The notes: generated by a model not told the origin, from the letters alone. A stretch of 64,000 bases of DNA from an uncultured Gammaproteobacteria bacterium (GCA_963764725.1 CAVXTM010000016.1:449186-513185); one strand, 5' to 3'; numbered from the stretch's first letter, positions 1 through 64,000 are shown. Program-made: numbers and translations.

Positions 1-760
1 TCACGCCACCAATAAGAAGGCCGACATCATTCGAGTCTATCTGCCGCCTGACGCCAACACACTGATCTCGGTGACTGATCACTGCCTGCGGAGCCGCAAC
101 TATATCAACATTGTGGTGGCGGGGAAACAACTGGCGTTGCAATACCTGGACATGGATTCAGCCATCAAGCACTGCACCGCCGGCATCGGGATCTGGGAAT
201 GGGCCAGCAACGACAAGGGCGGCGAACCGGATCTGGTAATGGCTTGCGCTGGCGATGTCCCGACTTTGGAGACGCTGGCGGCAGTGCATCTGCTCCGCCA
301 ATTCGTCCCCGACCTCAAGATTCGCGTGATCAATGTCGTGGACCTCATGAAGCTGCAGCCTGAGGAAGAGCACCCGCATGGCCTGCCGCACAAAGATTTT
401 GACACCCTCTTCACGACCGACAAACCAATCATTTTTGCTTATCACGGTTATCCTTGGCTGATCCACCGCATGACCTACCGGAGAACGAATCACGGGAATC
501 TGCACGTCCGCGGCTACAAAGAGGAGGGCACAACCACGACCCCGTTCGATATGACGGTTCGGAACGAGATGGACCGCTTCCACCTGGTGAATGACGCCAT
601 CGATCGGGTGCCGAAGCTCGGATACCTCGCCGCCTATGCCAAGCAGGCCATCCGCGACAAGTTGATTGAACACCAGCAGTACATTGCCGAGCATGGGGAT
701 GACATGCCCGAAGTCCGCGACTGGAAGTGGGGTGAAGTGAAGCGGGCCCCAGGCGGGTGA
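1..760 (+). CDS. xfp: Phosphoketolase (xylulose-5-P/fructose-6-P), 3' part; starts before the window
   Basis: C-terminal XFP motifs [42 protein letters not shown]; frame open from position 2. Confidence 0.95.
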
Positions 761-796
761 AATGCAACCGCAAGGTTAACAGCCAGAAAATCCCTG

Positions 797-862
797 GGAC
801 TAGCGCGTTTGACAACTCACTGGGCCATTAGTACCCTTCCTTTTAGCGAAAAAGGGCGTTTA
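797..862 (+). repeat. 66-bp conserved intergenic element, copy 1, containing a sigma70-like promoter TTGACA-N17-TACCCT and ending AAAGGGCGTTTA
   Basis: 49/66 ungapped identity (hand alignment) to 7924..7989. Confidence 0.8.
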
Positions 863-1002
863 TTCTCCCTAGGGTGGCCCTAGCCCCAAGCAAATCGCAG
901 ACGAGCTTTTTTGCCAAATGCAAAGACGTCACGGTGAAGGAATCGCCGGCTGCGGGCGCGGTCGATGAGTGCAATCGCCCTCGCGCCATGATCGGGTGAT
1001 CC

Positions 1003-3159
1003 ATGCCGGTCGAGATCACCGTCGGTCCGCCGGTCTTGAGCATCAACCAGGGCGCCACCTTCATGGTGACGGACCTGGGTGGAGAGATCCAGGCGGACAC
1101 CGAGCAGGGCGTCTTCGCCGACGACACGCGTTTCGTCTCGTACTACGCGATCTCCGCGAACGGCGTGCCGTGGCAGCGCCTAAACTCTGCCGCCACGGCG
1201 TACTTCGCAGCCCGTGTCTACCTCACCAACGCCATTGTCGCAACTGAAGACGGCGACGTCCCCGCGGGCACGCTGTCGCTCATCATCAGCCGCACCGTCG
1301 GTGATGGCATCCACGAGGACCTGGATATCGTGAACCACGGGCTCGTGCCCGTCCGCTTCAACCTCGAGGTCGCCCTGCGCTCGGACTTCGCGGACCTGTT
1401 CGAGGTGAAGCTCGGACGCCTCGTCCGCCGGGGCCGCATCGTGACACGGTGGCACGAGCGGCGGTCGGAGCTCGAGACCTCGTACGCCAATCGAGACTTC
1501 CGCCGGAGCCTGGTCTACCGGCCCCTGAACAATACCTCTCCTCCCGGCTATGCGAATGGCCGGGTCACGTTCGAGGTCGAACTCGGCCCCGGGGCCACGT
1601 GGCACACCTGCTGCCACTACCTGTTGGTCCGGGATGAAGCGGTGCGCGCGCCCCGACCCGCCTGCTACCACGACCGCGCGGCGACCGACCAGGACCGACT
1701 CCATCACCGGTGGCTCGACGTGGCGACCAAGGTGACGAGCGCCAACGAGGACGTCTACCGCCTCTACCGGCAGTCCGTCGAGGACATGGGCGCGCTGCGT
1801 CTGTACGACCAGGATCTCGCCCCGGATGTCTGGCTCCCCGCGGCCGGCGTACCGTGGTTCGTCGCGATCTTCGGCCGCGATTCGCTGATCGCGAGCCTGC
1901 AGAACATGATCGTCAATGCGGGCTTCGCGCGCGGCGCGCTGAAGAAGCTGGCCGAGCTCCAGGCGACGGAGACGGACGACCGTCGCGACGCCGAGCCCGG
2001 AAAGATCCCACACGAGGTGCGCACCGGAGAGCTCGCCCACTTCCACCTGATCCCGCACACGCCCTATTACGGCACCGCCGACGCCACGCCCCTCTATGTG
2101 ATTGCCCTGCACGAAACCTGGAAGTGGCTCGGCGAGCTCGACCTGCTGCGCGAGCACCGGGCGACAGCGCTCCGCTGCCTCGAATGGATCGACCGCTACG
2201 GCGATCCCGATGGGGACGGCTTCCAGGAGTATCGGACGCGTTCCCCGCAGGGCTACGAGAACATGGGCTGGAAGGACGCGGGCGACGCGGTGGTCTACCC
2301 CGACGGCCGTCAGGTCCACGCGCCGAAGGCCCTCTGCGAGCTCCAGGGCTACGTCTTCGACGCGTGGATGCGCATGGCGGAGATCTTCGAGGCACTCGAC
2401 GAGCGGGAGCGCGCGGCCGGGCTGCGCGCCAAGGCGAAGGCGCTCCGGGCGGCCTTCGAGGAGAAGTTCTGGTGCGAGGACCTCGGCTTCTACGCGTTCG
2501 CGCTCGATCCCGACAAGCAGCCTGTTCGGACGATCGCCTCCAACGCCGGCCACTGCCTCGCGAGCGGCATCGCGAGCCCGGACCACGCTGCGCGGGTCGT
2601 CAGGCGCTTCTTCGAGCCCGACATGTGGAGCGGATGGGGCATCCGGACGCTGTCGGCACAGAATCCCGCGTACAATCCCTTCTCCTACCAGCGGGGATCG
2701 GTCTGGCCGCACGACAACGGCATCATCGCGCTCGGCTTCAAGCGCTATGGCTTCGCCGCCGAGGCGGCCCGGGTGGCGCGGGACATCTCGGAGGCGGCGA
2801 GCTACTTCGTGAGCTACCGGTTGCCGGAGCTCTACGCGGGTATCGAGCGCCGCCCCGACACGTTCCCCGTCCTCTATCCGCAGGCCAACGTGCCACAGGC
2901 CTGGGCCGCCGGGAGCGTCTTCCACCTACTGCAAGCGATGCTCGGCATCCGGGCGGATGCGCCGAGGGGCCGGCTCTACGTCGATCCCGAGCTTCCGCTT
3001 TGGCTCCCGGAGATCACGCTCCACGGGTTGGCGGTGGGCCGGGCGCGAGTGGACCTGCGCTTCTGGCGTGACGGCGATCGGAGCCGGTGGACGGCGGAGA
3101 TACGGGAAGGCACGATTTCCGTGCAGGAGGAGGCGTGGCGTCCATGGGGCCTCGACTAG
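1003..3159 (+). CDS. Amylo-alpha-1,6-glucosidase / glycogen debranching enzyme family
   Basis: AAGVPWFVAIFGRDSLI, EPGKIPHE, YYGTADATPL, GWKDAGD, YQRGSVWPHDN, PQAWAAGS motifs; 718 aa. Confidence 0.9.
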   Translation: MPVEITVGPPVLSINQGATFMVTDLGGEIQADTEQGVFADDTRFVSYYAISANGVPWQRLNSAATAYFAARVYLTNAIVATEDGDVPAGTLSLIISRTVGDGIHEDLDIVNHGLVPVRFNLEVALRSDFADLFEVKLGRLVRRGRIVTRWHERRSELETSYANRDFRRSLVYRPLNNTSPPGYANGRVTFEVELGPGATWHTCCHYLLVRDEAVRAPRPACYHDRAATDQDRLHHRWLDVATKVTSANEDVYRLYRQSVEDMGALRLYDQDLAPDVWLPAAGVPWFVAIFGRDSLIASLQNMIVNAGFARGALKKLAELQATETDDRRDAEPGKIPHEVRTGELAHFHLIPHTPYYGTADATPLYVIALHETWKWLGELDLLREHRATALRCLEWIDRYGDPDGDGFQEYRTRSPQGYENMGWKDAGDAVVYPDGRQVHAPKALCELQGYVFDAWMRMAEIFEALDERERAAGLRAKAKALRAAFEEKFWCEDLGFYAFALDPDKQPVRTIASNAGHCLASGIASPDHAARVVRRFFEPDMWSGWGIRTLSAQNPAYNPFSYQRGSVWPHDNGIIALGFKRYGFAAEAARVARDISEAASYFVSYRLPELYAGIERRPDTFPVLYPQANVPQAWAAGSVFHLLQAMLGIRADAPRGRLYVDPELPLWLPEITLHGLAVGRARVDLRFWRDGDRSRWTAEIREGTISVQEEAWRPWGLD

Positions 3160-3320
3160 GCGCGAGGACTGGCTCATGAGCCAGATGCCATCCGATCTCT
3201 TCCGGCCGATCCACGAGAGAGCGGGCTGACAATGGCGACCCGCATCCCGACGCCACTCGCACAAGGTTTCTTCGTCCAAACTGACGCGCTCATCCGGCGG
3301 TTCCGGAGGCTCGCGGCACG

Positions 3321-4319
3321 ATGAAAGCGACGCGGCCGGCCCTGCTGCTCGCGGGGGACGTCGGCGGAACGAAGACGAACCTGGCGCTCTTCACGGCCGC
3401 AGGCGAAGTGCTCACGCACGTCGCCGAGGCGCATTTCGTCAACCACGGCTATGGGGGCCTGGAGGATGTCGTCCGGGCCTTTCTCGCACGCGAGGCGTAC
3501 GTCCCGACGGCGGCCTGCTTCGGCGTGGCCGGGCCGGTCGCCGACGGCCGCGCCCGGATGCCCAACCTCGGCTGGCGGATCGACGCCTTCGGCCTCGGGC
3601 GGCTACTCGCGCTCGAGCGGGTGGTGCTCCTGAACGATCTCGAGGCGACGGCGTACGGCATCGCGACGCTTCCTCCTGAGCGGCTCGTGGTCCTTAACCC
3701 CGGCGTCTCGACCGCCGGCGGCAACGCCGCGCTCATCGCGGCCGGCACCGGTCTCGGCGAAGCGGTGCTCTACTGGGACGGGACACGTCACCGCATCTGC
3801 AGATCGGAGGGCGGCCACGCCGACTTCGCGCCCCACAACGCTGAGGAGATGCAGATCCTCGCGCGGCTGATGGAGCGCTTTGGCCACGTGAGCTGGGAGC
3901 GCCTCGTCTCTGGCCCCGGGCTCCGTAACATATACGGCGCGCTCGAGATGCCCGAGGCGCCCGACGTCACCGCTAGCATCGAGGCAGCCGAGGACGCGAG
4001 CGCGACGATCACAGAGCTGGGGCTCGCACGAACGTCCGCGCGCTGCACCCGTGCGCTCGACGTATTCGTCTCGGCCTACGGCGCCGAGGCGGGCAACCTC
4101 GCTCTCAAGGCCCTCGCCACCGACGGAGTGTACGTGGGGGGAGGCATCGCGCCGAAGATCCTTCCGAAGCTCGAGGACGGCGCGTTCCTGCGCGCGTTTA
4201 CGGCCAAGGGGCGTTTCGCCGAGTGGCTCGCGCGCATCCCCGTGAAGGTCATCCTCGATCCGAAGACGGCGCTCCGAGGCGCCGCCGCTTACCTCGCCGG
4301 CATGGAAGTTCGCTCATGA
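3321..4319 (+). CDS. glk: Glucokinase
   Basis: [42 protein letters not shown]. Confidence 0.95.
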
Positions 4320-4340
4320 CCGGGGATCTCGACCTTTGAC

Positions 4341-6187
4341 ATGGATCCGCGATACCAACCGATCGAGAATTACGGCGTCATCGGCAACCTGCGCACGGCC
4401 GCGCTGGTCGGCATGGACGGCTCGATCGACTGGCTCTGCCTGCCGCACTTCGATTCGCCCAGCGTCTTCGCCGCCATCCTGGACGACCGACAAGGGCGGC
4501 CGCTTCCGCATCGCCCCGGCCGGCGACCGACTTCCGCCACAAGCAGTTCTACTGGCCGGACACCAACATCCTCATCACGCGCTTCCTGCACGCCGACGGC
4601 ATCGGCGAGATCGAGGATTACATGCCGGTCGGCGGCGCCGGCGCCGTGCCGGACGAGCTGATCCGCCGAGTCCGCGTCGTCCGCGGCCGGTTGCCGTTTC
4701 GATCTGGAGTGCCGCCCGGCCTTCGACTACGCCCGCGCCGCCCACCAAATCCACATCGACGGCGCACGGCGCCCGCTTCGACGGGCCGGGCCTGAGCCTC
4801 GGCCTGGCCGCCCCGGTCCCGCTGCGGCCCGACGGCGACGGCGTGGTCGCCGACTTCACGCTCGGCGAAGGCGAGAAGGCCACGTTCGTCCTGCGCCGCC
4901 TCGGCCCCGACGACCAGCCCGGCCGCTGCCCCGGCGTCGGACGAGGCGGAGGAGCTGTTCCGCGACACCGTCGCCTACTGGCGGCGCTGGCTCTCGCAGT
5001 GCACTTACCCCGGCCGCTGGCGCGAGATGGTCCACCGCTCCGCCCTGACGCTGAAGCTCCTGTCCTTCGAGCCGACCGGGGCGATCGTCGCGGCCCCGAC
5101 CTGCAGCCTGCCCGAGGCGATCGGCGGCGTGCGCAACTGGGACTACCGCTACACCTGGATCCGCGACGCCGCGTTCACGCTGTACGGCCTGCTGCGCATC
5201 GGCTTCACCGAGGAGGCGGCCCGCTTCCGGGACTGGCTGAAGGACCGCTGGCAAGACGCCGACGGCAATGGGACCGGCCCCTTGCAGCTCATGTACGGCA
5301 TCGACGGCCGGGCCGACCTCACCGAGGAGACGCTCGACCACCTGGAGGGCTACCGCGGCTCGCGGCCGGTGCGGATCGGCAACGGCGCGCACCGGCAGCT
5401 GCAGCTGGACATCTACGGCGAGCTGATGGACGCGGTCTACCTGCACAACAAGTACGTCGCGCCCGTCGGCTACGACGGCTGGGTGCGCCTGCGGCGGCTG
5501 GTGGACTGGCTGTGCGACAACTGGAAGCGGGAGGACGAGGGCATCTGGGAAGTGCGCGGCGGCCGGCGGCACTTCGTCTACTCGAAGCTCATGTGCTGGG
5601 TGGCCCTGGACCGCAGCCTGCGGCTGGCCGACAAGCGCTCCTTCCCGGCGGACCGGGCGCGCTGGCTGAAGGTCCGCGACGAGATCTACGAGGAGGTCAT
5701 GGCCAAGGGCTGGAACCCGCGCCGCCAGGCGTTCGTGCAGGCCTACGGCTCCGACGCCCTGGACGCCTCGAGCCTGCTGATGCCGCTGGTGTTCTTCATG
5801 GCCCCGAACGACCCGCGCATGCTCAGCACGGTGGACGCGATCCGCCGGCCCCTGGCCGCGGGCGGCCTGGCCGCCGACGGTCTGGTCTACCGCTACGATC
5901 CCGCCGCCGCCCCGGACGGACTGCCGGGCCGCGAGGGGACCTTCAACATGTGCTCCTTCTGGCTGGTCGAGGCGCTGACCCGCGCCGGCCGCACCGACCC
6001 GGCCCGGCTGGAAGAGGCCCGGCTGCTCTTCGAGCAGATGCTCGGCTACGCCAACCACCTCGGCCTGTACGCCGAGCAGACCGGCGACAGCGGCGAGGCC
6101 CTGGGCAACTTCCCGCAGGCGTTCACCCACCTGGCCCTGATCAGCGCCGCCTTCAACCTCGACCGGACGCTTGGGGCCGGGCGGTAG
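4341..6187 (+). CDS. Glycoside hydrolase family 15 (glucoamylase/trehalase-like), frameshifted in the 5' third
   Basis: N-term [32 protein letters not shown] (4341) and C-term [28 protein letters not shown] (5027..6187) lie in different frames. Confidence 0.88.
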
Positions 6188-6213
6188 TGCCGTCAACTAC
6201 AGTAGCAGAACAA

Positions 6214-7887
6214 ATGCAATCATCCATTGGGACTCAATCAGGTAGGGACGTAGCCGAGGTCACACTAACCGGCTTGCGCATTGCCCCGGGTTTGGGGATG
6301 GGTAGCGCCTGGGTTGTGGGTGACAGGCTTGAATGTCTCGGGGACGCTCACCGTATCGAACCCCATGAAGTCGAGCGGGAGTTGAGCCGGATACGGTTGG
6401 CGTTCGACCAGACGCGTGCGGAACTCCAAGAAGCTGCACGTCGCGTCGAAGAGCAGTTCAATTCGCATCTCGCCGACATTTTCCGCGCTCATGAAATGAT
6501 GCTCGACAGCCTCCTCTCATCCACCGAGTTCGTACAGGAGCTACAAGGATCGCTGGTGAATGCAGAGGCAGTGGTGAGGCGCATCTTTCGCCGGTGGCAG
6601 GAGAAGTTTCACTCTCTGACAGGCGAAACGTTCCAGCAGCGAGCCGACGACCTTGCCGACCTCGGACGCAAAGTCCTGCGCCACCTTGAAGGTGAAGACG
6701 CCGACCGAGTGAAGAACCTCCCTGCGGGCAGCGTACTCGTGCTCCAGCACCTTCTGCCTTCCGATGTCGTATCGTTGTCGCGGCGCGCCGTCGCGGCCAT
6801 CGTCGTGGAGTCGCTCGGGCAAGGCTCGCATGCGGCACTGCTCGCCCGCGAGAAAAGCCTTCCCACGGTCGCTGACTTTCCGGGTATTCTGGAGCGCATT
6901 GGTGACGGCGACGAAGTGTTGGTGGATGCCTATCGCGGCGAACTTGTCCTCGCGCCGGATGGGAAAACGCGCGCCGAGTTTCACGAACGGCTGACGCAAT
7001 ACCAAGCGACGCTGGCCCGGTGCAAAGGCGCTTGCCGCCAACCGGCGCGTACGCTCGATGGCGAGCTAGTGAAGGTCGAAGCGAATCTCGGTGCATACGA
7101 CGATGTCGAGCTAGCGCTGGACAACGGTGCCGATGGCGTGGGCCTGTTCCGCCTCGAACAACTCTACCTCGCTCGCGAGCTCCCGCCGACGGAAGCGGAA
7201 CTGCTCGACGAACTGCGTGCCATCACGTCTCCGCTGCGGGACAAGCCGCTTACCATCCGGCTCCTCGACATCGGCGGCGACAAGCCCGTTCCGTTTCTGC
7301 ACCTCCCGGCAGAGGCCAATCCGCTCCTTGGTAAACGCGGCGTTCGCCTGCTGCTGGAGTACCCCCAACTTGCGCAGACTCAGCTCGCCGCCTTGTTGCG
7401 CCTGTCACACGAACGGCAAATCCGCGTGCTCGTGCCGATGGTCACACTGGAGGAAGACATTCAAGCGATGCGAGAGTTGTTCGAGGTAAAGTGCACCGAG
7501 CTCGGCGTGTGGCAGCATCCTGCGTTTGGCGCCATGATTGAAACACCGGCCGCAGCCCTCAGCGTGCCTGCGATTGCCAAGCATGTCGATTTCCTCTGCG
7601 TCGGCACCAACGATCTCACACAATACACGCTCGCTGCCGGTCGGGACAACCCGACCGTGAACCGTTACTTTCTGGACAATCACTCCTCTCTTCTTCGGCT
7701 GCTTGACATCATTGTCGCGGACGCCGGAGAGACGCCGCTGACGCTTTGCGGGGAGCTGGCGGGGCGAGAGGAAATGATGCCGCAGTTGCTGGCGATGGAA
7801 TTCCGTTCGTTCAGTATTGCTCCACCTTTAATTCCGGGTGTGAAGGAGCTGATCAGAAGCCTACGCATCGCTCCTGCAGGGGGGTGA
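6214..7887 (+). CDS. ptsI: Phosphoenolpyruvate-protein phosphotransferase (PTS enzyme I); alternative GTG start at 6187
   Basis: Phospho-His [56 protein letters not shown]. Confidence 0.9.
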
Positions 7888-7923
7888 ACCGTGCTCAATG
7901 GAGCGAATGCATGCCCAGGCCGA

Positions 7924-7989
7924 GGACTCGCATGTTTGACAACTCACGAGCCCAGCAGTACTGTGCCTCTCGGTAAGAAAGGGCGTTTA
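7924..7989 (+). repeat. 66-bp conserved intergenic element, copy 2 (TTGACA-N17-TACTGT ... AAAGGGCGTTTA)
   Basis: Ungapped match to 797..862. Confidence 0.8.
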
Positions 7990-8163
7990 AAATCCTTATT
8001 CCCCAGCGCCGATCATTCGTGGCGCTAGCAACGAGACGCCGACGGCTGGACGGTCGCGTTCTCTACAGTGAGCCAGGGGTGAAATTCCGGCGTGGCTAGC
8101 GCGCGGCGGACAACACAAGAGCGTCGTCACGTGGATGAAACGGATTTTGGAGCGGGCTAAACG

Positions 8164-10593
8164 ATGAACGCACCGGAACAAACGGACACCGAGGCGACGC
8201 TGCGAGCGCGCCTGTCGATCCCGCGCGCGGCCACACAGGTCCTCGTCTTCGGCGAGAGCAGCCACTGGGACACAAACTGGCTGCGCACCTCTGAAGAGTA
8301 CTTTCGCGATCACATCGAGGGCATCTTCGGGGCGATCTTCGCGGCGCTCGATCGTGATCGGCGGCGGGTCTTCGCGATCGAAAGCGTCTTCTTCTTGAAG
8401 ATGTATTGGGAGCGGCGGCCACAGCGACGCGACCTGCTCCGGACGCTGCTGAACAACCGCCGGTTGCGTTTGCTCAGCGCGTCGATGACCACGCCCGATA
8501 CCCTGCTGCCGCCCACCGAGACGCTCTTGCGCGACTTCCTTTCAGGCCAAGAGTGGCTGCGCGCAAACGGCATCGAGCTGATGCCTTCGCTGTCGTACTT
8601 TCCGGACAACTTCGGTCATTCACCCGCGTTGCCGTCGCTCATGCGCTCGCTCGGCATCAGCAACATCGGCATCACTCGCATCGATGGCATGTACTTCGTC
8701 GCCTCGGATTATCGTTCGAAGTCGCAGTTTCCGCTCAAAGGCTCGACCGCCGAGCAGCTGCAGCGTACGCATCGAACGCTCGACTTCGTTTGGCGCAACG
8801 ACGACGGCGCCGAGGTGCTCTGCCACTGGAACGCGTTCACGTACTTTCAGGGCGACATGCTGGCGACCGCCGGGATCATTCGCTGGATGGGCAAGACGTT
8901 TGGCGTCTCGTGGCGTTCACGTCGTCATGTGACCGGGCGGATCAATCGCTACGTGTGCGATCTCTCTGCACTGACGCTAACGCCCTACATGTTTTGTCCG
9001 ATAGGCTGCGACTTCAACGAACCGATCGTCGATCTTGGCACGCTCATCGATCGCTACAACGCCGAGGAGTATCCAGAGACCGGGGTCTACGCGACGCTGG
9101 CCGGCCTGGATGATTACTTCGCGCTCGTCGACTGCCATCGCGAAAAGTTGCCCGTGCTCGCAGCCGATCCGAACCCGTACTGGATGGGCTTCTATTCGAG
9201 TCGACCCGAGGTAAAGCAACGGCCGACGCGCATTAGCCGCACGCTGGTGCTCGCCGAGAAGCTGTCCGCCGCGGCGCCGGCGAACGCCGAATTTCGCGCG
9301 CACTCCGACAAGGCGTGGAACCTGCTGCTGCTGAGCAACCATCACGATTACATCACCGGCACGTCGCCGGATCGGGTTTGGCGTGGCGAGCAACGCGGTT
9401 GGCTCGACGACGCCGAAACAGCGGCAGCGGCGGCCTGGAAGTGCGTGGCACCGGCGTTGGCCGCGCGCCGCCCGCGCGCGATCGAGCCGGTGCACCATCG
9501 GATGGACAGAGGCGAGCTCGAGGTGACCACGAAGTCCTACCGCTTCCGGTTGTCGCCCAACCGCGGCGGCTGCTTCACGGGCCTCGTTGACGCCGACGGA
9601 AAAGAGAGCCTCGAAGGCGTGGGCAACGATCTCATCGTCTATCGCGACACTGGCGGCTTGTGGCGCCTCGGGCACGAGTACGCCGGTGGCTCGTTCAAGG
9701 CCATCGCGCGCGCGAGCGAGACGCGGGCGGAGATCGCGATGCACGAGCATGAAGGCGAGATGAGCATCGTCATCACATCCGAGCTGCACGGTCGCACCTT
9801 CACGCGGACGGTGTGGTGCCGATCCGATTCGCCGTTTCTGCGCATGCGCGTCGCTGGTGAGGCGAAGCCGCGGTGGACCGTGACTGCGTGCTTCGAAACT
9901 CGGCTGCGCGCGAGTCGACTCAACATGGATGGTCCCGGCGGTCGCACGGATCGGCCGGCGCAAAAGCTCTATGATCCGACGTTTTGGCCGGTGGCATCAC
10001 ACTGCCAGGTCCACGACGAGCGTATGCAGCGCAACGGCCACTTTCTCTTCGATACGCCGGCGGCCATGGCCTTCGGCAAGCTCGGACAAGCCGAGTGGAT
10101 CGTGGCGCGCAATGCTCACAAAGAGCAGGCGTTCGGATTTTTGCCCCTGCTCGCGCATCCCATCGGCGGTACCACGCATGAAGCGCAGATCTTCGACTAC
10201 GCCGTTGGGTTTGGCAGCGTGGCGGACGAGCTTGCTATGACGACCTCACGGCAAGCCTTCGTCGCCGAGTGGCTGCCCGCGGCCGAGCGTGACGCTTGGC
10301 ATACCGCCCACGCGTTCATTCGTTGCGATGATCCGCAAGTCACGGTGAGCGCGGTGAAGCATGCGCAGAACGGCGCCGGCTTGATCGTGCGGCTGTCGCG
10401 CCCGCACGCAAAGACCGGCGAGGGGACGGAGACGGTGCTGTCGTGCGTAGGCAAGATCGTTCGCGACGCGTGGCTCTCGGACGCCCGCGAGACCGATTCT
10501 GTGCCGCTCGAGGTGAGCGCAACCGGCACCGTCCGCGTGCCCATGCGGCACGGCCTGTCCACGGTTCGATTGCGATTGGATGATGAGGCATGA
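8164..10593 (+). CDS. Glycoside hydrolase family 38 (alpha-mannosidase-like)
   Basis: SHWDTNW Zn motif, YFPDNFGHS nucleophile motif, NHHDYITGTS, C-terminal VSAVKHAQNGAGLIVRL. Confidence 0.8.
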   Translation: MNAPEQTDTEATLRARLSIPRAATQVLVFGESSHWDTNWLRTSEEYFRDHIEGIFGAIFAALDRDRRRVFAIESVFFLKMYWERRPQRRDLLRTLLNNRRLRLLSASMTTPDTLLPPTETLLRDFLSGQEWLRANGIELMPSLSYFPDNFGHSPALPSLMRSLGISNIGITRIDGMYFVASDYRSKSQFPLKGSTAEQLQRTHRTLDFVWRNDDGAEVLCHWNAFTYFQGDMLATAGIIRWMGKTFGVSWRSRRHVTGRINRYVCDLSALTLTPYMFCPIGCDFNEPIVDLGTLIDRYNAEEYPETGVYATLAGLDDYFALVDCHREKLPVLAADPNPYWMGFYSSRPEVKQRPTRISRTLVLAEKLSAAAPANAEFRAHSDKAWNLLLLSNHHDYITGTSPDRVWRGEQRGWLDDAETAAAAAWKCVAPALAARRPRAIEPVHHRMDRGELEVTTKSYRFRLSPNRGGCFTGLVDADGKESLEGVGNDLIVYRDTGGLWRLGHEYAGGSFKAIARASETRAEIAMHEHEGEMSIVITSELHGRTFTRTVWCRSDSPFLRMRVAGEAKPRWTVTACFETRLRASRLNMDGPGGRTDRPAQKLYDPTFWPVASHCQVHDERMQRNGHFLFDTPAAMAFGKLGQAEWIVARNAHKEQAFGFLPLLAHPIGGTTHEAQIFDYAVGFGSVADELAMTTSRQAFVAEWLPAAERDAWHTAHAFIRCDDPQVTVSAVKHAQNGAGLIVRLSRPHAKTGEGTETVLSCVGKIVRDAWLSDARETDSVPLEVSATGTVRVPMRHGLSTVRLRLDDEA

Positions 10594-10617
10594 ACGGCGC
10601 CGCTTGCTGCGCCAGCC
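10397..10617 (+). repeat. ~220-bp direct repeat, copy 1 (3' end of the GH38 gene)
   Basis: Matches 11420..11637 with about 8 substitutions and one 3-bp indel. Confidence 0.95.
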
Positions 10618-10764
10618 GCGCAGCGGGCGTGAGCGGCAAGGACCTGGCCGAGTAAGTTGTCCCGAGCCATTGCCGGTCATGGTGATGGACAGCCGGAACG
10701 ATGCGGTGTTTCCGGGCTACAGGGCCGAGGCCGCGCGCTGGGAAGTGCGACCGCAGGAATGCGG

Positions 10765-11322
10765 CTATGATCGCGGCCCGCGCGCGATCGCCTGCTTCGT
10801 CGAGAGGCCTTTGAAGAACTCATCGAGGCTCAAGGCCTCATTCGGGGTGGCGAGGCCATTGATCACCACGATCGTCCGATCGCGGACGGCGATCAATGCT
10901 CGACCGCTCCGCAGCGGACGCCCGTTCCCCGCGGGGACTCGGTAGAAGATCTGTCGCTCGAAAGGTCCGCGCTCCACGTCGTCGATCCGGCCCAGCTCCC
11001 CACCGAGCTCCTCCATCATCTTGTTGACTGCCTTCTCGTACAGGCCGTCCGTGCTCGTGAACCAGGTCGCCAACCGAGGGAGGTGCGTGCGGCTGACGGA
11101 GAGCCGGGTCAATCCTTGCGACGCGGTCCAGACGTCGGTGTTGACGCTACCGATGATCGTACGAGTGGAGCGCCGCGATTGAGTGATCTCGGCCGGCATC
11201 TTGATGCTGAAGGTCTGTCCCAGCGGCTGAAACTTGCGCCAGTCAGCGCCGGCCTCCGTCAGCTTCGGCGCGATGACGAAGAGAAATGCGATGCCGACGA
11301 TCTTCAACGCTCGACCGTTCAT
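10765..11322 (-). CDS. Hypothetical secreted protein (~185 aa) between the direct repeats
   Basis: MNGRALKIVGIAFLFVIAPKLTEAGA signal-like N-terminus within ORF 10765..11571. Confidence 0.6.
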   Translation of the reverse strand: MNGRALKIVGIAFLFVIAPKLTEAGADWRKFQPLGQTFSIKMPAEITQSRRSTRTIIGSVNTDVWTASQGLTRLSVSRTHLPRLATWFTSTDGLYEKAVNKMMEELGGELGRIDDVERGPFERQIFYRVPAGNGRPLRSGRALIAVRDRTIVVINGLATPNEALSLDEFFKGLSTKQAIARGPRS

Positions 11323-11405
11323 GTCTTGATACAGGGCATTTCGCGTGCCAGACATTCGTACCTTTTCGTCGCGGTCTGTTCCCGAATGAAGGCGTCGCTT
11401 CGCGG

Positions 11406-12917
11406 TTATTCTATCGATGCGCGCCCGCACGCAAAGTCCGGTGAGGGGACGGAGGCGGTGCTGTCGTGCGCAGGCAAGATCGTTCGCGCGTGGCTCTCGG
11501 ACGCGCGCGAGACCGATTCTGTGCCGCTCGAGGTGAGCGCAACCGGCACCGTCCGCGTGCCCATGCGGCACGGCCTGTCTACGGTTCGATTGCGATTGGA
11601 TGATGAGGCATGAGCGGCGCCGCTTGTTGCGCCAGCCTTGGACGCTGCTGCGGCGTGGAGTTGGATCGCCGTGCGATAGGCGGTCACGAGCTTCTGCGCG
11701 CTCTCTTCGAAGGAAAAGGTGCGCGCGATCTTTCGGTACTCTTCTCCAGAGGCGCGGCGAAGCTCGGGCTGCTCGATCAGCGCGTCGATTTTTTGCGCCA
11801 AAACCTTTTCGTCGCTCGCAGGAAACGAGAAGCGCTCATCGAGCGCCATCGTTGACGCAGCGCTCTCCGGGCTGTCCGCCACGAGCACCGGGCAGCCGAA
11901 GCTCATCGCTTCGAGCACCGACATTCCTTCGAGCTCGACCTCACTCGCGTGCACGAACAAGTCGCAGGTCGCGAGCAGCTGGTCGAGCCGCGGCTGCGGC
12001 ACAAAACCCATCTCGACCTCGTTCGGCAGCCGTTCCGCGAGCGCGCGCAGCCGTCCCTCTTCGGGCCCTGCGCCGGCGAGCACCACTTTGACGTGCTGAC
12101 GGTGTCGGCACAGGCGCAGCGCGCGCAACAACACGTCCTGGCGTTTTTCACGCGCCAGCCGCCCGACCATCAGGATGAGAAAAAAGCCAGAGTCGCGGAC
12201 ATTGCGAAGGTCCGGCTGCCTCGTCGCGTGCGAGACAGTGCCGTTCGACACCTGCTCTACCGGCACCAGGAGCCCATGCTCCCGCAACTTCCGCTCGGCG
12301 AACGCCGTTGGACAGATCACCAGCTCGCTGCGATTGTAGAGCCGGTCGATCCAGAACCGGTACAGCCAATCGCTGAGGCGCTGCGAGCGAACGCCAACGT
12401 TCATCAACACGTTCTCCGGTTGGACGTGAAACGCGGTGACGATGGGAAGGTGCTGCTTTCTCGCCTCTTCGAAGGCCACCATCGACAGCCAAAAGGGATA
12501 CTGTACATGAACGATGTCCGAGGCGGCGAACACCCGAGCGAGCTTGTCGCGTTGCGGGCGCGCGAAGACGAAGCCATTCTCGCGCATGCGCCGAATCGAG
12601 GTGCCGAAGCCCGGCAACGCGACTTGGCCCGGTGAGGGCGGATCTGCGCTGACCACCGTAACCTCGTGTTCTTGGCGCAAGCGGGTGACGAAACGTCGTC
12701 CTGAGACGAGGCCTCCTCCTAGGCCTTCTAAACAATCGGCGATAAACGCGATACGTAGGCGCTCAGGGGATTTTACGCTGACGCGTTGCGAGCGCCCGGC
12801 GTGCTCGACCGCAGCCACGCGTTCACGGCGCTGCTCGATCCGCGCCGGACCGGGCAAATGGATCTGTCGGCGTTCTCGACGTTCGACGCCTGGCTGCACT
12901 GCTTGCATGTTCTTCAT
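11406..12917 (-). CDS. Glycosyltransferase family 4 (GT-B); 3' end runs antisense through the duplicated GH38 tail
   Basis: GGAGG RBS before MKNMQ; FHVQPEN, VGRLAREKRQD, SEVELEGMSVLEAM. Confidence 0.85.
   Translation of the reverse strand: MKNMQAVQPGVERRERRQIHLPGPARIEQRRERVAAVEHAGRSQRVSVKSPERLRIAFIADCLEGLGGGLVSGRRFVTRLRQEHEVTVVSADPPSPGQVALPGFGTSIRRMRENGFVFARPQRDKLARVFAASDIVHVQYPFWLSMVAFEEARKQHLPIVTAFHVQPENVLMNVGVRSQRLSDWLYRFWIDRLYNRSELVICPTAFAERKLREHGLLVPVEQVSNGTVSHATRQPDLRNVRDSGFFLILMVGRLAREKRQDVLLRALRLCRHRQHVKVVLAGAGPEEGRLRALAERLPNEVEMGFVPQPRLDQLLATCDLFVHASEVELEGMSVLEAMSFGCPVLVADSPESAASTMALDERFSFPASDEKVLAQKIDALIEQPELRRASGEEYRKIARTFSFEESAQKLVTAYRTAIQLHAAAASKAGATSGAAHASSSNRNRTVDRPCRMGTRTVPVALTSSGTESVSRASESHARTILPAHDSTASVPSPDFACGRASIE
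11420..11637 (+). repeat. ~220-bp direct repeat, copy 2
   Basis: Matches 10397..10617. Confidence 0.95.
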
Positions 12918-13447
12918 GGTCGCCTCCTGTCTTTGAGGTTCTGAGAAAGCCGCCCGAGGTATCGCAAAAAAATAGGCTACGCCGGGCGGGTTATTGAACT
13001 CGATCGCCAAGACGCGGGCAGGATCCGCTCGGTCCGCACCTTTTGCCATCGCGGTCATCACCGACGGCAGGAATGCGAGCTTGCTACGGAACCCAAAGAC
13101 CTCCAATTGATGCCGGCTCACCGGCAATCCCCTGTAGGTACTCACGAAGCCTTCTCGAGTGGAGCGGAACCGGCCGTCCACTGTGCCCTTTGATTTGCTC
13201 AATGCCAGAACCTGCACTTGCTGGGGACTGACTGGATCCCATTCGACGCCGAAGCCCTTGTGCTTGCGAGATTGCCGGCAAAGGTTTCGGATGCGAGCAG
13301 TGCCACCATGACCGGCAAGATAAGTCTGCTTTTCATAGTCGATACCTCCTTTAAGGTTTAACTTGCCAAGACTTCCGCACACGGGAGCGTTCGGTATCTC
13401 GCTAGCCAGAAGCATCCGCTGCGGAATTGGCTTACGACTTAGGTATC

Positions 13448-13463
13448 AGCAAGCTTCGTTCCA
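13448..13463 (-). promoter_or_regulatory. sigma54 -24/-12 promoter TGGAACG-N4-TTGCT
   Basis: Near-consensus match; lies upstream of an RBS and ATG at 13336 and downstream of a bEBP remnant. Confidence 0.6.
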
Positions 13464-13574
13464 GCCCCGCCCTAAAACGCGCCAATATTGATTAACTCGC
13501 TGGAACGGAACCAGATTTGGACTTGACCAGGGCAGTTTTTTGGTGGGGAAACGAAGCGGTGCCGAAGCCGCCGT

Positions 13575-13606
13575 GCCGACATATCGGCTTCTGCCGATAT
13601 GTCGGC
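13575..13606. promoter_or_regulatory. Perfect 14-bp inverted repeat GCCGACATATCGGC-TTCT-GCCGATATGTCGGC; probable bEBP upstream activator site
   Basis: Seen directly; about 110 bp upstream of the sigma54 promoter. Confidence 0.6.
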
Positions 13607-13607
13607 G

Positions 13608-13710
13608 TCAGGGTGGCGAGAGAGGCCGAGCTTCCTCATTCTGGACTGCGTTGTCCGTTTCATTTCGAGACGGGCCGCAGCGCCGGTGGGCCCCCCGATC
13701 ACCAGGCGTC
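13608..13710 (-). pseudogene. Remnant: C-terminal HTH of an FhlA/NtrC-family sigma54 activator
   Basis: IGGPTGAAARLEMKRTTQSRMRKLG. Confidence 0.75.
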
Positions 13711-13950
13711 CGCGTATAATTTTGAGGCCTCTTCAATAAAATTCTTATACAACTCTTCCCGCCTGGTCATATCGTGTACGAGCTGCTGCGCTCTGACGGA
13801 TCTTCCTCAACGTGGGGTAGTGAGGATCGAGCATAACCTTTTGAATGTCAGCACTTAAATAGAGGAAGAGAGGAAACGGTTTACTGTCTACGAAGCCGCG
13901 GCCGCAATAGTATCTTTTCGCAGTAACTCGACCAGTCCATTGCAGCGTGA

Positions 13951-15532
13951 TCACTTCTTCGCGCGCGGTCGTCGCTCGACCAAGACCCAGGCAGCGAGCG
14001 CGCTCAAGAGCGCGAGGCCCGCACTCAGCAGCATGATCCAGCGAAAGCCGGACACGAAGGAAAGCTGTACGGTGCGCCTGAGCGCCGATGCAACGGTGGC
14101 GTCCACACCGGGTGGGAGTGCGGCGCTCGCCAACCGGCCGCGCTGGCCGTCAAGGAATGCGCTAATCTCCTGCGACACACCTGCCTCGGGCAACCTTTCA
14201 TGCAGAGCATTCTCGAAGGCCCACGCCATCACGATGCCAAAGAAGGCGATCGCTAGCAGCGCGGCCATCCTGGATACGGCATTGTTGACGCCTGAAGCGA
14301 TACCTGCGACATCCGGGCCGACTGAGTTCATCACAGTCGTGGTCAGCGGCGCGACGGTGACCGTCATCCCGATGCCAAGCACGACGACGGCCGGGAAAAA
14401 CCCAATCCAGTAGTCGGCTTCGATGTCCGGCAGCGCAAACAGGGCGAAGCCCGCCGCGGCCGTCACCGGACCCACCACCAACGGCAGCTTGGATCCAAAG
14501 CGATCGACCAAGCTTCCCGCCCAGCGCGACAGTACGAACATGATGAGAATGAACGGCAAGAGCGCCGCGCCCGCCGCGGTGGCGGTATAGCCCTGCACCT
14601 GGATCAGGTTCAGCGGGAAGAAGTACAGGCCTCCACCCAAGGCCGCATACAACAACAGCGTGAGCAAGTTGGCGCCACTGAAGTTGCGGATCCGAAACAA
14701 CTGCAGCGGCAACATCGGAGAGCGTGCCCGCAGTTCGACCACGACGAACACCATCGCCGCTGCGACTCCGACGAGCAGCGAGGCGAGCACTGCCGGCGAG
14801 CCCCATCGTTGTATCGGCGCCTCGATTAATGCGTACACGATGCCGCCCAGCGCAACGGTCGCCAGCAGCGCCCCCCAAAGGTCCAGGCCACCGGTGGAAA
14901 CGCCGCGGCTCTCTGGAACACGCAGCCAAGCGATCGCGAGTGCGACGATCGCCAGCGGCACGTTGACTAGAAACGCCCACACCCATGAGTAGTGATCAAC
15001 CAGGAAGCCCCCCAGCACCGGGCCGAGGGCGGCCGTGATTCCGCTGAACCCAGACCAGGTGCCGATCGCGCGGCCCCGCTCCTTTGCAGGGAAGGACGCA
15101 CTGATGAGCGCGAGGCTGCCCGGCACCAGAAGCGCGGCACCCACGCCCTGCACTGCGCGCGCCGTGATGAGCTGGTGGATGTCCGCGGACAGCGCACAGG
15201 CGACCGAGGCCGCCGCGAACAGCACGACGCCGATCGGCAAAAATCATGCGCCGACCGAAGTGGTCTCCCAGGGAACCGCCGACGAGAAGGAGCGCGGCCA
15301 GAAACAACCCGTACGACTCCACCACCCACTGCGCCTCGAACGCATCGGCCTGCAGATCGCGTTGAATAGCGGGCAGGGCAACGTTGACCGCCGTGCCGTC
15401 GATGAACGCCAGGCTCGAACCGGCAACCGCCGCAACCAGCACCCACCGCCTCGACGCCGGCGCGCATGGTGTGGCCTCTCCGCCGTGCAGTATCAGCGCG
15501 TCATCGCACGGCGGCTTGCCGATCTGACTCAT
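13951..15532 (-). CDS. MFS transporter, DHA2 (14-TM) family; one frameshift near 15240
   Basis: SLAFIDGTAVNVALPAI, GGSLGDHFGRR, ARAVQGVGAALLVPGS, ERGRAIGTW. Confidence 0.88.
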
Positions 15533-15649
15533 GGACTGTACGCCTTCTCTCGCGTCGACGGTGCTGGAACCGGTCCGAAAGCTCGATGCTCCGCACCGTT
15601 ACCCACGTGTCAGCCGCGCGGTGGGTCGTGTGATTGGGAAGACGAACGA

Positions 15650-15770
15650 GCGACGGCAAGATACCGGTGGATCTGTGCCACCGCCGCGGCGCGTTCGCCG
15701 ATCGCGTCTCCCACACGTTTCACCGAGGCGGAACGCACGTCGCCCACCGCGAACACGCCGGGAGGCCCTG
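15650..15770 (-). pseudogene. Remnant: C-terminus of a thioredoxin-reductase-like FAD oxidoreductase
   Basis: PGVFAVGDVRSASVKRVGDAIGE..AVAQIHRYL. Confidence 0.65.
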
Positions 15771-15789
15771 GATCACGAGCCTGCGTTAA

Positions 15790-18006
15790 TTACGTAGAAC
15801 GCAGTTGGTCCGGCTTCACCGGCAGCTTGCGGACGCGCTTGCCGGTCGCTGCGAAGATCGCGTTGGTCACCGCCGGTGCGATCGCTGACGTACCCGGCTC
15901 GCCGATGCCCCCCGGCGCCTCCGCGCTCTTCACGAGATGCACTTCGATCACGGGTGCCTCGTTGATACGCAGCGTGCGGTAGTCGTCGAAGTTATTTTGC
16001 TCGACGCGGCCGTCCTTGATCGTGATCTCTCCAAAGAGGGCACGCCGTGATCCCGAAGATGATTCCGCCTTCCATCTGCGCCTTTACCGTGTCCGGATTG
16101 ACGATCATCCCGCAGTCGACCGCGCAGACTACGCGCTGGACTCGCACTTCGCCCTCCTTGGAGACCGCTACCTCCGCGACCTGTGCCAGATAGCTGCCAA
16201 AGGCGTGCTGCAGCGGACACGCCCACGACCGCTGGCCCTGCGGCAGCGGCTTGACCCCAGCCGGCCTTCTCCGTGGCCAGATCGAGCACCGCCCGGGCGC
16301 GCGGCGACTTGCCGAGCAGGGCGCGGCGGTATTCGACCGGATCCTTCTTCGCCGCCGCCGCGAGTTCGTCGATGAAGCTCTCGACCACGAAGATGTTGTG
16401 CGTGGGCCCGACGCCGCGCCAGAACCGGTGGCAATACCCGGCGGCTCCTGACGCACGTACTCGACCAGGATGTTGGGGAACGCATAGGGCAGCTCCGCCG
16501 CGCCGTCCACGGCATCCGGATCGAGGCCCTCACCATAGCGATGAGGTTGTGGAGGCCGGCTGCGCGCATCACCCTAGGTCTTGGGAACGCTGCGGGTAAC
16601 GCGCGCCAGGATCGAGGACCCGGTGATCCGATGGCTCCAGGCGATCGGCCTGCCGTGTTCGTCGAGGCCGGCGGCGATCCGATCGTAGTAGTACGGCCGG
16701 TACATGTCGTGCTGGATGTCTTCTTCGCGGGTCCAGATCACCTTGACCGGACCAGCGACCTGCTTCGCGATCTGCACCGCCTGGGCGATGAAATCCACCT
16801 CGAGCCGCCGGCCGAAGCCGCCGCCGAGCAGATGGTTATGCACCTGGACCTTCTCAGGCGGCAGACCGGTCACCTGCGCGGCGGCGGCCTGGGCGCGGGT
16901 CGCGCACCTGGGTGCCCACCCAGACATCGCAGCCGTCCTTGCGCACGTGGACGGTGCAGTTCACCGGCTCCATCGTGGCGTGCGCGAGGAACGGCACCTG
17001 GTAGACCGCCTCGACCTTCTGGGCGGCGCCGGCCATGGCCTTGGCGACATCGCCCTCCTTGCGCGCGACCACGCCCGGCGTCTGCGAGGCCGCTTCGAGT
17101 TGCTGCACGATATCGGCGGTGCTGAGCTTGGCGTTCGGGCCCTCGTTCCAGCGGATGTCGAGCGCAGCCAGGCCCTGCTTCGCCGCCCACATGTGATCGG
17201 CGACCACCGCCACGGCGTCGTCGAGGCGCACCACTTGGTGCACGCCCTTGATCGCCTTCGCCTTGCCGTCGTCCACGCTCGCGAGCTTGCCGCCGAACAC
17301 CGGACAGGCGGCAACGGTGGCGATCTTCATGCCGGGGACCTTCACGTCGATGCCGAACTGCGCCTTGCCGTTGACCTTGTCAGGGCTGTCGAGGCGCTTG
17401 GCGGGGGTGCCGATCAGCTTGAAGTCCTTCGGGTCCTTGAGCGCGACCTGGTCCGGCACCGGCAAGGCTGCAGCCTTATCGACCAGGGCGCCGTAGTTGA
17501 GCTTGCGGCCGGTCGGCACGTGGATCACCTCGCCCTTCTCGGCGCGGCAGGAATTCGCATCGACGTTCCAGGTCGCGCCGCGGCGGACACCAGCAGCGTG
17601 CGAGCGGTGGCGCCGGCACGGCGCAGCGGTTCCCAGGCGCCACGCACCGAGGTCGAGCCGCCGGTCATCCTGAAACCCGACCAGCGGATTGGCATAGAGC
17701 TTATCGTCGGGCGGCGCATGTTCGAGGTGGACCTGGGCCAGATCCACTTCCAGCTCTTCGGCGAGCGAGCATCGGCAGGGAGGTGTAGGTGCCCTGCCCC
17801 ATCTCGACCTGGTGCACGACGAGGGTCACGCGCCCTCGACGGTCGATGCGGATAAAAGCGTTGGGCGCGAAGGTGTTTGCCGTGGCGGTCTCGGCGGCCT
17901 CGGCATTACGCATCAGCGCGGGTAGGCTGAAGCTCAGCAGCAGCCCGCCGCCGGCGGCCGCGCTGGCTTTCAGAAAAGTCCGTCGGGAGATACCGCCCTC
18001 GGACAT
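15790..18006 (-). CDS. Xanthine dehydrogenase-family molybdopterin subunit (IorB-like, Tat signal); multiple frameshifts
   Basis: [53 protein letters not shown]. Confidence 0.88.
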
Positions 18007-18056
18007 GGACTCAGCACCCTCTTGAGCAGCGTACAGCAGTTGTTCGAGACTCATGG

Positions 18057-18534
18057 TCAGGCTCCCTTTATAGCAGTGGCTTTAGACTGCGCCGCCTGTT
18101 TGATCGCGGCGCGGATGCGCGGATAGGTGCCGCAGCGACAGATGTTGCCGGCCATGGCCGCGTCGATGTCGGCATCGGTGGGATTTGGATTGCTCGCCAG
18201 CAGCGCGGATGCGGACATGATCTGGCCCGACTGGCAGTAGCCGCACTGGACCACTTCCAGATCCAGCCAGGCTTTCTGCACCTTCTTGCCGCTCGGAGTT
18301 TCGCCGATCGCCTCGATGGTCGTGATCCTTCTTTCCGCCGACCGCCGATACCGGCGTCACACACGAGCGTGTCGGCGTACCGTCCACGTGCACCGTACAG
18401 GCCCCGCATAGCGCCATGCCGCAACCGAACTTGGTGCCGGTCAGACCCACCACGTCGCGCAGCACCCAGAGCAAAGGCATATCGGGAGATACGTCGACCG
18501 TGTGATCCTCACCGTTGATTTTTAGTGTGGCCAT
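18057..18534 (-). CDS. (2Fe-2S) small subunit (IorA-like); one frameshift
   Basis: [14 protein letters not shown] and [17 protein letters not shown] in two frames. Confidence 0.9.
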
Positions 18535-18563
18535 GATTATGTCCTCCAGGTGTCGGTCCTACA

Positions 18564-19172
18564 CTAGATTATGGCATCCGCAAACCGAGTTTGCACCGCG
18601 TCGAGGTCCGCTTGCGTATCGATATCCACCAAGACAGCGTCGTCCGGCATTTCCACTTCGACGATCTGGTCGGCAAGCTCGCGGAACAGCACCCTCGCGC
18701 CCTGATCGCCGCGTAGCTCCAGCAAACGCGGGAAGTACTGCGCGCTCCACAGTACGGGATTCCCGCGCTTGCTTCTATACGTGGGAATGCAGATGCTACG
18801 GCCCTTCGCGGGGGCGAATGCGGCCAGCAGTGGACCCAAATGGCGAGGAGCGATCAGGGGCATGTCACCGAGCAGGAATACGGCGGCGTCGACCTCCGCC
18901 GCGATCGCCGCCACACCGGCACGGATGGATGAAGCCAGGCCCTCCTCACTATGGTCGTTGCCGACGATCCGCACCGGTAATCCCTCCAGGGCCGCGGGCA
19001 GCGCTTCGCGATCGGACCCGACAACCACGATCACCGGATCGAGACCGGCATCGAGCGCCGTCTGGACCACATGCCGGATGACGAGACGATTGCCCAAGGA
19101 CATCAGCAGCTTGTTCGCCGGCGCCAGGCGCGATGATAGACCTGCCGCGAGTATGACCGCTCCGAATTCCAT
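18564..19172 (-). CDS. mocA: Molybdenum cofactor cytidylyltransferase (MocA-like)
   Basis: ILAAGLSSRL..NKLL, LGDMP, GNPV, GDQGAR, DIDT. Confidence 0.85.
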   Translation of the reverse strand: MEFGAVILAAGLSSRLAPANKLLMSLGNRLVIRHVVQTALDAGLDPVIVVVGSDREALPAALEGLPVRIVGNDHSEEGLASSIRAGVAAIAAEVDAAVFLLGDMPLIAPRHLGPLLAAFAPAKGRSICIPTYRSKRGNPVLWSAQYFPRLLELRGDQGARVLFRELADQIVEVEMPDDAVLVDIDTQADLDAVQTRFADAII

Positions 19173-19174
19173 CG

Positions 19175-20191
19175 CTATGCCCCGGTCCGCCGTTCCTGGG
19201 TGATCTGCGCCAGGATCGAGATGGCGATCTCGGCGGGCGTCACCGCACCGATGCTCAGTCCGACCGGGCCATGGATGCGGGCGCAATCCGCTGCGGAGAA
19301 GCCGCGCTGTGCCAGGCGGTCCAGCCGGCTCTCATGCGTTTTCCGGCTGCCCAGCGCGCCGATGTAAGATGCGGGCGAGCGCAGCGCCCAGGCTAGCGCC
19401 GGGTCGTCGAGCTTGGGATCGTGGGTCAGGGTTACCAGCGCGGTCCGCCGATCGGCCGTGATCTCGGCCAGGGCGAGATCAGGCCAGCGGGCATCGACGC
19501 TGAGCCCGGCGAAGCGCTCGGCTTCGGCAAACGCGCCGCGCGGGTCGATGATCAGGATCTCATAGCCCGCGAGGGCTGCGAGGTGCGCCAATGGCTGCGC
19601 GATGTGAACGGCGCCGACTAAAATCAGCTTGAACGGAGGATTGAAGACCTGGATGAAGACCAGCCCCGAAGCCGAGTCGAACCGCTCGCTGCGATCCTCG
19701 GCTAACAGTTCTCGGCTCCGCGTGATCGCGCCTGGGTCGATCTCAGTATCATGCGACATTGACGCCGGTCCGACGACGATCTGCTCGCCGGTGCGAAGCC
19801 AAGTCAGTAGCGCGACGGGAACCTTCGCCCTCTTCGCCTCGAGAATCGCGGAAAGGACATTAGAATTCATTCGATTGACCGGCTCGACAAAAACCTGGAT
19901 CCGGCCCCCGCAGCTGAGCCCCACGGACCAGGCATCCTCGTTTGCAATGCCAAAATCGAGCAATGCCGGTTCTCCGGTCTCGATGACCTCCAGTGCGCGG
20001 CGCACCACTTCCCCTTCGACGCAGCCTCCCGAAACTGAGCCCATGAATCGCCCCGAATCATCAGCTAGCAACTGACTTCCCGGCGGGCGCGGCGATGAGC
20101 CCCAGGCTGCCACAACGGTTGCGAGCGCGCCGCGCCGGCCTTCACTGCGCCAGGCGGCTGCCAATTCCAACAGGTCCAGCTCATGCCCCAT
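19175..20191 (-). CDS. xdhC: XdhC/CoxI family Moco insertion chaperone
   Basis: GSSPRPPG, GSVSGGCVE, LSCGG, THDPKLDD, YIGALGSR. Confidence 0.9.
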   Translation of the reverse strand: MGHELDLLELAAAWRSEGRRGALATVVAAWGSSPRPPGSQLLADDSGRFMGSVSGGCVEGEVVRRALEVIETGEPALLDFGIANEDAWSVGLSCGGRIQVFVEPVNRMNSNVLSAILEAKRAKVPVALLTWLRTGEQIVVGPASMSHDTEIDPGAITRSRELLAEDRSERFDSASGLVFIQVFNPPFKLILVGAVHIAQPLAHLAALAGYEILIIDPRGAFAEAERFAGLSVDARWPDLALAEITADRRTALVTLTHDPKLDDPALAWALRSPASYIGALGSRKTHESRLDRLAQRGFSAADCARIHGPVGLSIGAVTPAEIAISILAQITQERRTGA

Positions 20192-20398
20192 ATTGATCCC
20201 TACGTTTCGCCGCGGCCAAACCTTGGCAATGATCTCGCCTGTCGTCGGGACCCTGAAACTGGATTGCGCGATCACAGGCCACGAGCGCCCCGCTTAGCTT
20301 CTCGTCGTGGCGCGTAAGACCGCGAGGAGCACGAGGCTTCATTGGCAACAAGGGCGACGTTCTCTGATTGTTCGTTCATCAGTTGACACCGCGGCGTC

Positions 20399-20505
20399 CT
20401 ATGCTCGCTTCTCCCGCAGCGGCTTCAACGCGCCGCCCCAGGCGATAACCTGGTCGAGCATAGCGTTGACAGACTTCCCCTGCTGGGAAGCCGGCTTGAA
20501 GGCGA
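20399..20505 (-). pseudogene. Remnant: C-terminus of an NAD(P)H-dependent FMN reductase
   Basis: FKPASQQGKSVNAMLDQVIAWGGALKPLR. Confidence 0.6.
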
Positions 20506-20600
20506 TCGAACGGTCTCGACGTCCACGTGCGTCACTCCGTTGGCTTTGGCATCTGGATACAGCTTTGAAGGGAAACTTTTCTCCGTGATACACGATATGT

Positions 20601-22100
20601 TTACTGTTCAGCCGGAACGGCGGGCCCTGAGTTTTGTCCGATATTGATCTCATCGTTGCCTCGGCCCACTGAGCGTTCTACGGCCCAACCGCCACCAAAA
20701 GCTCTGCAAAGCGAGACCAAGGAGACACGAACGGCGGTTTCAGCTTTGACACGCTCGTCGTTGATCGAAAGTTTGGTGCGTTGAGCATCCAGCACGGATA
20801 AATAATCACTCGCTCCTCGCAGGTATAAGGCTTCGGAGAATCGATAGGTTTTATCTGCTGCTTGTTCGGCCTGTAGCAGTTCCTCGCGGTGCTCCTTCGA
20901 GGAGGTATGCGCGACAAAGGCATTTTCCACGTCTTCCAAGGCGAGAAGGAAGGTTTTTTCGTACTTCGCCGCGACTTGATCTAGCCGCGCGTCCGCGCCA
21001 GCGATGTGAGCTCGAATGCGTCCTGCATTGAAGATCGGCGCCGTGAGCCCAGAACCGAGGGCATATACCCCCTCCGCCAGACTCGAAAATCCTCCGACGG
21101 CCAGTGCGCCGAACCCACCGCTTGCTGACAGCACCAACTTCGGAAACTGATCGGCACGCGCTGTACCAAGGCTGGCCGCTGCTACACTCACTTCGGTTTG
21201 TGCAAGGCGCAGATCGGGCCGTTGTGACAGTAAGCTCGAAGGTAAGAGTTTTGGGATAGCTGGCAGAGCTGAAGGAAGAACTGCAGCAACTAATCGGCTT
21301 TCAAGTTTCGCCGGAGACTCGCCAAGCAACACACTGAGGCGATGGATAAGCGTTGCCTCTGCTGCGTTCAGTACCGGGAGGGCACTCTCGGTGCTATGCA
21401 CCAAGGTTTCCTGGCGGGACACATCGGTGTCGTTTGTTAAACCTGCACGATAAAAGGCCTGCAGAGCTCTGAGCCTTTCGCGCTGGATCCCGATATTTTT
21501 CCGCAGAATGGCAATCCGTTCCTGTGCGCCGCGCAGCTCCAGGTAGTTCGTTGCCACCTGAGCCAGCAATCCAACCTGTACCCCATGTCGAGCCTCTTCG
21601 GTTCCCGCAGCCTGAGCAGCCATCCCCTCGGCTTCAAGATGCCTGGCACCGAAAACGTCAATTTCCCACCGTGCAGCAAGCCCACCGGTGATAACATTGG
21701 CGGTGGGTGTGACCAGCTCTATCCCCTGGTTACCCGGTACCGCGATGATTCGGTCAATGCGCTTATCTCGGCCGCCTGATAAAAAGAAATCAACGCTAGG
21801 GTAAAGTGCTGATTCCGCAACCGTGACTAGAGCGTTGGCCTCGCGCACGCGAGCCGTTGCGATTCTGAGATCGTGGTTCGCGGCCAATGCCTGGCTGATC
21901 AACTCGTTCAGAAGGGGATCATGAAATCCTTGCCACCATTCCTTGAGGTCGGCCTGATTGGAATTGTCTTGAACAACTGGGGCATGATGCCAATCCGTCG
22001 GAGTCGATAATAGTACCCGATCACTCACACGCGTCGGTGTACAGCCTGCTAAAATCACTATCATAAAGGCGATGCTTGGTATTAGATAGCGGGCCATCAC
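20601..22100 (-). CDS. RND efflux outer membrane lipoprotein (NodT/OprM family)
   Basis: Lipobox LAGC, WWQGFHDPLL, WEIDVFG, LLSQRPD. Confidence 0.92.
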   Translation of the reverse strand: MMARYLIPSIAFMIVILAGCTPTRVSDRVLLSTPTDWHHAPVVQDNSNQADLKEWWQGFHDPLLNELISQALAANHDLRIATARVREANALVTVAESALYPSVDFFLSGGRDKRIDRIIAVPGNQGIELVTPTANVITGGLAARWEIDVFGARHLEAEGMAAQAAGTEEARHGVQVGLLAQVATNYLELRGAQERIAILRKNIGIQRERLRALQAFYRAGLTNDTDVSRQETLVHSTESALPVLNAAEATLIHRLSVLLGESPAKLESRLVAAVLPSALPAIPKLLPSSLLSQRPDLRLAQTEVSVAAASLGTARADQFPKLVLSASGGFGALAVGGFSSLAEGVYALGSGLTAPIFNAGRIRAHIAGADARLDQVAAKYEKTFLLALEDVENAFVAHTSSKEHREELLQAEQAADKTYRFSEALYLRGASDYLSVLDAQRTKLSINDERVKAETAVRVSLVSLCRAFGGGWAVERSVGRGNDEINIGQNSGPAVPAEQ

Positions 22101-22110
22101 GGGAACCTCT

Positions 22111-25100
22111 CTATATAGAAATTACCGAATCCATGGGAAGGAGAACTTCCTTCGAACTTTCCGGCGACGCATCAGCTTGAGAGCATTCCCGCTTTACCCG
22201 AAACCAGGCTGCATACAACGCCGGCAGGAAGAACACTGTCAGTACGGTAGCAATAGTGAGTCCGCCCATGATGGCGATAGCCTGCGATCCGAAGAAATCG
22301 TTACGCGACAACGGAATCATTGCCAGGATAGCCGCCGCCGCAGTCAACAGGATGGGCCGGAAACGCCGGACGGTCGATTCTACGATGGCGGTCCAGGTAT
22401 CCCGGCCGGCCTTTTCGTCCTGCTCGATCTGATCCACCAGGATCACCGAGTTGCGCATGATCATGCCGGCCAGGGCGATGATGCCGAGCAGGGCCACGAA
22501 ACCGAAGGGAGCACCGAACAGCAACAGGGCGAACGCAGCCCCGATTACCCCTAGAGGCGCCGTCATAAAAACAAGGAAGGTTCTGGACAGATTCTGCAAT
22601 TGAATCATCAGCAGGATGAGCGTGACGATCACGACGAGCGGAATCCAAATCAGGATCGACTTCTGAGCGATCCAGGCGTCTTCCTTGGCCGCGCCGGTTT
22701 CGATGAAATGGCCGGCGGGGAGGCTGTCTTTGATGGGCTCGAGCTTCGGAACGATCTGCGCGGCTACATCGGGCGCCAACATGCCGTCTACCACGTCGGC
22801 CCGTACCGAAATTGCCGGGAAGCGGTTGCGGCGCCAACGGACGCCGTCCTCGAAGACGGTTTCGAACTTGACGAACTGCGCCAGCGGTGCCGATCTGCCG
22901 TTGGCCGTCCGAACAGTGACATCGGGCAATTCGTCGGCGGCAGCACGTAAGTCCTTTTGCGCTCTCCAGACGATGTCGATGAGTTTGTCGTCCTCGCGGA
23001 ACTGTCCAACGGGGATGCCCGTATAGTGAGCTTGCAAGGCTTGCGACAAACTTGAAGTAGAGACGCCGAGTGCACGCGCCTTGTCCTGATCGAGTACGAG
23101 ACGTAACGAAGGAATGCGATCGTGCCAGTCGTCGTTCACATCGACCGTGTTGGGGTTGGTGCGCACGACCTCGGCCACCCGGTCGGCGACGTTGCGAACG
23201 ATCTTGGGATCTTCACCGAACACCCTGAACACGAGCGGATAATCCATCGGCGGTCCGACGTTGAGGCGCATGGTGCGTCCGCGCACTTCCGGGAAATCCG
23301 TGGCGAAAGCCAGCCGGATGCGTTGCATGACCCGTTCGCGGGCCGCGTTGTCGCGGGTCATCACCACGAATTCGGCCAGATTGGTATTGGCCAGTTGTTG
23401 CACGATCAGCAGGAAAAACCTCGGGCTGCCGCCGCCGATATAGGTCGCGTAATTCACCACGTCCTCGTCCGTGGCAAGCAGCGCCTCCATGCGCTTGGCG
23501 ACCGCTTCGGTTTGCGCGAAGGAACTACCCTCCGGCAACCAGAGGTCGATGATGACTTCCGGCCGATTGGACAATGGGAAAAACTGTTCGGGAACTTGGG
23601 TCAGGGTCACGACGCCGACGCCGAACAGCGCCACCGTGCCGATGATCACTGTCTTGCGATGTTCCACGCATCGATCCACCCAGCGGCGCAGACGATTATA
23701 GAACGGCGTGTCAAAAAGGTCGTGGCCGGGCGTGTGCCCCTTGCCCTTGGTCTTGAGCATCAGAAAGCCCAGATAGGGTGTGAAGACCACCGCACCGATC
23801 CACGACAGGAGCAGCGAGATGGCCATCACCTGAAAAATCGCCACCGTATATTCGCCCGCCTGCGATTTGGCCAAGCCCACCGGCAGGAAGCCGGCAATGG
23901 TAATCAGCGTACCGGTCAACATCGGGAAGGCCGTGGCGCGGTAGGTAAAAGTCGCGGCGCGCATCCGATCCCATCCCTCTTCGAGTTTGCGCGCCATCAT
24001 CTCGATAGCAATCATGGCGTCGTCCACCAGAAGACCCAACGCGAGAATCAAGGCGCCCAGCGAAATGCGATGAATTTCCATGCCCAAGAGCCACATGCAC
24101 AGCAGCGTTCCGGCCAGAACCAGGGGCACCGTCAGCCCGACGACGGAGCCGGTGCGAAATCCGAGGCTCAGGAAGCTGACGAGCAGCACCGCCGCCAGCG
24201 CCTCGAAGAAGGTGCGCAGGAATTCGCCGATGGCCGTTTTGACCACACGCGACTGATCGGCGACCCGCTCGACTTCGATGCCCACCGGGAGTTCGCCCTC
24301 GATCCGAGTCACGGTGGGTTCCAGCGCCTTCCCCAGTTCCAGCACATCGCCTTTCCTGTTCATGGTGACACCGAGTCCGACGGCTTCCTGACCGTTGAAG
24401 CGCATCTCGAATTCCGGCGGATCGGTATAGCCCCGCGTCACCTTGGCGAAATCGCTGACTCTGATGGTCCGGCCATCGAGACGCACGGCCAGGTTCGCCA
24501 CGCTATCCACCGAGTCGAATGGGCCGGTGAGTCGTATGGGGAGATTGCGCTGCGAGGAAAACACCGTCCCCGCCGACACCATGTCGTTCTGCGCCTGCAA
24601 CGTCTGTGCAACCGCCGCGGTGTCCAGTCCCAGTTCGGCCAGCTTCTTGTCGGAAAACTCGACGTAAATCTTTTCGTCCTGGACGCCGATGAGATCGACT
24701 TTCTCGACATCCTTGACGCGCAAGATCTGCTGCCGGGCCGAATCTGCCGCAGCTTTCAGCTCGGCGTAGCTGAAGCCTTCCCCGGAAAAGGCATAGAGGA
24801 GGCTGTAGGTATCGCCGAACTCGTCGTTGAAGAAGGGGCCGACGATGCCGGGCGGCAAGCTCATGCGGATGTCGCCGACCTTCTTGCGCACCTGATACCA
24901 GAGGTCGGGGATCTCCCTGGGCGGCGTGTCTTCACGGGGTGTGACGAAAATGACCGATTCGCCGGATTTCGAGTAGCTGCGCAGGGTGTCGAGGTTCGGC
25001 AATTCCTGGATTTTCTTTTCCAGACGGTCGGTCACCTGTTGCTCTGTTTCCAGCGCGGTTGCGCCCGGATAGAGGGTTTTGACGACCATGACGCGGAAGG

Positions 25101-25230
25101 TGAACTTTGGATCTTCCCGTTGTTCCAGGCGGAAATAGGCGAAAACTCCACCCAGCAGCAACAGCGCCATGAGAAAGCCGGTGAAGGCGCGGTGTTCGAG
25201 CGCCCATTGGCTCAGGTTGAAGTCCTTCAT
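22111..25230 (-). CDS. RND efflux permease (MexK/TriC-like)
   Basis: 1039 aa; FNLSQWAL, GLLVDDA, RFRPILLT. Confidence 0.95.
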   Translation of the reverse strand: MKDFNLSQWALEHRAFTGFLMALLLLGGVFAYFRLEQREDPKFTFRVMVVKTLYPGATALETEQQVTDRLEKKIQELPNLDTLRSYSKSGESVIFVTPREDTPPREIPDLWYQVRKKVGDIRMSLPPGIVGPFFNDEFGDTYSLLYAFSGEGFSYAELKAAADSARQQILRVKDVEKVDLIGVQDEKIYVEFSDKKLAELGLDTAAVAQTLQAQNDMVSAGTVFSSQRNLPIRLTGPFDSVDSVANLAVRLDGRTIRVSDFAKVTRGYTDPPEFEMRFNGQEAVGLGVTMNRKGDVLELGKALEPTVTRIEGELPVGIEVERVADQSRVVKTAIGEFLRTFFEALAAVLLVSFLSLGFRTGSVVGLTVPLVLAGTLLCMWLLGMEIHRISLGALILALGLLVDDAMIAIEMMARKLEEGWDRMRAATFTYRATAFPMLTGTLITIAGFLPVGLAKSQAGEYTVAIFQVMAISLLLSWIGAVVFTPYLGFLMLKTKGKGHTPGHDLFDTPFYNRLRRWVDRCVEHRKTVIIGTVALFGVGVVTLTQVPEQFFPLSNRPEVIIDLWLPEGSSFAQTEAVAKRMEALLATDEDVVNYATYIGGGSPRFFLLIVQQLANTNLAEFVVMTRDNAARERVMQRIRLAFATDFPEVRGRTMRLNVGPPMDYPLVFRVFGEDPKIVRNVADRVAEVVRTNPNTVDVNDDWHDRIPSLRLVLDQDKARALGVSTSSLSQALQAHYTGIPVGQFREDDKLIDIVWRAQKDLRAAADELPDVTVRTANGRSAPLAQFVKFETVFEDGVRWRRNRFPAISVRADVVDGMLAPDVAAQIVPKLEPIKDSLPAGHFIETGAAKEDAWIAQKSILIWIPLVVIVTLILLMIQLQNLSRTFLVFMTAPLGVIGAAFALLLFGAPFGFVALLGIIALAGMIMRNSVILVDQIEQDEKAGRDTWTAIVESTVRRFRPILLTAAAAILAMIPLSRNDFFGSQAIAIMGGLTIATVLTVFFLPALYAAWFRVKRECSQADASPESSKEVLLPMDSVISI

Positions 25231-26432
25231 GGCTGATGCTCCTTGTTTTCGGCGACGTAGCCCTGCATGGCCGCCGCGACCTCTTCCGGCAAGCGCACCG
25301 CCTGTCCCTCAGCCAGGCGCTGTACCCCGGCGCTAACGACTAATTGTCCAGACACGACTCCCGCAACGACAATGCGCTCTCCGTCCAGTGCCTCGCCCAG
25401 CTGAACCGGTACGGATTTGACCGTGCTGCCTCCTTCTTCCACCAGCCACACACGCGGACGTCCAGGCTCGTTCTGCGGGGTGAATACGGCCGAGAAAGGG
25501 ACGGTGATGCGAGGTGATGTAGTCACGGGAATCCACACCGTCGCCGTCTTGCCGAGCCGTGCTTCATCCTGCCTCTCAAGGAGTGTCGCCTTGACGCGAT
25601 AGGTGCGGCTGGTCGGGTCGGCCGCTGCCGCGATTTCGCGGATACGCGCCGTATACCGCCGGTCGCCGTCAGCCCACAGGGTCACGCTGACTTTCTGATG
25701 GAGGTCGATTCCGGCCACGCGCTGCTCGGGGACATCAATATGGATTTCCTTCTCATCAAGACGGGCCAGCTTGATGACGGGCTGACCGGCAGTCACCACC
25801 TGCCCCGTCTCGACTTCCAGTCCCGTGACCACACCATCCCGATCCGCCAACAGATCGGTATACTGTAATTGGTTGGTCGCTTGGCTCAGTTGAGCTTCCA
25901 ACGTCACCACCCGTTCCCTCGCGGTGGTGTACGCAGTGTCGTGCCGGTCGAACTCGGCTGGACTAATGACCCGCTGATTGAGGAGTTCGCGGTAACGCAT
26001 CAGATCATCCCGGGCAAAATCCCGTTCAGCCTGGGCTGAGTTGAGCTGGGCTTTAAGCGCTTCCGTTCCAAGCCGGTAATCGGTGGAATCAAGACGCGCG
26101 ACGCGCTGACCTTTGCGCACTCGATCACCCACCTCCACGTGACGGTCAATCATTTTGCCCGATACCCGGAAGGCTAAAATCGTCTCGTATCGTGCCCGCA
26201 CTTCCCCGGCGAAACTCATCACGCCGGCTGCGGCCTCATCCCCGATTCGGACGACCTTCACAGGCCGTGAGACCTGCTGGGATGGTTTGTCTTGAGGGGT
26301 GCACCCAAGAAACATCGTGAGTGGTAGCAGCAGGCAAGCTAGGAATTTGCCCCGCACTGCCGTGATCAACATTTTTGGTTTTGCCATTTTGTCTCCTCTC
26401 TCGGTTTCTTGCTCGGTTAGTGATGGGTTCAA
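25227..26432 (-). CDS. RND periplasmic adaptor (MFP); start may be further downstream
   Basis: LAFRVSGK..VEVGDRVRKGQ..ARLD, ADPTSRTY. Confidence 0.92.
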   Translation of the reverse strand: MNPSLTEQETERGDKMAKPKMLITAVRGKFLACLLLPLTMFLGCTPQDKPSQQVSRPVKVVRIGDEAAAGVMSFAGEVRARYETILAFRVSGKMIDRHVEVGDRVRKGQRVARLDSTDYRLGTEALKAQLNSAQAERDFARDDLMRYRELLNQRVISPAEFDRHDTAYTTARERVVTLEAQLSQATNQLQYTDLLADRDGVVTGLEVETGQVVTAGQPVIKLARLDEKEIHIDVPEQRVAGIDLHQKVSVTLWADGDRRYTARIREIAAAADPTSRTYRVKATLLERQDEARLGKTATVWIPVTTSPRITVPFSAVFTPQNEPGRPRVWLVEEGGSTVKSVPVQLGEALDGERIVVAGVVSGQLVVSAGVQRLAEGQAVRLPEEVAAAMQGYVAENKEHQP

Positions 26433-26494
26433 CTAAAAATCTTGTCCCTGTTTGAGGTTAAGGTGGAGAGCCTGCTGCCAGAGTGCCATGTATC

Positions 26495-26504
26495 TGTATA
26501 TGCA
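26495..26504. promoter_or_regulatory. Candidate MarR operator TGTATATGCA; second copy TGCATATACA at 27012..27021
   Basis: The same TGYATATRCA palindrome lies upstream of both the MFP gene and marR. Confidence 0.55.
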
Positions 26505-26527
26505 AGTATGTAATCAAAAAAATACAC

Positions 26528-26992
26528 CTACCCTGCTGGAAGCCCGATCATGTTTCCTACGAGCTTTCGCAAGAGTGTCGCTCCATTATCCCCAATAAGC
26601 TTTTGTGTGCGATCCTGTGCCTTACGCCAAGAAGGAACGATTTGATGCAGAAGATCACGACCTTTGGCCGTAACCTGCAACGGCGAGCCTCGCCCGTCTT
26701 CTCCATCTATAATCTCTTCTACCCAACCATTAGTCAGCATAATCTTTAGATTACGTGTCAGCGTTGATGGGTCGAGGTGAAGGCGCTTGCCAATGTCGAT
26801 ACGCCGAACGGGGCCGATCCTCGCCACAGCCACCAGGAGATTGAGTTGTGTTGCTTTCAAACCGAATGCGCGTAATTCACCATCGTAGATGCCCGTGAGA
26901 ACACGATTGAGTATGCGTGCACGACTAAACAGACACTCACACCTTATCTGATCAATAATACCGTTATCGTATTTCATTTTGTTCGATTCCAT
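26528..26992 (-). CDS. MarR family transcriptional regulator
   Basis: CL..RAR..NR..TGIYD..L..FGLKATQ, LDPSTLTRNL, DGR. Confidence 0.9.
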   Translation of the reverse strand: MESNKMKYDNGIIDQIRCECLFSRARILNRVLTGIYDGELRAFGLKATQLNLLVAVARIGPVRRIDIGKRLHLDPSTLTRNLKIMLTNGWVEEIIDGEDGRGSPLQVTAKGRDLLHQIVPSWRKAQDRTQKLIGDNGATLLRKLVGNMIGLPAG

Positions 26993-27399
26993 TTTCACCG
27001 GTGCGTAGTGTTGCATATACAAATAGATCTTGTCAAGCCAAAATTTGGTCCAGATCCCCGCACCACTCGGTCACCATGAACCCGCTGCAACGGGACACCG
27101 CTCCATGCTGTTGATTCGTTCCCAAATTGGAGTTGATGACTGGTGGCGTCGGCCGCGAGGCACTGCGCGAGTTCTACTCGCGGCGCTTAAGCATAAATTC
27201 CCCCTGTGCGGTTTCCGCTACCAATACTCTATCTTTACCCTAGCCCTGCTAATAGATTTATACGTCGCATCGTTGCTCCTTCGTCCGTGAAATGCGGTGA
27301 GCGATTTGCGCTTGTGTCGCGGTGGGCCAGGCGCCGAGTTGCTGCATGAGGGAGAAAAGATTCGCCGCACCCCAATGCTCGGTGATCTTGCGGTCCTGC

Positions 27400-27590
27400 C
27401 GCCGTTTGCCACCGCACCGATCTCAATGATCCGGGCGCCCTTTAGGCGTGCGTCATCCAGCAAACCCAAGAGCCGCGCGTGGTGGCGGTCGTTGACGATC
27501 GACGTGTAGTCGGGTTCGCGGCTATATTGGGATAGAGCTTCGCGACCTCGCCCGTGTACGCGGCAACGAAATCTTCGACGACGAACTGGG
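27400..27590 (-). pseudogene. Remnant: internal fragment of a coniferyl-type aldehyde dehydrogenase
   Basis: LYPNIAANP/DYTSIVNDRHHARLLGLLDDARLKGA. Confidence 0.6.
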
Positions 27591-27766
27591 TGGGAGCGGT
27601 AGTGTGGGTATAACTAGTCATGCTCGGTCTCCGTGCATCGCATGGCCGATGCTGTTCACGACCAGCCCCTCTTAGTTGTCGTGACGCTCATAAGGCTGCT
27701 GGTGAGCTGCGGCGAAGGGGAATCGCCTTTTCTTCGCGACACCCACCACACTTTGCCCCGGAGCCA

Positions 27767-29689
27767 TCAATGTGAGGTTACCGGCCCACCGATGGTCCCG
27801 GCGTGAGAATCGTTGTCGCGGAGCGGCGCCTTCGGCGGCCTAGGTTGCCCAGCGTCGTTCCAGCCTTTCGGTGGACGCGGGACTTGGCCGTGCATGATGT
27901 CGTCGATCTGCTCGGCGTCGATGGTCTCATACTTCATTAACGCCTCGGCCATCACGTGCAAAGTGTCGAGATTCCCTTCGAGGATGTCCTTCGCACGCTG
28001 ATAGTTCCGATCGACGATGCGACGGATCTCCTCGTCTATCGCATGCGCCGTCTCATCGGAGACCGTCTCCTGCTGCGTCACGGAGCGCCCGAGGAACACC
28101 TCCCCCTCATCCTTCCCGTAGGTCAAGGGCCCTAAGCGCTCCGAGAGACCCCACTTGGTCACCATGTTGCGCGCAAGCTCGGTTACCCGCTCGATGTCGT
28201 TCGAGGCCCCTGTCGTCACATGCTCGACGCCAAAGATGAGCTCTTCCGCCACCCGACCCCCAAAGAGACTCGAGATCTGGCTCTCCAGCCGCTCCTTGCT
28301 CGCACTGAAGCGGTCCTGCTCGGGCAGAAACATCGTCACCCCGAGCGCCCGACCCCGCGGCATAATGCTCACCTTGTACACCGGATCGTGCGAGGGCACC
28401 AGCCGTCCCACAATCGCATGCCCCGCCTCGTGGTAGGCTGTCAGCCGCTTCTGGTCCTCGCTCATCACCATCGACTTTCGCTCGGCCCCCATCATGATCT
28501 TGTCTTTGGCCTTTTCAAAGTCCTCCATGTCCACCAACTGCTTGTCGGAACGCGCGGCAAAGAGCGCCGCCTCGTTCACCAGATTGGCCAAGTCCGCCCC
28601 CGAAAACCCCGGCGTTCCACGCGCGATAATCGCCGCTTTCACATCGTCCGCCACCGGCGCCTTGCGCATGTGTACTTTCAAAATCTGCTCCCGACCACGG
28701 ATGTCGGGCAACGGAACAACCACATGCCGGTCAAACCGTCCTGGACGCAAGAGGGCCGGATCGAGCACATCGGGACGGTTGGTCGCCGCAATGATGATGA
28801 TCCCCTCGTTGCCCTCAAATCCGTCCATCTCTACCAGCAACTGATTGAGCGTCTGCTCACGCTCGTCATGCCCGCCGCCGAGTCCCGCACCGCGGTGCCG
28901 GCCCACGGCGTCTATCTCATCGATGAACACGATGCAGGGGGCACGCTTCTTCGCCTCCTCGAACATATCACGTACCCGAGAGGCGCCCACCCCCACGAAC
29001 ATTTCCACGAAGTCCGACCCCGAGATGGTGAAAAAGGGTACCTTCGCCTCGCCCGCGATCGCCTTCGCCAAGAGCGTCTTGCCCGCGCCGGGAGGGCCGA
29101 CCATTAACACCCCGCGCGGGATCCTTCCGCCAAGCTTCTGAAACTTCCCGGGATCACGCAGGAACTCGACGAGCTCCACGACCTCTTCCTTGGCCTCTTC
29201 CACACCGGCCACATCACTGAAAGTAATCTTCACCTGGTCCTCGCCCATCAGCCGCGCACGGCTCTTGCCGAATGACATCGCCCCACGCCCGCCCATTCCG
29301 CCCTGCATCTGGCGCATGAAGAAGACCCACACCGCAATCAAGAGCAGCATCGGGAACCAGGAGATGAAAAGCTGCATCAGAACACTCTGGTGTTGAGGAG
29401 GACGCGCCTCGATCGAGACGTGGTTGTCCAGCAGATCCTTAATCAAGGGGCCGTTATCGGCTTCAGGACTGTAGGTGTAGGCACTGTTTCCATCAGCGAG
29501 ATGGATGGCAATGGCTGATCCGTCGATGAAGACCTTCTCGACGCGACCGGCGTTGACGTCGCTAAGGAACTGCGAGTACTCCATTGCGACGCCAGTACGA
29601 CCACGATTTTCGCTGTTCGCGAACAGGAGAAAGCCTATACCTATCGCCACTACAACAACCAACAGCACGTTCTTTGTTTTATCGTTCAT
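27767..29689 (-). CDS. ftsH: ATP-dependent zinc metalloprotease FtsH; outside the usual rlmE-folP context
   Basis: Two TM segments, [36 protein letters not shown]. Confidence 0.97.
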
Positions 29690-29831
29690 GGTTCGGCTCC
29701 TATTCCAAATTCACGGTGAACTCACATTTTGCTCGCCTTGCTTAAACCAACGTACACAGGTAATCGCAGCCATCCTTTAAGGTCCTAACTCTTTGTTTAT
29801 CTATCTCCACTAGAAACGCACTTGCCGGACG

Positions 29832-29887
29832 TATAGATGATATATGTCATCTATATTTAGATTATAATGCAAATGTAATTAAGTCAA
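29832..29887 (-). promoter_or_regulatory. TetR-type operator pair (TATAGATGA-N6-TCATCTATA) plus leftward promoter TTGACT-N17-TAATCT upstream of ftsH
   Basis: Perfect 9-bp inverted repeat; same architecture as 41761..41817. Confidence 0.75.
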
Positions 29888-29940
29888 GGAGGCCGGCAAC
29901 GATATTTTTGTTCGCGCTGTGCTGGGACGCTTAAGGCCAC

Positions 29941-30030
29941 CTCACCTGCTTCGTGAGAGAGAAAGCGTTACACGGAATTAGTGTGGCCTACCTGATGAGC
30001 GAGATCGTACTTACCCATGGCGGTCTCTAT
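29941..30030 (+). pseudogene. Truncated paralogue of the TetR at 41909 (HTH fragment)
   Basis: LHGISVAYLMSEIVLTHGGLY vs intact LHGISVAELMSEIGLTHGGFY; ends at the OMF stop codon. Confidence 0.85.
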
Positions 30031-31457
30031 GGGATGCCGCCTCCGAGGGCTTTGTAAATGGCCACCAAAGCCGTAACTGTTCGCGTCTCGCTGGCCGCGA
30101 GCCGGTCTTGCGCTTCGAGCAGCGTGCGCTCGGCGTCCAGCACGCTGAGAAAATCCGTCGCGCCGGCGTCGTAGCGTTGCCGCGCCAAGTCGGCGGCTTG
30201 CTGGCTCGCTTGGGCGGATGCCTGAAGAAACTGCCGCCGAGCTTGTTCGTGTCCGAAATCGACAAGCGCGCCTTCTGTTTCCTCTAAAGCAGTCAGCACT
30301 GTCTGTTCGTAAAAGGCCAGCGAGGCTTCGGTGCGAGCGTCCTCGACCTTGATGCGCGCCTGAACGCGACCAAGGTCGAACGCCGCCCAAGTGATGCGCG
30401 GCCCGAAATTCCAAGTGCCAGCACCGCTATTGCCCAGCCCAGCGAAAGTATCCGCCTGCAGTCCCACGCTTCCGATGAACGTAACCCGTGGGAACAAGTC
30501 TGCGGTCGCAACGCCGATGCGCGCTGTAGCAGCAGCCAGTGAACGTTCGGCGGAGCGGATGTCCGGGCGACGACGCAGAAGCGCTTCGGGATTGCCAAGT
30601 GCGAGCGCGGGCATTGCTGATGGCAGCGGTGCAGGTGTGGAAAGTGCCGCCGTGAGAGTGGTCGGCTGCTGTCCGGTCAGAACCGCGAGACGGTAAATCG
30701 TTTTTTGAATCGCGGCTTCGAGAGGTGGAATTGTCGAGAGGGTCAGATTGAGCAGCGATCGGCTGCGCGAGACGTCGAAGGCAGTACCGCGCCCGCCCTC
30801 AAGGAGCGATTGGGTCATTTTGAGAGTCTCAGTTTGCACGCTGGCATTCTTGCGCGCGACGGCGAGTTGGTTTTGCAGCCCACGCAGTTCGAAATAATTC
30901 CGTGCGATCTCGGAGGTGACGCTCACCAACACATCAAGCCGCGTAGCTTCGACCGCTCCGACCTCAGCGGTGGCGGCTTGAACGGATCGTCGGACGCGAC
31001 CGAACAAATCAAGTTCCCAGGTGGCGTCAAAGCTGGCGTCGTAGAATTCCTCTTCGCGCGCGTCGCGTGGAGTACCGGGCGCCGTGGCGGCTTTGCTAAG
31101 ACGACTGTTCGCGTACCCCGCGTTGGCCAGCACGGTGGGCGCGAGGTCGAACGTAATGAGCCGACGCAGAGCGCGGGCTTCCTTGAGATTCGCAGTAGCG
31201 ATGCGCAGGTCGTAATTGTGGACGATGGCGCGATCCACCAGCCCATCGAGCTTGGCATCGTTGAAGCCTTTCCACCAGGTGGCGAGAGCTCTCTCGTCGG
31301 CCGCAGCGGCATTAGTTGGGCTGTTCGCGAAAGATCCGGCAACCGTTGTCTGCGGCGGCTTGTAGTTTGGACCGACGGCGCAGCCGGACAGAAAGACCGA
31401 TGACATAAATCCAACGGCCAACAACCCACTGCGGTTTTGATGTTCAATGCGCTTCAT
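30027..31457 (-). CDS. RND outer membrane lipoprotein (OprN-like)
   Basis: LSGCAVGPNY, WELDLFGRVRR, LLRRRPDIR. Confidence 0.92.
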   Translation of the reverse strand: MKRIEHQNRSGLLAVGFMSSVFLSGCAVGPNYKPPQTTVAGSFANSPTNAAAADERALATWWKGFNDAKLDGLVDRAIVHNYDLRIATANLKEARALRRLITFDLAPTVLANAGYANSRLSKAATAPGTPRDAREEEFYDASFDATWELDLFGRVRRSVQAATAEVGAVEATRLDVLVSVTSEIARNYFELRGLQNQLAVARKNASVQTETLKMTQSLLEGGRGTAFDVSRSRSLLNLTLSTIPPLEAAIQKTIYRLAVLTGQQPTTLTAALSTPAPLPSAMPALALGNPEALLRRRPDIRSAERSLAAATARIGVATADLFPRVTFIGSVGLQADTFAGLGNSGAGTWNFGPRITWAAFDLGRVQARIKVEDARTEASLAFYEQTVLTALEETEGALVDFGHEQARRQFLQASAQASQQAADLARQRYDAGATDFLSVLDAERTLLEAQDRLAASETRTVTALVAIYKALGGGIP

Positions 31458-34400
31458 GGGGTGTGGGATTGAGCACTGTCTCTGCAGCAGGCTGGCTCGT
31501 TGATTTGAATCGCACCGTCAGCTTTGCGGATGACGACATAGAACACCGGCGTGAGGATCAGGCCGAAGAACGTCACGCCCAACATTCCGAAGAACACGGC
31601 CGTGCCGAGCGCCTGCCGCATCTCCGCGCCCGCGCCGCTCGCGAGCACCAGCGGGACGACGCCGAGGATGAACGCGAAGCTCGTCATCAGGATCGGCCGC
31701 AGGCGAAGGCGCGCGGCTTCGATGGCTGCGTCCGCGATGCTCTTGCCGGTGTCTTCGAGTTGCTTCGCGAACTCGACGATGAGAATCGCGTTCTTGCTCG
31801 CGAGACCGACCAGCACGATGAGGCCGATTTGCGTGAAGATGTTGTTGTCCATGCCGCGCAGCCAGACGCCGGCGATGGCGCTGAGCAGACACATCGGCAC
31901 GATGAGGATGATGGCCAGCGGCAGACTCCAGCTTTCGTATTGCGCGGCCAGCGTGAGGAACACGAGCAGCACGCAGAGCGGGAAGATGAACACGATGGTG
32001 TTGCCGGCGAGGATTTCCTGAAAGGTCAGCTCGGTCCACTCGTAGCCCATGCCCGGCGGCAGTTCCTTCGCGGCGAGTTGCTGCGCGAGCGCGATGGCCT
32101 GGCCGGAACTGACGCCGGGCAGCGCCACGCCGTTGATGTCCGCGGCGGGATACATGTTGTAGCGAATGACTTTGTCCGGGCCGGTGGTTTCGCGAACGTC
32201 CACGAGCGTGCCGAGCGGCACCATGTCGCCGGCGGCGTTGCGGGTTTTGAGTTTGCGGATGTCCTCGGCGCTGAAGGCGGAAGTCCGCGTCGGCCTGCGC
32301 GGTGACCTGATAGGTGCGACCAAAGCGGTTGAAGTCATTCACGTAGAGCGAGCCGAGATAGGTTTGCAGCGTGTCGTTCACATCGCTCAAGCGCCACGCT
32401 CATGCTCTTGGCCTTCACGCGGTCCACGTCCACGAAGAGTTGCGGCACGCGCGTGGTGAACGTGGTGAACACCTGCGCCAGTCCGGGCGTCTGGCTGCCA
32501 TCGACCATCATGCTGAAACGCCGTGCCGGCGAGCGCATCCAGACCGAGGTCCGCGCGATCCTGAATCATCATCTTGAAACCGGCGGTGCTGCCCAGGCCG
32601 CGCACCGGCGGCGGCGGCAGGACCAGAACGCGCGCGTCGCGCAACTCGGCGTAGCGCGCGTAGAGCTGGCCCATGATCGCCTGCGCGGACTTGTGCGGGT
32701 CTTTGCGATGCTCAAATGCTTCCAGCGAAACGAACATCGTGCCGGCATTGGGAAGATTCGCGCCGACCAGCAGATTGAAGCCGGGAAACTCCACCGTGCC
32801 GTTCACGCCGGGAATGGTGCGGGCGATTTCACCGGCGCGGCTGATGATCTTCTGGCTGCGCTCCAGGCTCGCGCCATCGGGCAGTTGCGCGAAGACGATG
32901 AGATAGCCGGAATCCTGCGTGCGGAATGAAACCCGTCGGCACGATTTTGAAACCACCCCACGTCAGCACGAGCAGCCCCGCATAGACCGCCAGCGCGATG
33001 CCGCCGCGCCGCACCGTGCCGCCCACGGCGCGGGTGTAGCCGTTCGTCGTGCGGTCGAAGCCTTTGTTGAACAGCCGAAAGAACCAGCCGAGCACCGCGA
33101 TCCATGACCGCGGCGAACCAATCCTTCTTCGCGTGATGGCCCTTCAGCAGAATGGCGCTGAGCGCGGGCGAGAGCGTCAGCGAATTGAACGCGCTGATGA
33201 CGGTCGAGACCGCGATGGTCAGCGCGAACTGCCGGTAGAACTGCCCGGTGATGCCGCTGACGAACGCGGTCGGCACGAACACCGCGCACAGCACGAGCGC
33301 CACGGCGATGACCGGGCCGCTGACTTCGTTCATCGCCTTCTTCGTGGCCTCGACCGGCGCGAGGCCGAGCGCGATGTTGCGCTCGACGTTTTCCACCACG
33401 ACGATGGCGTCGTCCACCACGATGCCGATGGCGAGCACGAGGCCGAACAGCGAGAGGTTGTTCAGCGAGAAGCCAAACACTTCATCACGGCGAACGTGCC
33501 GATGAGCGACACCGGCACGGCGAGCAGCGGAATGATGGACGCGCGCCAGTTTTGCAGGAAGACGATGACCACCAGCACGACGAGCAGCACGGCCTCGAAC
33601 AACGTGTGCACGACCGCCTGGATGGATTCGCGCGCAAAGACGGTCGTGTCGTAAATCACGCGATAGTCAACGCCTGGCGGGAAGTTCTTCTTCAGTTCCT
33701 CCAGCTTGGCCCGCACGGCGTCGGAGGTTTCGATGGCGTTCGATCCCGGCAGTTGCCAAGATGACGAGCGCGGCGGCGGGCTTGCCGCTGAGTTGCGAGG
33801 CAACGGAGTAGTCGCGCGCGGCCAGTTCGACTCGCGCCACGTCGCGGACGCGCGTGACCTGGCCTTGCGCCCCTTGCTTGACGATGATGTCGCCGAACTG
33901 CTGTTCGTCGAGCAGCCGCCCTTGCGTGCTGATGGTGAGTTGAAAATCGCTGCCCGGCGGGCACGGGCGGCTGGCCGATCGTGCCGGCGGCGACCTGAAG
34001 GTTTTGCTCGCGGATGGCGCGGACGACATCACCGGCCGTCATGTTGCGCGAGGCGAGTTTTTCCGGATCGAGCCAGATGCGCATCGAGTAATCGCGCGCC
34101 CCGAACACCGTCACTTCGCCGACGCCCGGGATGCGCGCGAGTTGATCCTTCACTTGAAGGAAGGCGTAGTTGCCGAGGTAGAGTTCATCGCGCGAGTCGT
34201 CCGGCGAGACGAGATGCGCCACCATCGTGAGGTCGGTCGATCGCTTCGTGGTGGTCACGCCGAGGCGGCGCACTTCCTCCGGCAACTTCGGCAGCGCGAT
34301 GGCCACGCGGTTTTGCACGAGCACCTGCGCGGTGTTGAGATCCGTGCCGAGCTTGAACGTGATGGTCAGCGTCATCACGCCGTCGCTGGTCGAAGTGCTC

Positions 34401-34642
34401 GACATGTAGAGCATGTTCTCGACGCCGTTGACTTCCTGCTCGATGGGCGTGGCGACGGTTTCGGCGAGCACCTTCGGATTCGCGCCCGGATACACGGCGC
34501 GCACGACGACGGTCGGCGGCACGATTTCGGGATATTGCGCGATGGGCAGTTGGAACATCGCAATCCCGCCCACCAGCACGATGACGATGGAAAGCACCGC
34601 CGCGAAAATCGGCCGGCGAATGAAGAAGTGGGAGAAGTTCAT
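31454..34642 (-). CDS. RND permease (MexF-like); several frameshifts
   Basis: [53 protein letters not shown]. Confidence 0.9.
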
Positions 34643-35788
34643 TTCGCCTCCGGGGGCTTCGCGTCCACGACGATGCCCGGCCGCACGCGCATCAGTCCTT
34701 CCACGATGATCTGTTCGCCGGGCTTCAAACCGCCGTTCACGACCCGCAGGCCGTCAATCATCGGGCCGATCTTCACCGGACGGAACTCGACCTTCTTCTC
34801 CGCGTTGACGACATAGACAAACTTCTGCGCCTGGTCCGAACCCAGCGCGCGGTCGGGAATCAGCAGCGCCGGATATTTGCCGCTGCCGGGAATGCGCATG
34901 CGCGCGAAGAACCCCGGACTCAAGCTGTGATCCTGGATTGGAAAACACGCCGCGGGCAGCGCATCGTGCCTGTGGTTGGGATCAACCTGATTGTCCACGA
35001 AATCCATGTAGCCCTTGTGCGGAAAGCCCGTCTCGTCGGCCAGCGCCATCTCGGCGGGAATCTCTGCGTCGCGCGCGCTCTCACGTTTGCCCTCCCTGCT
35101 GAAGCCGGATGTATTTCAGGATCGACGCGCTCATCGGCATCCACGTAGCAGATAAAGCGGATCGAGCGACACGAGGGTGGTGAGCAAGCGTTGCGCCCGC
35201 ACCCGAGACCCGCCGCTGACCAGATTGCCTTCCGTGACCAGCGCGCGGCCGATGCGCCCGTCAATCGGCGCGCGGATCTCGGTGAATTCGAGATTGAGTT
35301 TGGCCGAGTCCAGCGCGGCCTTGGCTGATTTCACCGCCGCCAGTGCCGAAGCGTAGGTTTTGGTCTTCGTGTCGAAGTCCTCCTCGGAGATGGCCTTGGT
35401 CGCGATCAGCCGCTTGGCCCGCTCGGCATCATTCTTCGCCAACTCCGCCTGGCTGTAGCGCCCGTTGATACTCGGCGTCCGCGCGGTCGAATTCCGCCTG
35501 ATACGGGCGCGGATCAATCGTGAACAGCAGGTCGCCTTTCTTCACCTCCTTGCCCTCCTTGAAATGAACCTTGTCGAGATAACCGCTCACGCGCGCTCGA
35601 ATTTCGACGGTCTCCGGCGATTCGAGCCGTCCGATGTACTCGTCCCACTCGATGACCTCGCGCGCGATTGGCTGGATGACGGAAACGACCGGCGGCGGCG
35701 GAGCGGCTTGGGGGGCGCCTTTCCCGCAGCCGGTCACCACCAATCCGATCAAGAGCGCAGCGATTCCAAGCAAGTAGGTTACTTTCAT
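34639..35788 (-). CDS. RND periplasmic adaptor (MexE-like); frameshifted
   Basis: VTGC lipobox, EIRARVSGYL, LFTIDPRPY, RAPIDGRIG. Confidence 0.88.
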
Positions 35789-35828
35789 GCGGAGCCCAAG
35801 GGTTTCATTAGTGTGCAGGAATAAATTC

Positions 35829-35990
35829 TCAATGCTTCGATTGCGCGTGTGCCTCGATCAGCCAAAGCAGTTTGTCCACACCTCGGGAAACGTCCGTGAA
35901 CAAACCCGCCGTGTCCGCGTCGCCCATTTTGCGGGTGGTGTCAATGGCTGCGCGCGTGATGACGCGCCGAACTTCGATAGTGCGCTCGAC
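35829..35990 (-). pseudogene. Remnant: C-terminus of Dps
   Basis: RAAID..KMGDADTAGLFTDVSRGVDKLLWLIEAH. Confidence 0.75.
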
Positions 35991-36195
35991 AGTACCAGAG
36001 TGTAGCTCTGGCCGTCTTAAGATTCGGAATGGGGTCTATTGACGCGAGTCTGCCTTTGGGGAGGCTTGTCGTCAAGAGGAACAAGCGTGCCGCTATGCTT
36101 AGTGCCCAGGGCAGCGCTGGCAACCTCGCTGATATGACAGCTAGCCCTAGTGACGAGGACCGTGTTCCGGTGCTCGCCCGTTCGTCCGATGATGT

Positions 36196-36573
36196 TCAGC
36201 GTCTGGGAATCATCGCACGTGCCGCCGCTTGTCCGACAAAGAATCTGCCCAGCGCTGTGACGCGCAGCGTTTGTTCGACTTCTATTGGATTAAGTGCATC
36301 AATCGGTCCGCGCAATCGCCGACTAGCATTGTGAATAACGACGTTGGGTGTACCGATATCTCGCTCAACGCCTGCAAACAGCCCCGCCACGTCGCTTTCC
36401 TGCGATACGTCGCAGGTATAAGCATGCCCCGCAATGCGCTTGGCGAGATCTTGAAGGGTGTCTCCACGTCAAGCGGCGATGGCCACTCGGAAGCCATCTG
36501 CCGCGAAGCGCCGGGCGAGCGCCGCCCCGAGTCCGGGGCCGACGCCAACCATTAACGCAACATGATCTGACAT
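36196..36573 (-). pseudogene. Short-chain dehydrogenase/reductase with an internal stop and 3' truncation
   Basis: GGAGG RBS, MSDHVALMVGVGPGLGAALARRFAADGFRVAIAA*..CDVS..VIHNAS. Confidence 0.8.
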
Positions 36574-36659
36574 ATAGTGACCTCCGCCCTGCCGACGGGT
36601 TTGGTCTTATGGCGCAAAAAACCGGATTGCTCAAATGATTAAGCCGCTGGATTATACTT

Positions 36660-37265
36660 CTATCCATCCTTGAACTCGGTCGCGACCATGGCGGGCCTCA
36701 ATGCAAATTCGACATACCAACGAGCGAGGCTGGGACGCGAGGCGCGCCAGTCGAGCTCTGTGTATCGAAAGTCTAACCATCCCAACATACACCCCACTGC
36801 GACCTGCCCGATGGTCACGGGACCGACTAGCCCATCGGCATGCGCTTCGAGCCAGTCAAGACTCCGTGCCTGCTTGCGGGTTTGGAACTTATCGAATTGG
36901 CCAGAGCGCTTATCGTCGGGACGCTGCTGCTCGATAAAGCGGAGTACACCAGCGTCCGAGATTCCGTCTGCGATTGCTTGTAGTTGTAACGCGCGCCAGC
37001 GAGCTAGCCCGACTGGGGGAAAGAGTTTTTCGCGGGGATGGAGCGAATCGAGGTATTCGCAAATCACATGGGAATCCACCAAAACCATTCCGTCATCCAG
37101 CGTCAACGCCGGCACTTTTCCGAGCGGATTGATAGCGACATACCCAGAGCGTTCGTCCCGAAAATTGACAAGGATTGGGGTTACTTGATCCGACAACCCG
37201 CACTCATGCGCCACCACGAGCACCTTCCGGACAAAGGGTGACGTAGGGCTAAAGCTCAGTTGCAT
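36660..37265 (-). CDS. Glutathione S-transferase
   Basis: SPTSPFVRKV, INPLGKVPAL, DSHVICEYLD; RBS before M at 37265. Confidence 0.93.
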   Translation of the reverse strand: MQLSFSPTSPFVRKVLVVAHECGLSDQVTPILVNFRDERSGYVAINPLGKVPALTLDDGMVLVDSHVICEYLDSLHPREKLFPPVGLARWRALQLQAIADGISDAGVLRFIEQQRPDDKRSGQFDKFQTRKQARSLDWLEAHADGLVGPVTIGQVAVGCMLGWLDFRYTELDWRASRPSLARWYVEFALRPAMVATEFKDG

Positions 37266-37391
37266 GACATCGACTCCTTCTAGATGTGAACACCACCAAA
37301 TCGCCGAATGAAAGACCGAAACGTTAGAGGCGATCCTTGACCATACCGAGACAACGTCAGACATCTAGCCATGGGTGATGGTGAAAGTCCG

Positions 37392-38177
37392 CTATGCCGC
37401 ATTACTCTCGTCAGCCTCAAGCTTGTCGAGTAACTCCGCCATGCGCATCACCATCTGGACCATCGTTCCTCCGAGGGCCAAAGCGAACCACACGGAGATC
37501 ACAAATGCGTAGTGCACGGGCGAAGCGAAAAGCTCTTCCCGAAACCAAAAGGTGTGCCCCCATTCGTTGAACCCCACCGACGGTAATAGCATGAAGGGAC
37601 CGACGACCGCGAGCGTCAAGGGTAAGGAGATCCTGTTGGCGTAAAGCGGCAGCCGCGTCCGTGCGTAAAGCCACGTAGCCATACCCAGAAGGGAGTACAG
37701 CGGGAAGCCGAGATAAAACACCACGATGTGGTTCGGTGTGAACGGGGTATCACGAACCGCCGCCTGATGCCATGCATTGTCTTGCTCGCCGAAATAACTT
37801 CCCGCCCAGTAAACTGCTAGGCCGTACACGCCGATCCACATCATCAGCGCAAAATACCGCCTGATTTCTTCCTGAGTCGAGAGTCGATCGAGGTGGCGAT
37901 CCCGCGTAGCCCACAGGTACCAGGCGAGGCCTATTCCCAGCGCCACCTGAAATACTATCTCGATGTAGAGAAGCCGCCGCCAATAGACGTCGAAAATTGG
38001 CATGGTCGAATCGAGTCCGGTCTCTAAGGCAAAGGCACCTTGGTAGACGCGGATAGATACATACATAAAAGCAATTGCAAACAGACCCGCACCGTACATT
38101 GGTAGGTCGCGCAGGTACCAGCGCGACTGACTATCATTTATCGATGCCTGCTTTAGTGCTGCTAAGTTTGTTGCCAT
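37392..38177 (-). CDS. pxmC: Copper membrane monooxygenase subunit C (PmoC/AmoC family)
   Basis: EQDNAWHQ..RDTPFTPNH and NEWGHTFW..EELF..PVH copper-site motifs. Confidence 0.93.
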   Translation of the reverse strand: MATNLAALKQASINDSQSRWYLRDLPMYGAGLFAIAFMYVSIRVYQGAFALETGLDSTMPIFDVYWRRLLYIEIVFQVALGIGLAWYLWATRDRHLDRLSTQEEIRRYFALMMWIGVYGLAVYWAGSYFGEQDNAWHQAAVRDTPFTPNHIVVFYLGFPLYSLLGMATWLYARTRLPLYANRISLPLTLAVVGPFMLLPSVGFNEWGHTFWFREELFASPVHYAFVISVWFALALGGTMVQMVMRMAELLDKLEADESNAA

Positions 38178-38208
38178 ATCACACCTCTCTGTCGTAAGTT
38201 ACCCTCAG

Positions 38209-38350
38209 AGCTTTTGAACAAATCTGCTGCGCTCGGGATCTCGCGTTCCGACGGTGCTCGGAATCCTCATGTATTTCACTATACACTCCGGTTCCTCCGC
38301 TCCGGCGGACCACGACCTCCCTTCGCTCGCGACGATTTTTTTCACAAGCT
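38209..38350. mobile_element. ~142-bp MITE-like element between pxmB and pxmC
   Basis: Imperfect terminal inverted repeats AGCTTTTGAACAAATC / GATTTTTTTCACAAGCT; internal stem-loop potential; no transposase. Confidence 0.6.
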
Positions 38351-38409
38351 ATTAGCCGAGACGGCTGGGACCTTTCGTGCTTTACTACGTCATGCAGTAA
38401 TCACGCTGT

Positions 38410-39636
38410 CTATCCACCGCCCATTACTGGAACAGCGGACGCCGAAATACTCGATAAGTAGCGCGCTCCCAAGGTGTCGTTGAAGAAGAGTAATGCGCCA
38501 ACGCGACTGTCGGCATCCTTTATGATGGTCGAGAGTTTCTGTAGGTCCCAGGCCGCGTCGGTGGCCGTTACTTGCACCGTGCGGATTTCGCCGGGCGCGA
38601 TCGGTGCGTTCGACTCCACACGCAATCCCGTTCTTGCGCTAAGCTCCTCGGGATATGCAAGGTCAACGGGCCCTGCTTCTGGATTGAAGAACCTGACCGT
38701 CGCCGTGTTCAGCTCCGCTAGCTGTATAGGGTGTTCCGCTTTGTTGGTCACCTCTAAGGTGAGACTCAAGGCGCGCTCGACCACTCGGTAGGTGGCGTGC
38801 TTGACCTTTACGCCCACCCTTTGAGATTCCGGCAAGGGTTCCACGTGCGTGCGACCCGTTTGCAGGGGAATGGTCTCTGGATAGGCGCTATCGACAGCCG
38901 CGTAGGCCCCGGCGATGAGCACTAGAGTAGCGCCCAATCCGATGATAGCGATCCTGCGATCGGTTGGCGTGATCAGAGCCTCCTCGTTCCCCGCTTGTAC
39001 TAGCTTATATCGGAGTATGAAGAGCGGCCTTCGCACCCACCACAGAAGCCATGCCGTGCCAAGCACAAGCCAGATCCCGTGCCACAGCACGCCGTTCCGT
39101 GTGCCAAACGTCTCTAAGTCGATCGTACGACCCGAAACGGTCGTGACCTCATTGCGGAAGTCGGTGGCCACTCCCGTCACCTCGATCCACATTCCCGGTC
39201 CGACGATGACGCCGACATCCTTGAGATTCATCATGGGATGAATGTGGTAGCGGCCAGGAATGCGGGCCTTCAAAGAAAGCTTAAACTCATAGTCGGCCCC
39301 AAGTTGCAAATCCACGGAATTCGCGACGCTGATCCCATTAATATAGGTCCCTGTTCTTAGCAAGACAGGGGTAGGCATCGCGAGATTGAGGAATGCCGAA
39401 TCCGGCTTCGCAACGGCGTTGGGCCAATCCTCTGCGACGTGAAAGCGTCCACTTAAGATGACTTCATCGTTCACCTTCAAATTCGTGTGCGACCATGCAA
39501 TGTCGTACCACTGAATCGTCCGCATGCGAATGAAAGGTTCGAGCGCCCGTTCGCCGTGTGCGAAGACCGAGGGGATCACCGTAATCAGAGCGAGCAGGCC
39601 CATAACCAATGAGCGCGAAAGTATGAGTTGTCTCAT
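38410..39636 (-). CDS. pxmB: Copper membrane monooxygenase subunit B (PmoB/AmoB family)
   Basis: Signal peptide then HGERALEPFIRMRTIQWYD; GRYHIHP His pair; TIPLQTG; DADSRVGALLFF. Confidence 0.93.
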   Translation of the reverse strand: MRQLILSRSLVMGLLALITVIPSVFAHGERALEPFIRMRTIQWYDIAWSHTNLKVNDEVILSGRFHVAEDWPNAVAKPDSAFLNLAMPTPVLLRTGTYINGISVANSVDLQLGADYEFKLSLKARIPGRYHIHPMMNLKDVGVIVGPGMWIEVTGVATDFRNEVTTVSGRTIDLETFGTRNGVLWHGIWLVLGTAWLLWWVRRPLFILRYKLVQAGNEEALITPTDRRIAIIGLGATLVLIAGAYAAVDSAYPETIPLQTGRTHVEPLPESQRVGVKVKHATYRVVERALSLTLEVTNKAEHPIQLAELNTATVRFFNPEAGPVDLAYPEELSARTGLRVESNAPIAPGEIRTVQVTATDAAWDLQKLSTIIKDADSRVGALLFFNDTLGARYLSSISASAVPVMGGG

Positions 39637-39654
39637 GGGTGTCTCCTTGCGGAT

Positions 39655-40398
39655 TTAGATCCGGTTGAGAAAACGTACTGAGCTAAATAGCTTGCCGATA
39701 TAGAGCCAAAGGCCATAGAGGGGCATGGCTAATACGGCAGCGCAGAAAGCGGTGAGCGGCGTCGCGTACGTTCCATAAGTCCTGAGAACGCCGCGCTCTA
39801 TTATTCGCAGATATTCTGGAACCCCTGGCCGCACATATTGGTAGCCGAGGAGATCCGCGATGGTCATCGTATCGCCGTGGTGTGCCACGGCCTCGTGAAA
39901 GGGCGCGATGATCGGCCAATTGGCGGGATAGAAGACGGCCGCGAAGAGGCTCGCGCCGAGCACCGCGGTGGCTAGGTAGCTTCGAGTCAACAGTAAGATG
40001 AAATCCAATATGAGGGCGCTTGGAATAAGCGTCGCCGGTAAGACAATATTGATGGGATAGTTGGTCCAGAGATGGTAGGCAAACCAGCGGGTGATGCACA
40101 TACCGATCAGGAGAACCACGGCGCATACCGTGGCCCCCATTGGCAACCGAAAGTGTGTCCACAGCACATACTGGACCGCTGCCGGGAACGTAATCGCCAT
40201 CAACGGCGTTACCAGAGGCCACCATTGCCTATCTTTCCAGTCCATCCAGAAATCCCAATCCCCGACTGTCAGAATCATGCTCAGGTGGAAGGCACCGGTC
40301 AAAACGAGAATGATTGGAACCAAGGTCAGATAGTCGAATGCTCGTGCGATCTTTGCTGTTTTCTGCCCTGGAATTGTTTGTAGTAATTGCGCTGCCAT
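39655..40398 (-). CDS. pxmA: Copper membrane monooxygenase subunit A (PmoA/AmoA family)
   Basis: GDWDFWMDWKDRQWWP, FYPANW, PEYLRIIERG. Confidence 0.93.
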   Translation of the reverse strand: MAAQLLQTIPGQKTAKIARAFDYLTLVPIILVLTGAFHLSMILTVGDWDFWMDWKDRQWWPLVTPLMAITFPAAVQYVLWTHFRLPMGATVCAVVLLIGMCITRWFAYHLWTNYPINIVLPATLIPSALILDFILLLTRSYLATAVLGASLFAAVFYPANWPIIAPFHEAVAHHGDTMTIADLLGYQYVRPGVPEYLRIIERGVLRTYGTYATPLTAFCAAVLAMPLYGLWLYIGKLFSSVRFLNRI

Positions 40399-40433
40399 AG
40401 GACCTCCATTGCTCTACATTTTGATTGCTCTAC

Positions 40434-41762
40434 TTAGCGCCCTGGGGCGCCGTTGTCGAAGGCTTTGACTCGAAGCACAAAGTAAGGGGGCTTCGAGAGT
40501 GCCTCTCCCGCATTGAGGACCGCGGATTGGTGCAAGCGATTCACCACGGCGTAAAGGTCTCCCTGAGGACCGAAACTAAAGGAGTTGACCCACGAGAGAT
40601 CTTTCGATTGCACGAGCCGTGTGTACTTGCGGTCGGGTGTAATGACGCCGATGGCGTTCGCGGCGAGATCGCCAAGATAGATGTTGTCGCTCTGATCGAT
40701 GGAAATCCCATCGCAAATAGGCTTGCTGCTATACCGCTGGACTCGACCTTCGAGTAGGACTTCGCTCAGTTGGTCATTCGCTAAATCGTCGGCGCGCACG
40801 CGGTACAGGCTCATGCCGTGCATAGGACCAAAATAGACCCACTCGTTTTTGGTATCTATCGTGATGGGATTCACGCCCAGCCGTGGGCGATGAATTGTGC
40901 CATCCTCTTTTTTGATCTGAACGGGTCGACCGTCCATGATGAGATCGACCGGCTCCGGGATAACGCTATGGTGACCTTGAAGAACACGGCGCGCGCGATT
41001 TGTTTTTAGGTCAACGATGATTAATGCCGCGTCCGATCCACCGGCCGGATCCGCGATATAGATGGCGTTGCGTTTTGGGTCAATCGCGAAATCATTAACA
41101 AAGGCATCCGGCGGTGTTGCAGGCGGCGGCAGCTCGATTACTCTGTGGAGCTTGTCATGTTCAGAGTCCCACCCGACGAGTTTCGGGACCACCTGGCTTC
41201 GCAGGCCATTGTCGAGCATCCAGACGATGCCCTCACCGTCAGAGCGGATCCCAAGTACCGAATCAAGCCGCACCCCATGCGTGCGCTCGGTCCTGTCGTT
41301 GAACTGTGTGTTCGGAAAGGGCTTCAGGGAGCCATCCTGGCCCAGTTCCGCAACGGAGTAGGCGGGACCGTAAAACTGGTGCAGACTGATAATTACCCGC
41401 CCATCAAACGTCACGGTGATGTTTCCCGGTGCGGCGTCGAGCCGCGCGCGAATTTCATAAGGTTGCTCGGGAAGTGCAGCGGTTTCTGAATTACCCGCAA
41501 TGACACAGAAGAGCGCCAAAAGGAGGTTTTTCAAGTACCAGCCGTTGCGCCGGCGGGGTTTGCAGTGTTTCGGCGGCGGGTCAAAGATCGCTCTCGCTTC
41601 GCCTCCCAGCTCTAAATTCGGCCTATACCGATCCAATCCCTGCAGGAATTGAAACATAGCTATCCAAGACGCCAGATCTCTATTCATCCGAGAAAAGATA
41701 TTAATCATGGCAATCGCTCCTAGTCTATCGATGTTACAAACCAAAGCGCATCGCTCGAACAT
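40434..41762 (-). CDS. Yellow / major royal jelly (L-dopachrome tautomerase-related) beta-propeller; true start probably nearer 41535-41560
   Basis: PGNITVTFDGRVIISLHQF, DSVLG, VWMLDNG, FVNDFAID, CDGISID; signal-like segment LKNLLLALFCVIAG. Confidence 0.8.
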   Translation of the reverse strand: MFERCALVCNIDRLGAIAMINIFSRMNRDLASWIAMFQFLQGLDRYRPNLELGGEARAIFDPPPKHCKPRRRNGWYLKNLLLALFCVIAGNSETAALPEQPYEIRARLDAAPGNITVTFDGRVIISLHQFYGPAYSVAELGQDGSLKPFPNTQFNDRTERTHGVRLDSVLGIRSDGEGIVWMLDNGLRSQVVPKLVGWDSEHDKLHRVIELPPPATPPDAFVNDFAIDPKRNAIYIADPAGGSDAALIIVDLKTNRARRVLQGHHSVIPEPVDLIMDGRPVQIKKEDGTIHRPRLGVNPITIDTKNEWVYFGPMHGMSLYRVRADDLANDQLSEVLLEGRVQRYSSKPICDGISIDQSDNIYLGDLAANAIGVITPDRKYTRLVQSKDLSWVNSFSFGPQGDLYAVVNRLHQSAVLNAGEALSKPPYFVLRVKAFDNGAPGR

Positions 41763-41817
41763 TTAGATGATGCATATAATCTATTAAAAGATTATGATAG
41801 TAATCTAAATATGTCAA
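41761..41817 (-). promoter_or_regulatory. Tandem TetR operators (TAGATGA-N6-TAATCTA; AAGATTA-N6-TAATCTA) overlapping a leftward promoter TTGACA-N17-TAATCT
   Basis: Palindromes seen directly in the AT-rich gap between the divergent tetR and the yellow-pxm operon. Confidence 0.75.
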
Positions 41818-41908
41818 GAGGTACCGCGAAGTTGGTTTTGGTCGGCGTTCGGCCGGCCGCCTCCCGTGCCGGTGGGTATTGACAAACTGGGTCAGTGGAG
41901 AATCACGT

Positions 41909-42526
41909 ATGCGACGTTCAAGAGAAGAGGCGGCTAAGACGCGACAAGAGATCATTAAAGCCGCATCGACACTCCTTCGCGAACGAGGGTTACATGGGAT
42001 TAGTGTGGCGGAGCTGATGAGCGAGATCGGACTTACCCATGGCGGATTTTATACCCATTTCGACTCCAAAGAGGCACTCGCCTCTGAAGCCATAGAAGCC
42101 GCATTCGGTGAATCGGTGCGTGGTTGGCATAAAGTATTGGAGAGCGCACGGACCAAGAGCGGCTTCGCCAGCCTCGTCGATCTCTACTTGGGAGAAAAAC
42201 ACCTCAGGGATCCGGGGACGGGTTGCGCCGTACCCGCCCTTGGAAGCGAAATCGCGCGCGCGGGCCCTGTGGTGCGGGAAAACGTCGCCAAGGGGATTAA
42301 TGAAATGATCGAGATCTTTTCGAAGCAAATAGAAGGCACGTCGCCTGAACGCAAAAAGGAGCGGGCAATTGCCACCGTCGCCTGCCTGGTTGGCGCGATA
42401 GTTATGGCCAGGTGCGTCAATGACCGAACAACCGCACAATCGTACTTGGAAGGCACCCGCAGACAATTGTTAAGCAACCAGGCGGCAACCCCATCAAGAT
42501 CGAAGAAAAAGCCCAGCCGTTCCTAA
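41909..42526 (+). CDS. TetR/AcrR family regulator
   Basis: MRRSREEAAKTR..GISVAELM..GLTHGGFYTHFDSKEAL; GCAVPALGSE. Confidence 0.95.
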   Translation: MRRSREEAAKTRQEIIKAASTLLRERGLHGISVAELMSEIGLTHGGFYTHFDSKEALASEAIEAAFGESVRGWHKVLESARTKSGFASLVDLYLGEKHLRDPGTGCAVPALGSEIARAGPVVRENVAKGINEMIEIFSKQIEGTSPERKKERAIATVACLVGAIVMARCVNDRTTAQSYLEGTRRQLLSNQAATPSRSKKKPSRS

Positions 42527-42849
42527 CTTAGCCGTGTCAATCTCGATGCAGTTCAACGCCGATGGCGAGCCGGACCACGGTGCGCGGCCGTTCTCCGGGA
42601 ATCCGCCCGTGGCGCGACCTGTTGCCGCGACTGACCGGAAGAGGTCCGAGGCGCCGCGCCCGGCGCCATCCAGGTAGCTGCCGACTACAGCCAGCTCGGG
42701 AGCCTGCTCATGGTGCAGATCTGCTTGGCCTCGCCCTGCCCTTCCGGCGCGATCTCTTCGCCCGACTCTCCAACCTCCGCAGCGCTTGACGCGGCGCCGC
42801 GCGGCTGCCAGGATCAGACCCCGGTGGCAATCATCGCGGAGGCGGAGCT

Positions 42850-43308
42850 ATGCTGGATGCGATCAAGGCGTTCTTCGAAGAGCATATTGCGCTGTGTGGC
42901 CCCGACGGGCCGCAGGACGAGGAGCACCGGCTGCGCCTGGCGGTAGCGGTCCTACTCGCAGAGGTAGTGCGCATGGATGAGGAGATCGCCGAGGCTGAGC
43001 GGGCGCAGGTCCTCGCCTCGATCGCCGAGAAGTTCGAGCTCGACGCGAAGGAGGCCGCAGAGCTTATGGCGCTTGCCGAGGAGGAGGCGCGGGAAGCCAC
43101 GGATTTCCATCAGTTCACCTCCCAGATCAACCTGACCTTCAGCCCCGCGCAGAAGGTAAAGCTCATCGATCACCTGTGGCGAGTCGCCTACGCCGACGGC
43201 ATCCTGCACAAGTACGAGGAGCACCTTATCCGCAAGGTCGCAGATCTTCTCCATGTGCCCCATGAGCAGTTCATCGCCACCAAGCTCCGCGTCCGGGGTG
43301 ACGCCTAA
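42850..43308 (+). CDS. TerB family protein
   Basis: LAVAVLLAEVVRMD, LWRVAYADG..YEEHLIRKVADLL. Confidence 0.85.
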   Translation: MLDAIKAFFEEHIALCGPDGPQDEEHRLRLAVAVLLAEVVRMDEEIAEAERAQVLASIAEKFELDAKEAAELMALAEEEAREATDFHQFTSQINLTFSPAQKVKLIDHLWRVAYADGILHKYEEHLIRKVADLLHVPHEQFIATKLRVRGDA

Positions 43309-43356
43309 GCAGGTTGCTGAAAACGGATCCCCGTGGGCAATCCCGACGAAACCTGA

Positions 43357-43989
43357 TTAAGCCACTGTCCGACTGACAACGGCAAGCCAAGGCTGTGCAG
43401 CGCGAGGGAGTCCCTGCGGTCGATAGTAGTGTTTTATGATCTCGAAACCGGCCGATTCCAGCAGTAGCTGATAGGTAGCGAGTTCAAGGTAAGTGCCGTA
43501 GCGATTTCCCTGCCATCCCTCGCTGTTTCCTCTGGGATTTGAAGAAAAAAGTACTCCTTGTGGTTTTAGTGCGGACCTTAGCTGTTTTAGGACCCTGGTC
43601 ATTTCCTGTGAAGGAACATGAAAGAGCGAAGCATTTGCAAAAATACCGTCGACAAACTGCTCCGGTAATTCTAGTTTAAGGAAATCTTGGTGGAGCACCG
43701 GAAGACCGGTCAGTGATTTCGCCATCTCACAAAATTCGTAGCTTCCATCTAAGCCAATCGCATGATGTCCCTCGTTCTTAAAAAAGAGAAGATCGCGGCC
43801 CGGACCGCACCCCAGATCCAAAAGCGATAGACCTTTTTGGTTGGGCAAAGCCGACAATAATGCCTCATAATTTTGCGTCACATCGTGATCTTTTGTCCCG
43901 TGCCAAAAACTATTGGCATTTGCGTTGTAATGTTCAATCGTAGCGGAGCTGATCCTTTCTAACTCATTGGGCGACCAGAACTTACGCAT
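43357..43989 (-). CDS. Class I SAM-dependent methyltransferase
   Basis: LDLGCGPGRD, DGIFANASLFHVP. Confidence 0.9.
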   Translation of the reverse strand: MRKFWSPNELERISSATIEHYNANANSFWHGTKDHDVTQNYEALLSALPNQKGLSLLDLGCGPGRDLLFFKNEGHHAIGLDGSYEFCEMAKSLTGLPVLHQDFLKLELPEQFVDGIFANASLFHVPSQEMTRVLKQLRSALKPQGVLFSSNPRGNSEGWQGNRYGTYLELATYQLLLESAGFEIIKHYYRPQGLPRAAQPWLAVVSRTVA

Positions 43990-45166
43990 GGCAATATCGC
44001 CTTACCAAATAAAGATCTTTTGTTCCATGAAAGATATTCAGAAACTGGACTGGGGTCAAATTACCTCTCTTAATTTTCCTTTTTCAGATTACGAGTACCT
44101 ACTGGCGCTTGAAACGAGTCAGAGTGTTGGGAGTGAAACGGGTTGGATACCTCGCTACCTCACTGTATGGCAGGAAGTCGAGCTTGTGGGAGCAACCTAT
44201 GTTTATCTGAAAACTAATAGTTATGGAGAATACATTTTTGACTGGGAATGGGCGGCTGCCTATCATCGGTACGCGCTGCCATACTATCCAAAGCTGGTTT
44301 CTGCCATACCGTTTACTCCTGCTACGGGTGCCAAGATCCTGTTACGCCCGAATGCGGACAGAGAAGCTGTCTCGCGGGCACTAATTTCTGCGATGCTGGC
44401 ATTGGCTGAAGAGAAAGGGTGTCATTCCGTGCATTGTCTTTTCCTCCCGCCGGAGGAAGTCCCTCATTTCTCTGAAAGAGGTTTTTTGATAAGACATAGC
44501 TTTCAGTACCACTGGCTTAATAGAGAGTATCGGGACTTCCCCGATTTTCTGGACCATCTTAAGACAAAACGAAAAAAACAGATCGTACGGGAACGAGAAC
44601 AGTTAATAGCACGAGGGCTTGAGATCCGAGTTGTTACAGGTGAGGCTATTCGTCCTAGACATGCCGGCATCATGTACCGGTTCTACCTTTCGACGATAGA
44701 TAAAATGGGCGGTTATCCCTATCTCACGCCTCGCTTTTTCGATACGGTAATAGCAACGATGAGAGATCGACTGGTCCTTATTTTGGCCTACGACCGGGGA
44801 GCGGAAATAGCAGGCACGATCAACTATCGAAAAGGGGATCATCTTTACGGCCGCTATTGGGGCGCTGATGAAGACGTGAGGCACTTACATTTCGAGCTTT
44901 GCTATTACCAGTCCATTGACTATGCCATACGCAATAAAATCACACTCTTTGAAGCTGGGGCTCAAGGCGAACATAAGGTTCCGCGCGGCTTTCTCCCGGA
45001 ACTTAACTACAGTGCACATTGGATTTTTCATCCGCAGTTTCGAACTGCAATTGCCCAGTTCATCAATGAGGAAAAAGCTCTAATAAGCCGACTCATCGAC
45101 GATAAGCTAGGCAGCTCTCCTTACCATCAACAAATTCAGGGTTCAGGTCGTGTACCAACGATTTGA
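43988..45166 (+). CDS. GNAT/FemAB-like acyltransferase (DUF482 type)
   Basis: SYGEYIFDWEWA, YYPKL..PFTP, LYGRYWG, LHFELCYYQ, EAGAQGEHK. Confidence 0.9.
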   Translation: MAISPYQIKIFCSMKDIQKLDWGQITSLNFPFSDYEYLLALETSQSVGSETGWIPRYLTVWQEVELVGATYVYLKTNSYGEYIFDWEWAAAYHRYALPYYPKLVSAIPFTPATGAKILLRPNADREAVSRALISAMLALAEEKGCHSVHCLFLPPEEVPHFSERGFLIRHSFQYHWLNREYRDFPDFLDHLKTKRKKQIVREREQLIARGLEIRVVTGEAIRPRHAGIMYRFYLSTIDKMGGYPYLTPRFFDTVIATMRDRLVLILAYDRGAEIAGTINYRKGDHLYGRYWGADEDVRHLHFELCYYQSIDYAIRNKITLFEAGAQGEHKVPRGFLPELNYSAHWIFHPQFRTAIAQFINEEKALISRLIDDKLGSSPYHQQIQGSGRVPTI

Positions 45167-45189
45167 TCTATACGAGTGGGATCCGCGAC

Positions 45190-45684
45190 TCATAAACCAC
45201 CGCCGACCCCGAAGCCAAAGTAAAACTGGGGGTACCAAGCAGCGTCTCCGGGCTCCGGCCACAAGTAAATCTGAATCGCCTTTACAAGCGGGTATGTGTA
45301 AGGATGTTCACCTATGTTGCGAATGAGCACGTTTTCCAAAACTCCATAGACCGTTACCTCGCGATCGGCACTATAGATCGCCCGGTCAAGAAACGCGTCG
45401 CTATCGGCTATGAACCGCCCGAGTGATACGTCGCCTGGTTCGGGTCGGCCATCGGTGCCGAGCGCTATAGCAAGGATTTCCACTTCCGTTTTGTTTCCTA
45501 CACTCTTCGTATGCACGATTCTCCCGCCCCACCGAACGCGTCGTTTCACGAATGCCTTGGGGTTATGTTGTACGTCAGCCAAACTAGGATTGTCTGCCAG
45601 TGGTTCGCGGATCACGAGCGGCACGTCGCTTGCGCACCCACCAAGCAAAAACAGGAGTAACAAGCCGCCTAAGACTTGTTTCAT
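45190..45684 (-). CDS. Slp family outer membrane lipoprotein
   Basis: LGGC lipobox, VRWGG, GRF..FLD..Y..R.VTV.G, Y.YP. Confidence 0.85.
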   Translation of the reverse strand: MKQVLGGLLLLFLLGGCASDVPLVIREPLADNPSLADVQHNPKAFVKRRVRWGGRIVHTKSVGNKTEVEILAIALGTDGRPEPGDVSLGRFIADSDAFLDRAIYSADREVTVYGVLENVLIRNIGEHPYTYPLVKAIQIYLWPEPGDAAWYPQFYFGFGVGGGL

Positions 45685-45703
45685 TACTGTTTTCTGAGTC
45701 GGA

Positions 45704-46138
45704 TCAAGAGGGCCGATGTGGTAACGGGGATACAATCCCTAACTGCTGTAACATGCCAAAGGTATCTGCGTTAATCCAATCTTCCTCGATCTTGCCAGCA
45801 ACAATGGAGTAAATCGCTTGCCCCGTGATTCTCATGGACTTGCCCGTCGGTTCAATGCTCAAGAGCTTTCCTTTGTGCGTGCCGTATGCTGACCAGCGAA
45901 GCGCAACCTTCTCCCCCTCGGCAACCATGTCGTCGGCCCTGACTTGCAGGTCAGGGAAAGCAGCGCAAAACAGTCGAACATATTGCTTAGCTCCTTCAGG
46001 GCCGCGGCTCAGATCGGGAATCGTGTTAGAGTGAATGACCGCGTCGGGAGCGACAATCTCGTCCAAAATATCGAGCCTTCGCTGATTCCAGACTGCGTCA
46101 ATAAGACGGTAGATGATTGCTTTGTTCTCGTTTGACAT
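45704..46138 (-). CDS. SnoaL-like ester cyclase
   Basis: AAFPDL, AEGEKVALRW..GTHKG..PTGK. Confidence 0.88.
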   Translation of the reverse strand: MSNENKAIIYRLIDAVWNQRRLDILDEIVAPDAVIHSNTIPDLSRGPEGAKQYVRLFCAAFPDLQVRADDMVAEGEKVALRWSAYGTHKGKLLSIEPTGKSMRITGQAIYSIVAGKIEEDWINADTFGMLQQLGIVSPLPHRPS

Positions 46139-46591
46139 ACGACTATCTCCACAAGCTGTTCGTGGCGAGTGAGTAGTCTACGCCGCTCGGGAGGTTTGCA
46201 ACAGGCGACTACCGTGTGACAACTCCCGAAATTTATGGTCGGCCGTCCCGCTGGCTACTGACGGTGTACTAGACGATCCGTGTACTCGAACGGGTGGAAA
46301 TACTTGCACGTATCTTTCGTCTTGGCCTCGACCCGGCTGCGCTCATGTGCACGCTTGCCGCCGACAATTGATGAAATTGGAGAAAAATACTAGGTATGGT
46401 TTCGGCATATCCGATAGATGACAAAACATTCCATAGCTTTTTGTGTCCATATCAACTATAATTTACTTGTTGCAGTACACGTCTTGTAGTCAGTTCGGAA
46501 GTCCCTCCAGTTTTTTCGGTAGTTACTCCCGCAATGTCGTCTTCAGGATCGGGTTTGCACCATTCCAATTCAACCAAACAGAGGTATTTCC

Positions 46592-46795
46592 GTGATTACA
46601 GGAATAGTAAAGTGGTTCAACGACAGTAAGGGCTACGGCTTCATTACCCGGGAGGACGGCGGCAAGGATGTGTTCGTGCATCACTCTGCCATCCAGGGTA
46701 ACGGCTTCAAGTCCCTGGCGGAGGGTCAAAAGGTGACCTTCGACGTGGAGCAGGGTCCGAAGGGCCCGTCGGCGGCAACAGTCCAGCCGGCCTAA
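46592..46795 (+). CDS. cspA: Cold-shock protein
   Basis: [24 protein letters not shown]; long AT-rich 5' region. Confidence 0.95.
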
Positions 46796-46825
46796 ACATC
46801 AAGCACTGCGTAAGCAGGTTTCACG

Positions 46826-46856
46826 AGACCCCGCCACCCGGCGGGGTCTTTTTTTT
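46826..46856 (+). terminator. Rho-independent terminator of cspA
   Basis: AGACCCCGCC-ACCC-GGCGGGGTCT followed by a T-run. Confidence 0.9.
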
Positions 46857-46883
46857 GGAGGAAGGCGAGGGAATGATACCTTT

Positions 46884-49346
46884 ATGAATGAGGCCACTCG
46901 CAGAAGGTTTCTGAAGTTCATGGGCCTTGGTGCCAGCGCCATTGCCGTCTCGTGCATGTCCAGATCCAGGGAGAGCCTGTTTGCGCCGGCCGCGAAGACC
47001 GGCAAACCCGGCGGCCTGACCCCCCTGCGCCTGCCTCATCCGCTACCCATCTATTCGGAAAGGAACAGCTGGCTCGCGACGGGGATCGGTGGGATAGGCG
47101 TGATCAAGCACTCACACGACCTTGTTAACCTGACTCAATATACGCTTATCGACGACGTCGTGGTCCCGCCGGAATACGAATACTATTTGATCGCAAGCTG
47201 GGGTGACCGCTTGTTCGCCGACCCTGATCACTATGTCGGCTACAATCACGATTACACGGCCTTTGTGCCGCTCAATGACAGTGACCACGATGGCTGCCTC
47301 TACATCAACCATGAGTACGTATCGTACCCGTTCTCGAAGCTCTCGCCCGATACGCCGGCCGACATCGCGTCGTTGGGAACCGCATTCGAGTCCTTCCCGC
47401 TTGTCGTCGGCTTTGCCTTACCGACAACCAAAGACCGCCAGGTGTTAGGCGAGATGTTGTACAACTGCGGCGGCACGGTCGTGCGGGTCCGCCGCACTGG
47501 GCGCCACGGTAAGAGCGCCCGGTATGAGGCCGTGGCGGGCGATGCCAAGAATCGCCGCATTCATGGACTCTCGGGGCTTGCCATCAACGCAGAGCGAGCG
47601 CCGACCGACCCGTACCAGGCGGTGACCGCCTGGGGGAGCCTTTCCCATCAGCAAGGTGACAGAAGCTTTTTGGTCGGGACCGGGCCGGCGGCGACGGACG
47701 TGTTCGAGGGCGTCAATGCCGATGGCCTGGGCAATCGCATCATCGGCACGGCTTATAATTGCTCGGGGGCCAGAACCCCGTGGGGCACGGTCCTCTCCGC
47801 CGAAGAGAACTTCCACGGCAACGCCACGTTCTTCATAGGCGTGCAGGAAGGTGTGCTGCCGAACGGCAGTCAGACCGGCTACATCACGGGGACGAGCGGG
47901 GCCGAGTTCGGACTGCTCGGGGAGAAATACGGCTGGATGGTCGAGATCGATCCTCGGGGTCCCGAATCGCGCGGCAAGAAGCACACGGCCCTCGGTCGCT
48001 TCCGGCACGAGAACATCGCCATGCGCGCCGAGCGCGGTAAACCCATCGTCGTGTACCTCGGTGATGACCGGCGCGGCGGCCACACCTGGAAATACGTCAG
48101 CCGAGCGAATGTCACACACGAGCAGGACCCCGCCAACAGCGGGTTGCTTGCGGAGGGCACGCTCTATGTCGCGAGATTCATGAGCGACGCTACGGGCATC
48201 TGGATCCCGCTTGAGCTTAACACGCTGGTAGATCCCAACGCGCCCACCGTTCTGAGCTCAGCGGAGCGTGCGGCACGGACGGACGGCAAGGCGCAACGCG
48301 ACGGCGGGGTGCTCCTGCCAAGACGCAATGGCATTGCAGGGCAGACCAGCGATGGCGGCTCGCTGGCAGTGACCTTGAACGGGGTCAGTAGCCCCATCGT
48401 GCTCACCGAGGCGGAGGCGCTCGAGAGCTACAGAACGAAAGGCGGCAGCAAGCCGGCCGGGACGGTGCGGCTATCGGACTATTATACCAGTCAGGGTGCG
48501 CTCCTCTGCGACGCCTTCCTCGCCGCCAACCTCATCGGCGGCACGCCCTGCTCACGACCTGAGGACATCGAGATCCATCCCCTCACCCAGCACGTGTTCA
48601 TCGCCATGACCGATGGGGCGGCCGGCAGCGACGGCTATCCCGACTCGCGTGTCTTTGTCCTCGGAAAATACGGCGCTGGCGTTGCGGAGACGCAGCCCCA
48701 CGGTGGCCTCTATAAGATCATCGAAGACGCAAGTGACGGCACGGGCATTACCTTTACCTGGGACCGCTTCCTCCAGGGTGGAGAGGCGGGCGCCGAGGGT
48801 GGCACCGGCTTCGCCGCAATCGATAACCTCGTGTTCGACCGGCGCGGAAATCTGTGGCTCGTGACCGACATGTCGACCGAGCGGCACAACGGCTTCGCCC
48901 TTGGCGCGAACCCGGCACAGAAGACCATCGATCACACGGTCATCAACGAGGCGGCAAGCGATCTCGTTGGCGTGTTCGGGAACAACTGGCTGTTCTACGT
49001 ACCGACAATGGGCGCAGATGCCGGTAAGGTCGTTCCCTTCGCGTACGGACCGCCCCGCTGCGAGATGACTGGTCCGACTTTTGTAGGCGATACCTTGTTC
49101 CTTTCGGTGCAGCATCCGAGCGAGGATTCGATTCCGAACGACGGCACCCCGGCGAGCAGACTCAACCGTGACCTCGAGCTGCTCGGTTTGGACGGCAACA
49201 CGTTCATGCAGAACCGCACGCTACCGCGCGGCAGCAACTGGCCGAGCAACCTCGGCGGCAACGCGCTTGGGGCGCCCAAACCGGCAACGATCGGGATCCG
49301 TCGCATCAACGGTGGTCCGTTTGTCCCGGGCGACGACCTTGAGTAG
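46884..49346 (+). CDS. phoX: PhoX-family alkaline phosphatase (Tat-exported)
   Basis: TRRRFLK, INHEY, NCSGARTPWGT..EEN, GRFRHE, RPED, DNL, CEMTGP, SVQHP. Confidence 0.9.
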   Translation: MNEATRRRFLKFMGLGASAIAVSCMSRSRESLFAPAAKTGKPGGLTPLRLPHPLPIYSERNSWLATGIGGIGVIKHSHDLVNLTQYTLIDDVVVPPEYEYYLIASWGDRLFADPDHYVGYNHDYTAFVPLNDSDHDGCLYINHEYVSYPFSKLSPDTPADIASLGTAFESFPLVVGFALPTTKDRQVLGEMLYNCGGTVVRVRRTGRHGKSARYEAVAGDAKNRRIHGLSGLAINAERAPTDPYQAVTAWGSLSHQQGDRSFLVGTGPAATDVFEGVNADGLGNRIIGTAYNCSGARTPWGTVLSAEENFHGNATFFIGVQEGVLPNGSQTGYITGTSGAEFGLLGEKYGWMVEIDPRGPESRGKKHTALGRFRHENIAMRAERGKPIVVYLGDDRRGGHTWKYVSRANVTHEQDPANSGLLAEGTLYVARFMSDATGIWIPLELNTLVDPNAPTVLSSAERAARTDGKAQRDGGVLLPRRNGIAGQTSDGGSLAVTLNGVSSPIVLTEAEALESYRTKGGSKPAGTVRLSDYYTSQGALLCDAFLAANLIGGTPCSRPEDIEIHPLTQHVFIAMTDGAAGSDGYPDSRVFVLGKYGAGVAETQPHGGLYKIIEDASDGTGITFTWDRFLQGGEAGAEGGTGFAAIDNLVFDRRGNLWLVTDMSTERHNGFALGANPAQKTIDHTVINEAASDLVGVFGNNWLFYVPTMGADAGKVVPFAYGPPRCEMTGPTFVGDTLFLSVQHPSEDSIPNDGTPASRLNRDLELLGLDGNTFMQNRTLPRGSNWPSNLGGNALGAPKPATIGIRRINGGPFVPGDDLE

Positions 49347-49373
49347 CCATTGATAGAAGGAAGGTGACCGACG

Positions 49374-50264
49374 TCACGGGGAGGCGCGACGATCGCGCTC
49401 CGGCAACCGCAATAGGGGCTGTCCGGTAAGGATAACGGTTCCTTCTTTCACGTGCTCGCACGGCTTGAAGCCGTCGGGCGCGAATACGATAATGGTTGAT
49501 CCGTGCTGAAACCAACCCATCTCCTCGCCCTTGCGGAACGACGCATCGCAGGGGATGACATTCGGCCCGCGATGCTTGAGATGCAGCAGGATATCGAGGA
49601 AGTGCAGGCGGATGCTGGCGACGAGCACCGCCGCGACCGCCACTAAGGTGACCGTATGCCCCGTCGCTTCCAGCCGGGTCTCAAGTATCGCCCGCTCGTT
49701 TTTGCAGAAGAGCTTTTCAACACGCTTGAGCGCGATCGGGTTTAGGTTCCACGTGTCTCCGGACAGGTAGGCAACCTGCTTGACTCGACAGTCATGCGGG
49801 GCGTGGAACCGGTGGTACATGCTCGAGGTGATCCGAAGCGTGACGTAGCAGCCGTCGCGGTAGACACGCACCAGCTCCGAATCGCCGAGCAGATCGTGCA
49901 GCGTGTACGGGAAGCCTTTGGCCTGGATTAGCGTGGTGCCCTCGATGCGGCCCGCAGCGCCGACAATAGCGTCACATGGGGACGCGAGCACGGCGGGTTC
50001 CGGGTCGATCGGCCGCGCCCCGTCTTTGAGCTCCCTTGTAAAGCAATCGTGCATGCTCCGGAACTGCGTCTTCTTGGCTTCCTCCAGGTTTAGGTCGGCG
50101 AAAATTCGCCAAACGCCGATCGACAGATCGCGCACGAGCGGGTGCTCGATCTGGCTGAACCAGCCCATGAGTTGGGTGAGCAGACGCCGCGGAATGCGGT
50201 TCGTCAGGAGAAAATTGAGGTCTTCCTGCTGGAAGATCCGGGAAATCACGGATCGCACGGTCAT
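49374..50264 (-). CDS. psd: Phosphatidylserine decarboxylase-family proenzyme
   Basis: SPCD, YHRFHAP, NER, GWFQHGST self-cleavage motif. Confidence 0.85.
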   Translation of the reverse strand: MTVRSVISRIFQQEDLNFLLTNRIPRRLLTQLMGWFSQIEHPLVRDLSIGVWRIFADLNLEEAKKTQFRSMHDCFTRELKDGARPIDPEPAVLASPCDAIVGAAGRIEGTTLIQAKGFPYTLHDLLGDSELVRVYRDGCYVTLRITSSMYHRFHAPHDCRVKQVAYLSGDTWNLNPIALKRVEKLFCKNERAILETRLEATGHTVTLVAVAAVLVASIRLHFLDILLHLKHRGPNVIPCDASFRKGEEMGWFQHGSTIIVFAPDGFKPCEHVKEGTVILTGQPLLRLPERDRRASP

Positions 50265-50301
50265 CGTATTGTAAAGTCGCTCACGTAGGGTTCCGAGACT
50301 C

Positions 50302-51951
50302 GTGGACGCAACATTGGTTTTGTACGCGCTCAGCGGCGCCGTATTGGTCGCGTCGCTTCAGCAACTGAAGATGCGCCTCGCGCTTTCCAAGGCGAAGCAC
50401 CGGTCGTTGTCCGGCCATTCCCGTATCGCGCGACGGATCGCAGCGCTCGTACCGTTCTACGAGTACGACGAGGCGCGGTTCTTCCGATCCGACGATGCGC
50501 CGGAAGATATAGCCGCCCGTCGCCGCGCCGGTTTCATGCGGCTTGCGGATCTCTATCGGGAGCGCTTCCCGGAAACGCTGCGGCTCACCGTGGAGGTCGA
50601 GGACAGCATCTCCGATCTGCAGTTTACCGGCGCCTACCGCGTGCCCTTCCAATACAGCCGCTTCGTACGCCGGCACCTCAAGGCAGGGGCGTTCGTCCGC
50701 TCGTCCTCCGGAGTCAGCCTCACCGATCTCGACGGCAACCGCTTCTATGATCTGACCGGCTCCTACGGCGTGAATGTCTTCGGCTACGACTTCTACAAGG
50801 AGTGCGTGGCGTGCGGCATTGAACGCGTGCGCGCGCTCGGACCCGTGCTCGGCGCCTATCATCCCGTCGTCGCTTACAACGTGCAGCGGCTGACGGAGAT
50901 CGCCGGGCTCGAGGAGGTGTCGTTCCACATGTCCGGCACGGAGGCGGTCATGCAGGCAGTAAGGCTTGCGCGCTACCACACGCGGCGGTCGCACTTGGTG
51001 CGTTTCTGCGGGGCTTACCACGGATGGTGGGGAGATGTCCAGCCGGGTGTCGGTAACCCCTTGCCGGCGCGCGAAACCTATACCTTGAAAGACATGGACG
51101 ATGATACGCTTCGAGTGTTGAGCAAACGCCGCGATATCGCTTGCGTTATTGTAAATCCGCTGCAAGCGCTCCATCCGAACGCGAACGCGCCGGGTGACGC
51201 CGCACTGGTCGACAGCGCGCGCAGCGCATTCTTCGATCGGGCGGCCTACACCGAATGGCTGATGCGGCTGCGCGCCGTCTGCACCGAGCGCAAGATTGCG
51301 CTGATATTCGACGAGGTCTTTACCGGCTTTCGACTTGCGCCGGGCGGGGCCCAGGAGTACTTCGGTGTCCGGGCCGACATGGTCACCTACGGCAAGACCC
51401 TCGGCGGTGGCTTGCCGATTGGCGCCGTTTGCGGTCGCCGGGACTTGATGAAGCGCTTTCGCGAGGATCGCCCGACGGACATTTGCTTCGCTCGCGGCAC
51501 CTTCAACTCGCATCCCTACGTCATGGGAGCCATGCACGAGTTCCTGCAGCGCCTCGACACCCTGCAGGTTCGAGCGCTGTACCGCAACCTCGATGAGATC
51601 TGGAGCGACCGGGCCGAACGGCTCAATCGACGCCTGCGGGAGGAAGGCCTGCCGGTGCAGGTGGCGAGCCTGTCGTCGATCTGGACCGTCTGCTACACGC
51701 AGCCATCGCGCTACAACTGGATGCTCCAGTACTACCTGCGCGCTGAAGGACTGGCCCTGAGTTGGGTGGGTACCGGCCGCCTCATCTTCAGCCTCGACTA
51801 TACGGACGCCGATTTCGACGCGGTCGCGGACCGGTTCGTGGCAGCCGCCCGGGCCATGCAGCAAGAAGGCTGGTGGTGGTCGGGCCCTGCGTTGACGAAC
51901 AGATCGATCAAGCGCCGTATTCTGCGAGAGATCATCGCGCACCGCTTCTGA
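50302..51951 (+). CDS. Class III PLP aminotransferase (GSA-aminomutase-like) with N-terminal membrane anchor
   Basis: DLDGNRFYD, MSGTEA, YHGW, IFDEVFTGFR, TYGKTLGGG. Confidence 0.88.
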   Translation: MDATLVLYALSGAVLVASLQQLKMRLALSKAKHRSLSGHSRIARRIAALVPFYEYDEARFFRSDDAPEDIAARRRAGFMRLADLYRERFPETLRLTVEVEDSISDLQFTGAYRVPFQYSRFVRRHLKAGAFVRSSSGVSLTDLDGNRFYDLTGSYGVNVFGYDFYKECVACGIERVRALGPVLGAYHPVVAYNVQRLTEIAGLEEVSFHMSGTEAVMQAVRLARYHTRRSHLVRFCGAYHGWWGDVQPGVGNPLPARETYTLKDMDDDTLRVLSKRRDIACVIVNPLQALHPNANAPGDAALVDSARSAFFDRAAYTEWLMRLRAVCTERKIALIFDEVFTGFRLAPGGAQEYFGVRADMVTYGKTLGGGLPIGAVCGRRDLMKRFREDRPTDICFARGTFNSHPYVMGAMHEFLQRLDTLQVRALYRNLDEIWSDRAERLNRRLREEGLPVQVASLSSIWTVCYTQPSRYNWMLQYYLRAEGLALSWVGTGRLIFSLDYTDADFDAVADRFVAAARAMQQEGWWWSGPALTNRSIKRRILREIIAHRF

Positions 51952-52011
51952 CGGTCTCCCCGCCCATTTCCGTCCGGCCGCACTGTATAGGGGCGACCGC
52001 GACCCGCACCC

Positions 52012-52632
52012 TCAAGCGTGCCGCTTCGCCGGGCCCGGATCGATCAGCTCGCCGCGCAACAGGTACAGCGGGGCCGTGTGGTAAAGCTTGATGTCATGAA
52101 ACGGATCCGTGAGAATCTTCGTCAGCCACACCAGTCCGGTCTGCACGCCCTGCAGAAAAAACAGGTGCACCGTCCGGAACAGCAGTCCGCCTAGGCCTAT
52201 CGCGATCCAGAGTACCGCGATGCGGTGCACGAAGTCGGCGGAGCCCGCCTGGAGCTCAAAGAACCCCAGAAGCGTCGGATCAACGTAAAGCGCCAGCGGT
52301 GAGACGGCCCAGATCCCCAGCAGTACAACCTTGCGCCTGAGGTTGTAGCCCACCTTGATCTCTTCCTTGTGTTCGTGTGTTGTCTGATTAACTTCATCGT
52401 AGCCCTTGGGCTCGAAGTAGAAGTGCCCGACCTGCCGGCTGACCATAGCAACCAGCCAGCCGACCAGCGCTGCAGCGGCCGGATCGGTGAACAGCAGCAC
52501 GTAGGTGCATAGAAAGCTGGCCGCGCTCAGTAAATGCAGCGACTGGTTGATGCGGCTGTGGTGGTAATAGCGGTGATCGTCCCACCGCTGCGTTTCTAGA
52601 GCCCGAAGAAAGCTGTTCATAAACTCTCCCAT
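52012..52632 (-). CDS. Mpo1/DUF962-like membrane protein
   Basis: YYHHSRINQSLH and RQVGHFYFE His motifs; several TM segments. Confidence 0.7.
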   Translation of the reverse strand: MGEFMNSFLRALETQRWDDHRYYHHSRINQSLHLLSAASFLCTYVLLFTDPAAAALVGWLVAMVSRQVGHFYFEPKGYDEVNQTTHEHKEEIKVGYNLRRKVVLLGIWAVSPLALYVDPTLLGFFELQAGSADFVHRIAVLWIAIGLGGLLFRTVHLFFLQGVQTGLVWLTKILTDPFHDIKLYHTAPLYLLRGELIDPGPAKRHA

Positions 52633-52673
52633 CTGCGTTAAAAAAACCGAAGGTGCTTTAATACGATCCTTTT

Positions 52674-52768
52674 ATGAAAAAACGATGACAAACAGTTCCT
52701 GTGGTTCTGCGGTGCAGCCGTTGCCGGCGAACCAAATGTAACGCAATCTTCATGTAATCATCACGCAA
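52674..52768. promoter_or_regulatory. Pho-box-like 11-bp-period repeats on both strands of the divergent gap
   Basis: Minus strand TTGTCAT-CGTT-TTTTCAT; plus strand ATGTAAC-GCAA-TCTTCAT-GTAA-TCATCAC. Confidence 0.55.
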
Positions 52769-52877
52769 AAAACACACTTGTCTTGTACTGTTTTTGTACT
52801 GTGTCGAGCGGAAAGAGGGATCCTGTGTGCGGCACGCGCAACTCAATGACTCACGCGCGAAAAGGGGCGACGCACTG

Positions 52878-54138
52878 ATGCCTACTACCTACCCGGCCCG
52901 GTCTCATCACCGCGCTTTACAACAACATCATATTTGTGTCGTTACCGACACCTATCCACCCGAAGTCAACGGCGTGGCACTCACCTTAGCGCGCCTGGTG
53001 GACGGATTGAAAGTATGTGGTCATGCAGTATCGGTGGTGTGTCCGCGCCAGTGGGGTGCTGATGGCCCGAGTTACGGACGCGATCCCGAGGTAACCCTGG
53101 TGCGCGGCGTCCCGTTACCTGGGTATAAGGGATTGCACATCGGCTTGCCGGCGGGAGGGTTGCTGCGCGACTGCTGGACGCAGCACCGTCCAGATGTAGT
53201 GTACGTGGCCACGGAGAGCCTTCTGGGATGGTCGGCAGTACGCACCGCCCAGCGTTTAGGAATACCGGTCTTGAGTGGCTTTCATACCAACTTTCACAGC
53301 TACTCGAGGCACTACCGGGCAGGCTGGTTGCAACATTTAGTCGCCCTCTATCTCCGTTGGTTTCATAACCGGACTGCCGGCACTCTCGTACCCAGCATCG
53401 AGCTCCGGGACCGGCTGCACGCCTGTGGCTTCAAGAATGTCAGTGTCCTCGGCCGCGGTGTCGATAGTGAGCTGTTTACGCCGGCACGCCGCTGTCAGGC
53501 ACTGCGGGAGACCTGGGGCGTCTCGGAGCACGATCTGGTCGTTCTCTATGTGGGGCGGGTGGCACCGGAAAAAAATCTCGGGCTCGCCATCGCCGCCTAC
53601 CGCGCCATGCAAGTGAACAGCAAGTCAATCAAATTTGTAATTGTCGGGGACGGACCGCAGCGTGCCATGTTGCAAAAGGACCATCCCGATCTGCACTTTT
53701 GCGGGGTGCATCGAGGTGAGCAGTTGGCGAGACATTATGCCTCGGCGGACGTATTTCTCTTTCCTAGCGACACGGAAACATTCGGCAATGTGACGCTGGA
53801 AGCCATGGCCAGCGGCTTGGTAGTGGTCGCTTATGACTATGCCGCCGCACACCTGCACATCACGCATGGCGAGACCGGCGTTCTGGTTCCCTACGGCGAC
53901 TCGGAAGCCTTCGTGACCACCGCGACGGATTCTCGCGCACGAGCTGCAGTCGCTGCCCAGAATGCGGTGCCAAGCGCGGGAATACGTGGCCACCCTCGGC
54001 TGGCAGTGCGTGGTCCAACAATTCGAAATGCTGCTGACAGGGGTCCTCGCAAAGCCTCGCGCTGCGTATGGTAGGCGGCGGGTTCTCGTAGGCGCGACGT
54101 CCGTAGGTGTGGGTCGCGGTGTAAACACGCGGCAATAG
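52878..54138 (+). CDS. Glycosyltransferase family 4 (glycolipid synthase-like); probable frameshift near 53930
   Basis: VTDTYPPEVNGV, FHTNF, GRGVD, VGRVAPEKN, ETFGNVTLEAMASG. Confidence 0.88.
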
Positions 54139-54455
54139 GTTCGCCTGAAGAGGAAAAAGGGCGTTAAAAAATCCCATACGTCGGTCAGCGGTGCGGTCGG
54201 GAGCCACCCCGCTCCCGGAGTGTCTCGACCCAGAGAATCGCATCGAAATGCGACAGTCGTGGGACGTCCACAACCGCTCGATTCCGACCCTTAATCAAAC
54301 CGTAACGATCCTCTTGTAGTGTAGGGGGTCAGCGGAAATCATCGGCAGGTCATGACTCGGATGAACGGACAAGCGTATCGGCTCGCCAAGCCGGTGTGGG
54401 CATCCACAAGGATCTGAAAAATAACGGGAGTCGGACCAAACATACGGAGGAACGC

Positions 54456-54815
54456 ATGAATCTACGAAGTCTTTTTGAGCACGCCGGCCACGTGCAAGAG
54501 TTTCAGGCCGGTACAACCATATTTGCGGAAGGAAGTCCCGGCGATGTGATGTATGTTGTTTTAGATGGGGAGGTCGAGGTCTGGGTGCGAAGGGAATTGG
54601 TTGAAGTCGTAGGACCTGGAGAGATTGTGGGAGAGATGGCGCTTATCGATGCGATACCGCGAACCGCCACGACCGTGGCCAGATCGGATTGTCGCTTGGC
54701 GCCGGTCGATGAGCGGCGCTTTCTATTCATGGTGCAGGGCACCCCGTTTTTCGCGCTGCACGTCATGCGGGTACTCGCAGAACGGTTGCGACGTAGAACG
54801 AGGGTTGTAGAGTAG
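54456..54815 (+). CDS. Stand-alone cyclic-nucleotide-binding domain protein
   Basis: IFAEGSPGDVMY..GEMALIDAIPRTAT. Confidence 0.88.
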   Translation: MNLRSLFEHAGHVQEFQAGTTIFAEGSPGDVMYVVLDGEVEVWVRRELVEVVGPGEIVGEMALIDAIPRTATTVARSDCRLAPVDERRFLFMVQGTPFFALHVMRVLAERLRRRTRVVE

Positions 54816-54987
54816 CTCCGAAAATGGGAGGACCTCCGCAGGCTGCAGTGTCAGCGCGGCATACGGACCGGCTTCGACCAGATAGGTCATCCCCTGCTCT
54901 TAAATGAGATAAGGTTTGCGCATCAGCGTTAGGGTCAAGTCGCAACTCCCTCCGCACTGAGAACCGCCCTCAATGTGCCTTTTTTGG

Positions 54988-55011
54988 GAGCCCTCGCAAG
55001 AGGGTTTTTTT
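54988..55011 (+). terminator. Rho-independent terminator
   Basis: CCCTC-GCAA-GAGGG followed by T7. Confidence 0.7.
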
Positions 55012-55143
55012 ACATAGAGAACTACACTAGCTACTTGCAGACTCTGGATTCCCGTACGATAGCCGTGCACTGCGATACTTTGCTCTAACCCAGAAACAGG
55101 CCGTCTAAAATTCTCTTTCGTCCTACCTTCTTCCTTGCTGTCA

Positions 55144-55168
55144 CCGTCATAATAGTTTAATCAAACCG
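55144..55168 (+). promoter_or_regulatory. Pho-box-like site upstream of the second phoX; shares TTAATCAAACCG with 54289..54306
   Basis: CCGTCAT-AATA-GTTTAAT-CAAA. Confidence 0.55.
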
Positions 55169-55241
55169 CGTTACGGTAAGCTCCCTCTGACAAGGGCAAC
55201 GATTCGTGTTGCTCCCCGATTCCATTTCGTAGGAGACAGCC

Positions 55242-55699
55242 ATGACCGACAAGCAGGTAACGTTTTTCTCTCATAATGACGAAGACGCAATAACCAACAC
55301 ATCACATAACCCTTCCTTCGACAGCATTCTGCAAATGCGCCTTTCGCGCCGCCAGTTGCTGCGCGGCACCGCCGGCGCCGCTGCCATGGCGGTCTTCGGC
55401 AGCGTTGGTTTAGGCTCTGCTTGGGCTGCCTGTCAACGGCACGGAGATCAGAGTGTCCGGCCGCATTCCTTGAAGCTTGGTTTTGACGCTGTCCCTAAGA
55501 GTCTGGCAGATGTCGTCACAGTGCCGCCGGGGTACAGCTATGACGTGCTATACCGTCTGGGCGATCCGATCGCCGCTGGCGTCGCCGACTACCTGAACGA
55601 TGGCACGGACGATCCTGCCAGCTTCGCGCAGCGTGCGGGCGATCACCACGACGGCATGAGTTACTTCGGCCTAAGCCCCAATGGTAAGCGCGACGAGAA

Positions 55700-55700
<1 letters not shown>
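55242..55700 (+). pseudogene. phoX: Second PhoX-family phosphatase, N-terminal ~150 aa only, cut at the junction
   Basis: LSRRQLLRG Tat motif, VTVPPGY..GDP, AGDHHDGMSYF, then unrelated sequence. Confidence 0.85.
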
Positions 55701-56711
<1,011 letters not shown>

Positions 56712-56715
<4 letters not shown>

Positions 56716-57178
56716 CCGGCGCCGCCAGGCCCTGGCCGCTGATCCCGGTGTTCGCGCGAGCTCTCCGAGGCGGAGCTGGAGCTGATCTCCAGCAGCCGCG
56801 CGGCCGGTACGGTTCGCGGCACGCGAGCGGCTGTTCCGCGAGGGCCACCCCGCCCAGGGCTGCTGGCTGATCCACAGACGGCTGCGTCGCCCTCGACCTG
56901 ACCGTGCCCGGACGCGGCCAGGTCGTCGTGCAGACCCTCGGCCGTGGCGACGTGCTGGGCTGGTCGTGGCTGGTGCCGCCGTACCGCTGGCAGTTCGGGG
57001 CGGCGAGCGGTGCAGCCGACGACGGCGACCGAACTGGACACCGCGCAGTTGCGCGCCCTCGCCGAGCAGGATCCCGCGGTTCGGTTACACGCTGATGCTC
57101 GACGCTTGTTCGAGGCGGTCGCTGCACCGCCTGCAGGCCACCCGGGCCCGGCTCCTCGATCTCTACCGGAGTCCCTGA
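56712..57178 (+). CDS. cNMP-binding domain protein of the hydrogenase operon; frameshifted
   Basis: [36 protein letters not shown]. Confidence 0.75.
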
Positions 57179-58040
57179 TGACCAGCCCTGACACGTGACC
57201 GGTGGCCGCCGCGAGCCGATGCTGCCGGTGCCCTACCGGGTCACCAGCCGTCACGGCGGAGACGCAGGACTCGGTCACCCTGCGGCTCGATCCGGTCGGC
57301 GAGCCGCTGCCCCCGTTCGCAGCCCGGCCAGTTCACGATGCTGGCGGTGCCCGCGCATCGGGGAGGTCGCCATCTCGGTCAGCGGCGGCCCGCCGTCCTG
57401 GGAGGCCAGCCTGGAACACACGATCCGCGCGGTCGGCGCGGTGAGCCGGGCGCTGCACGACGCGCCGGCTGGGAACGATGCTCGGCGTCCGCGGGCCGTT
57501 CGGCACGACCTGGGATCTGCCGTCGGCCGCCGGGCGCGACCTGGTGATCGTGGCTGGCGGGGTGGGGCTGGCCCCGCTGCGGCCGGTGATGCTCGGCGCG
57601 CTGGCCGAGCGCGGACGCCTACCGCCGGGTCTGCCTGGTCGCCGGCGCCCGGACGCCAGCCGAGTTCCTGTTCCGCGGCGAACTGGACGCCTGGTCCGGC
57701 CGGCCGGACATCGAGGTGGACCTGACCATCGACCAGCCCGCGGCAGGCTGGGACGGCCAGGTCGGGTTCGTCACCGAGCCGCTGGCCCGGCTCCGGCTGG
57801 ACCCGGACCGCACCACCGCGTTCCTGTGCGGCCCCGAGCCGATGATGCGGTTCTGCGCCCAGGTGCTGCTCCGCAAGGGGATCGCGGCGGAGGACATCCG
57901 GCTGTCGCTGGAACGCAACATGCAGTGCGGCATCGGCCTGTGCGGGCACTGCCAGCTCGGGCCGATCCTGGTCTGCCGGGACGGCCCGGTCGTCGGCTAC
58001 GCGCTGGCCGAGTCCGCTGCTGACCATCCGGGAGTTGTGA
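57178..58040 (+). CDS. Hydrogenase gamma subunit (FAD/NAD(P)-binding); frameshifted
   Basis: [47 protein letters not shown]. Confidence 0.85.
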
Positions 58041-58806
58041 TGACCAAGCCGACACTGGCGGTGTGGAAGCTCGCGTCGTGCGACGGCTGCCAGCTGACCC
58101 TGCTGGACTGCGAGGACGAGCTGCTCACGCTGCCCGGCGTGGTGACGATCGCCCACTTCCTCGAGGCATCGTCCGCGGTCCAGCCCGGGCCCTACGACAT
58201 CTCCCTGGTCGAGGGCTCGATCACCACGGCGCGCGACGCAGAGCGGATCCTCCAGATCCGGGAGCAGTCGCGGATCCTGGTGACGATCGGGGCCTGCGCC
58301 ACGGCCGGGGGAATCCAGGCGCTGCGGAACTTCGGCGACGTCGCCGAGTTCACCGCCGCGGTCTACGCCAGCCCGGAATACATCGACACGCTGGCCACCT
58401 CCACCCCGGTCGCGGCGCACGTGCCCGGTCGACTTCGAGCTGCGCGGCTGCCCGATCGACCGCCGCCAGCTCCTCGAGGTGCTGACCGCGTTCCTGGCCG
58501 GCCGCAAGCCCGGATATCCCCGACACCAGCGTGTGCACCGAGTGCAAGCGCCGGGGCCTGACGTGCGTGATGGTCGCGGACGGGACGCCGTGCCTCGGGC
58601 CGGTCACGCACGCCGGGATGCGGCGCGCTGTGCCCCGCCCAGTCCGCGGGGCTGCTACGGCTGCTTCGGCCCGATCAGCGGCGCCGAACGTGCCAGCCCT
58701 GGCCAGCCAGCTGCGGCCGGTGCGGGATGGGTGACGACGCCATCGGCCGGGTCTTCGCCACCTTCAACGCTGCCGCCCCCGGCTTCGCAGACAGGAACCG
58801 CGATGA
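58040..58806 (+). CDS. [NiFe] hydrogenase small (delta) subunit; frameshifted
   Basis: [49 protein letters not shown]. Confidence 0.88.
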
Positions 58807-60098
58807 GCCACACGCAGTAGGAAGCTCGTGGTCAGCGGGCTGGCCCGGGTCGAGGGCGAGGGCGCGCTGCGGGTCACCGTCCGCGACGGCCAGGTCGAGC
58901 AGGCCGAGCTGAACATCTACGAGCCGCCGCGGTTCTTCGAAGCCTTCCTGCGCGGCCGCTCGCTACACCGAGCCGCCGGACATCACGTCCCGGATCTGCG
59001 GGATCTGCCCGGTCGCCTACCAGACCAGCGCCTGCAACGCGATCGAGCAGGCCTGCGGCGCCGAGCTCGACCCGCCGCTGGCGGAACTGCGGCGGCTGCT
59101 GTACTGCGGGGAATGGATCTCCAGCCATGCCCTGCACATCTACCTGCTGCACGCCCCCGATTTCCTCGGCTACCCAGACGCGATCGCTCTGGCCCGCGAG
59201 CACCGCGACATCGTCGAACGCGGGCTGGCGCTGAAAAAGGCCGGCAACGCCCTGATGGAGTTCCTGGGCGGCCGGGCCATCCACCCGGTCAACGTGCGGG
59301 TCGGCGGGTTCTACCGCGTTCCCAGCCCCGGCGAGATTCGCGCCGCTCGCCGAGCAGCTGCGCCGCGCGCTCGACCTGGCCCTGGAGACAGCCCGGTGGG
59401 TGGCCACCTTCGACTTCCCCGACCTGGAACTCGACCACGACCTGCTCGCCCTCCACGATCCCGGCCGCTACCCCATCGAACGGCGGCACCCTGGCCACCA
59501 CAGGCGGGCTGTCGTTCACCGCCAGCGAGTTCCCCGGCCATGTCACCGAGCAGCAGGTCCCGCACTCCACCGCGCTGCACGCCACCCTGGACGGCCACCA
59601 CTACCTGACCGGCCCGCTGGCCCGGTACTCGCTCAACTCCGGCTACCTGTCCCCCGCCGCGCGGCAGGCCGCGGCCGATGCAGGGCTTGGCGCGCAGTGC
59701 CGCAACCCATTCCGCAGCGTCGTCGTCCGCGCCGTGGAGATCGTCTACGCCGTCGAGGAGGCGCTGCGGATCATCGACGGCTACCAGCGCCCGGACCGTC
59801 CCGCGGTGGAGGTGACGCCGCGCGCGGGGACCGGGCACGGCGTCAGCGAGGCACCCCGAGGCCTGCTCTATCACCGCTACGAGCTGGACGCTGACGGCCT
59901 GATCCGGTCGGCCACGATCATCCCCCCGACGTCGCAGAACCAGGCCGCGATCGAAGACGACCTGCGCCGCGTGATCGCAGCCAACCTCGACCTCGACGAT
60001 GCGTCGCTGACGGCCCTGTGCGAGCGGGCCATCCGCAACCATGACCCGTGCATCTCCTGCGCCGCCCATTTCCTGACCCTGACGGTGTGCCGCGGTGA
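58803..60098 (+). CDS. [NiFe] hydrogenase large (alpha) subunit, group 3b; frameshifted
   Basis: ARVEGEG, L1 [25 protein letters not shown]2 DPCISCAAH. Confidence 0.9.
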
Positions 60099-60551
60099 CC
60101 ACCGGGCCGTGGTCATCGGGGTCGGCAACCCGTTCCGCCGCGACGACGGAATAGGCCCTGCGGCCGCCGCCGAGATCGAGCGGCAGCACCTGCCCGGTGT
60201 CCGGGTCGTCATCTCTGACGGTGAGCCCGCCGGCCTGCTGGAGGCGTGGGCTGGCGTCGACCTGGCCATCGTGGTGGACGCCATCCGCTGGGTGCCCGCC
60301 TACGCCCGGCCGCATCCACCGCTCGCCGCCGGCCAACTGGAACGCGGCGGCACCGGCCAGTTCCCATGGGTTCGGCATCCCGGACGCGCTGCGGCTCGGC
60401 GGTGTGCTGAGCGCGCCAGCCCGGCCATCTGGTGATCATTGCTGTCGAGGGGGCCGATTCACCGCGGGACCGGGCTTTCCGCGCCGGTCAACGCGGCCGT
60501 GCCCGCAGCCGTGGCGGCGATCCGGACCGAGCTGACCGGCGCGGGGCCCGG

Positions 60552-60555
<4 letters not shown>
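60095..60555 (+). CDS. Hydrogenase maturation protease; frameshifted
   Basis: [25 protein letters not shown]. Confidence 0.8.
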
Positions 60556-61577
<1,022 letters not shown>

Positions 61578-61760
61578 TCACCGGCCAGCTCGGCGGACCG
61601 TCTCTGCGGCCAGCCTCTGAGCTCTGTAGCCAGCCTCGCTGGCGCGCGCGGTATCTGCCCAACGGCCTTCGGCCCCTTCTGCCAGGCCGTTGGTCCCTGG
61701 GCGGCGCAGCGCGGCAGGGGCAGAGAGTTGAGGAAACGGCAGGCCTGCCTCGGAGGAACG

Positions 61761-64000
61761 ATGACTACTGCACAGCCCGCTACCGGCGTGTACGCGCTCC
61801 TCGCCGATGGGACGACGGCCGAGATCCGTCCGGCCGCCGCCGGCGACTTCGAGGCCGTGCGCGAGATGCACCGGGCGATGTCGCCGGACAACCTGTACCT
61901 GCGCTTCTTCAGCATGAGCCCGGCCGCCGCCGACCAGGAAGCCAGCCGGATCTGCCGGGCACCCGCAGCCGACCACGCCGCCCTGCTCGCCTGGCTGGGC
62001 GGAGCTGGTCGGCGTGGCCAGCTACGAATGCGAGGGGACTTCCGGCTCGGCGGAGTTCGCGGTGGCCGTCGCCGACCATGCCCATCACCGGGGCGTGGCC
62101 ACCCTGCTGCTCGAGCACCTCGTGTCGGTGGCGCGGGACCAGGGGGATGCGGACCTTCACCGCCGAGGTGCTGGCCGAGAATTCCGCGATGCTGAAGGTA
62201 TTCGCCGACGCGGGGCTGCACGCCCGCCGCAGGTGGGCGGACGGCGTCGCTGAGATGGCTTTCGACCTGCCCGGCGACGCAGCGGACCCGGGCTGGGGGC
62301 CCTACCTGGACGCGGTGGCCGATCGGGAGGGCCGGGCGGACGTGGCGAGCCTGCGACCTTTGTTCGCCCCCGGGTCGGTGGCGGTGATCGGTGCTAGCCG
62401 TCACCCCGGAGGAGTCGGCCGGGTGATCTTGCACAACATCATGACCGGGGGTTACGCCGGGCAGGTGTGGGCGGTCAACCCTCAGGCGCACCGATGGAAG
62501 GTGTCCCGTGCGTGCCCTCGCCGGCCGCGCTGCCGGGACCGGTGGACCTGGCGGTGGTGGCCGTCCCGGCGCGGGTAGTGGTGGGCGTCGCTGAGGAATG
62601 CGGCAAACGGGGAGTCAGATCGCTGGTCGTCATCACGGCCGGGCTGGATTCCGCGACCAAGGCGGCCCTGCTGGCCTGCTGCCGGCACTACGGCATGCGG
62701 ATGATCGGCCCCAACTGCTTCGGCGTCGCCGTCCCGGGCATCGCCCTGGATGCCACGTTCGGCGCCAGTCACCCCGCAGCCGGGACGGCGGGCCTGGCGG
62801 TGCAGTCCGGCGGCGTCGGCATCGCCCTGGCCGGGCAGCTGTCCCGGCTGGGCATCGGCATTTCCTCGTTCGCGTCGCTGGGCGACAAGTGCGATGTGTC
62901 CGGGAACGACCTCCTCACCTGGTGGGATCAGGATCCCGCTACGAAGCTCGCCGTGCTGTACCTGGAGTCCTTCGGCAACCCGCGCAAGTTCGGCCACACT
63001 GCCCGCCGCATCGGAGCCCATATGCCGGTCCTCACCGTGCACGCGGGACGCTCGGAGGCCGGGCAGCGCGCCGCCGCCTCCCACACCGCAGCCGCTGCCT
63101 CGCCACTAGTCACTCGCGAGGCACTGTTCGAGCAGGCGGGCATCGTCGCGACACGTGACATCGGGGAACTCCTCGACACCGCGGCCCTGCTGGCCAGCCA
63201 GCCCGTGCCAGCGGGCAGCCGCGTCGCCATCGTGTCCAACGCCGGCGGGGCCGGAGTGCTGGCCGCCGACGCCTGTGCCGACGCCGGCCTGCAGGTGGCC
63301 GTTCTGGGCAGCGGGGTGCAGGATTCGCTCCGTCAGATACTGCCGCCCGGCGCGGAGGTCACCGGGCCGGTGGACACCACCGCGACCGTGACGCCAGAAG
63401 CCTTCCGCCGCTGCCTGGAACAAGTGGCTGCCGATGATGGCGTGGACGCCATCCTGGCGCTCGCCGTGCCCACCGCCGTGGCGGACCTCGTCCCGGCGGC
63501 CTCGTCCACCCGCGTGTCCAAGCCCCTCGCGCTGGCGTTGCTAGGTCAGGCCGAGACCGTGCGGCTGCTGCCCAGCCGACCCGATGAGCGCAGCATGGTT
63601 CCCGCCTATGCCTACCCGCGGAGCGCCGCCCGTGCGCTGGGGCACGCGGCCCGGTACGGGTCATGGCGCGCCCGGCCGCCGGGTCACGTCCCGGAGTTCG
63701 CTGATCTGCGGTCCGACGAGGCACGGGCACTCATTTCGGGGTTCCTGGGACGTTCACCCGGCGGGGGATGGCTGACCGCCGCGGAGACTGCCAAGCTGCT
63801 CATGTGCTACGGGATTTCCGAGGTCGCCACGCGGCTGGTCACCAGCGAGCAGGCTGCAGCCAACGCAGCCGACGAGCTCGGCGGCCCTGTCGTGCTCAAG
63901 GCCGAGGTCGCGGGCCTGGTGCACAAGAGTGACGCCGGAGCGGTCCAGCTTGATCTGCACGGCCGCCGTGAAGTGCGGGCTGGCTACCGCGTGCTGGTCG
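61761..64000 (+). CDS. GNAT plus acyl-CoA synthetase (NDP-forming) fusion; frameshifted, runs off the window
   Basis: LADG..IRP..YLRFFS, VAVIGASR, IGPNCFG, QSGG, LYLESFGNPRKF, SNAGG, HKSDAG. Confidence 0.88.

Follow-up and report, generated by a model that had tools for sequence, protein, structure and literature searches.

The locus described here raises two questions: to which branch of the copper membrane monooxygenases (CuMMOs) does it belong, and what might such an enzyme do in a genome that also encodes a canonical pmoCAB (contig C18)? The window, the whole 64,000-nucleotide stretch of DNA that was analysed, comes from an uncultured gammaproteobacterium whose genome looks like that of the USC-gamma lineage. 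The related monooxygenase pXMO, known since 2011, is widespread among methanotrophs, some of which belong to lineages linked to the uptake of atmospheric methane. Its function is still called unknown in the available text of PMC6215863 and PMC8630023 and in papers up to 2026 (bioRxiv 10.64898/2026.02.02.703227, in part).

In the order of transcription the minus strand carries a yellow/MRJP-like gene, pxmA, pxmB, pxmC, a YibF-like glutathione S-transferase (GST) and a dead short-chain dehydrogenase (SDR), with a tetR gene divergent from them (Table 1). The positions of the three pxm genes give the order A-B-C. All three subunits match the Pfam profiles of the CuMMO family well over the cut-off and also score above the cut-off of the NCBIfam AmoA/B/C_BACT profiles. 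An alignment of 11 rows that takes in pmo, amo and other CuMMOs, each column spanning 9–11 diverse CuMMOs, shows H27, H131 and H133 of PxmB and D133, H137, H150, N204, H208 and H222 of PxmC to be invariant; following the pMMO structures, we take these positions to be the copper ligands. The five core genes (tetR, yellow, pxmA, pxmB and pxmC) are all open and full length. The A-B-C order with intact copper-ligand motifs and the co-oriented yellow/MRJP gene 35 bp before pxmA, both read in a first-pass annotation, are thus borne out by the profile matches, the invariant columns and the ends of the open reading frames.

Table 1 Features of the locus and its surroundings (positions in the window).
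Feature	Position	Strand	Evidence
Remnant second operator/promoter block and internally deleted tetR fragment	29830-30030		Faces ftsH paralogue, 27767-29689
SDR pseudogene, N-terminal half	36199-36606	minus	adh_short matched only at 2-30 and 51-124
YibF-like GST	36660-37265 (ORF 36660-37364)	minus	GST_N_2/GST_C_2; PDB 4ibp, 6e-42
pxmC-like subunit C, D133/H137/H150 and N204/H208/H222	37392-38177	minus	PF04896, E 1.3e-89
147-bp mobile repeat (MITE) in pxmB-pxmC spacer	38207-38353		Contig junctions, genomic copies
pxmB-like subunit B, signal peptide, H27/H131/H133	38410-39636	minus	PF04744, E 2.5e-151
pxmA-like CuMMO subunit A	39655-40398	minus	PF02461, E 4.9e-99
yellow/MRJP-like six-bladed propeller gene	40434-41708 (full ORF 40434-41762)	minus	PF03022, 50.5 bits (cut-off 19.8)
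Predicted promoter and operators O1, O2	41764-41817	minus	Sequence reading, palindromes, conservation
TetR-family repressor	41909-42526 (open from TTG 41879; ATG 41909 likelier start)	plus	PF00440, E 5.9e-12; weak TetR_C_13_2

Based on sequence comparisons, the locus is best placed as an intact member of a distinct, deep sister clade of canonical pxm, here termed 'type II'. A PxmA tree of 82 rows places type II (6 rows, SH-aLRT 99) next to canonical pxm (53 rows, 98) as its sister. Support for the two clades together is 97, and the PxmA of the window groups with pxmA and not with pmoA or amoA. The phylogeny agrees with the earlier assignment as pxm-type, yet places the enzyme on a branch separate from canonical pxmA. 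Gene layout follows the same division: a divergent TetR facing yellow-pxmA-pxmB-pxmC is found in 6/6 annotated type II relatives, and yellow, a LysR gene on the other strand and pxmABC in 6/6 annotated canonical loci. Canonical pxmABC, the form known from gamma- and alphaproteobacterial methanotrophs (Tavormina et al. 2011, cited in the available text of PMC4678205 and PMC6215863), has the A-B-C order, a pmoCAB in the same genome and a linked yellow in common with the window. It differs in PxmA sequence (about 60% identity, on a separate deep branch), in its tail genes, in its control by LysR and not TetR, and in yellow, which is a separate upstream gene there but the first gene of the operon in the window.

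The 'additional pxmA like gene' of Methyloglobulus morosus KoM1 (Knief 2015, available text of PMC4678205) falls in the type II clade with 71% PxmA identity to the window, and its locus has both the TetR and yellow-ABC layout and the operator block, although its host belongs to another bacterial order. No printed description of the KoM1-type pxm neighbourhood was found. In KoM1-type loci pxmC is followed by an AhpD/CMD-like gene, and in three of them by an SDR and DUF1993 as well, whereas the window has the GST and an SDR stump; the N-terminal extension of yellow is likewise present in the window and not in the KoM1 type. Such variable tails of small-molecule-handling genes are frequent at pxm loci: carboxylate-type MFS transporters occur in the downstream tails of 24 of 34 loci, and tautomerase or enolase-superfamily genes are also enriched there. 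The type II branch reaches a USC-gamma-like lineage; USC-gamma genomes are said to lack pxmA in the available text of PMC13333085, and pxmA is reported in two of them in that of a preprint (bioRxiv 10.64898/2026.02.02.703227).

The linkage of yellow to pxm, for which no description was found in the literature, extends well beyond type II. Among 401 genomes of the order of M. morosus, yellow is present in 81/84 with a pxmA-type match and in 13/317 without; three of these 13 are accounted for by paralogues at 26–30% identity and five by fragments with stops. At 68 of the 96 pxmA matches in this sample yellow lies upstream in the same orientation, at most 3.5 kb away, and at all five type II matches within 300 bp. 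Reverse seeding with the yellow homologue of Methylocystis sp. SB2 as the query gave 80 metagenome loci. A LysR gene adjoins yellow in 73 of them, the remaining seven ending within 1.2 kb, and pxmA is found in 48 of the 51 loci having 3 kb of room. In each of five genomes checked, the copy number of yellow equals the number of pxm-type operons found. The yellow tree (104 rows) unites the pxm-linked proteins in one clade (96 rows, SH-aLRT 99), in which 10 rows (93) make up the type II side and 86 rows (99) the type I side, a split that mirrors that of the PxmA tree. Yellow is a genuine conserved partner of pxm; co-inheritance shows linkage and does not give the role of the protein.

The yellow gene most likely starts at ATG 41708, with GGAG 8 nt upstream, which gives a product of 424 amino acids; the long reading frame is open in 8/8 lineage proteins fetched (79–99% identical). 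The protein has an N-terminal extension of about 57 residues followed by a hydrophobic export or anchor segment. An AF2 model (pLDDT 96) is a six-bladed propeller, for which Foldseek returns PDB 2qe8 first (E 1.4e-115 and 55% identity in sequence, TM 0.96) and MRJP1 and the Aedes dopachrome conversion enzyme next. The insect MRJP/yellow and dopachrome-conversion proteins share the propeller, but only 13–16% identity. The 2qe8 protein, Ava_4197 of Anabaena variabilis ('putative hydrolase'), is the same kind of propeller, has no assigned function and, unlike pxm-linked yellow, comes from a cyanobacterium with no known CuMMO. As the family is broader than pxm (234 clusters at E <= 1e-30) and includes this solved relative, the fold has uses without a CuMMO. 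In NCBI the yellow-type protein is named 'L-dopachrome tautomerase-related'.

Control of the operon is predicted from a block between tetR and yellow. A putative promoter (TTGACA at 41812-41817, then CATAAT/TAATCT) is followed by two palindromes just downstream of TTGACA, O1 (AGATTA-N6-TAATCT, 41789-41806) and O2 (TAGAT-N10-ATCTA, 41764-41783). The distance between the -10 and -35 boxes can be read as 15 or 17 nt, and the promoter call rests on conservation, since a generic promoter scan of the window did not flag a yellow-pxm promoter. The block is common to 7/7 type II intergenic regions compared, the window included, and TetR homologues with 48–54% identity are divergent in 6/6 annotated type II loci. 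These counts favour two earlier proposals, that a divergent TetR has palindromic operators over the promoter and that the operon is ligand-inducible. Derepression by a small molecule would be a sound inference, because TetR and the two predicted operators are conserved with type II pxm.

We consider it probable that the locus is a type II pxm with a five-gene unit encoding a ligand-derepressed CuMMO and a periplasmic propeller partner. The conserved unit would comprise the divergent TetR repressor and a single transcription unit, yellow-pxmA-pxmB-pxmC. TetR is predicted to bind the two operators overlapping the promoter and so shut the operon off, until a small ligand releases it. The monooxygenase is presumably active, because all metal-ligand positions are kept. 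The yellow propeller, given its hydrophobic N-terminal segment, would be exported or anchored to the periplasm, where it may act in the pathway of the monooxygenase, most likely on product or substrate, since the two have been inherited together from before types I and II diverged. As to the substrate, a non-methane small organic compound is the leading candidate at a little under even chances, methane under special conditions is a lesser but real possibility, and something else is unlikely.

A wider proposal, put forward tentatively and rather more doubtful than probable, is that no pXMO does without yellow, which would be its fourth component and serve either as an accessory subunit or as an enzyme that handles the product or substrate, and that TetR (type II) and LysR (type I) respond to the compound that the enzyme really uses or makes. 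In that case the ligands of the regulators and the activity of the propeller could reveal what pXMO does; the enzyme may oxidise a non-methane small organic compound to an acidic product, which the conserved carboxylate-type MFS transporter would carry. Experimental handles are at hand in the form of a conserved periplasmic partner protein with a close solved structure and two regulators of different families that sense ligands, the TetR type having a well-defined predicted operator.

Alternatively, the enzyme could be a methane oxidiser like pMMO that works under particular conditions (low oxygen, nitrite or trace methane), with yellow and the tail as bystanders or stress functions. Every metal-ligand column is common with pMMO. 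In two gammaproteobacterial methanotrophs pxmABC transcripts rise under hypoxia and nitrite (cited in the available text of PMC6215863), and pxmA is frequent among upland-soil Methylocapsa and is also found in genomes of USC-gamma, according to the available text of bioRxiv 10.64898/2026.02.02.703227. Both pxm types are, however, wired to small-molecule-sensing regulators and keep a dedicated periplasmic enzyme-like partner, for which a second enzyme for methane would have no obvious need, and the composition of the tails also speaks against methane. PMO3 (pmoCAB3) of 'Methylacidiphilum', a divergent pMMO homologue, is a demonstrated acetone monooxygenase (PMC8630023, available text), a precedent for a non-alkane CuMMO substrate. 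In that text PMO3 lies amid product-processing genes including glyoxalase I, a glutathione-dependent step; it differs from the window in its C-A-B order, its phylum and its lack of yellow, TetR or such a GST, kinship being taken at the superfamily level. We therefore regard the methane reading as rather unlikely, and a type II pxm under ligand control with a propeller partner as the better account.

That the locus is a decaying relic, a horizontally acquired and dispensable island near loss in the lineage and with no useful expression, is very unlikely, although signs of decay surround it. The MITE lies between pxmB and pxmC, after CTCAG and with imperfect inverted ends, and could disturb the expression of pxmC. 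RNA-library contigs of all four runs join 38206 to 38354 and skip it; such contigs attest that the sequence is present but say nothing about transcription or operon structure. Parts of the pxmB-pxmC spacer have 21 further matches elsewhere in the genome, at 89–100% identity. A second copy of the locus on contig C3 is truncated and frameshifted, and the nearest named MAG has an IS element in place of the start of pxmA and a frameshift in pxmB. Among the 15 genomes of the host order yellow was found in only two, the GC content is 0.53–0.57 at the locus against 0.59–0.61 for the contigs, and the downstream flank holds pseudogenes, with the SDR and RND neighbours broken. Against this stand the open core genes with their intact ligand columns, the well-preserved predicted operators, and a PxmA that is 94% identical to its nearest relative in protein and 91.5% in DNA, as expected under purifying selection.

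The GST is, as far as sequence comparisons indicate, a lineage-specific tail gene outside the conserved module, though it may be read through from the pxm operon. Its alignment to solved YibF-like GSTs begins at residue 3 of the 201-residue form from ATG 37265 (query 3-197), and taken from that start it is co-oriented and about 126 bp after pxmC, close to the 125 bp given in the first-pass annotation; no terminator-like site was found in the gap. Its nearest solved and curated relatives are YibF-like, it scores 115 bits against NCBIfam PRK10357 (below the cut-off of 181), and among plasmid-borne relatives the best matches come from Azospirillum and Aminobacter (47–54% identity). A relative with about 93% identity has the same GST beside the pxmC end on one contig, and canonical locus L042 has a GST of a different class two genes after pxmC. 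Neither 38 genome loci (tblastn) nor 80 metagenome loci had a homologue of it beside pxm, and the 14 other genomes of the host order gave none at E <= 1e-20. Some relatives' contigs seem to join the SDR region to the pxmC end without the GST, a weak hint since their sides are short. Of the neighbours expected to recur around close pxm homologues, yellow and TetR do so with type II pxm, but the GST does not.

The SDR after the GST is decayed, as had been noted, with an in-frame stop at 36469-36471, half of the adh_short profile and no recognisable catalytic half. An SDR follows pxmC in 3/6 type II relatives, but the remnant is not similar to theirs (tblastn, 1e-3). The adjacent RND operon (30027-35788) is split into at least six ORF pieces, which tells against the proposed export of the product by these pumps. 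CuMMOs epoxidise alkenes, and the IsoI/IsoH (isoprene) and StyI/StyH (styrene) pathways follow a monooxygenase, soluble di-iron or flavin, with a GST and a short-chain dehydrogenase; the window resembles them in gene categories only, its dehydrogenase being dead, its GST YibF-like and the pairing not conserved. The first-pass idea that the CuMMO epoxidises an alkene, the GST adds glutathione, the SDR oxidises the conjugate and the RND pumps export it does not hold up and is a very unlikely account of the locus.

Elsewhere in the window, a pattern match to TAGATGATATATGTCATCTA identified the remnant second operator/promoter block, which aligns to 41740-42040; the tetR fragment beside it has 69% identity over 29 amino acids (tblastn). 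The ftsH paralogue that this block faces may belong to the same regulon as the pxm operon.

ORF prediction and Pfam searches bore out the gene set, the gene order and the gaps described in the first-pass annotation, with 35 bp between the yellow/MRJP-like propeller gene (hereafter yellow) and pxmA and approximately 126 bp between pxmC and the glutathione S-transferase (GST) gene. In an alignment with pmo, amo and other copper membrane monooxygenases (CuMMOs), PxmB residues H27, H131 and H133 and PxmC residues D133, H137, H150, N204, H208 and H222 are invariant. We take these positions, from the pMMO structures, to be the copper ligands; the ligand motifs are intact, as had been claimed.

Features of the pxm locus and their positions in the window
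Feature	Position	Strand or orientation	Basis
TetR gene	41879/41909-42526	divergent from yellow-pxmABC	ORF listing and Pfam
Operator/promoter block	41764-41817		sequence comparison
MRJP/yellow-family gene	ORF 40434-41762	minus	ORF listing and Pfam
pxmA	39655-40398	minus	ORF listing and Pfam
pxmB	38410-39636	minus	ORF listing and Pfam
pxmC	37392-38177	minus	ORF listing and Pfam
GST	ORF 36660-37364, likely start 37265	minus	start from alignment to solved YibF-like GSTs
SDR stump	36199-36606	minus	ORF listing and Pfam

The host genome (4.2 Mb in 19 contigs, approximately 59% GC) has, in addition, a canonical pmoCAB operon on contig C18 and belongs to a GTDB order of only 15 genomes. It is treated here as USC-gamma-like because the nearest named PxmA (94% identity) is from a MAG counted as USC-gamma in PMC13333085, and because the public sequencing runs that contain parts of the window sample soil, cave, sediment, biocrust and ice. 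The same paper reports pxmA in none of the eight USC-gamma MAGs analysed there. The last 8 kb of the window (56000-64000), at the contig end, has 72-74% GC compared with approximately 59% for the genome, and its long ORFs have few Pfam matches; this segment may be foreign or mis-joined DNA.

A PxmA scan of one genome per species gave 38 loci, and architectures were sorted by tblastn with the window proteins together with Pfam searches on 143 ORFs of 12 loci. Two architectures were found. In the type II loci (L006-L010 and L017, including Methyloglobulus morosus KoM1), PxmA is 70-74% identical to that of the window and the layout in all six is a TetR gene on the opposite strand followed by yellow-pxmA-B-C, with 60-215 bp between yellow and pxmA. 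In the type I loci, the canonical pxm, PxmA is approximately 60% identical to that of the window (Methylomagnum, two Crenothrix, one Methyloglobulus MAG and two other MAGs) and the layout, again in six of six, is yellow, an opposite-strand LysR gene and then pxmABC. Two genomes have both types. Both are present in M. morosus KoM1, a cultured strain. Variants of the canonical layout were also seen in metagenomes: in three loci (L106, L107 and L123) pxmCBA occupies one strand and LysR and yellow are both on the other, and one (L087:8290-8952) has yellow, LysR, pxmC and a gene for a major facilitator superfamily (MFS) transporter without pxmA and pxmB.

The PxmA phylogeny places the window with pxm, as a separate branch. 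In a PxmA/PmoA/AmoA tree of 82 rows, the 6 type II rows form a clade (SH-aLRT 99) whose sister is the clade of all 53 type I rows (98), and the node uniting them has an SH-aLRT of 97; the tree omits the duplicate loci of the host genome, rows with internal stops and rows with less than 85% coverage. The two groups were set by identity to the query and match the architectures wherever flanks were available. The type II branch itself is already known, since Knief (2015; PMC4678205) notes 'an additional pxmA like gene' in M. morosus; no description of its gene neighbourhood was found in the literature.

The association of yellow with pxm extends well beyond these loci. Of 401 sampled genomes from the order of M. 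morosus (tallies include one unpublished genome, G061), 94 contain yellow (E <= 1e-10) and 84 contain a total of 96 PxmA-type matches (E <= 1e-85 and at least 57% identity). Yellow is present in 81 of the 84 pxmA-bearing genomes compared with 13 of the 317 without pxmA, and these 13 matches comprise three paralogues (26-30% identity), five fragments with stops and five others. In 68 of the 96 cases yellow precedes pxmA on the same strand at a distance of no more than 3.5 kb. Direct neighbours account for five of these, which are the type II matches; the other 63 have a modal distance near 1.23 kb, which fits an intervening LysR gene. For the remaining matches yellow is upstream at 3.9-11.5 kb (6), nearby on the other strand (5), far away (1) or absent from the same contig (16). 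A metagenome survey seeded with the yellow homologue of Methylocystis sp. SB2 (64% identical) gave 80 loci. LysR adjoins yellow in 73, and the other seven end within 1.2 kb; pxmA is present in 48, 29 end within 3 kb and three have room for pxmA yet lack it, one of which keeps pxmC only.

The phylogeny of yellow mirrors that of PxmA. In a tree of 104 rows the pxm-linked yellow proteins form one clade (96 rows, SH-aLRT 99), within which the type II proteins (10 rows, 93) are separated from the type I proteins (86 rows, 99). In each of five genomes checked, the number of yellow copies equals the number of pxm-type operons found, and within the host's own order yellow was found only in the host genome, plus a fragment in one unpublished genome (G014). 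On this comparative sequence evidence, the conserved core is regulator, yellow and pxmABC. That all pxm operons are tightly linked to a yellow/MRJP-like propeller gene and to a regulator of their own is apparently undescribed: no account of pxm linked to yellow, MRJP, a propeller, a dopachrome-related protein, LysR or a GST was found in a literature search that covered mainly the main texts of non-subscription journals. We consider this linkage a more valuable result than the CuMMO itself, and yellow was the surprise.

Yellow shares 55% identity with Ava_4197 of Anabaena variabilis (PDB 2qe8), whose deposition calls it a putative hydrolase, and the AF2 model of yellow has a pLDDT of 96. Behind 2qe8, the best structural matches are to MRJP1 and to the Aedes dopachrome conversion enzyme (13-16% identity), then to lactonase-type propellers. 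Database names for the protein are 'L-dopachrome tautomerase-related' or 'sugar lactone lactonase YvrE', and the protein-atlas clusters for a homologue (P0015) are named 'L-dopachrome tautomerase-related' and gluconolactonase only. At E <= 1e-30 the family comprises 234 clusters and is therefore not confined to CuMMO hosts. Most pxm-linked yellow proteins begin with a short signal-peptide-like segment. In the window lineage approximately 57 extra residues stand ahead of the hydrophobic segment; this stretch is open in all eight lineage proteins fetched (79-99% identical), despite in-frame length changes. The most likely start codon is ATG 41708, with GGAG 8 nt upstream.

The seven type II intergenic regions compared, that of the window included, all contain one block. 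It comprises a TTGACA box, a palindrome (AGATnA-N6-TAATCT) spanning the spacer and the -10 region, a -10-like box ((T/C)ATAAT/TAATCT) and, directly downstream, a second palindrome (TAGATG-N8-CATCTA). This is the classic layout of a TetR-repressed promoter. The generic promoter/terminator scan did not flag the promoter, and the interval between its two boxes is 15 or 17 nt depending on the reading; we therefore infer the promoter from its conservation. TetR would presumably be released by a ligand, and the proposal of a ligand-controlled CuMMO, here with a yellow partner, gains support from the comparative evidence. Among the 10 papers listed of 54 matching pxmA and TetR, none deals with a TetR regulator of pxm as judged from titles and the openings of abstracts.

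The genes that follow pxmC differ among type II and type I loci, such that a variable tail is attached to a constant core. In the type II relatives a 160-residue AhpD/CMD-like protein follows in four of six, a short-chain dehydrogenase (SDR) in three of six (one truncated) and DUF1993 in three of six; in L017 a drug-type MFS gene follows instead. By tblastn, the AhpD-like protein has no copy anywhere in the host genome and the relatives' SDR has no match at the host's pxm locus; DUF1993 is present in the host only away from pxm. Of the type I metagenome loci, 34 extend 900 bp or more beyond pxmC, and in 24 of these an MFS gene in the same orientation follows (L066, L074, L075, L079, L080, L083, L084, L086, L087, L089-L093, L102, L104, L106, L107, L112, L120-L123 and L125). 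Four MFS proteins scanned with NCBIfam (L074, L121, L091 and that of Crenothrix, L014) have L-lactate and oxalate/formate types as their nearest models, below cut-off, and at canonical loci the MFS gene is sometimes followed by a DUF1993, AhpD-like or tautomerase gene. Five further loci (L049, L054, L055, L059 and L062) carry a gene of the 4-oxalocrotonate-tautomerase family, a gene of the enolase superfamily (L-talarate/galactarate dehydratase being the nearest model, below cut-off) or one of each; yellow identity to the Methylocystis query is 94-95% in three cases (L049, L059 and the L050 region, which is nearly identical) and approximately 81% in two. The last five have neither. The pxm tail is variable but rich in genes for handling small molecules, and the GST and SDR stump of the window form one such tail, not a conserved pathway. 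A divergent CuMMO among product-processing genes has a known precedent in PMO3, an acetone monooxygenase (PMC8630023).

The first-pass annotation had proposed glutathione-dependent processing of an epoxide and, possibly, export by the neighbouring RND pumps, and had suggested a survey for recurrence of yellow, TetR, GST and SDR. Yellow and TetR do recur, as in the six type II loci; GST was found around pxm in none of the 38 genome loci or 80 metagenome loci, nor in the other 14 genomes of the host's order. The GST is YibF-like. Comparison with plasmids gave 316 records, all below 60% identity, and Rhodococcus and Gordonia are absent from the ten commonest genera listed (47 further genera occur). 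The SDR is decayed, as had been noted: it matches adh_short profile positions 2-30 and 51-124 only, has an in-frame stop and is followed by no recognisable catalytic half in any frame. The epoxide pathway is thus unsupported. So is RND export, as the adjacent operon (30027-35788) has its membrane-fusion gene in two pieces and AcrB in four, with the outer-membrane gene intact. A second RND operon, intact and with a MarR gene, is located at 20601-27022. The adjacency of GST and pxmC is common to very close relatives, because a contig from an RNA-library run (approximately 93% identity) spans GST and the spacer and reaches 22 nt into pxmC; some public-run contig joints appear to skip GST, a weak hint given their short sides. 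The generic scan found four terminator-like sites, below the shuffled mean, and none in the pxmC-GST gap.

Signs of decay at the locus are a repeat insert, a partial copy on another contig of the host (C3), broken pxmA and pxmB in the nearest named MAG and a degenerate operator copy. The insert is a 147-bp MITE-like repeat with imperfect inverted ends (38207-38353, after CTCAG) in the pxmB-pxmC spacer, which is 232 bp long compared with approximately 25-35 bp in type II relatives. Contigs from all four public runs compared join across the site, i.e. these relatives are without the insert, and parts of the spacer have 21 further matches in the host genome. In the nearest named MAG (L005:1-1100), an IS-type transposase sequence runs up to approximately codon 16 of pxmA, in place of approximately the first 16 codons, and pxmB is split. 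The C3 copy (C3:19614-35357, L043) is 95-99% identical to window 39680-55709 over three main aligned blocks and covers the region from the PhoX side to most of pxmA, with TetR and yellow in between. The copy stops 25 nt before the pxmA stop codon, its pxmA is frameshifted, and the genes that come next are kdp genes, partly broken, not pxmB/pxmC. Either a segmental duplication or a strain variant binned with the host would account for it. In the degenerate copy of the operator/promoter block (29830-30030) the palindrome, TAGATGA-N6-TCATCTA, is perfect, and a tetR fragment with an internal deletion accompanies it. This copy faces an ftsH paralogue (27767-29689), which may for this reason be under the same repressor.
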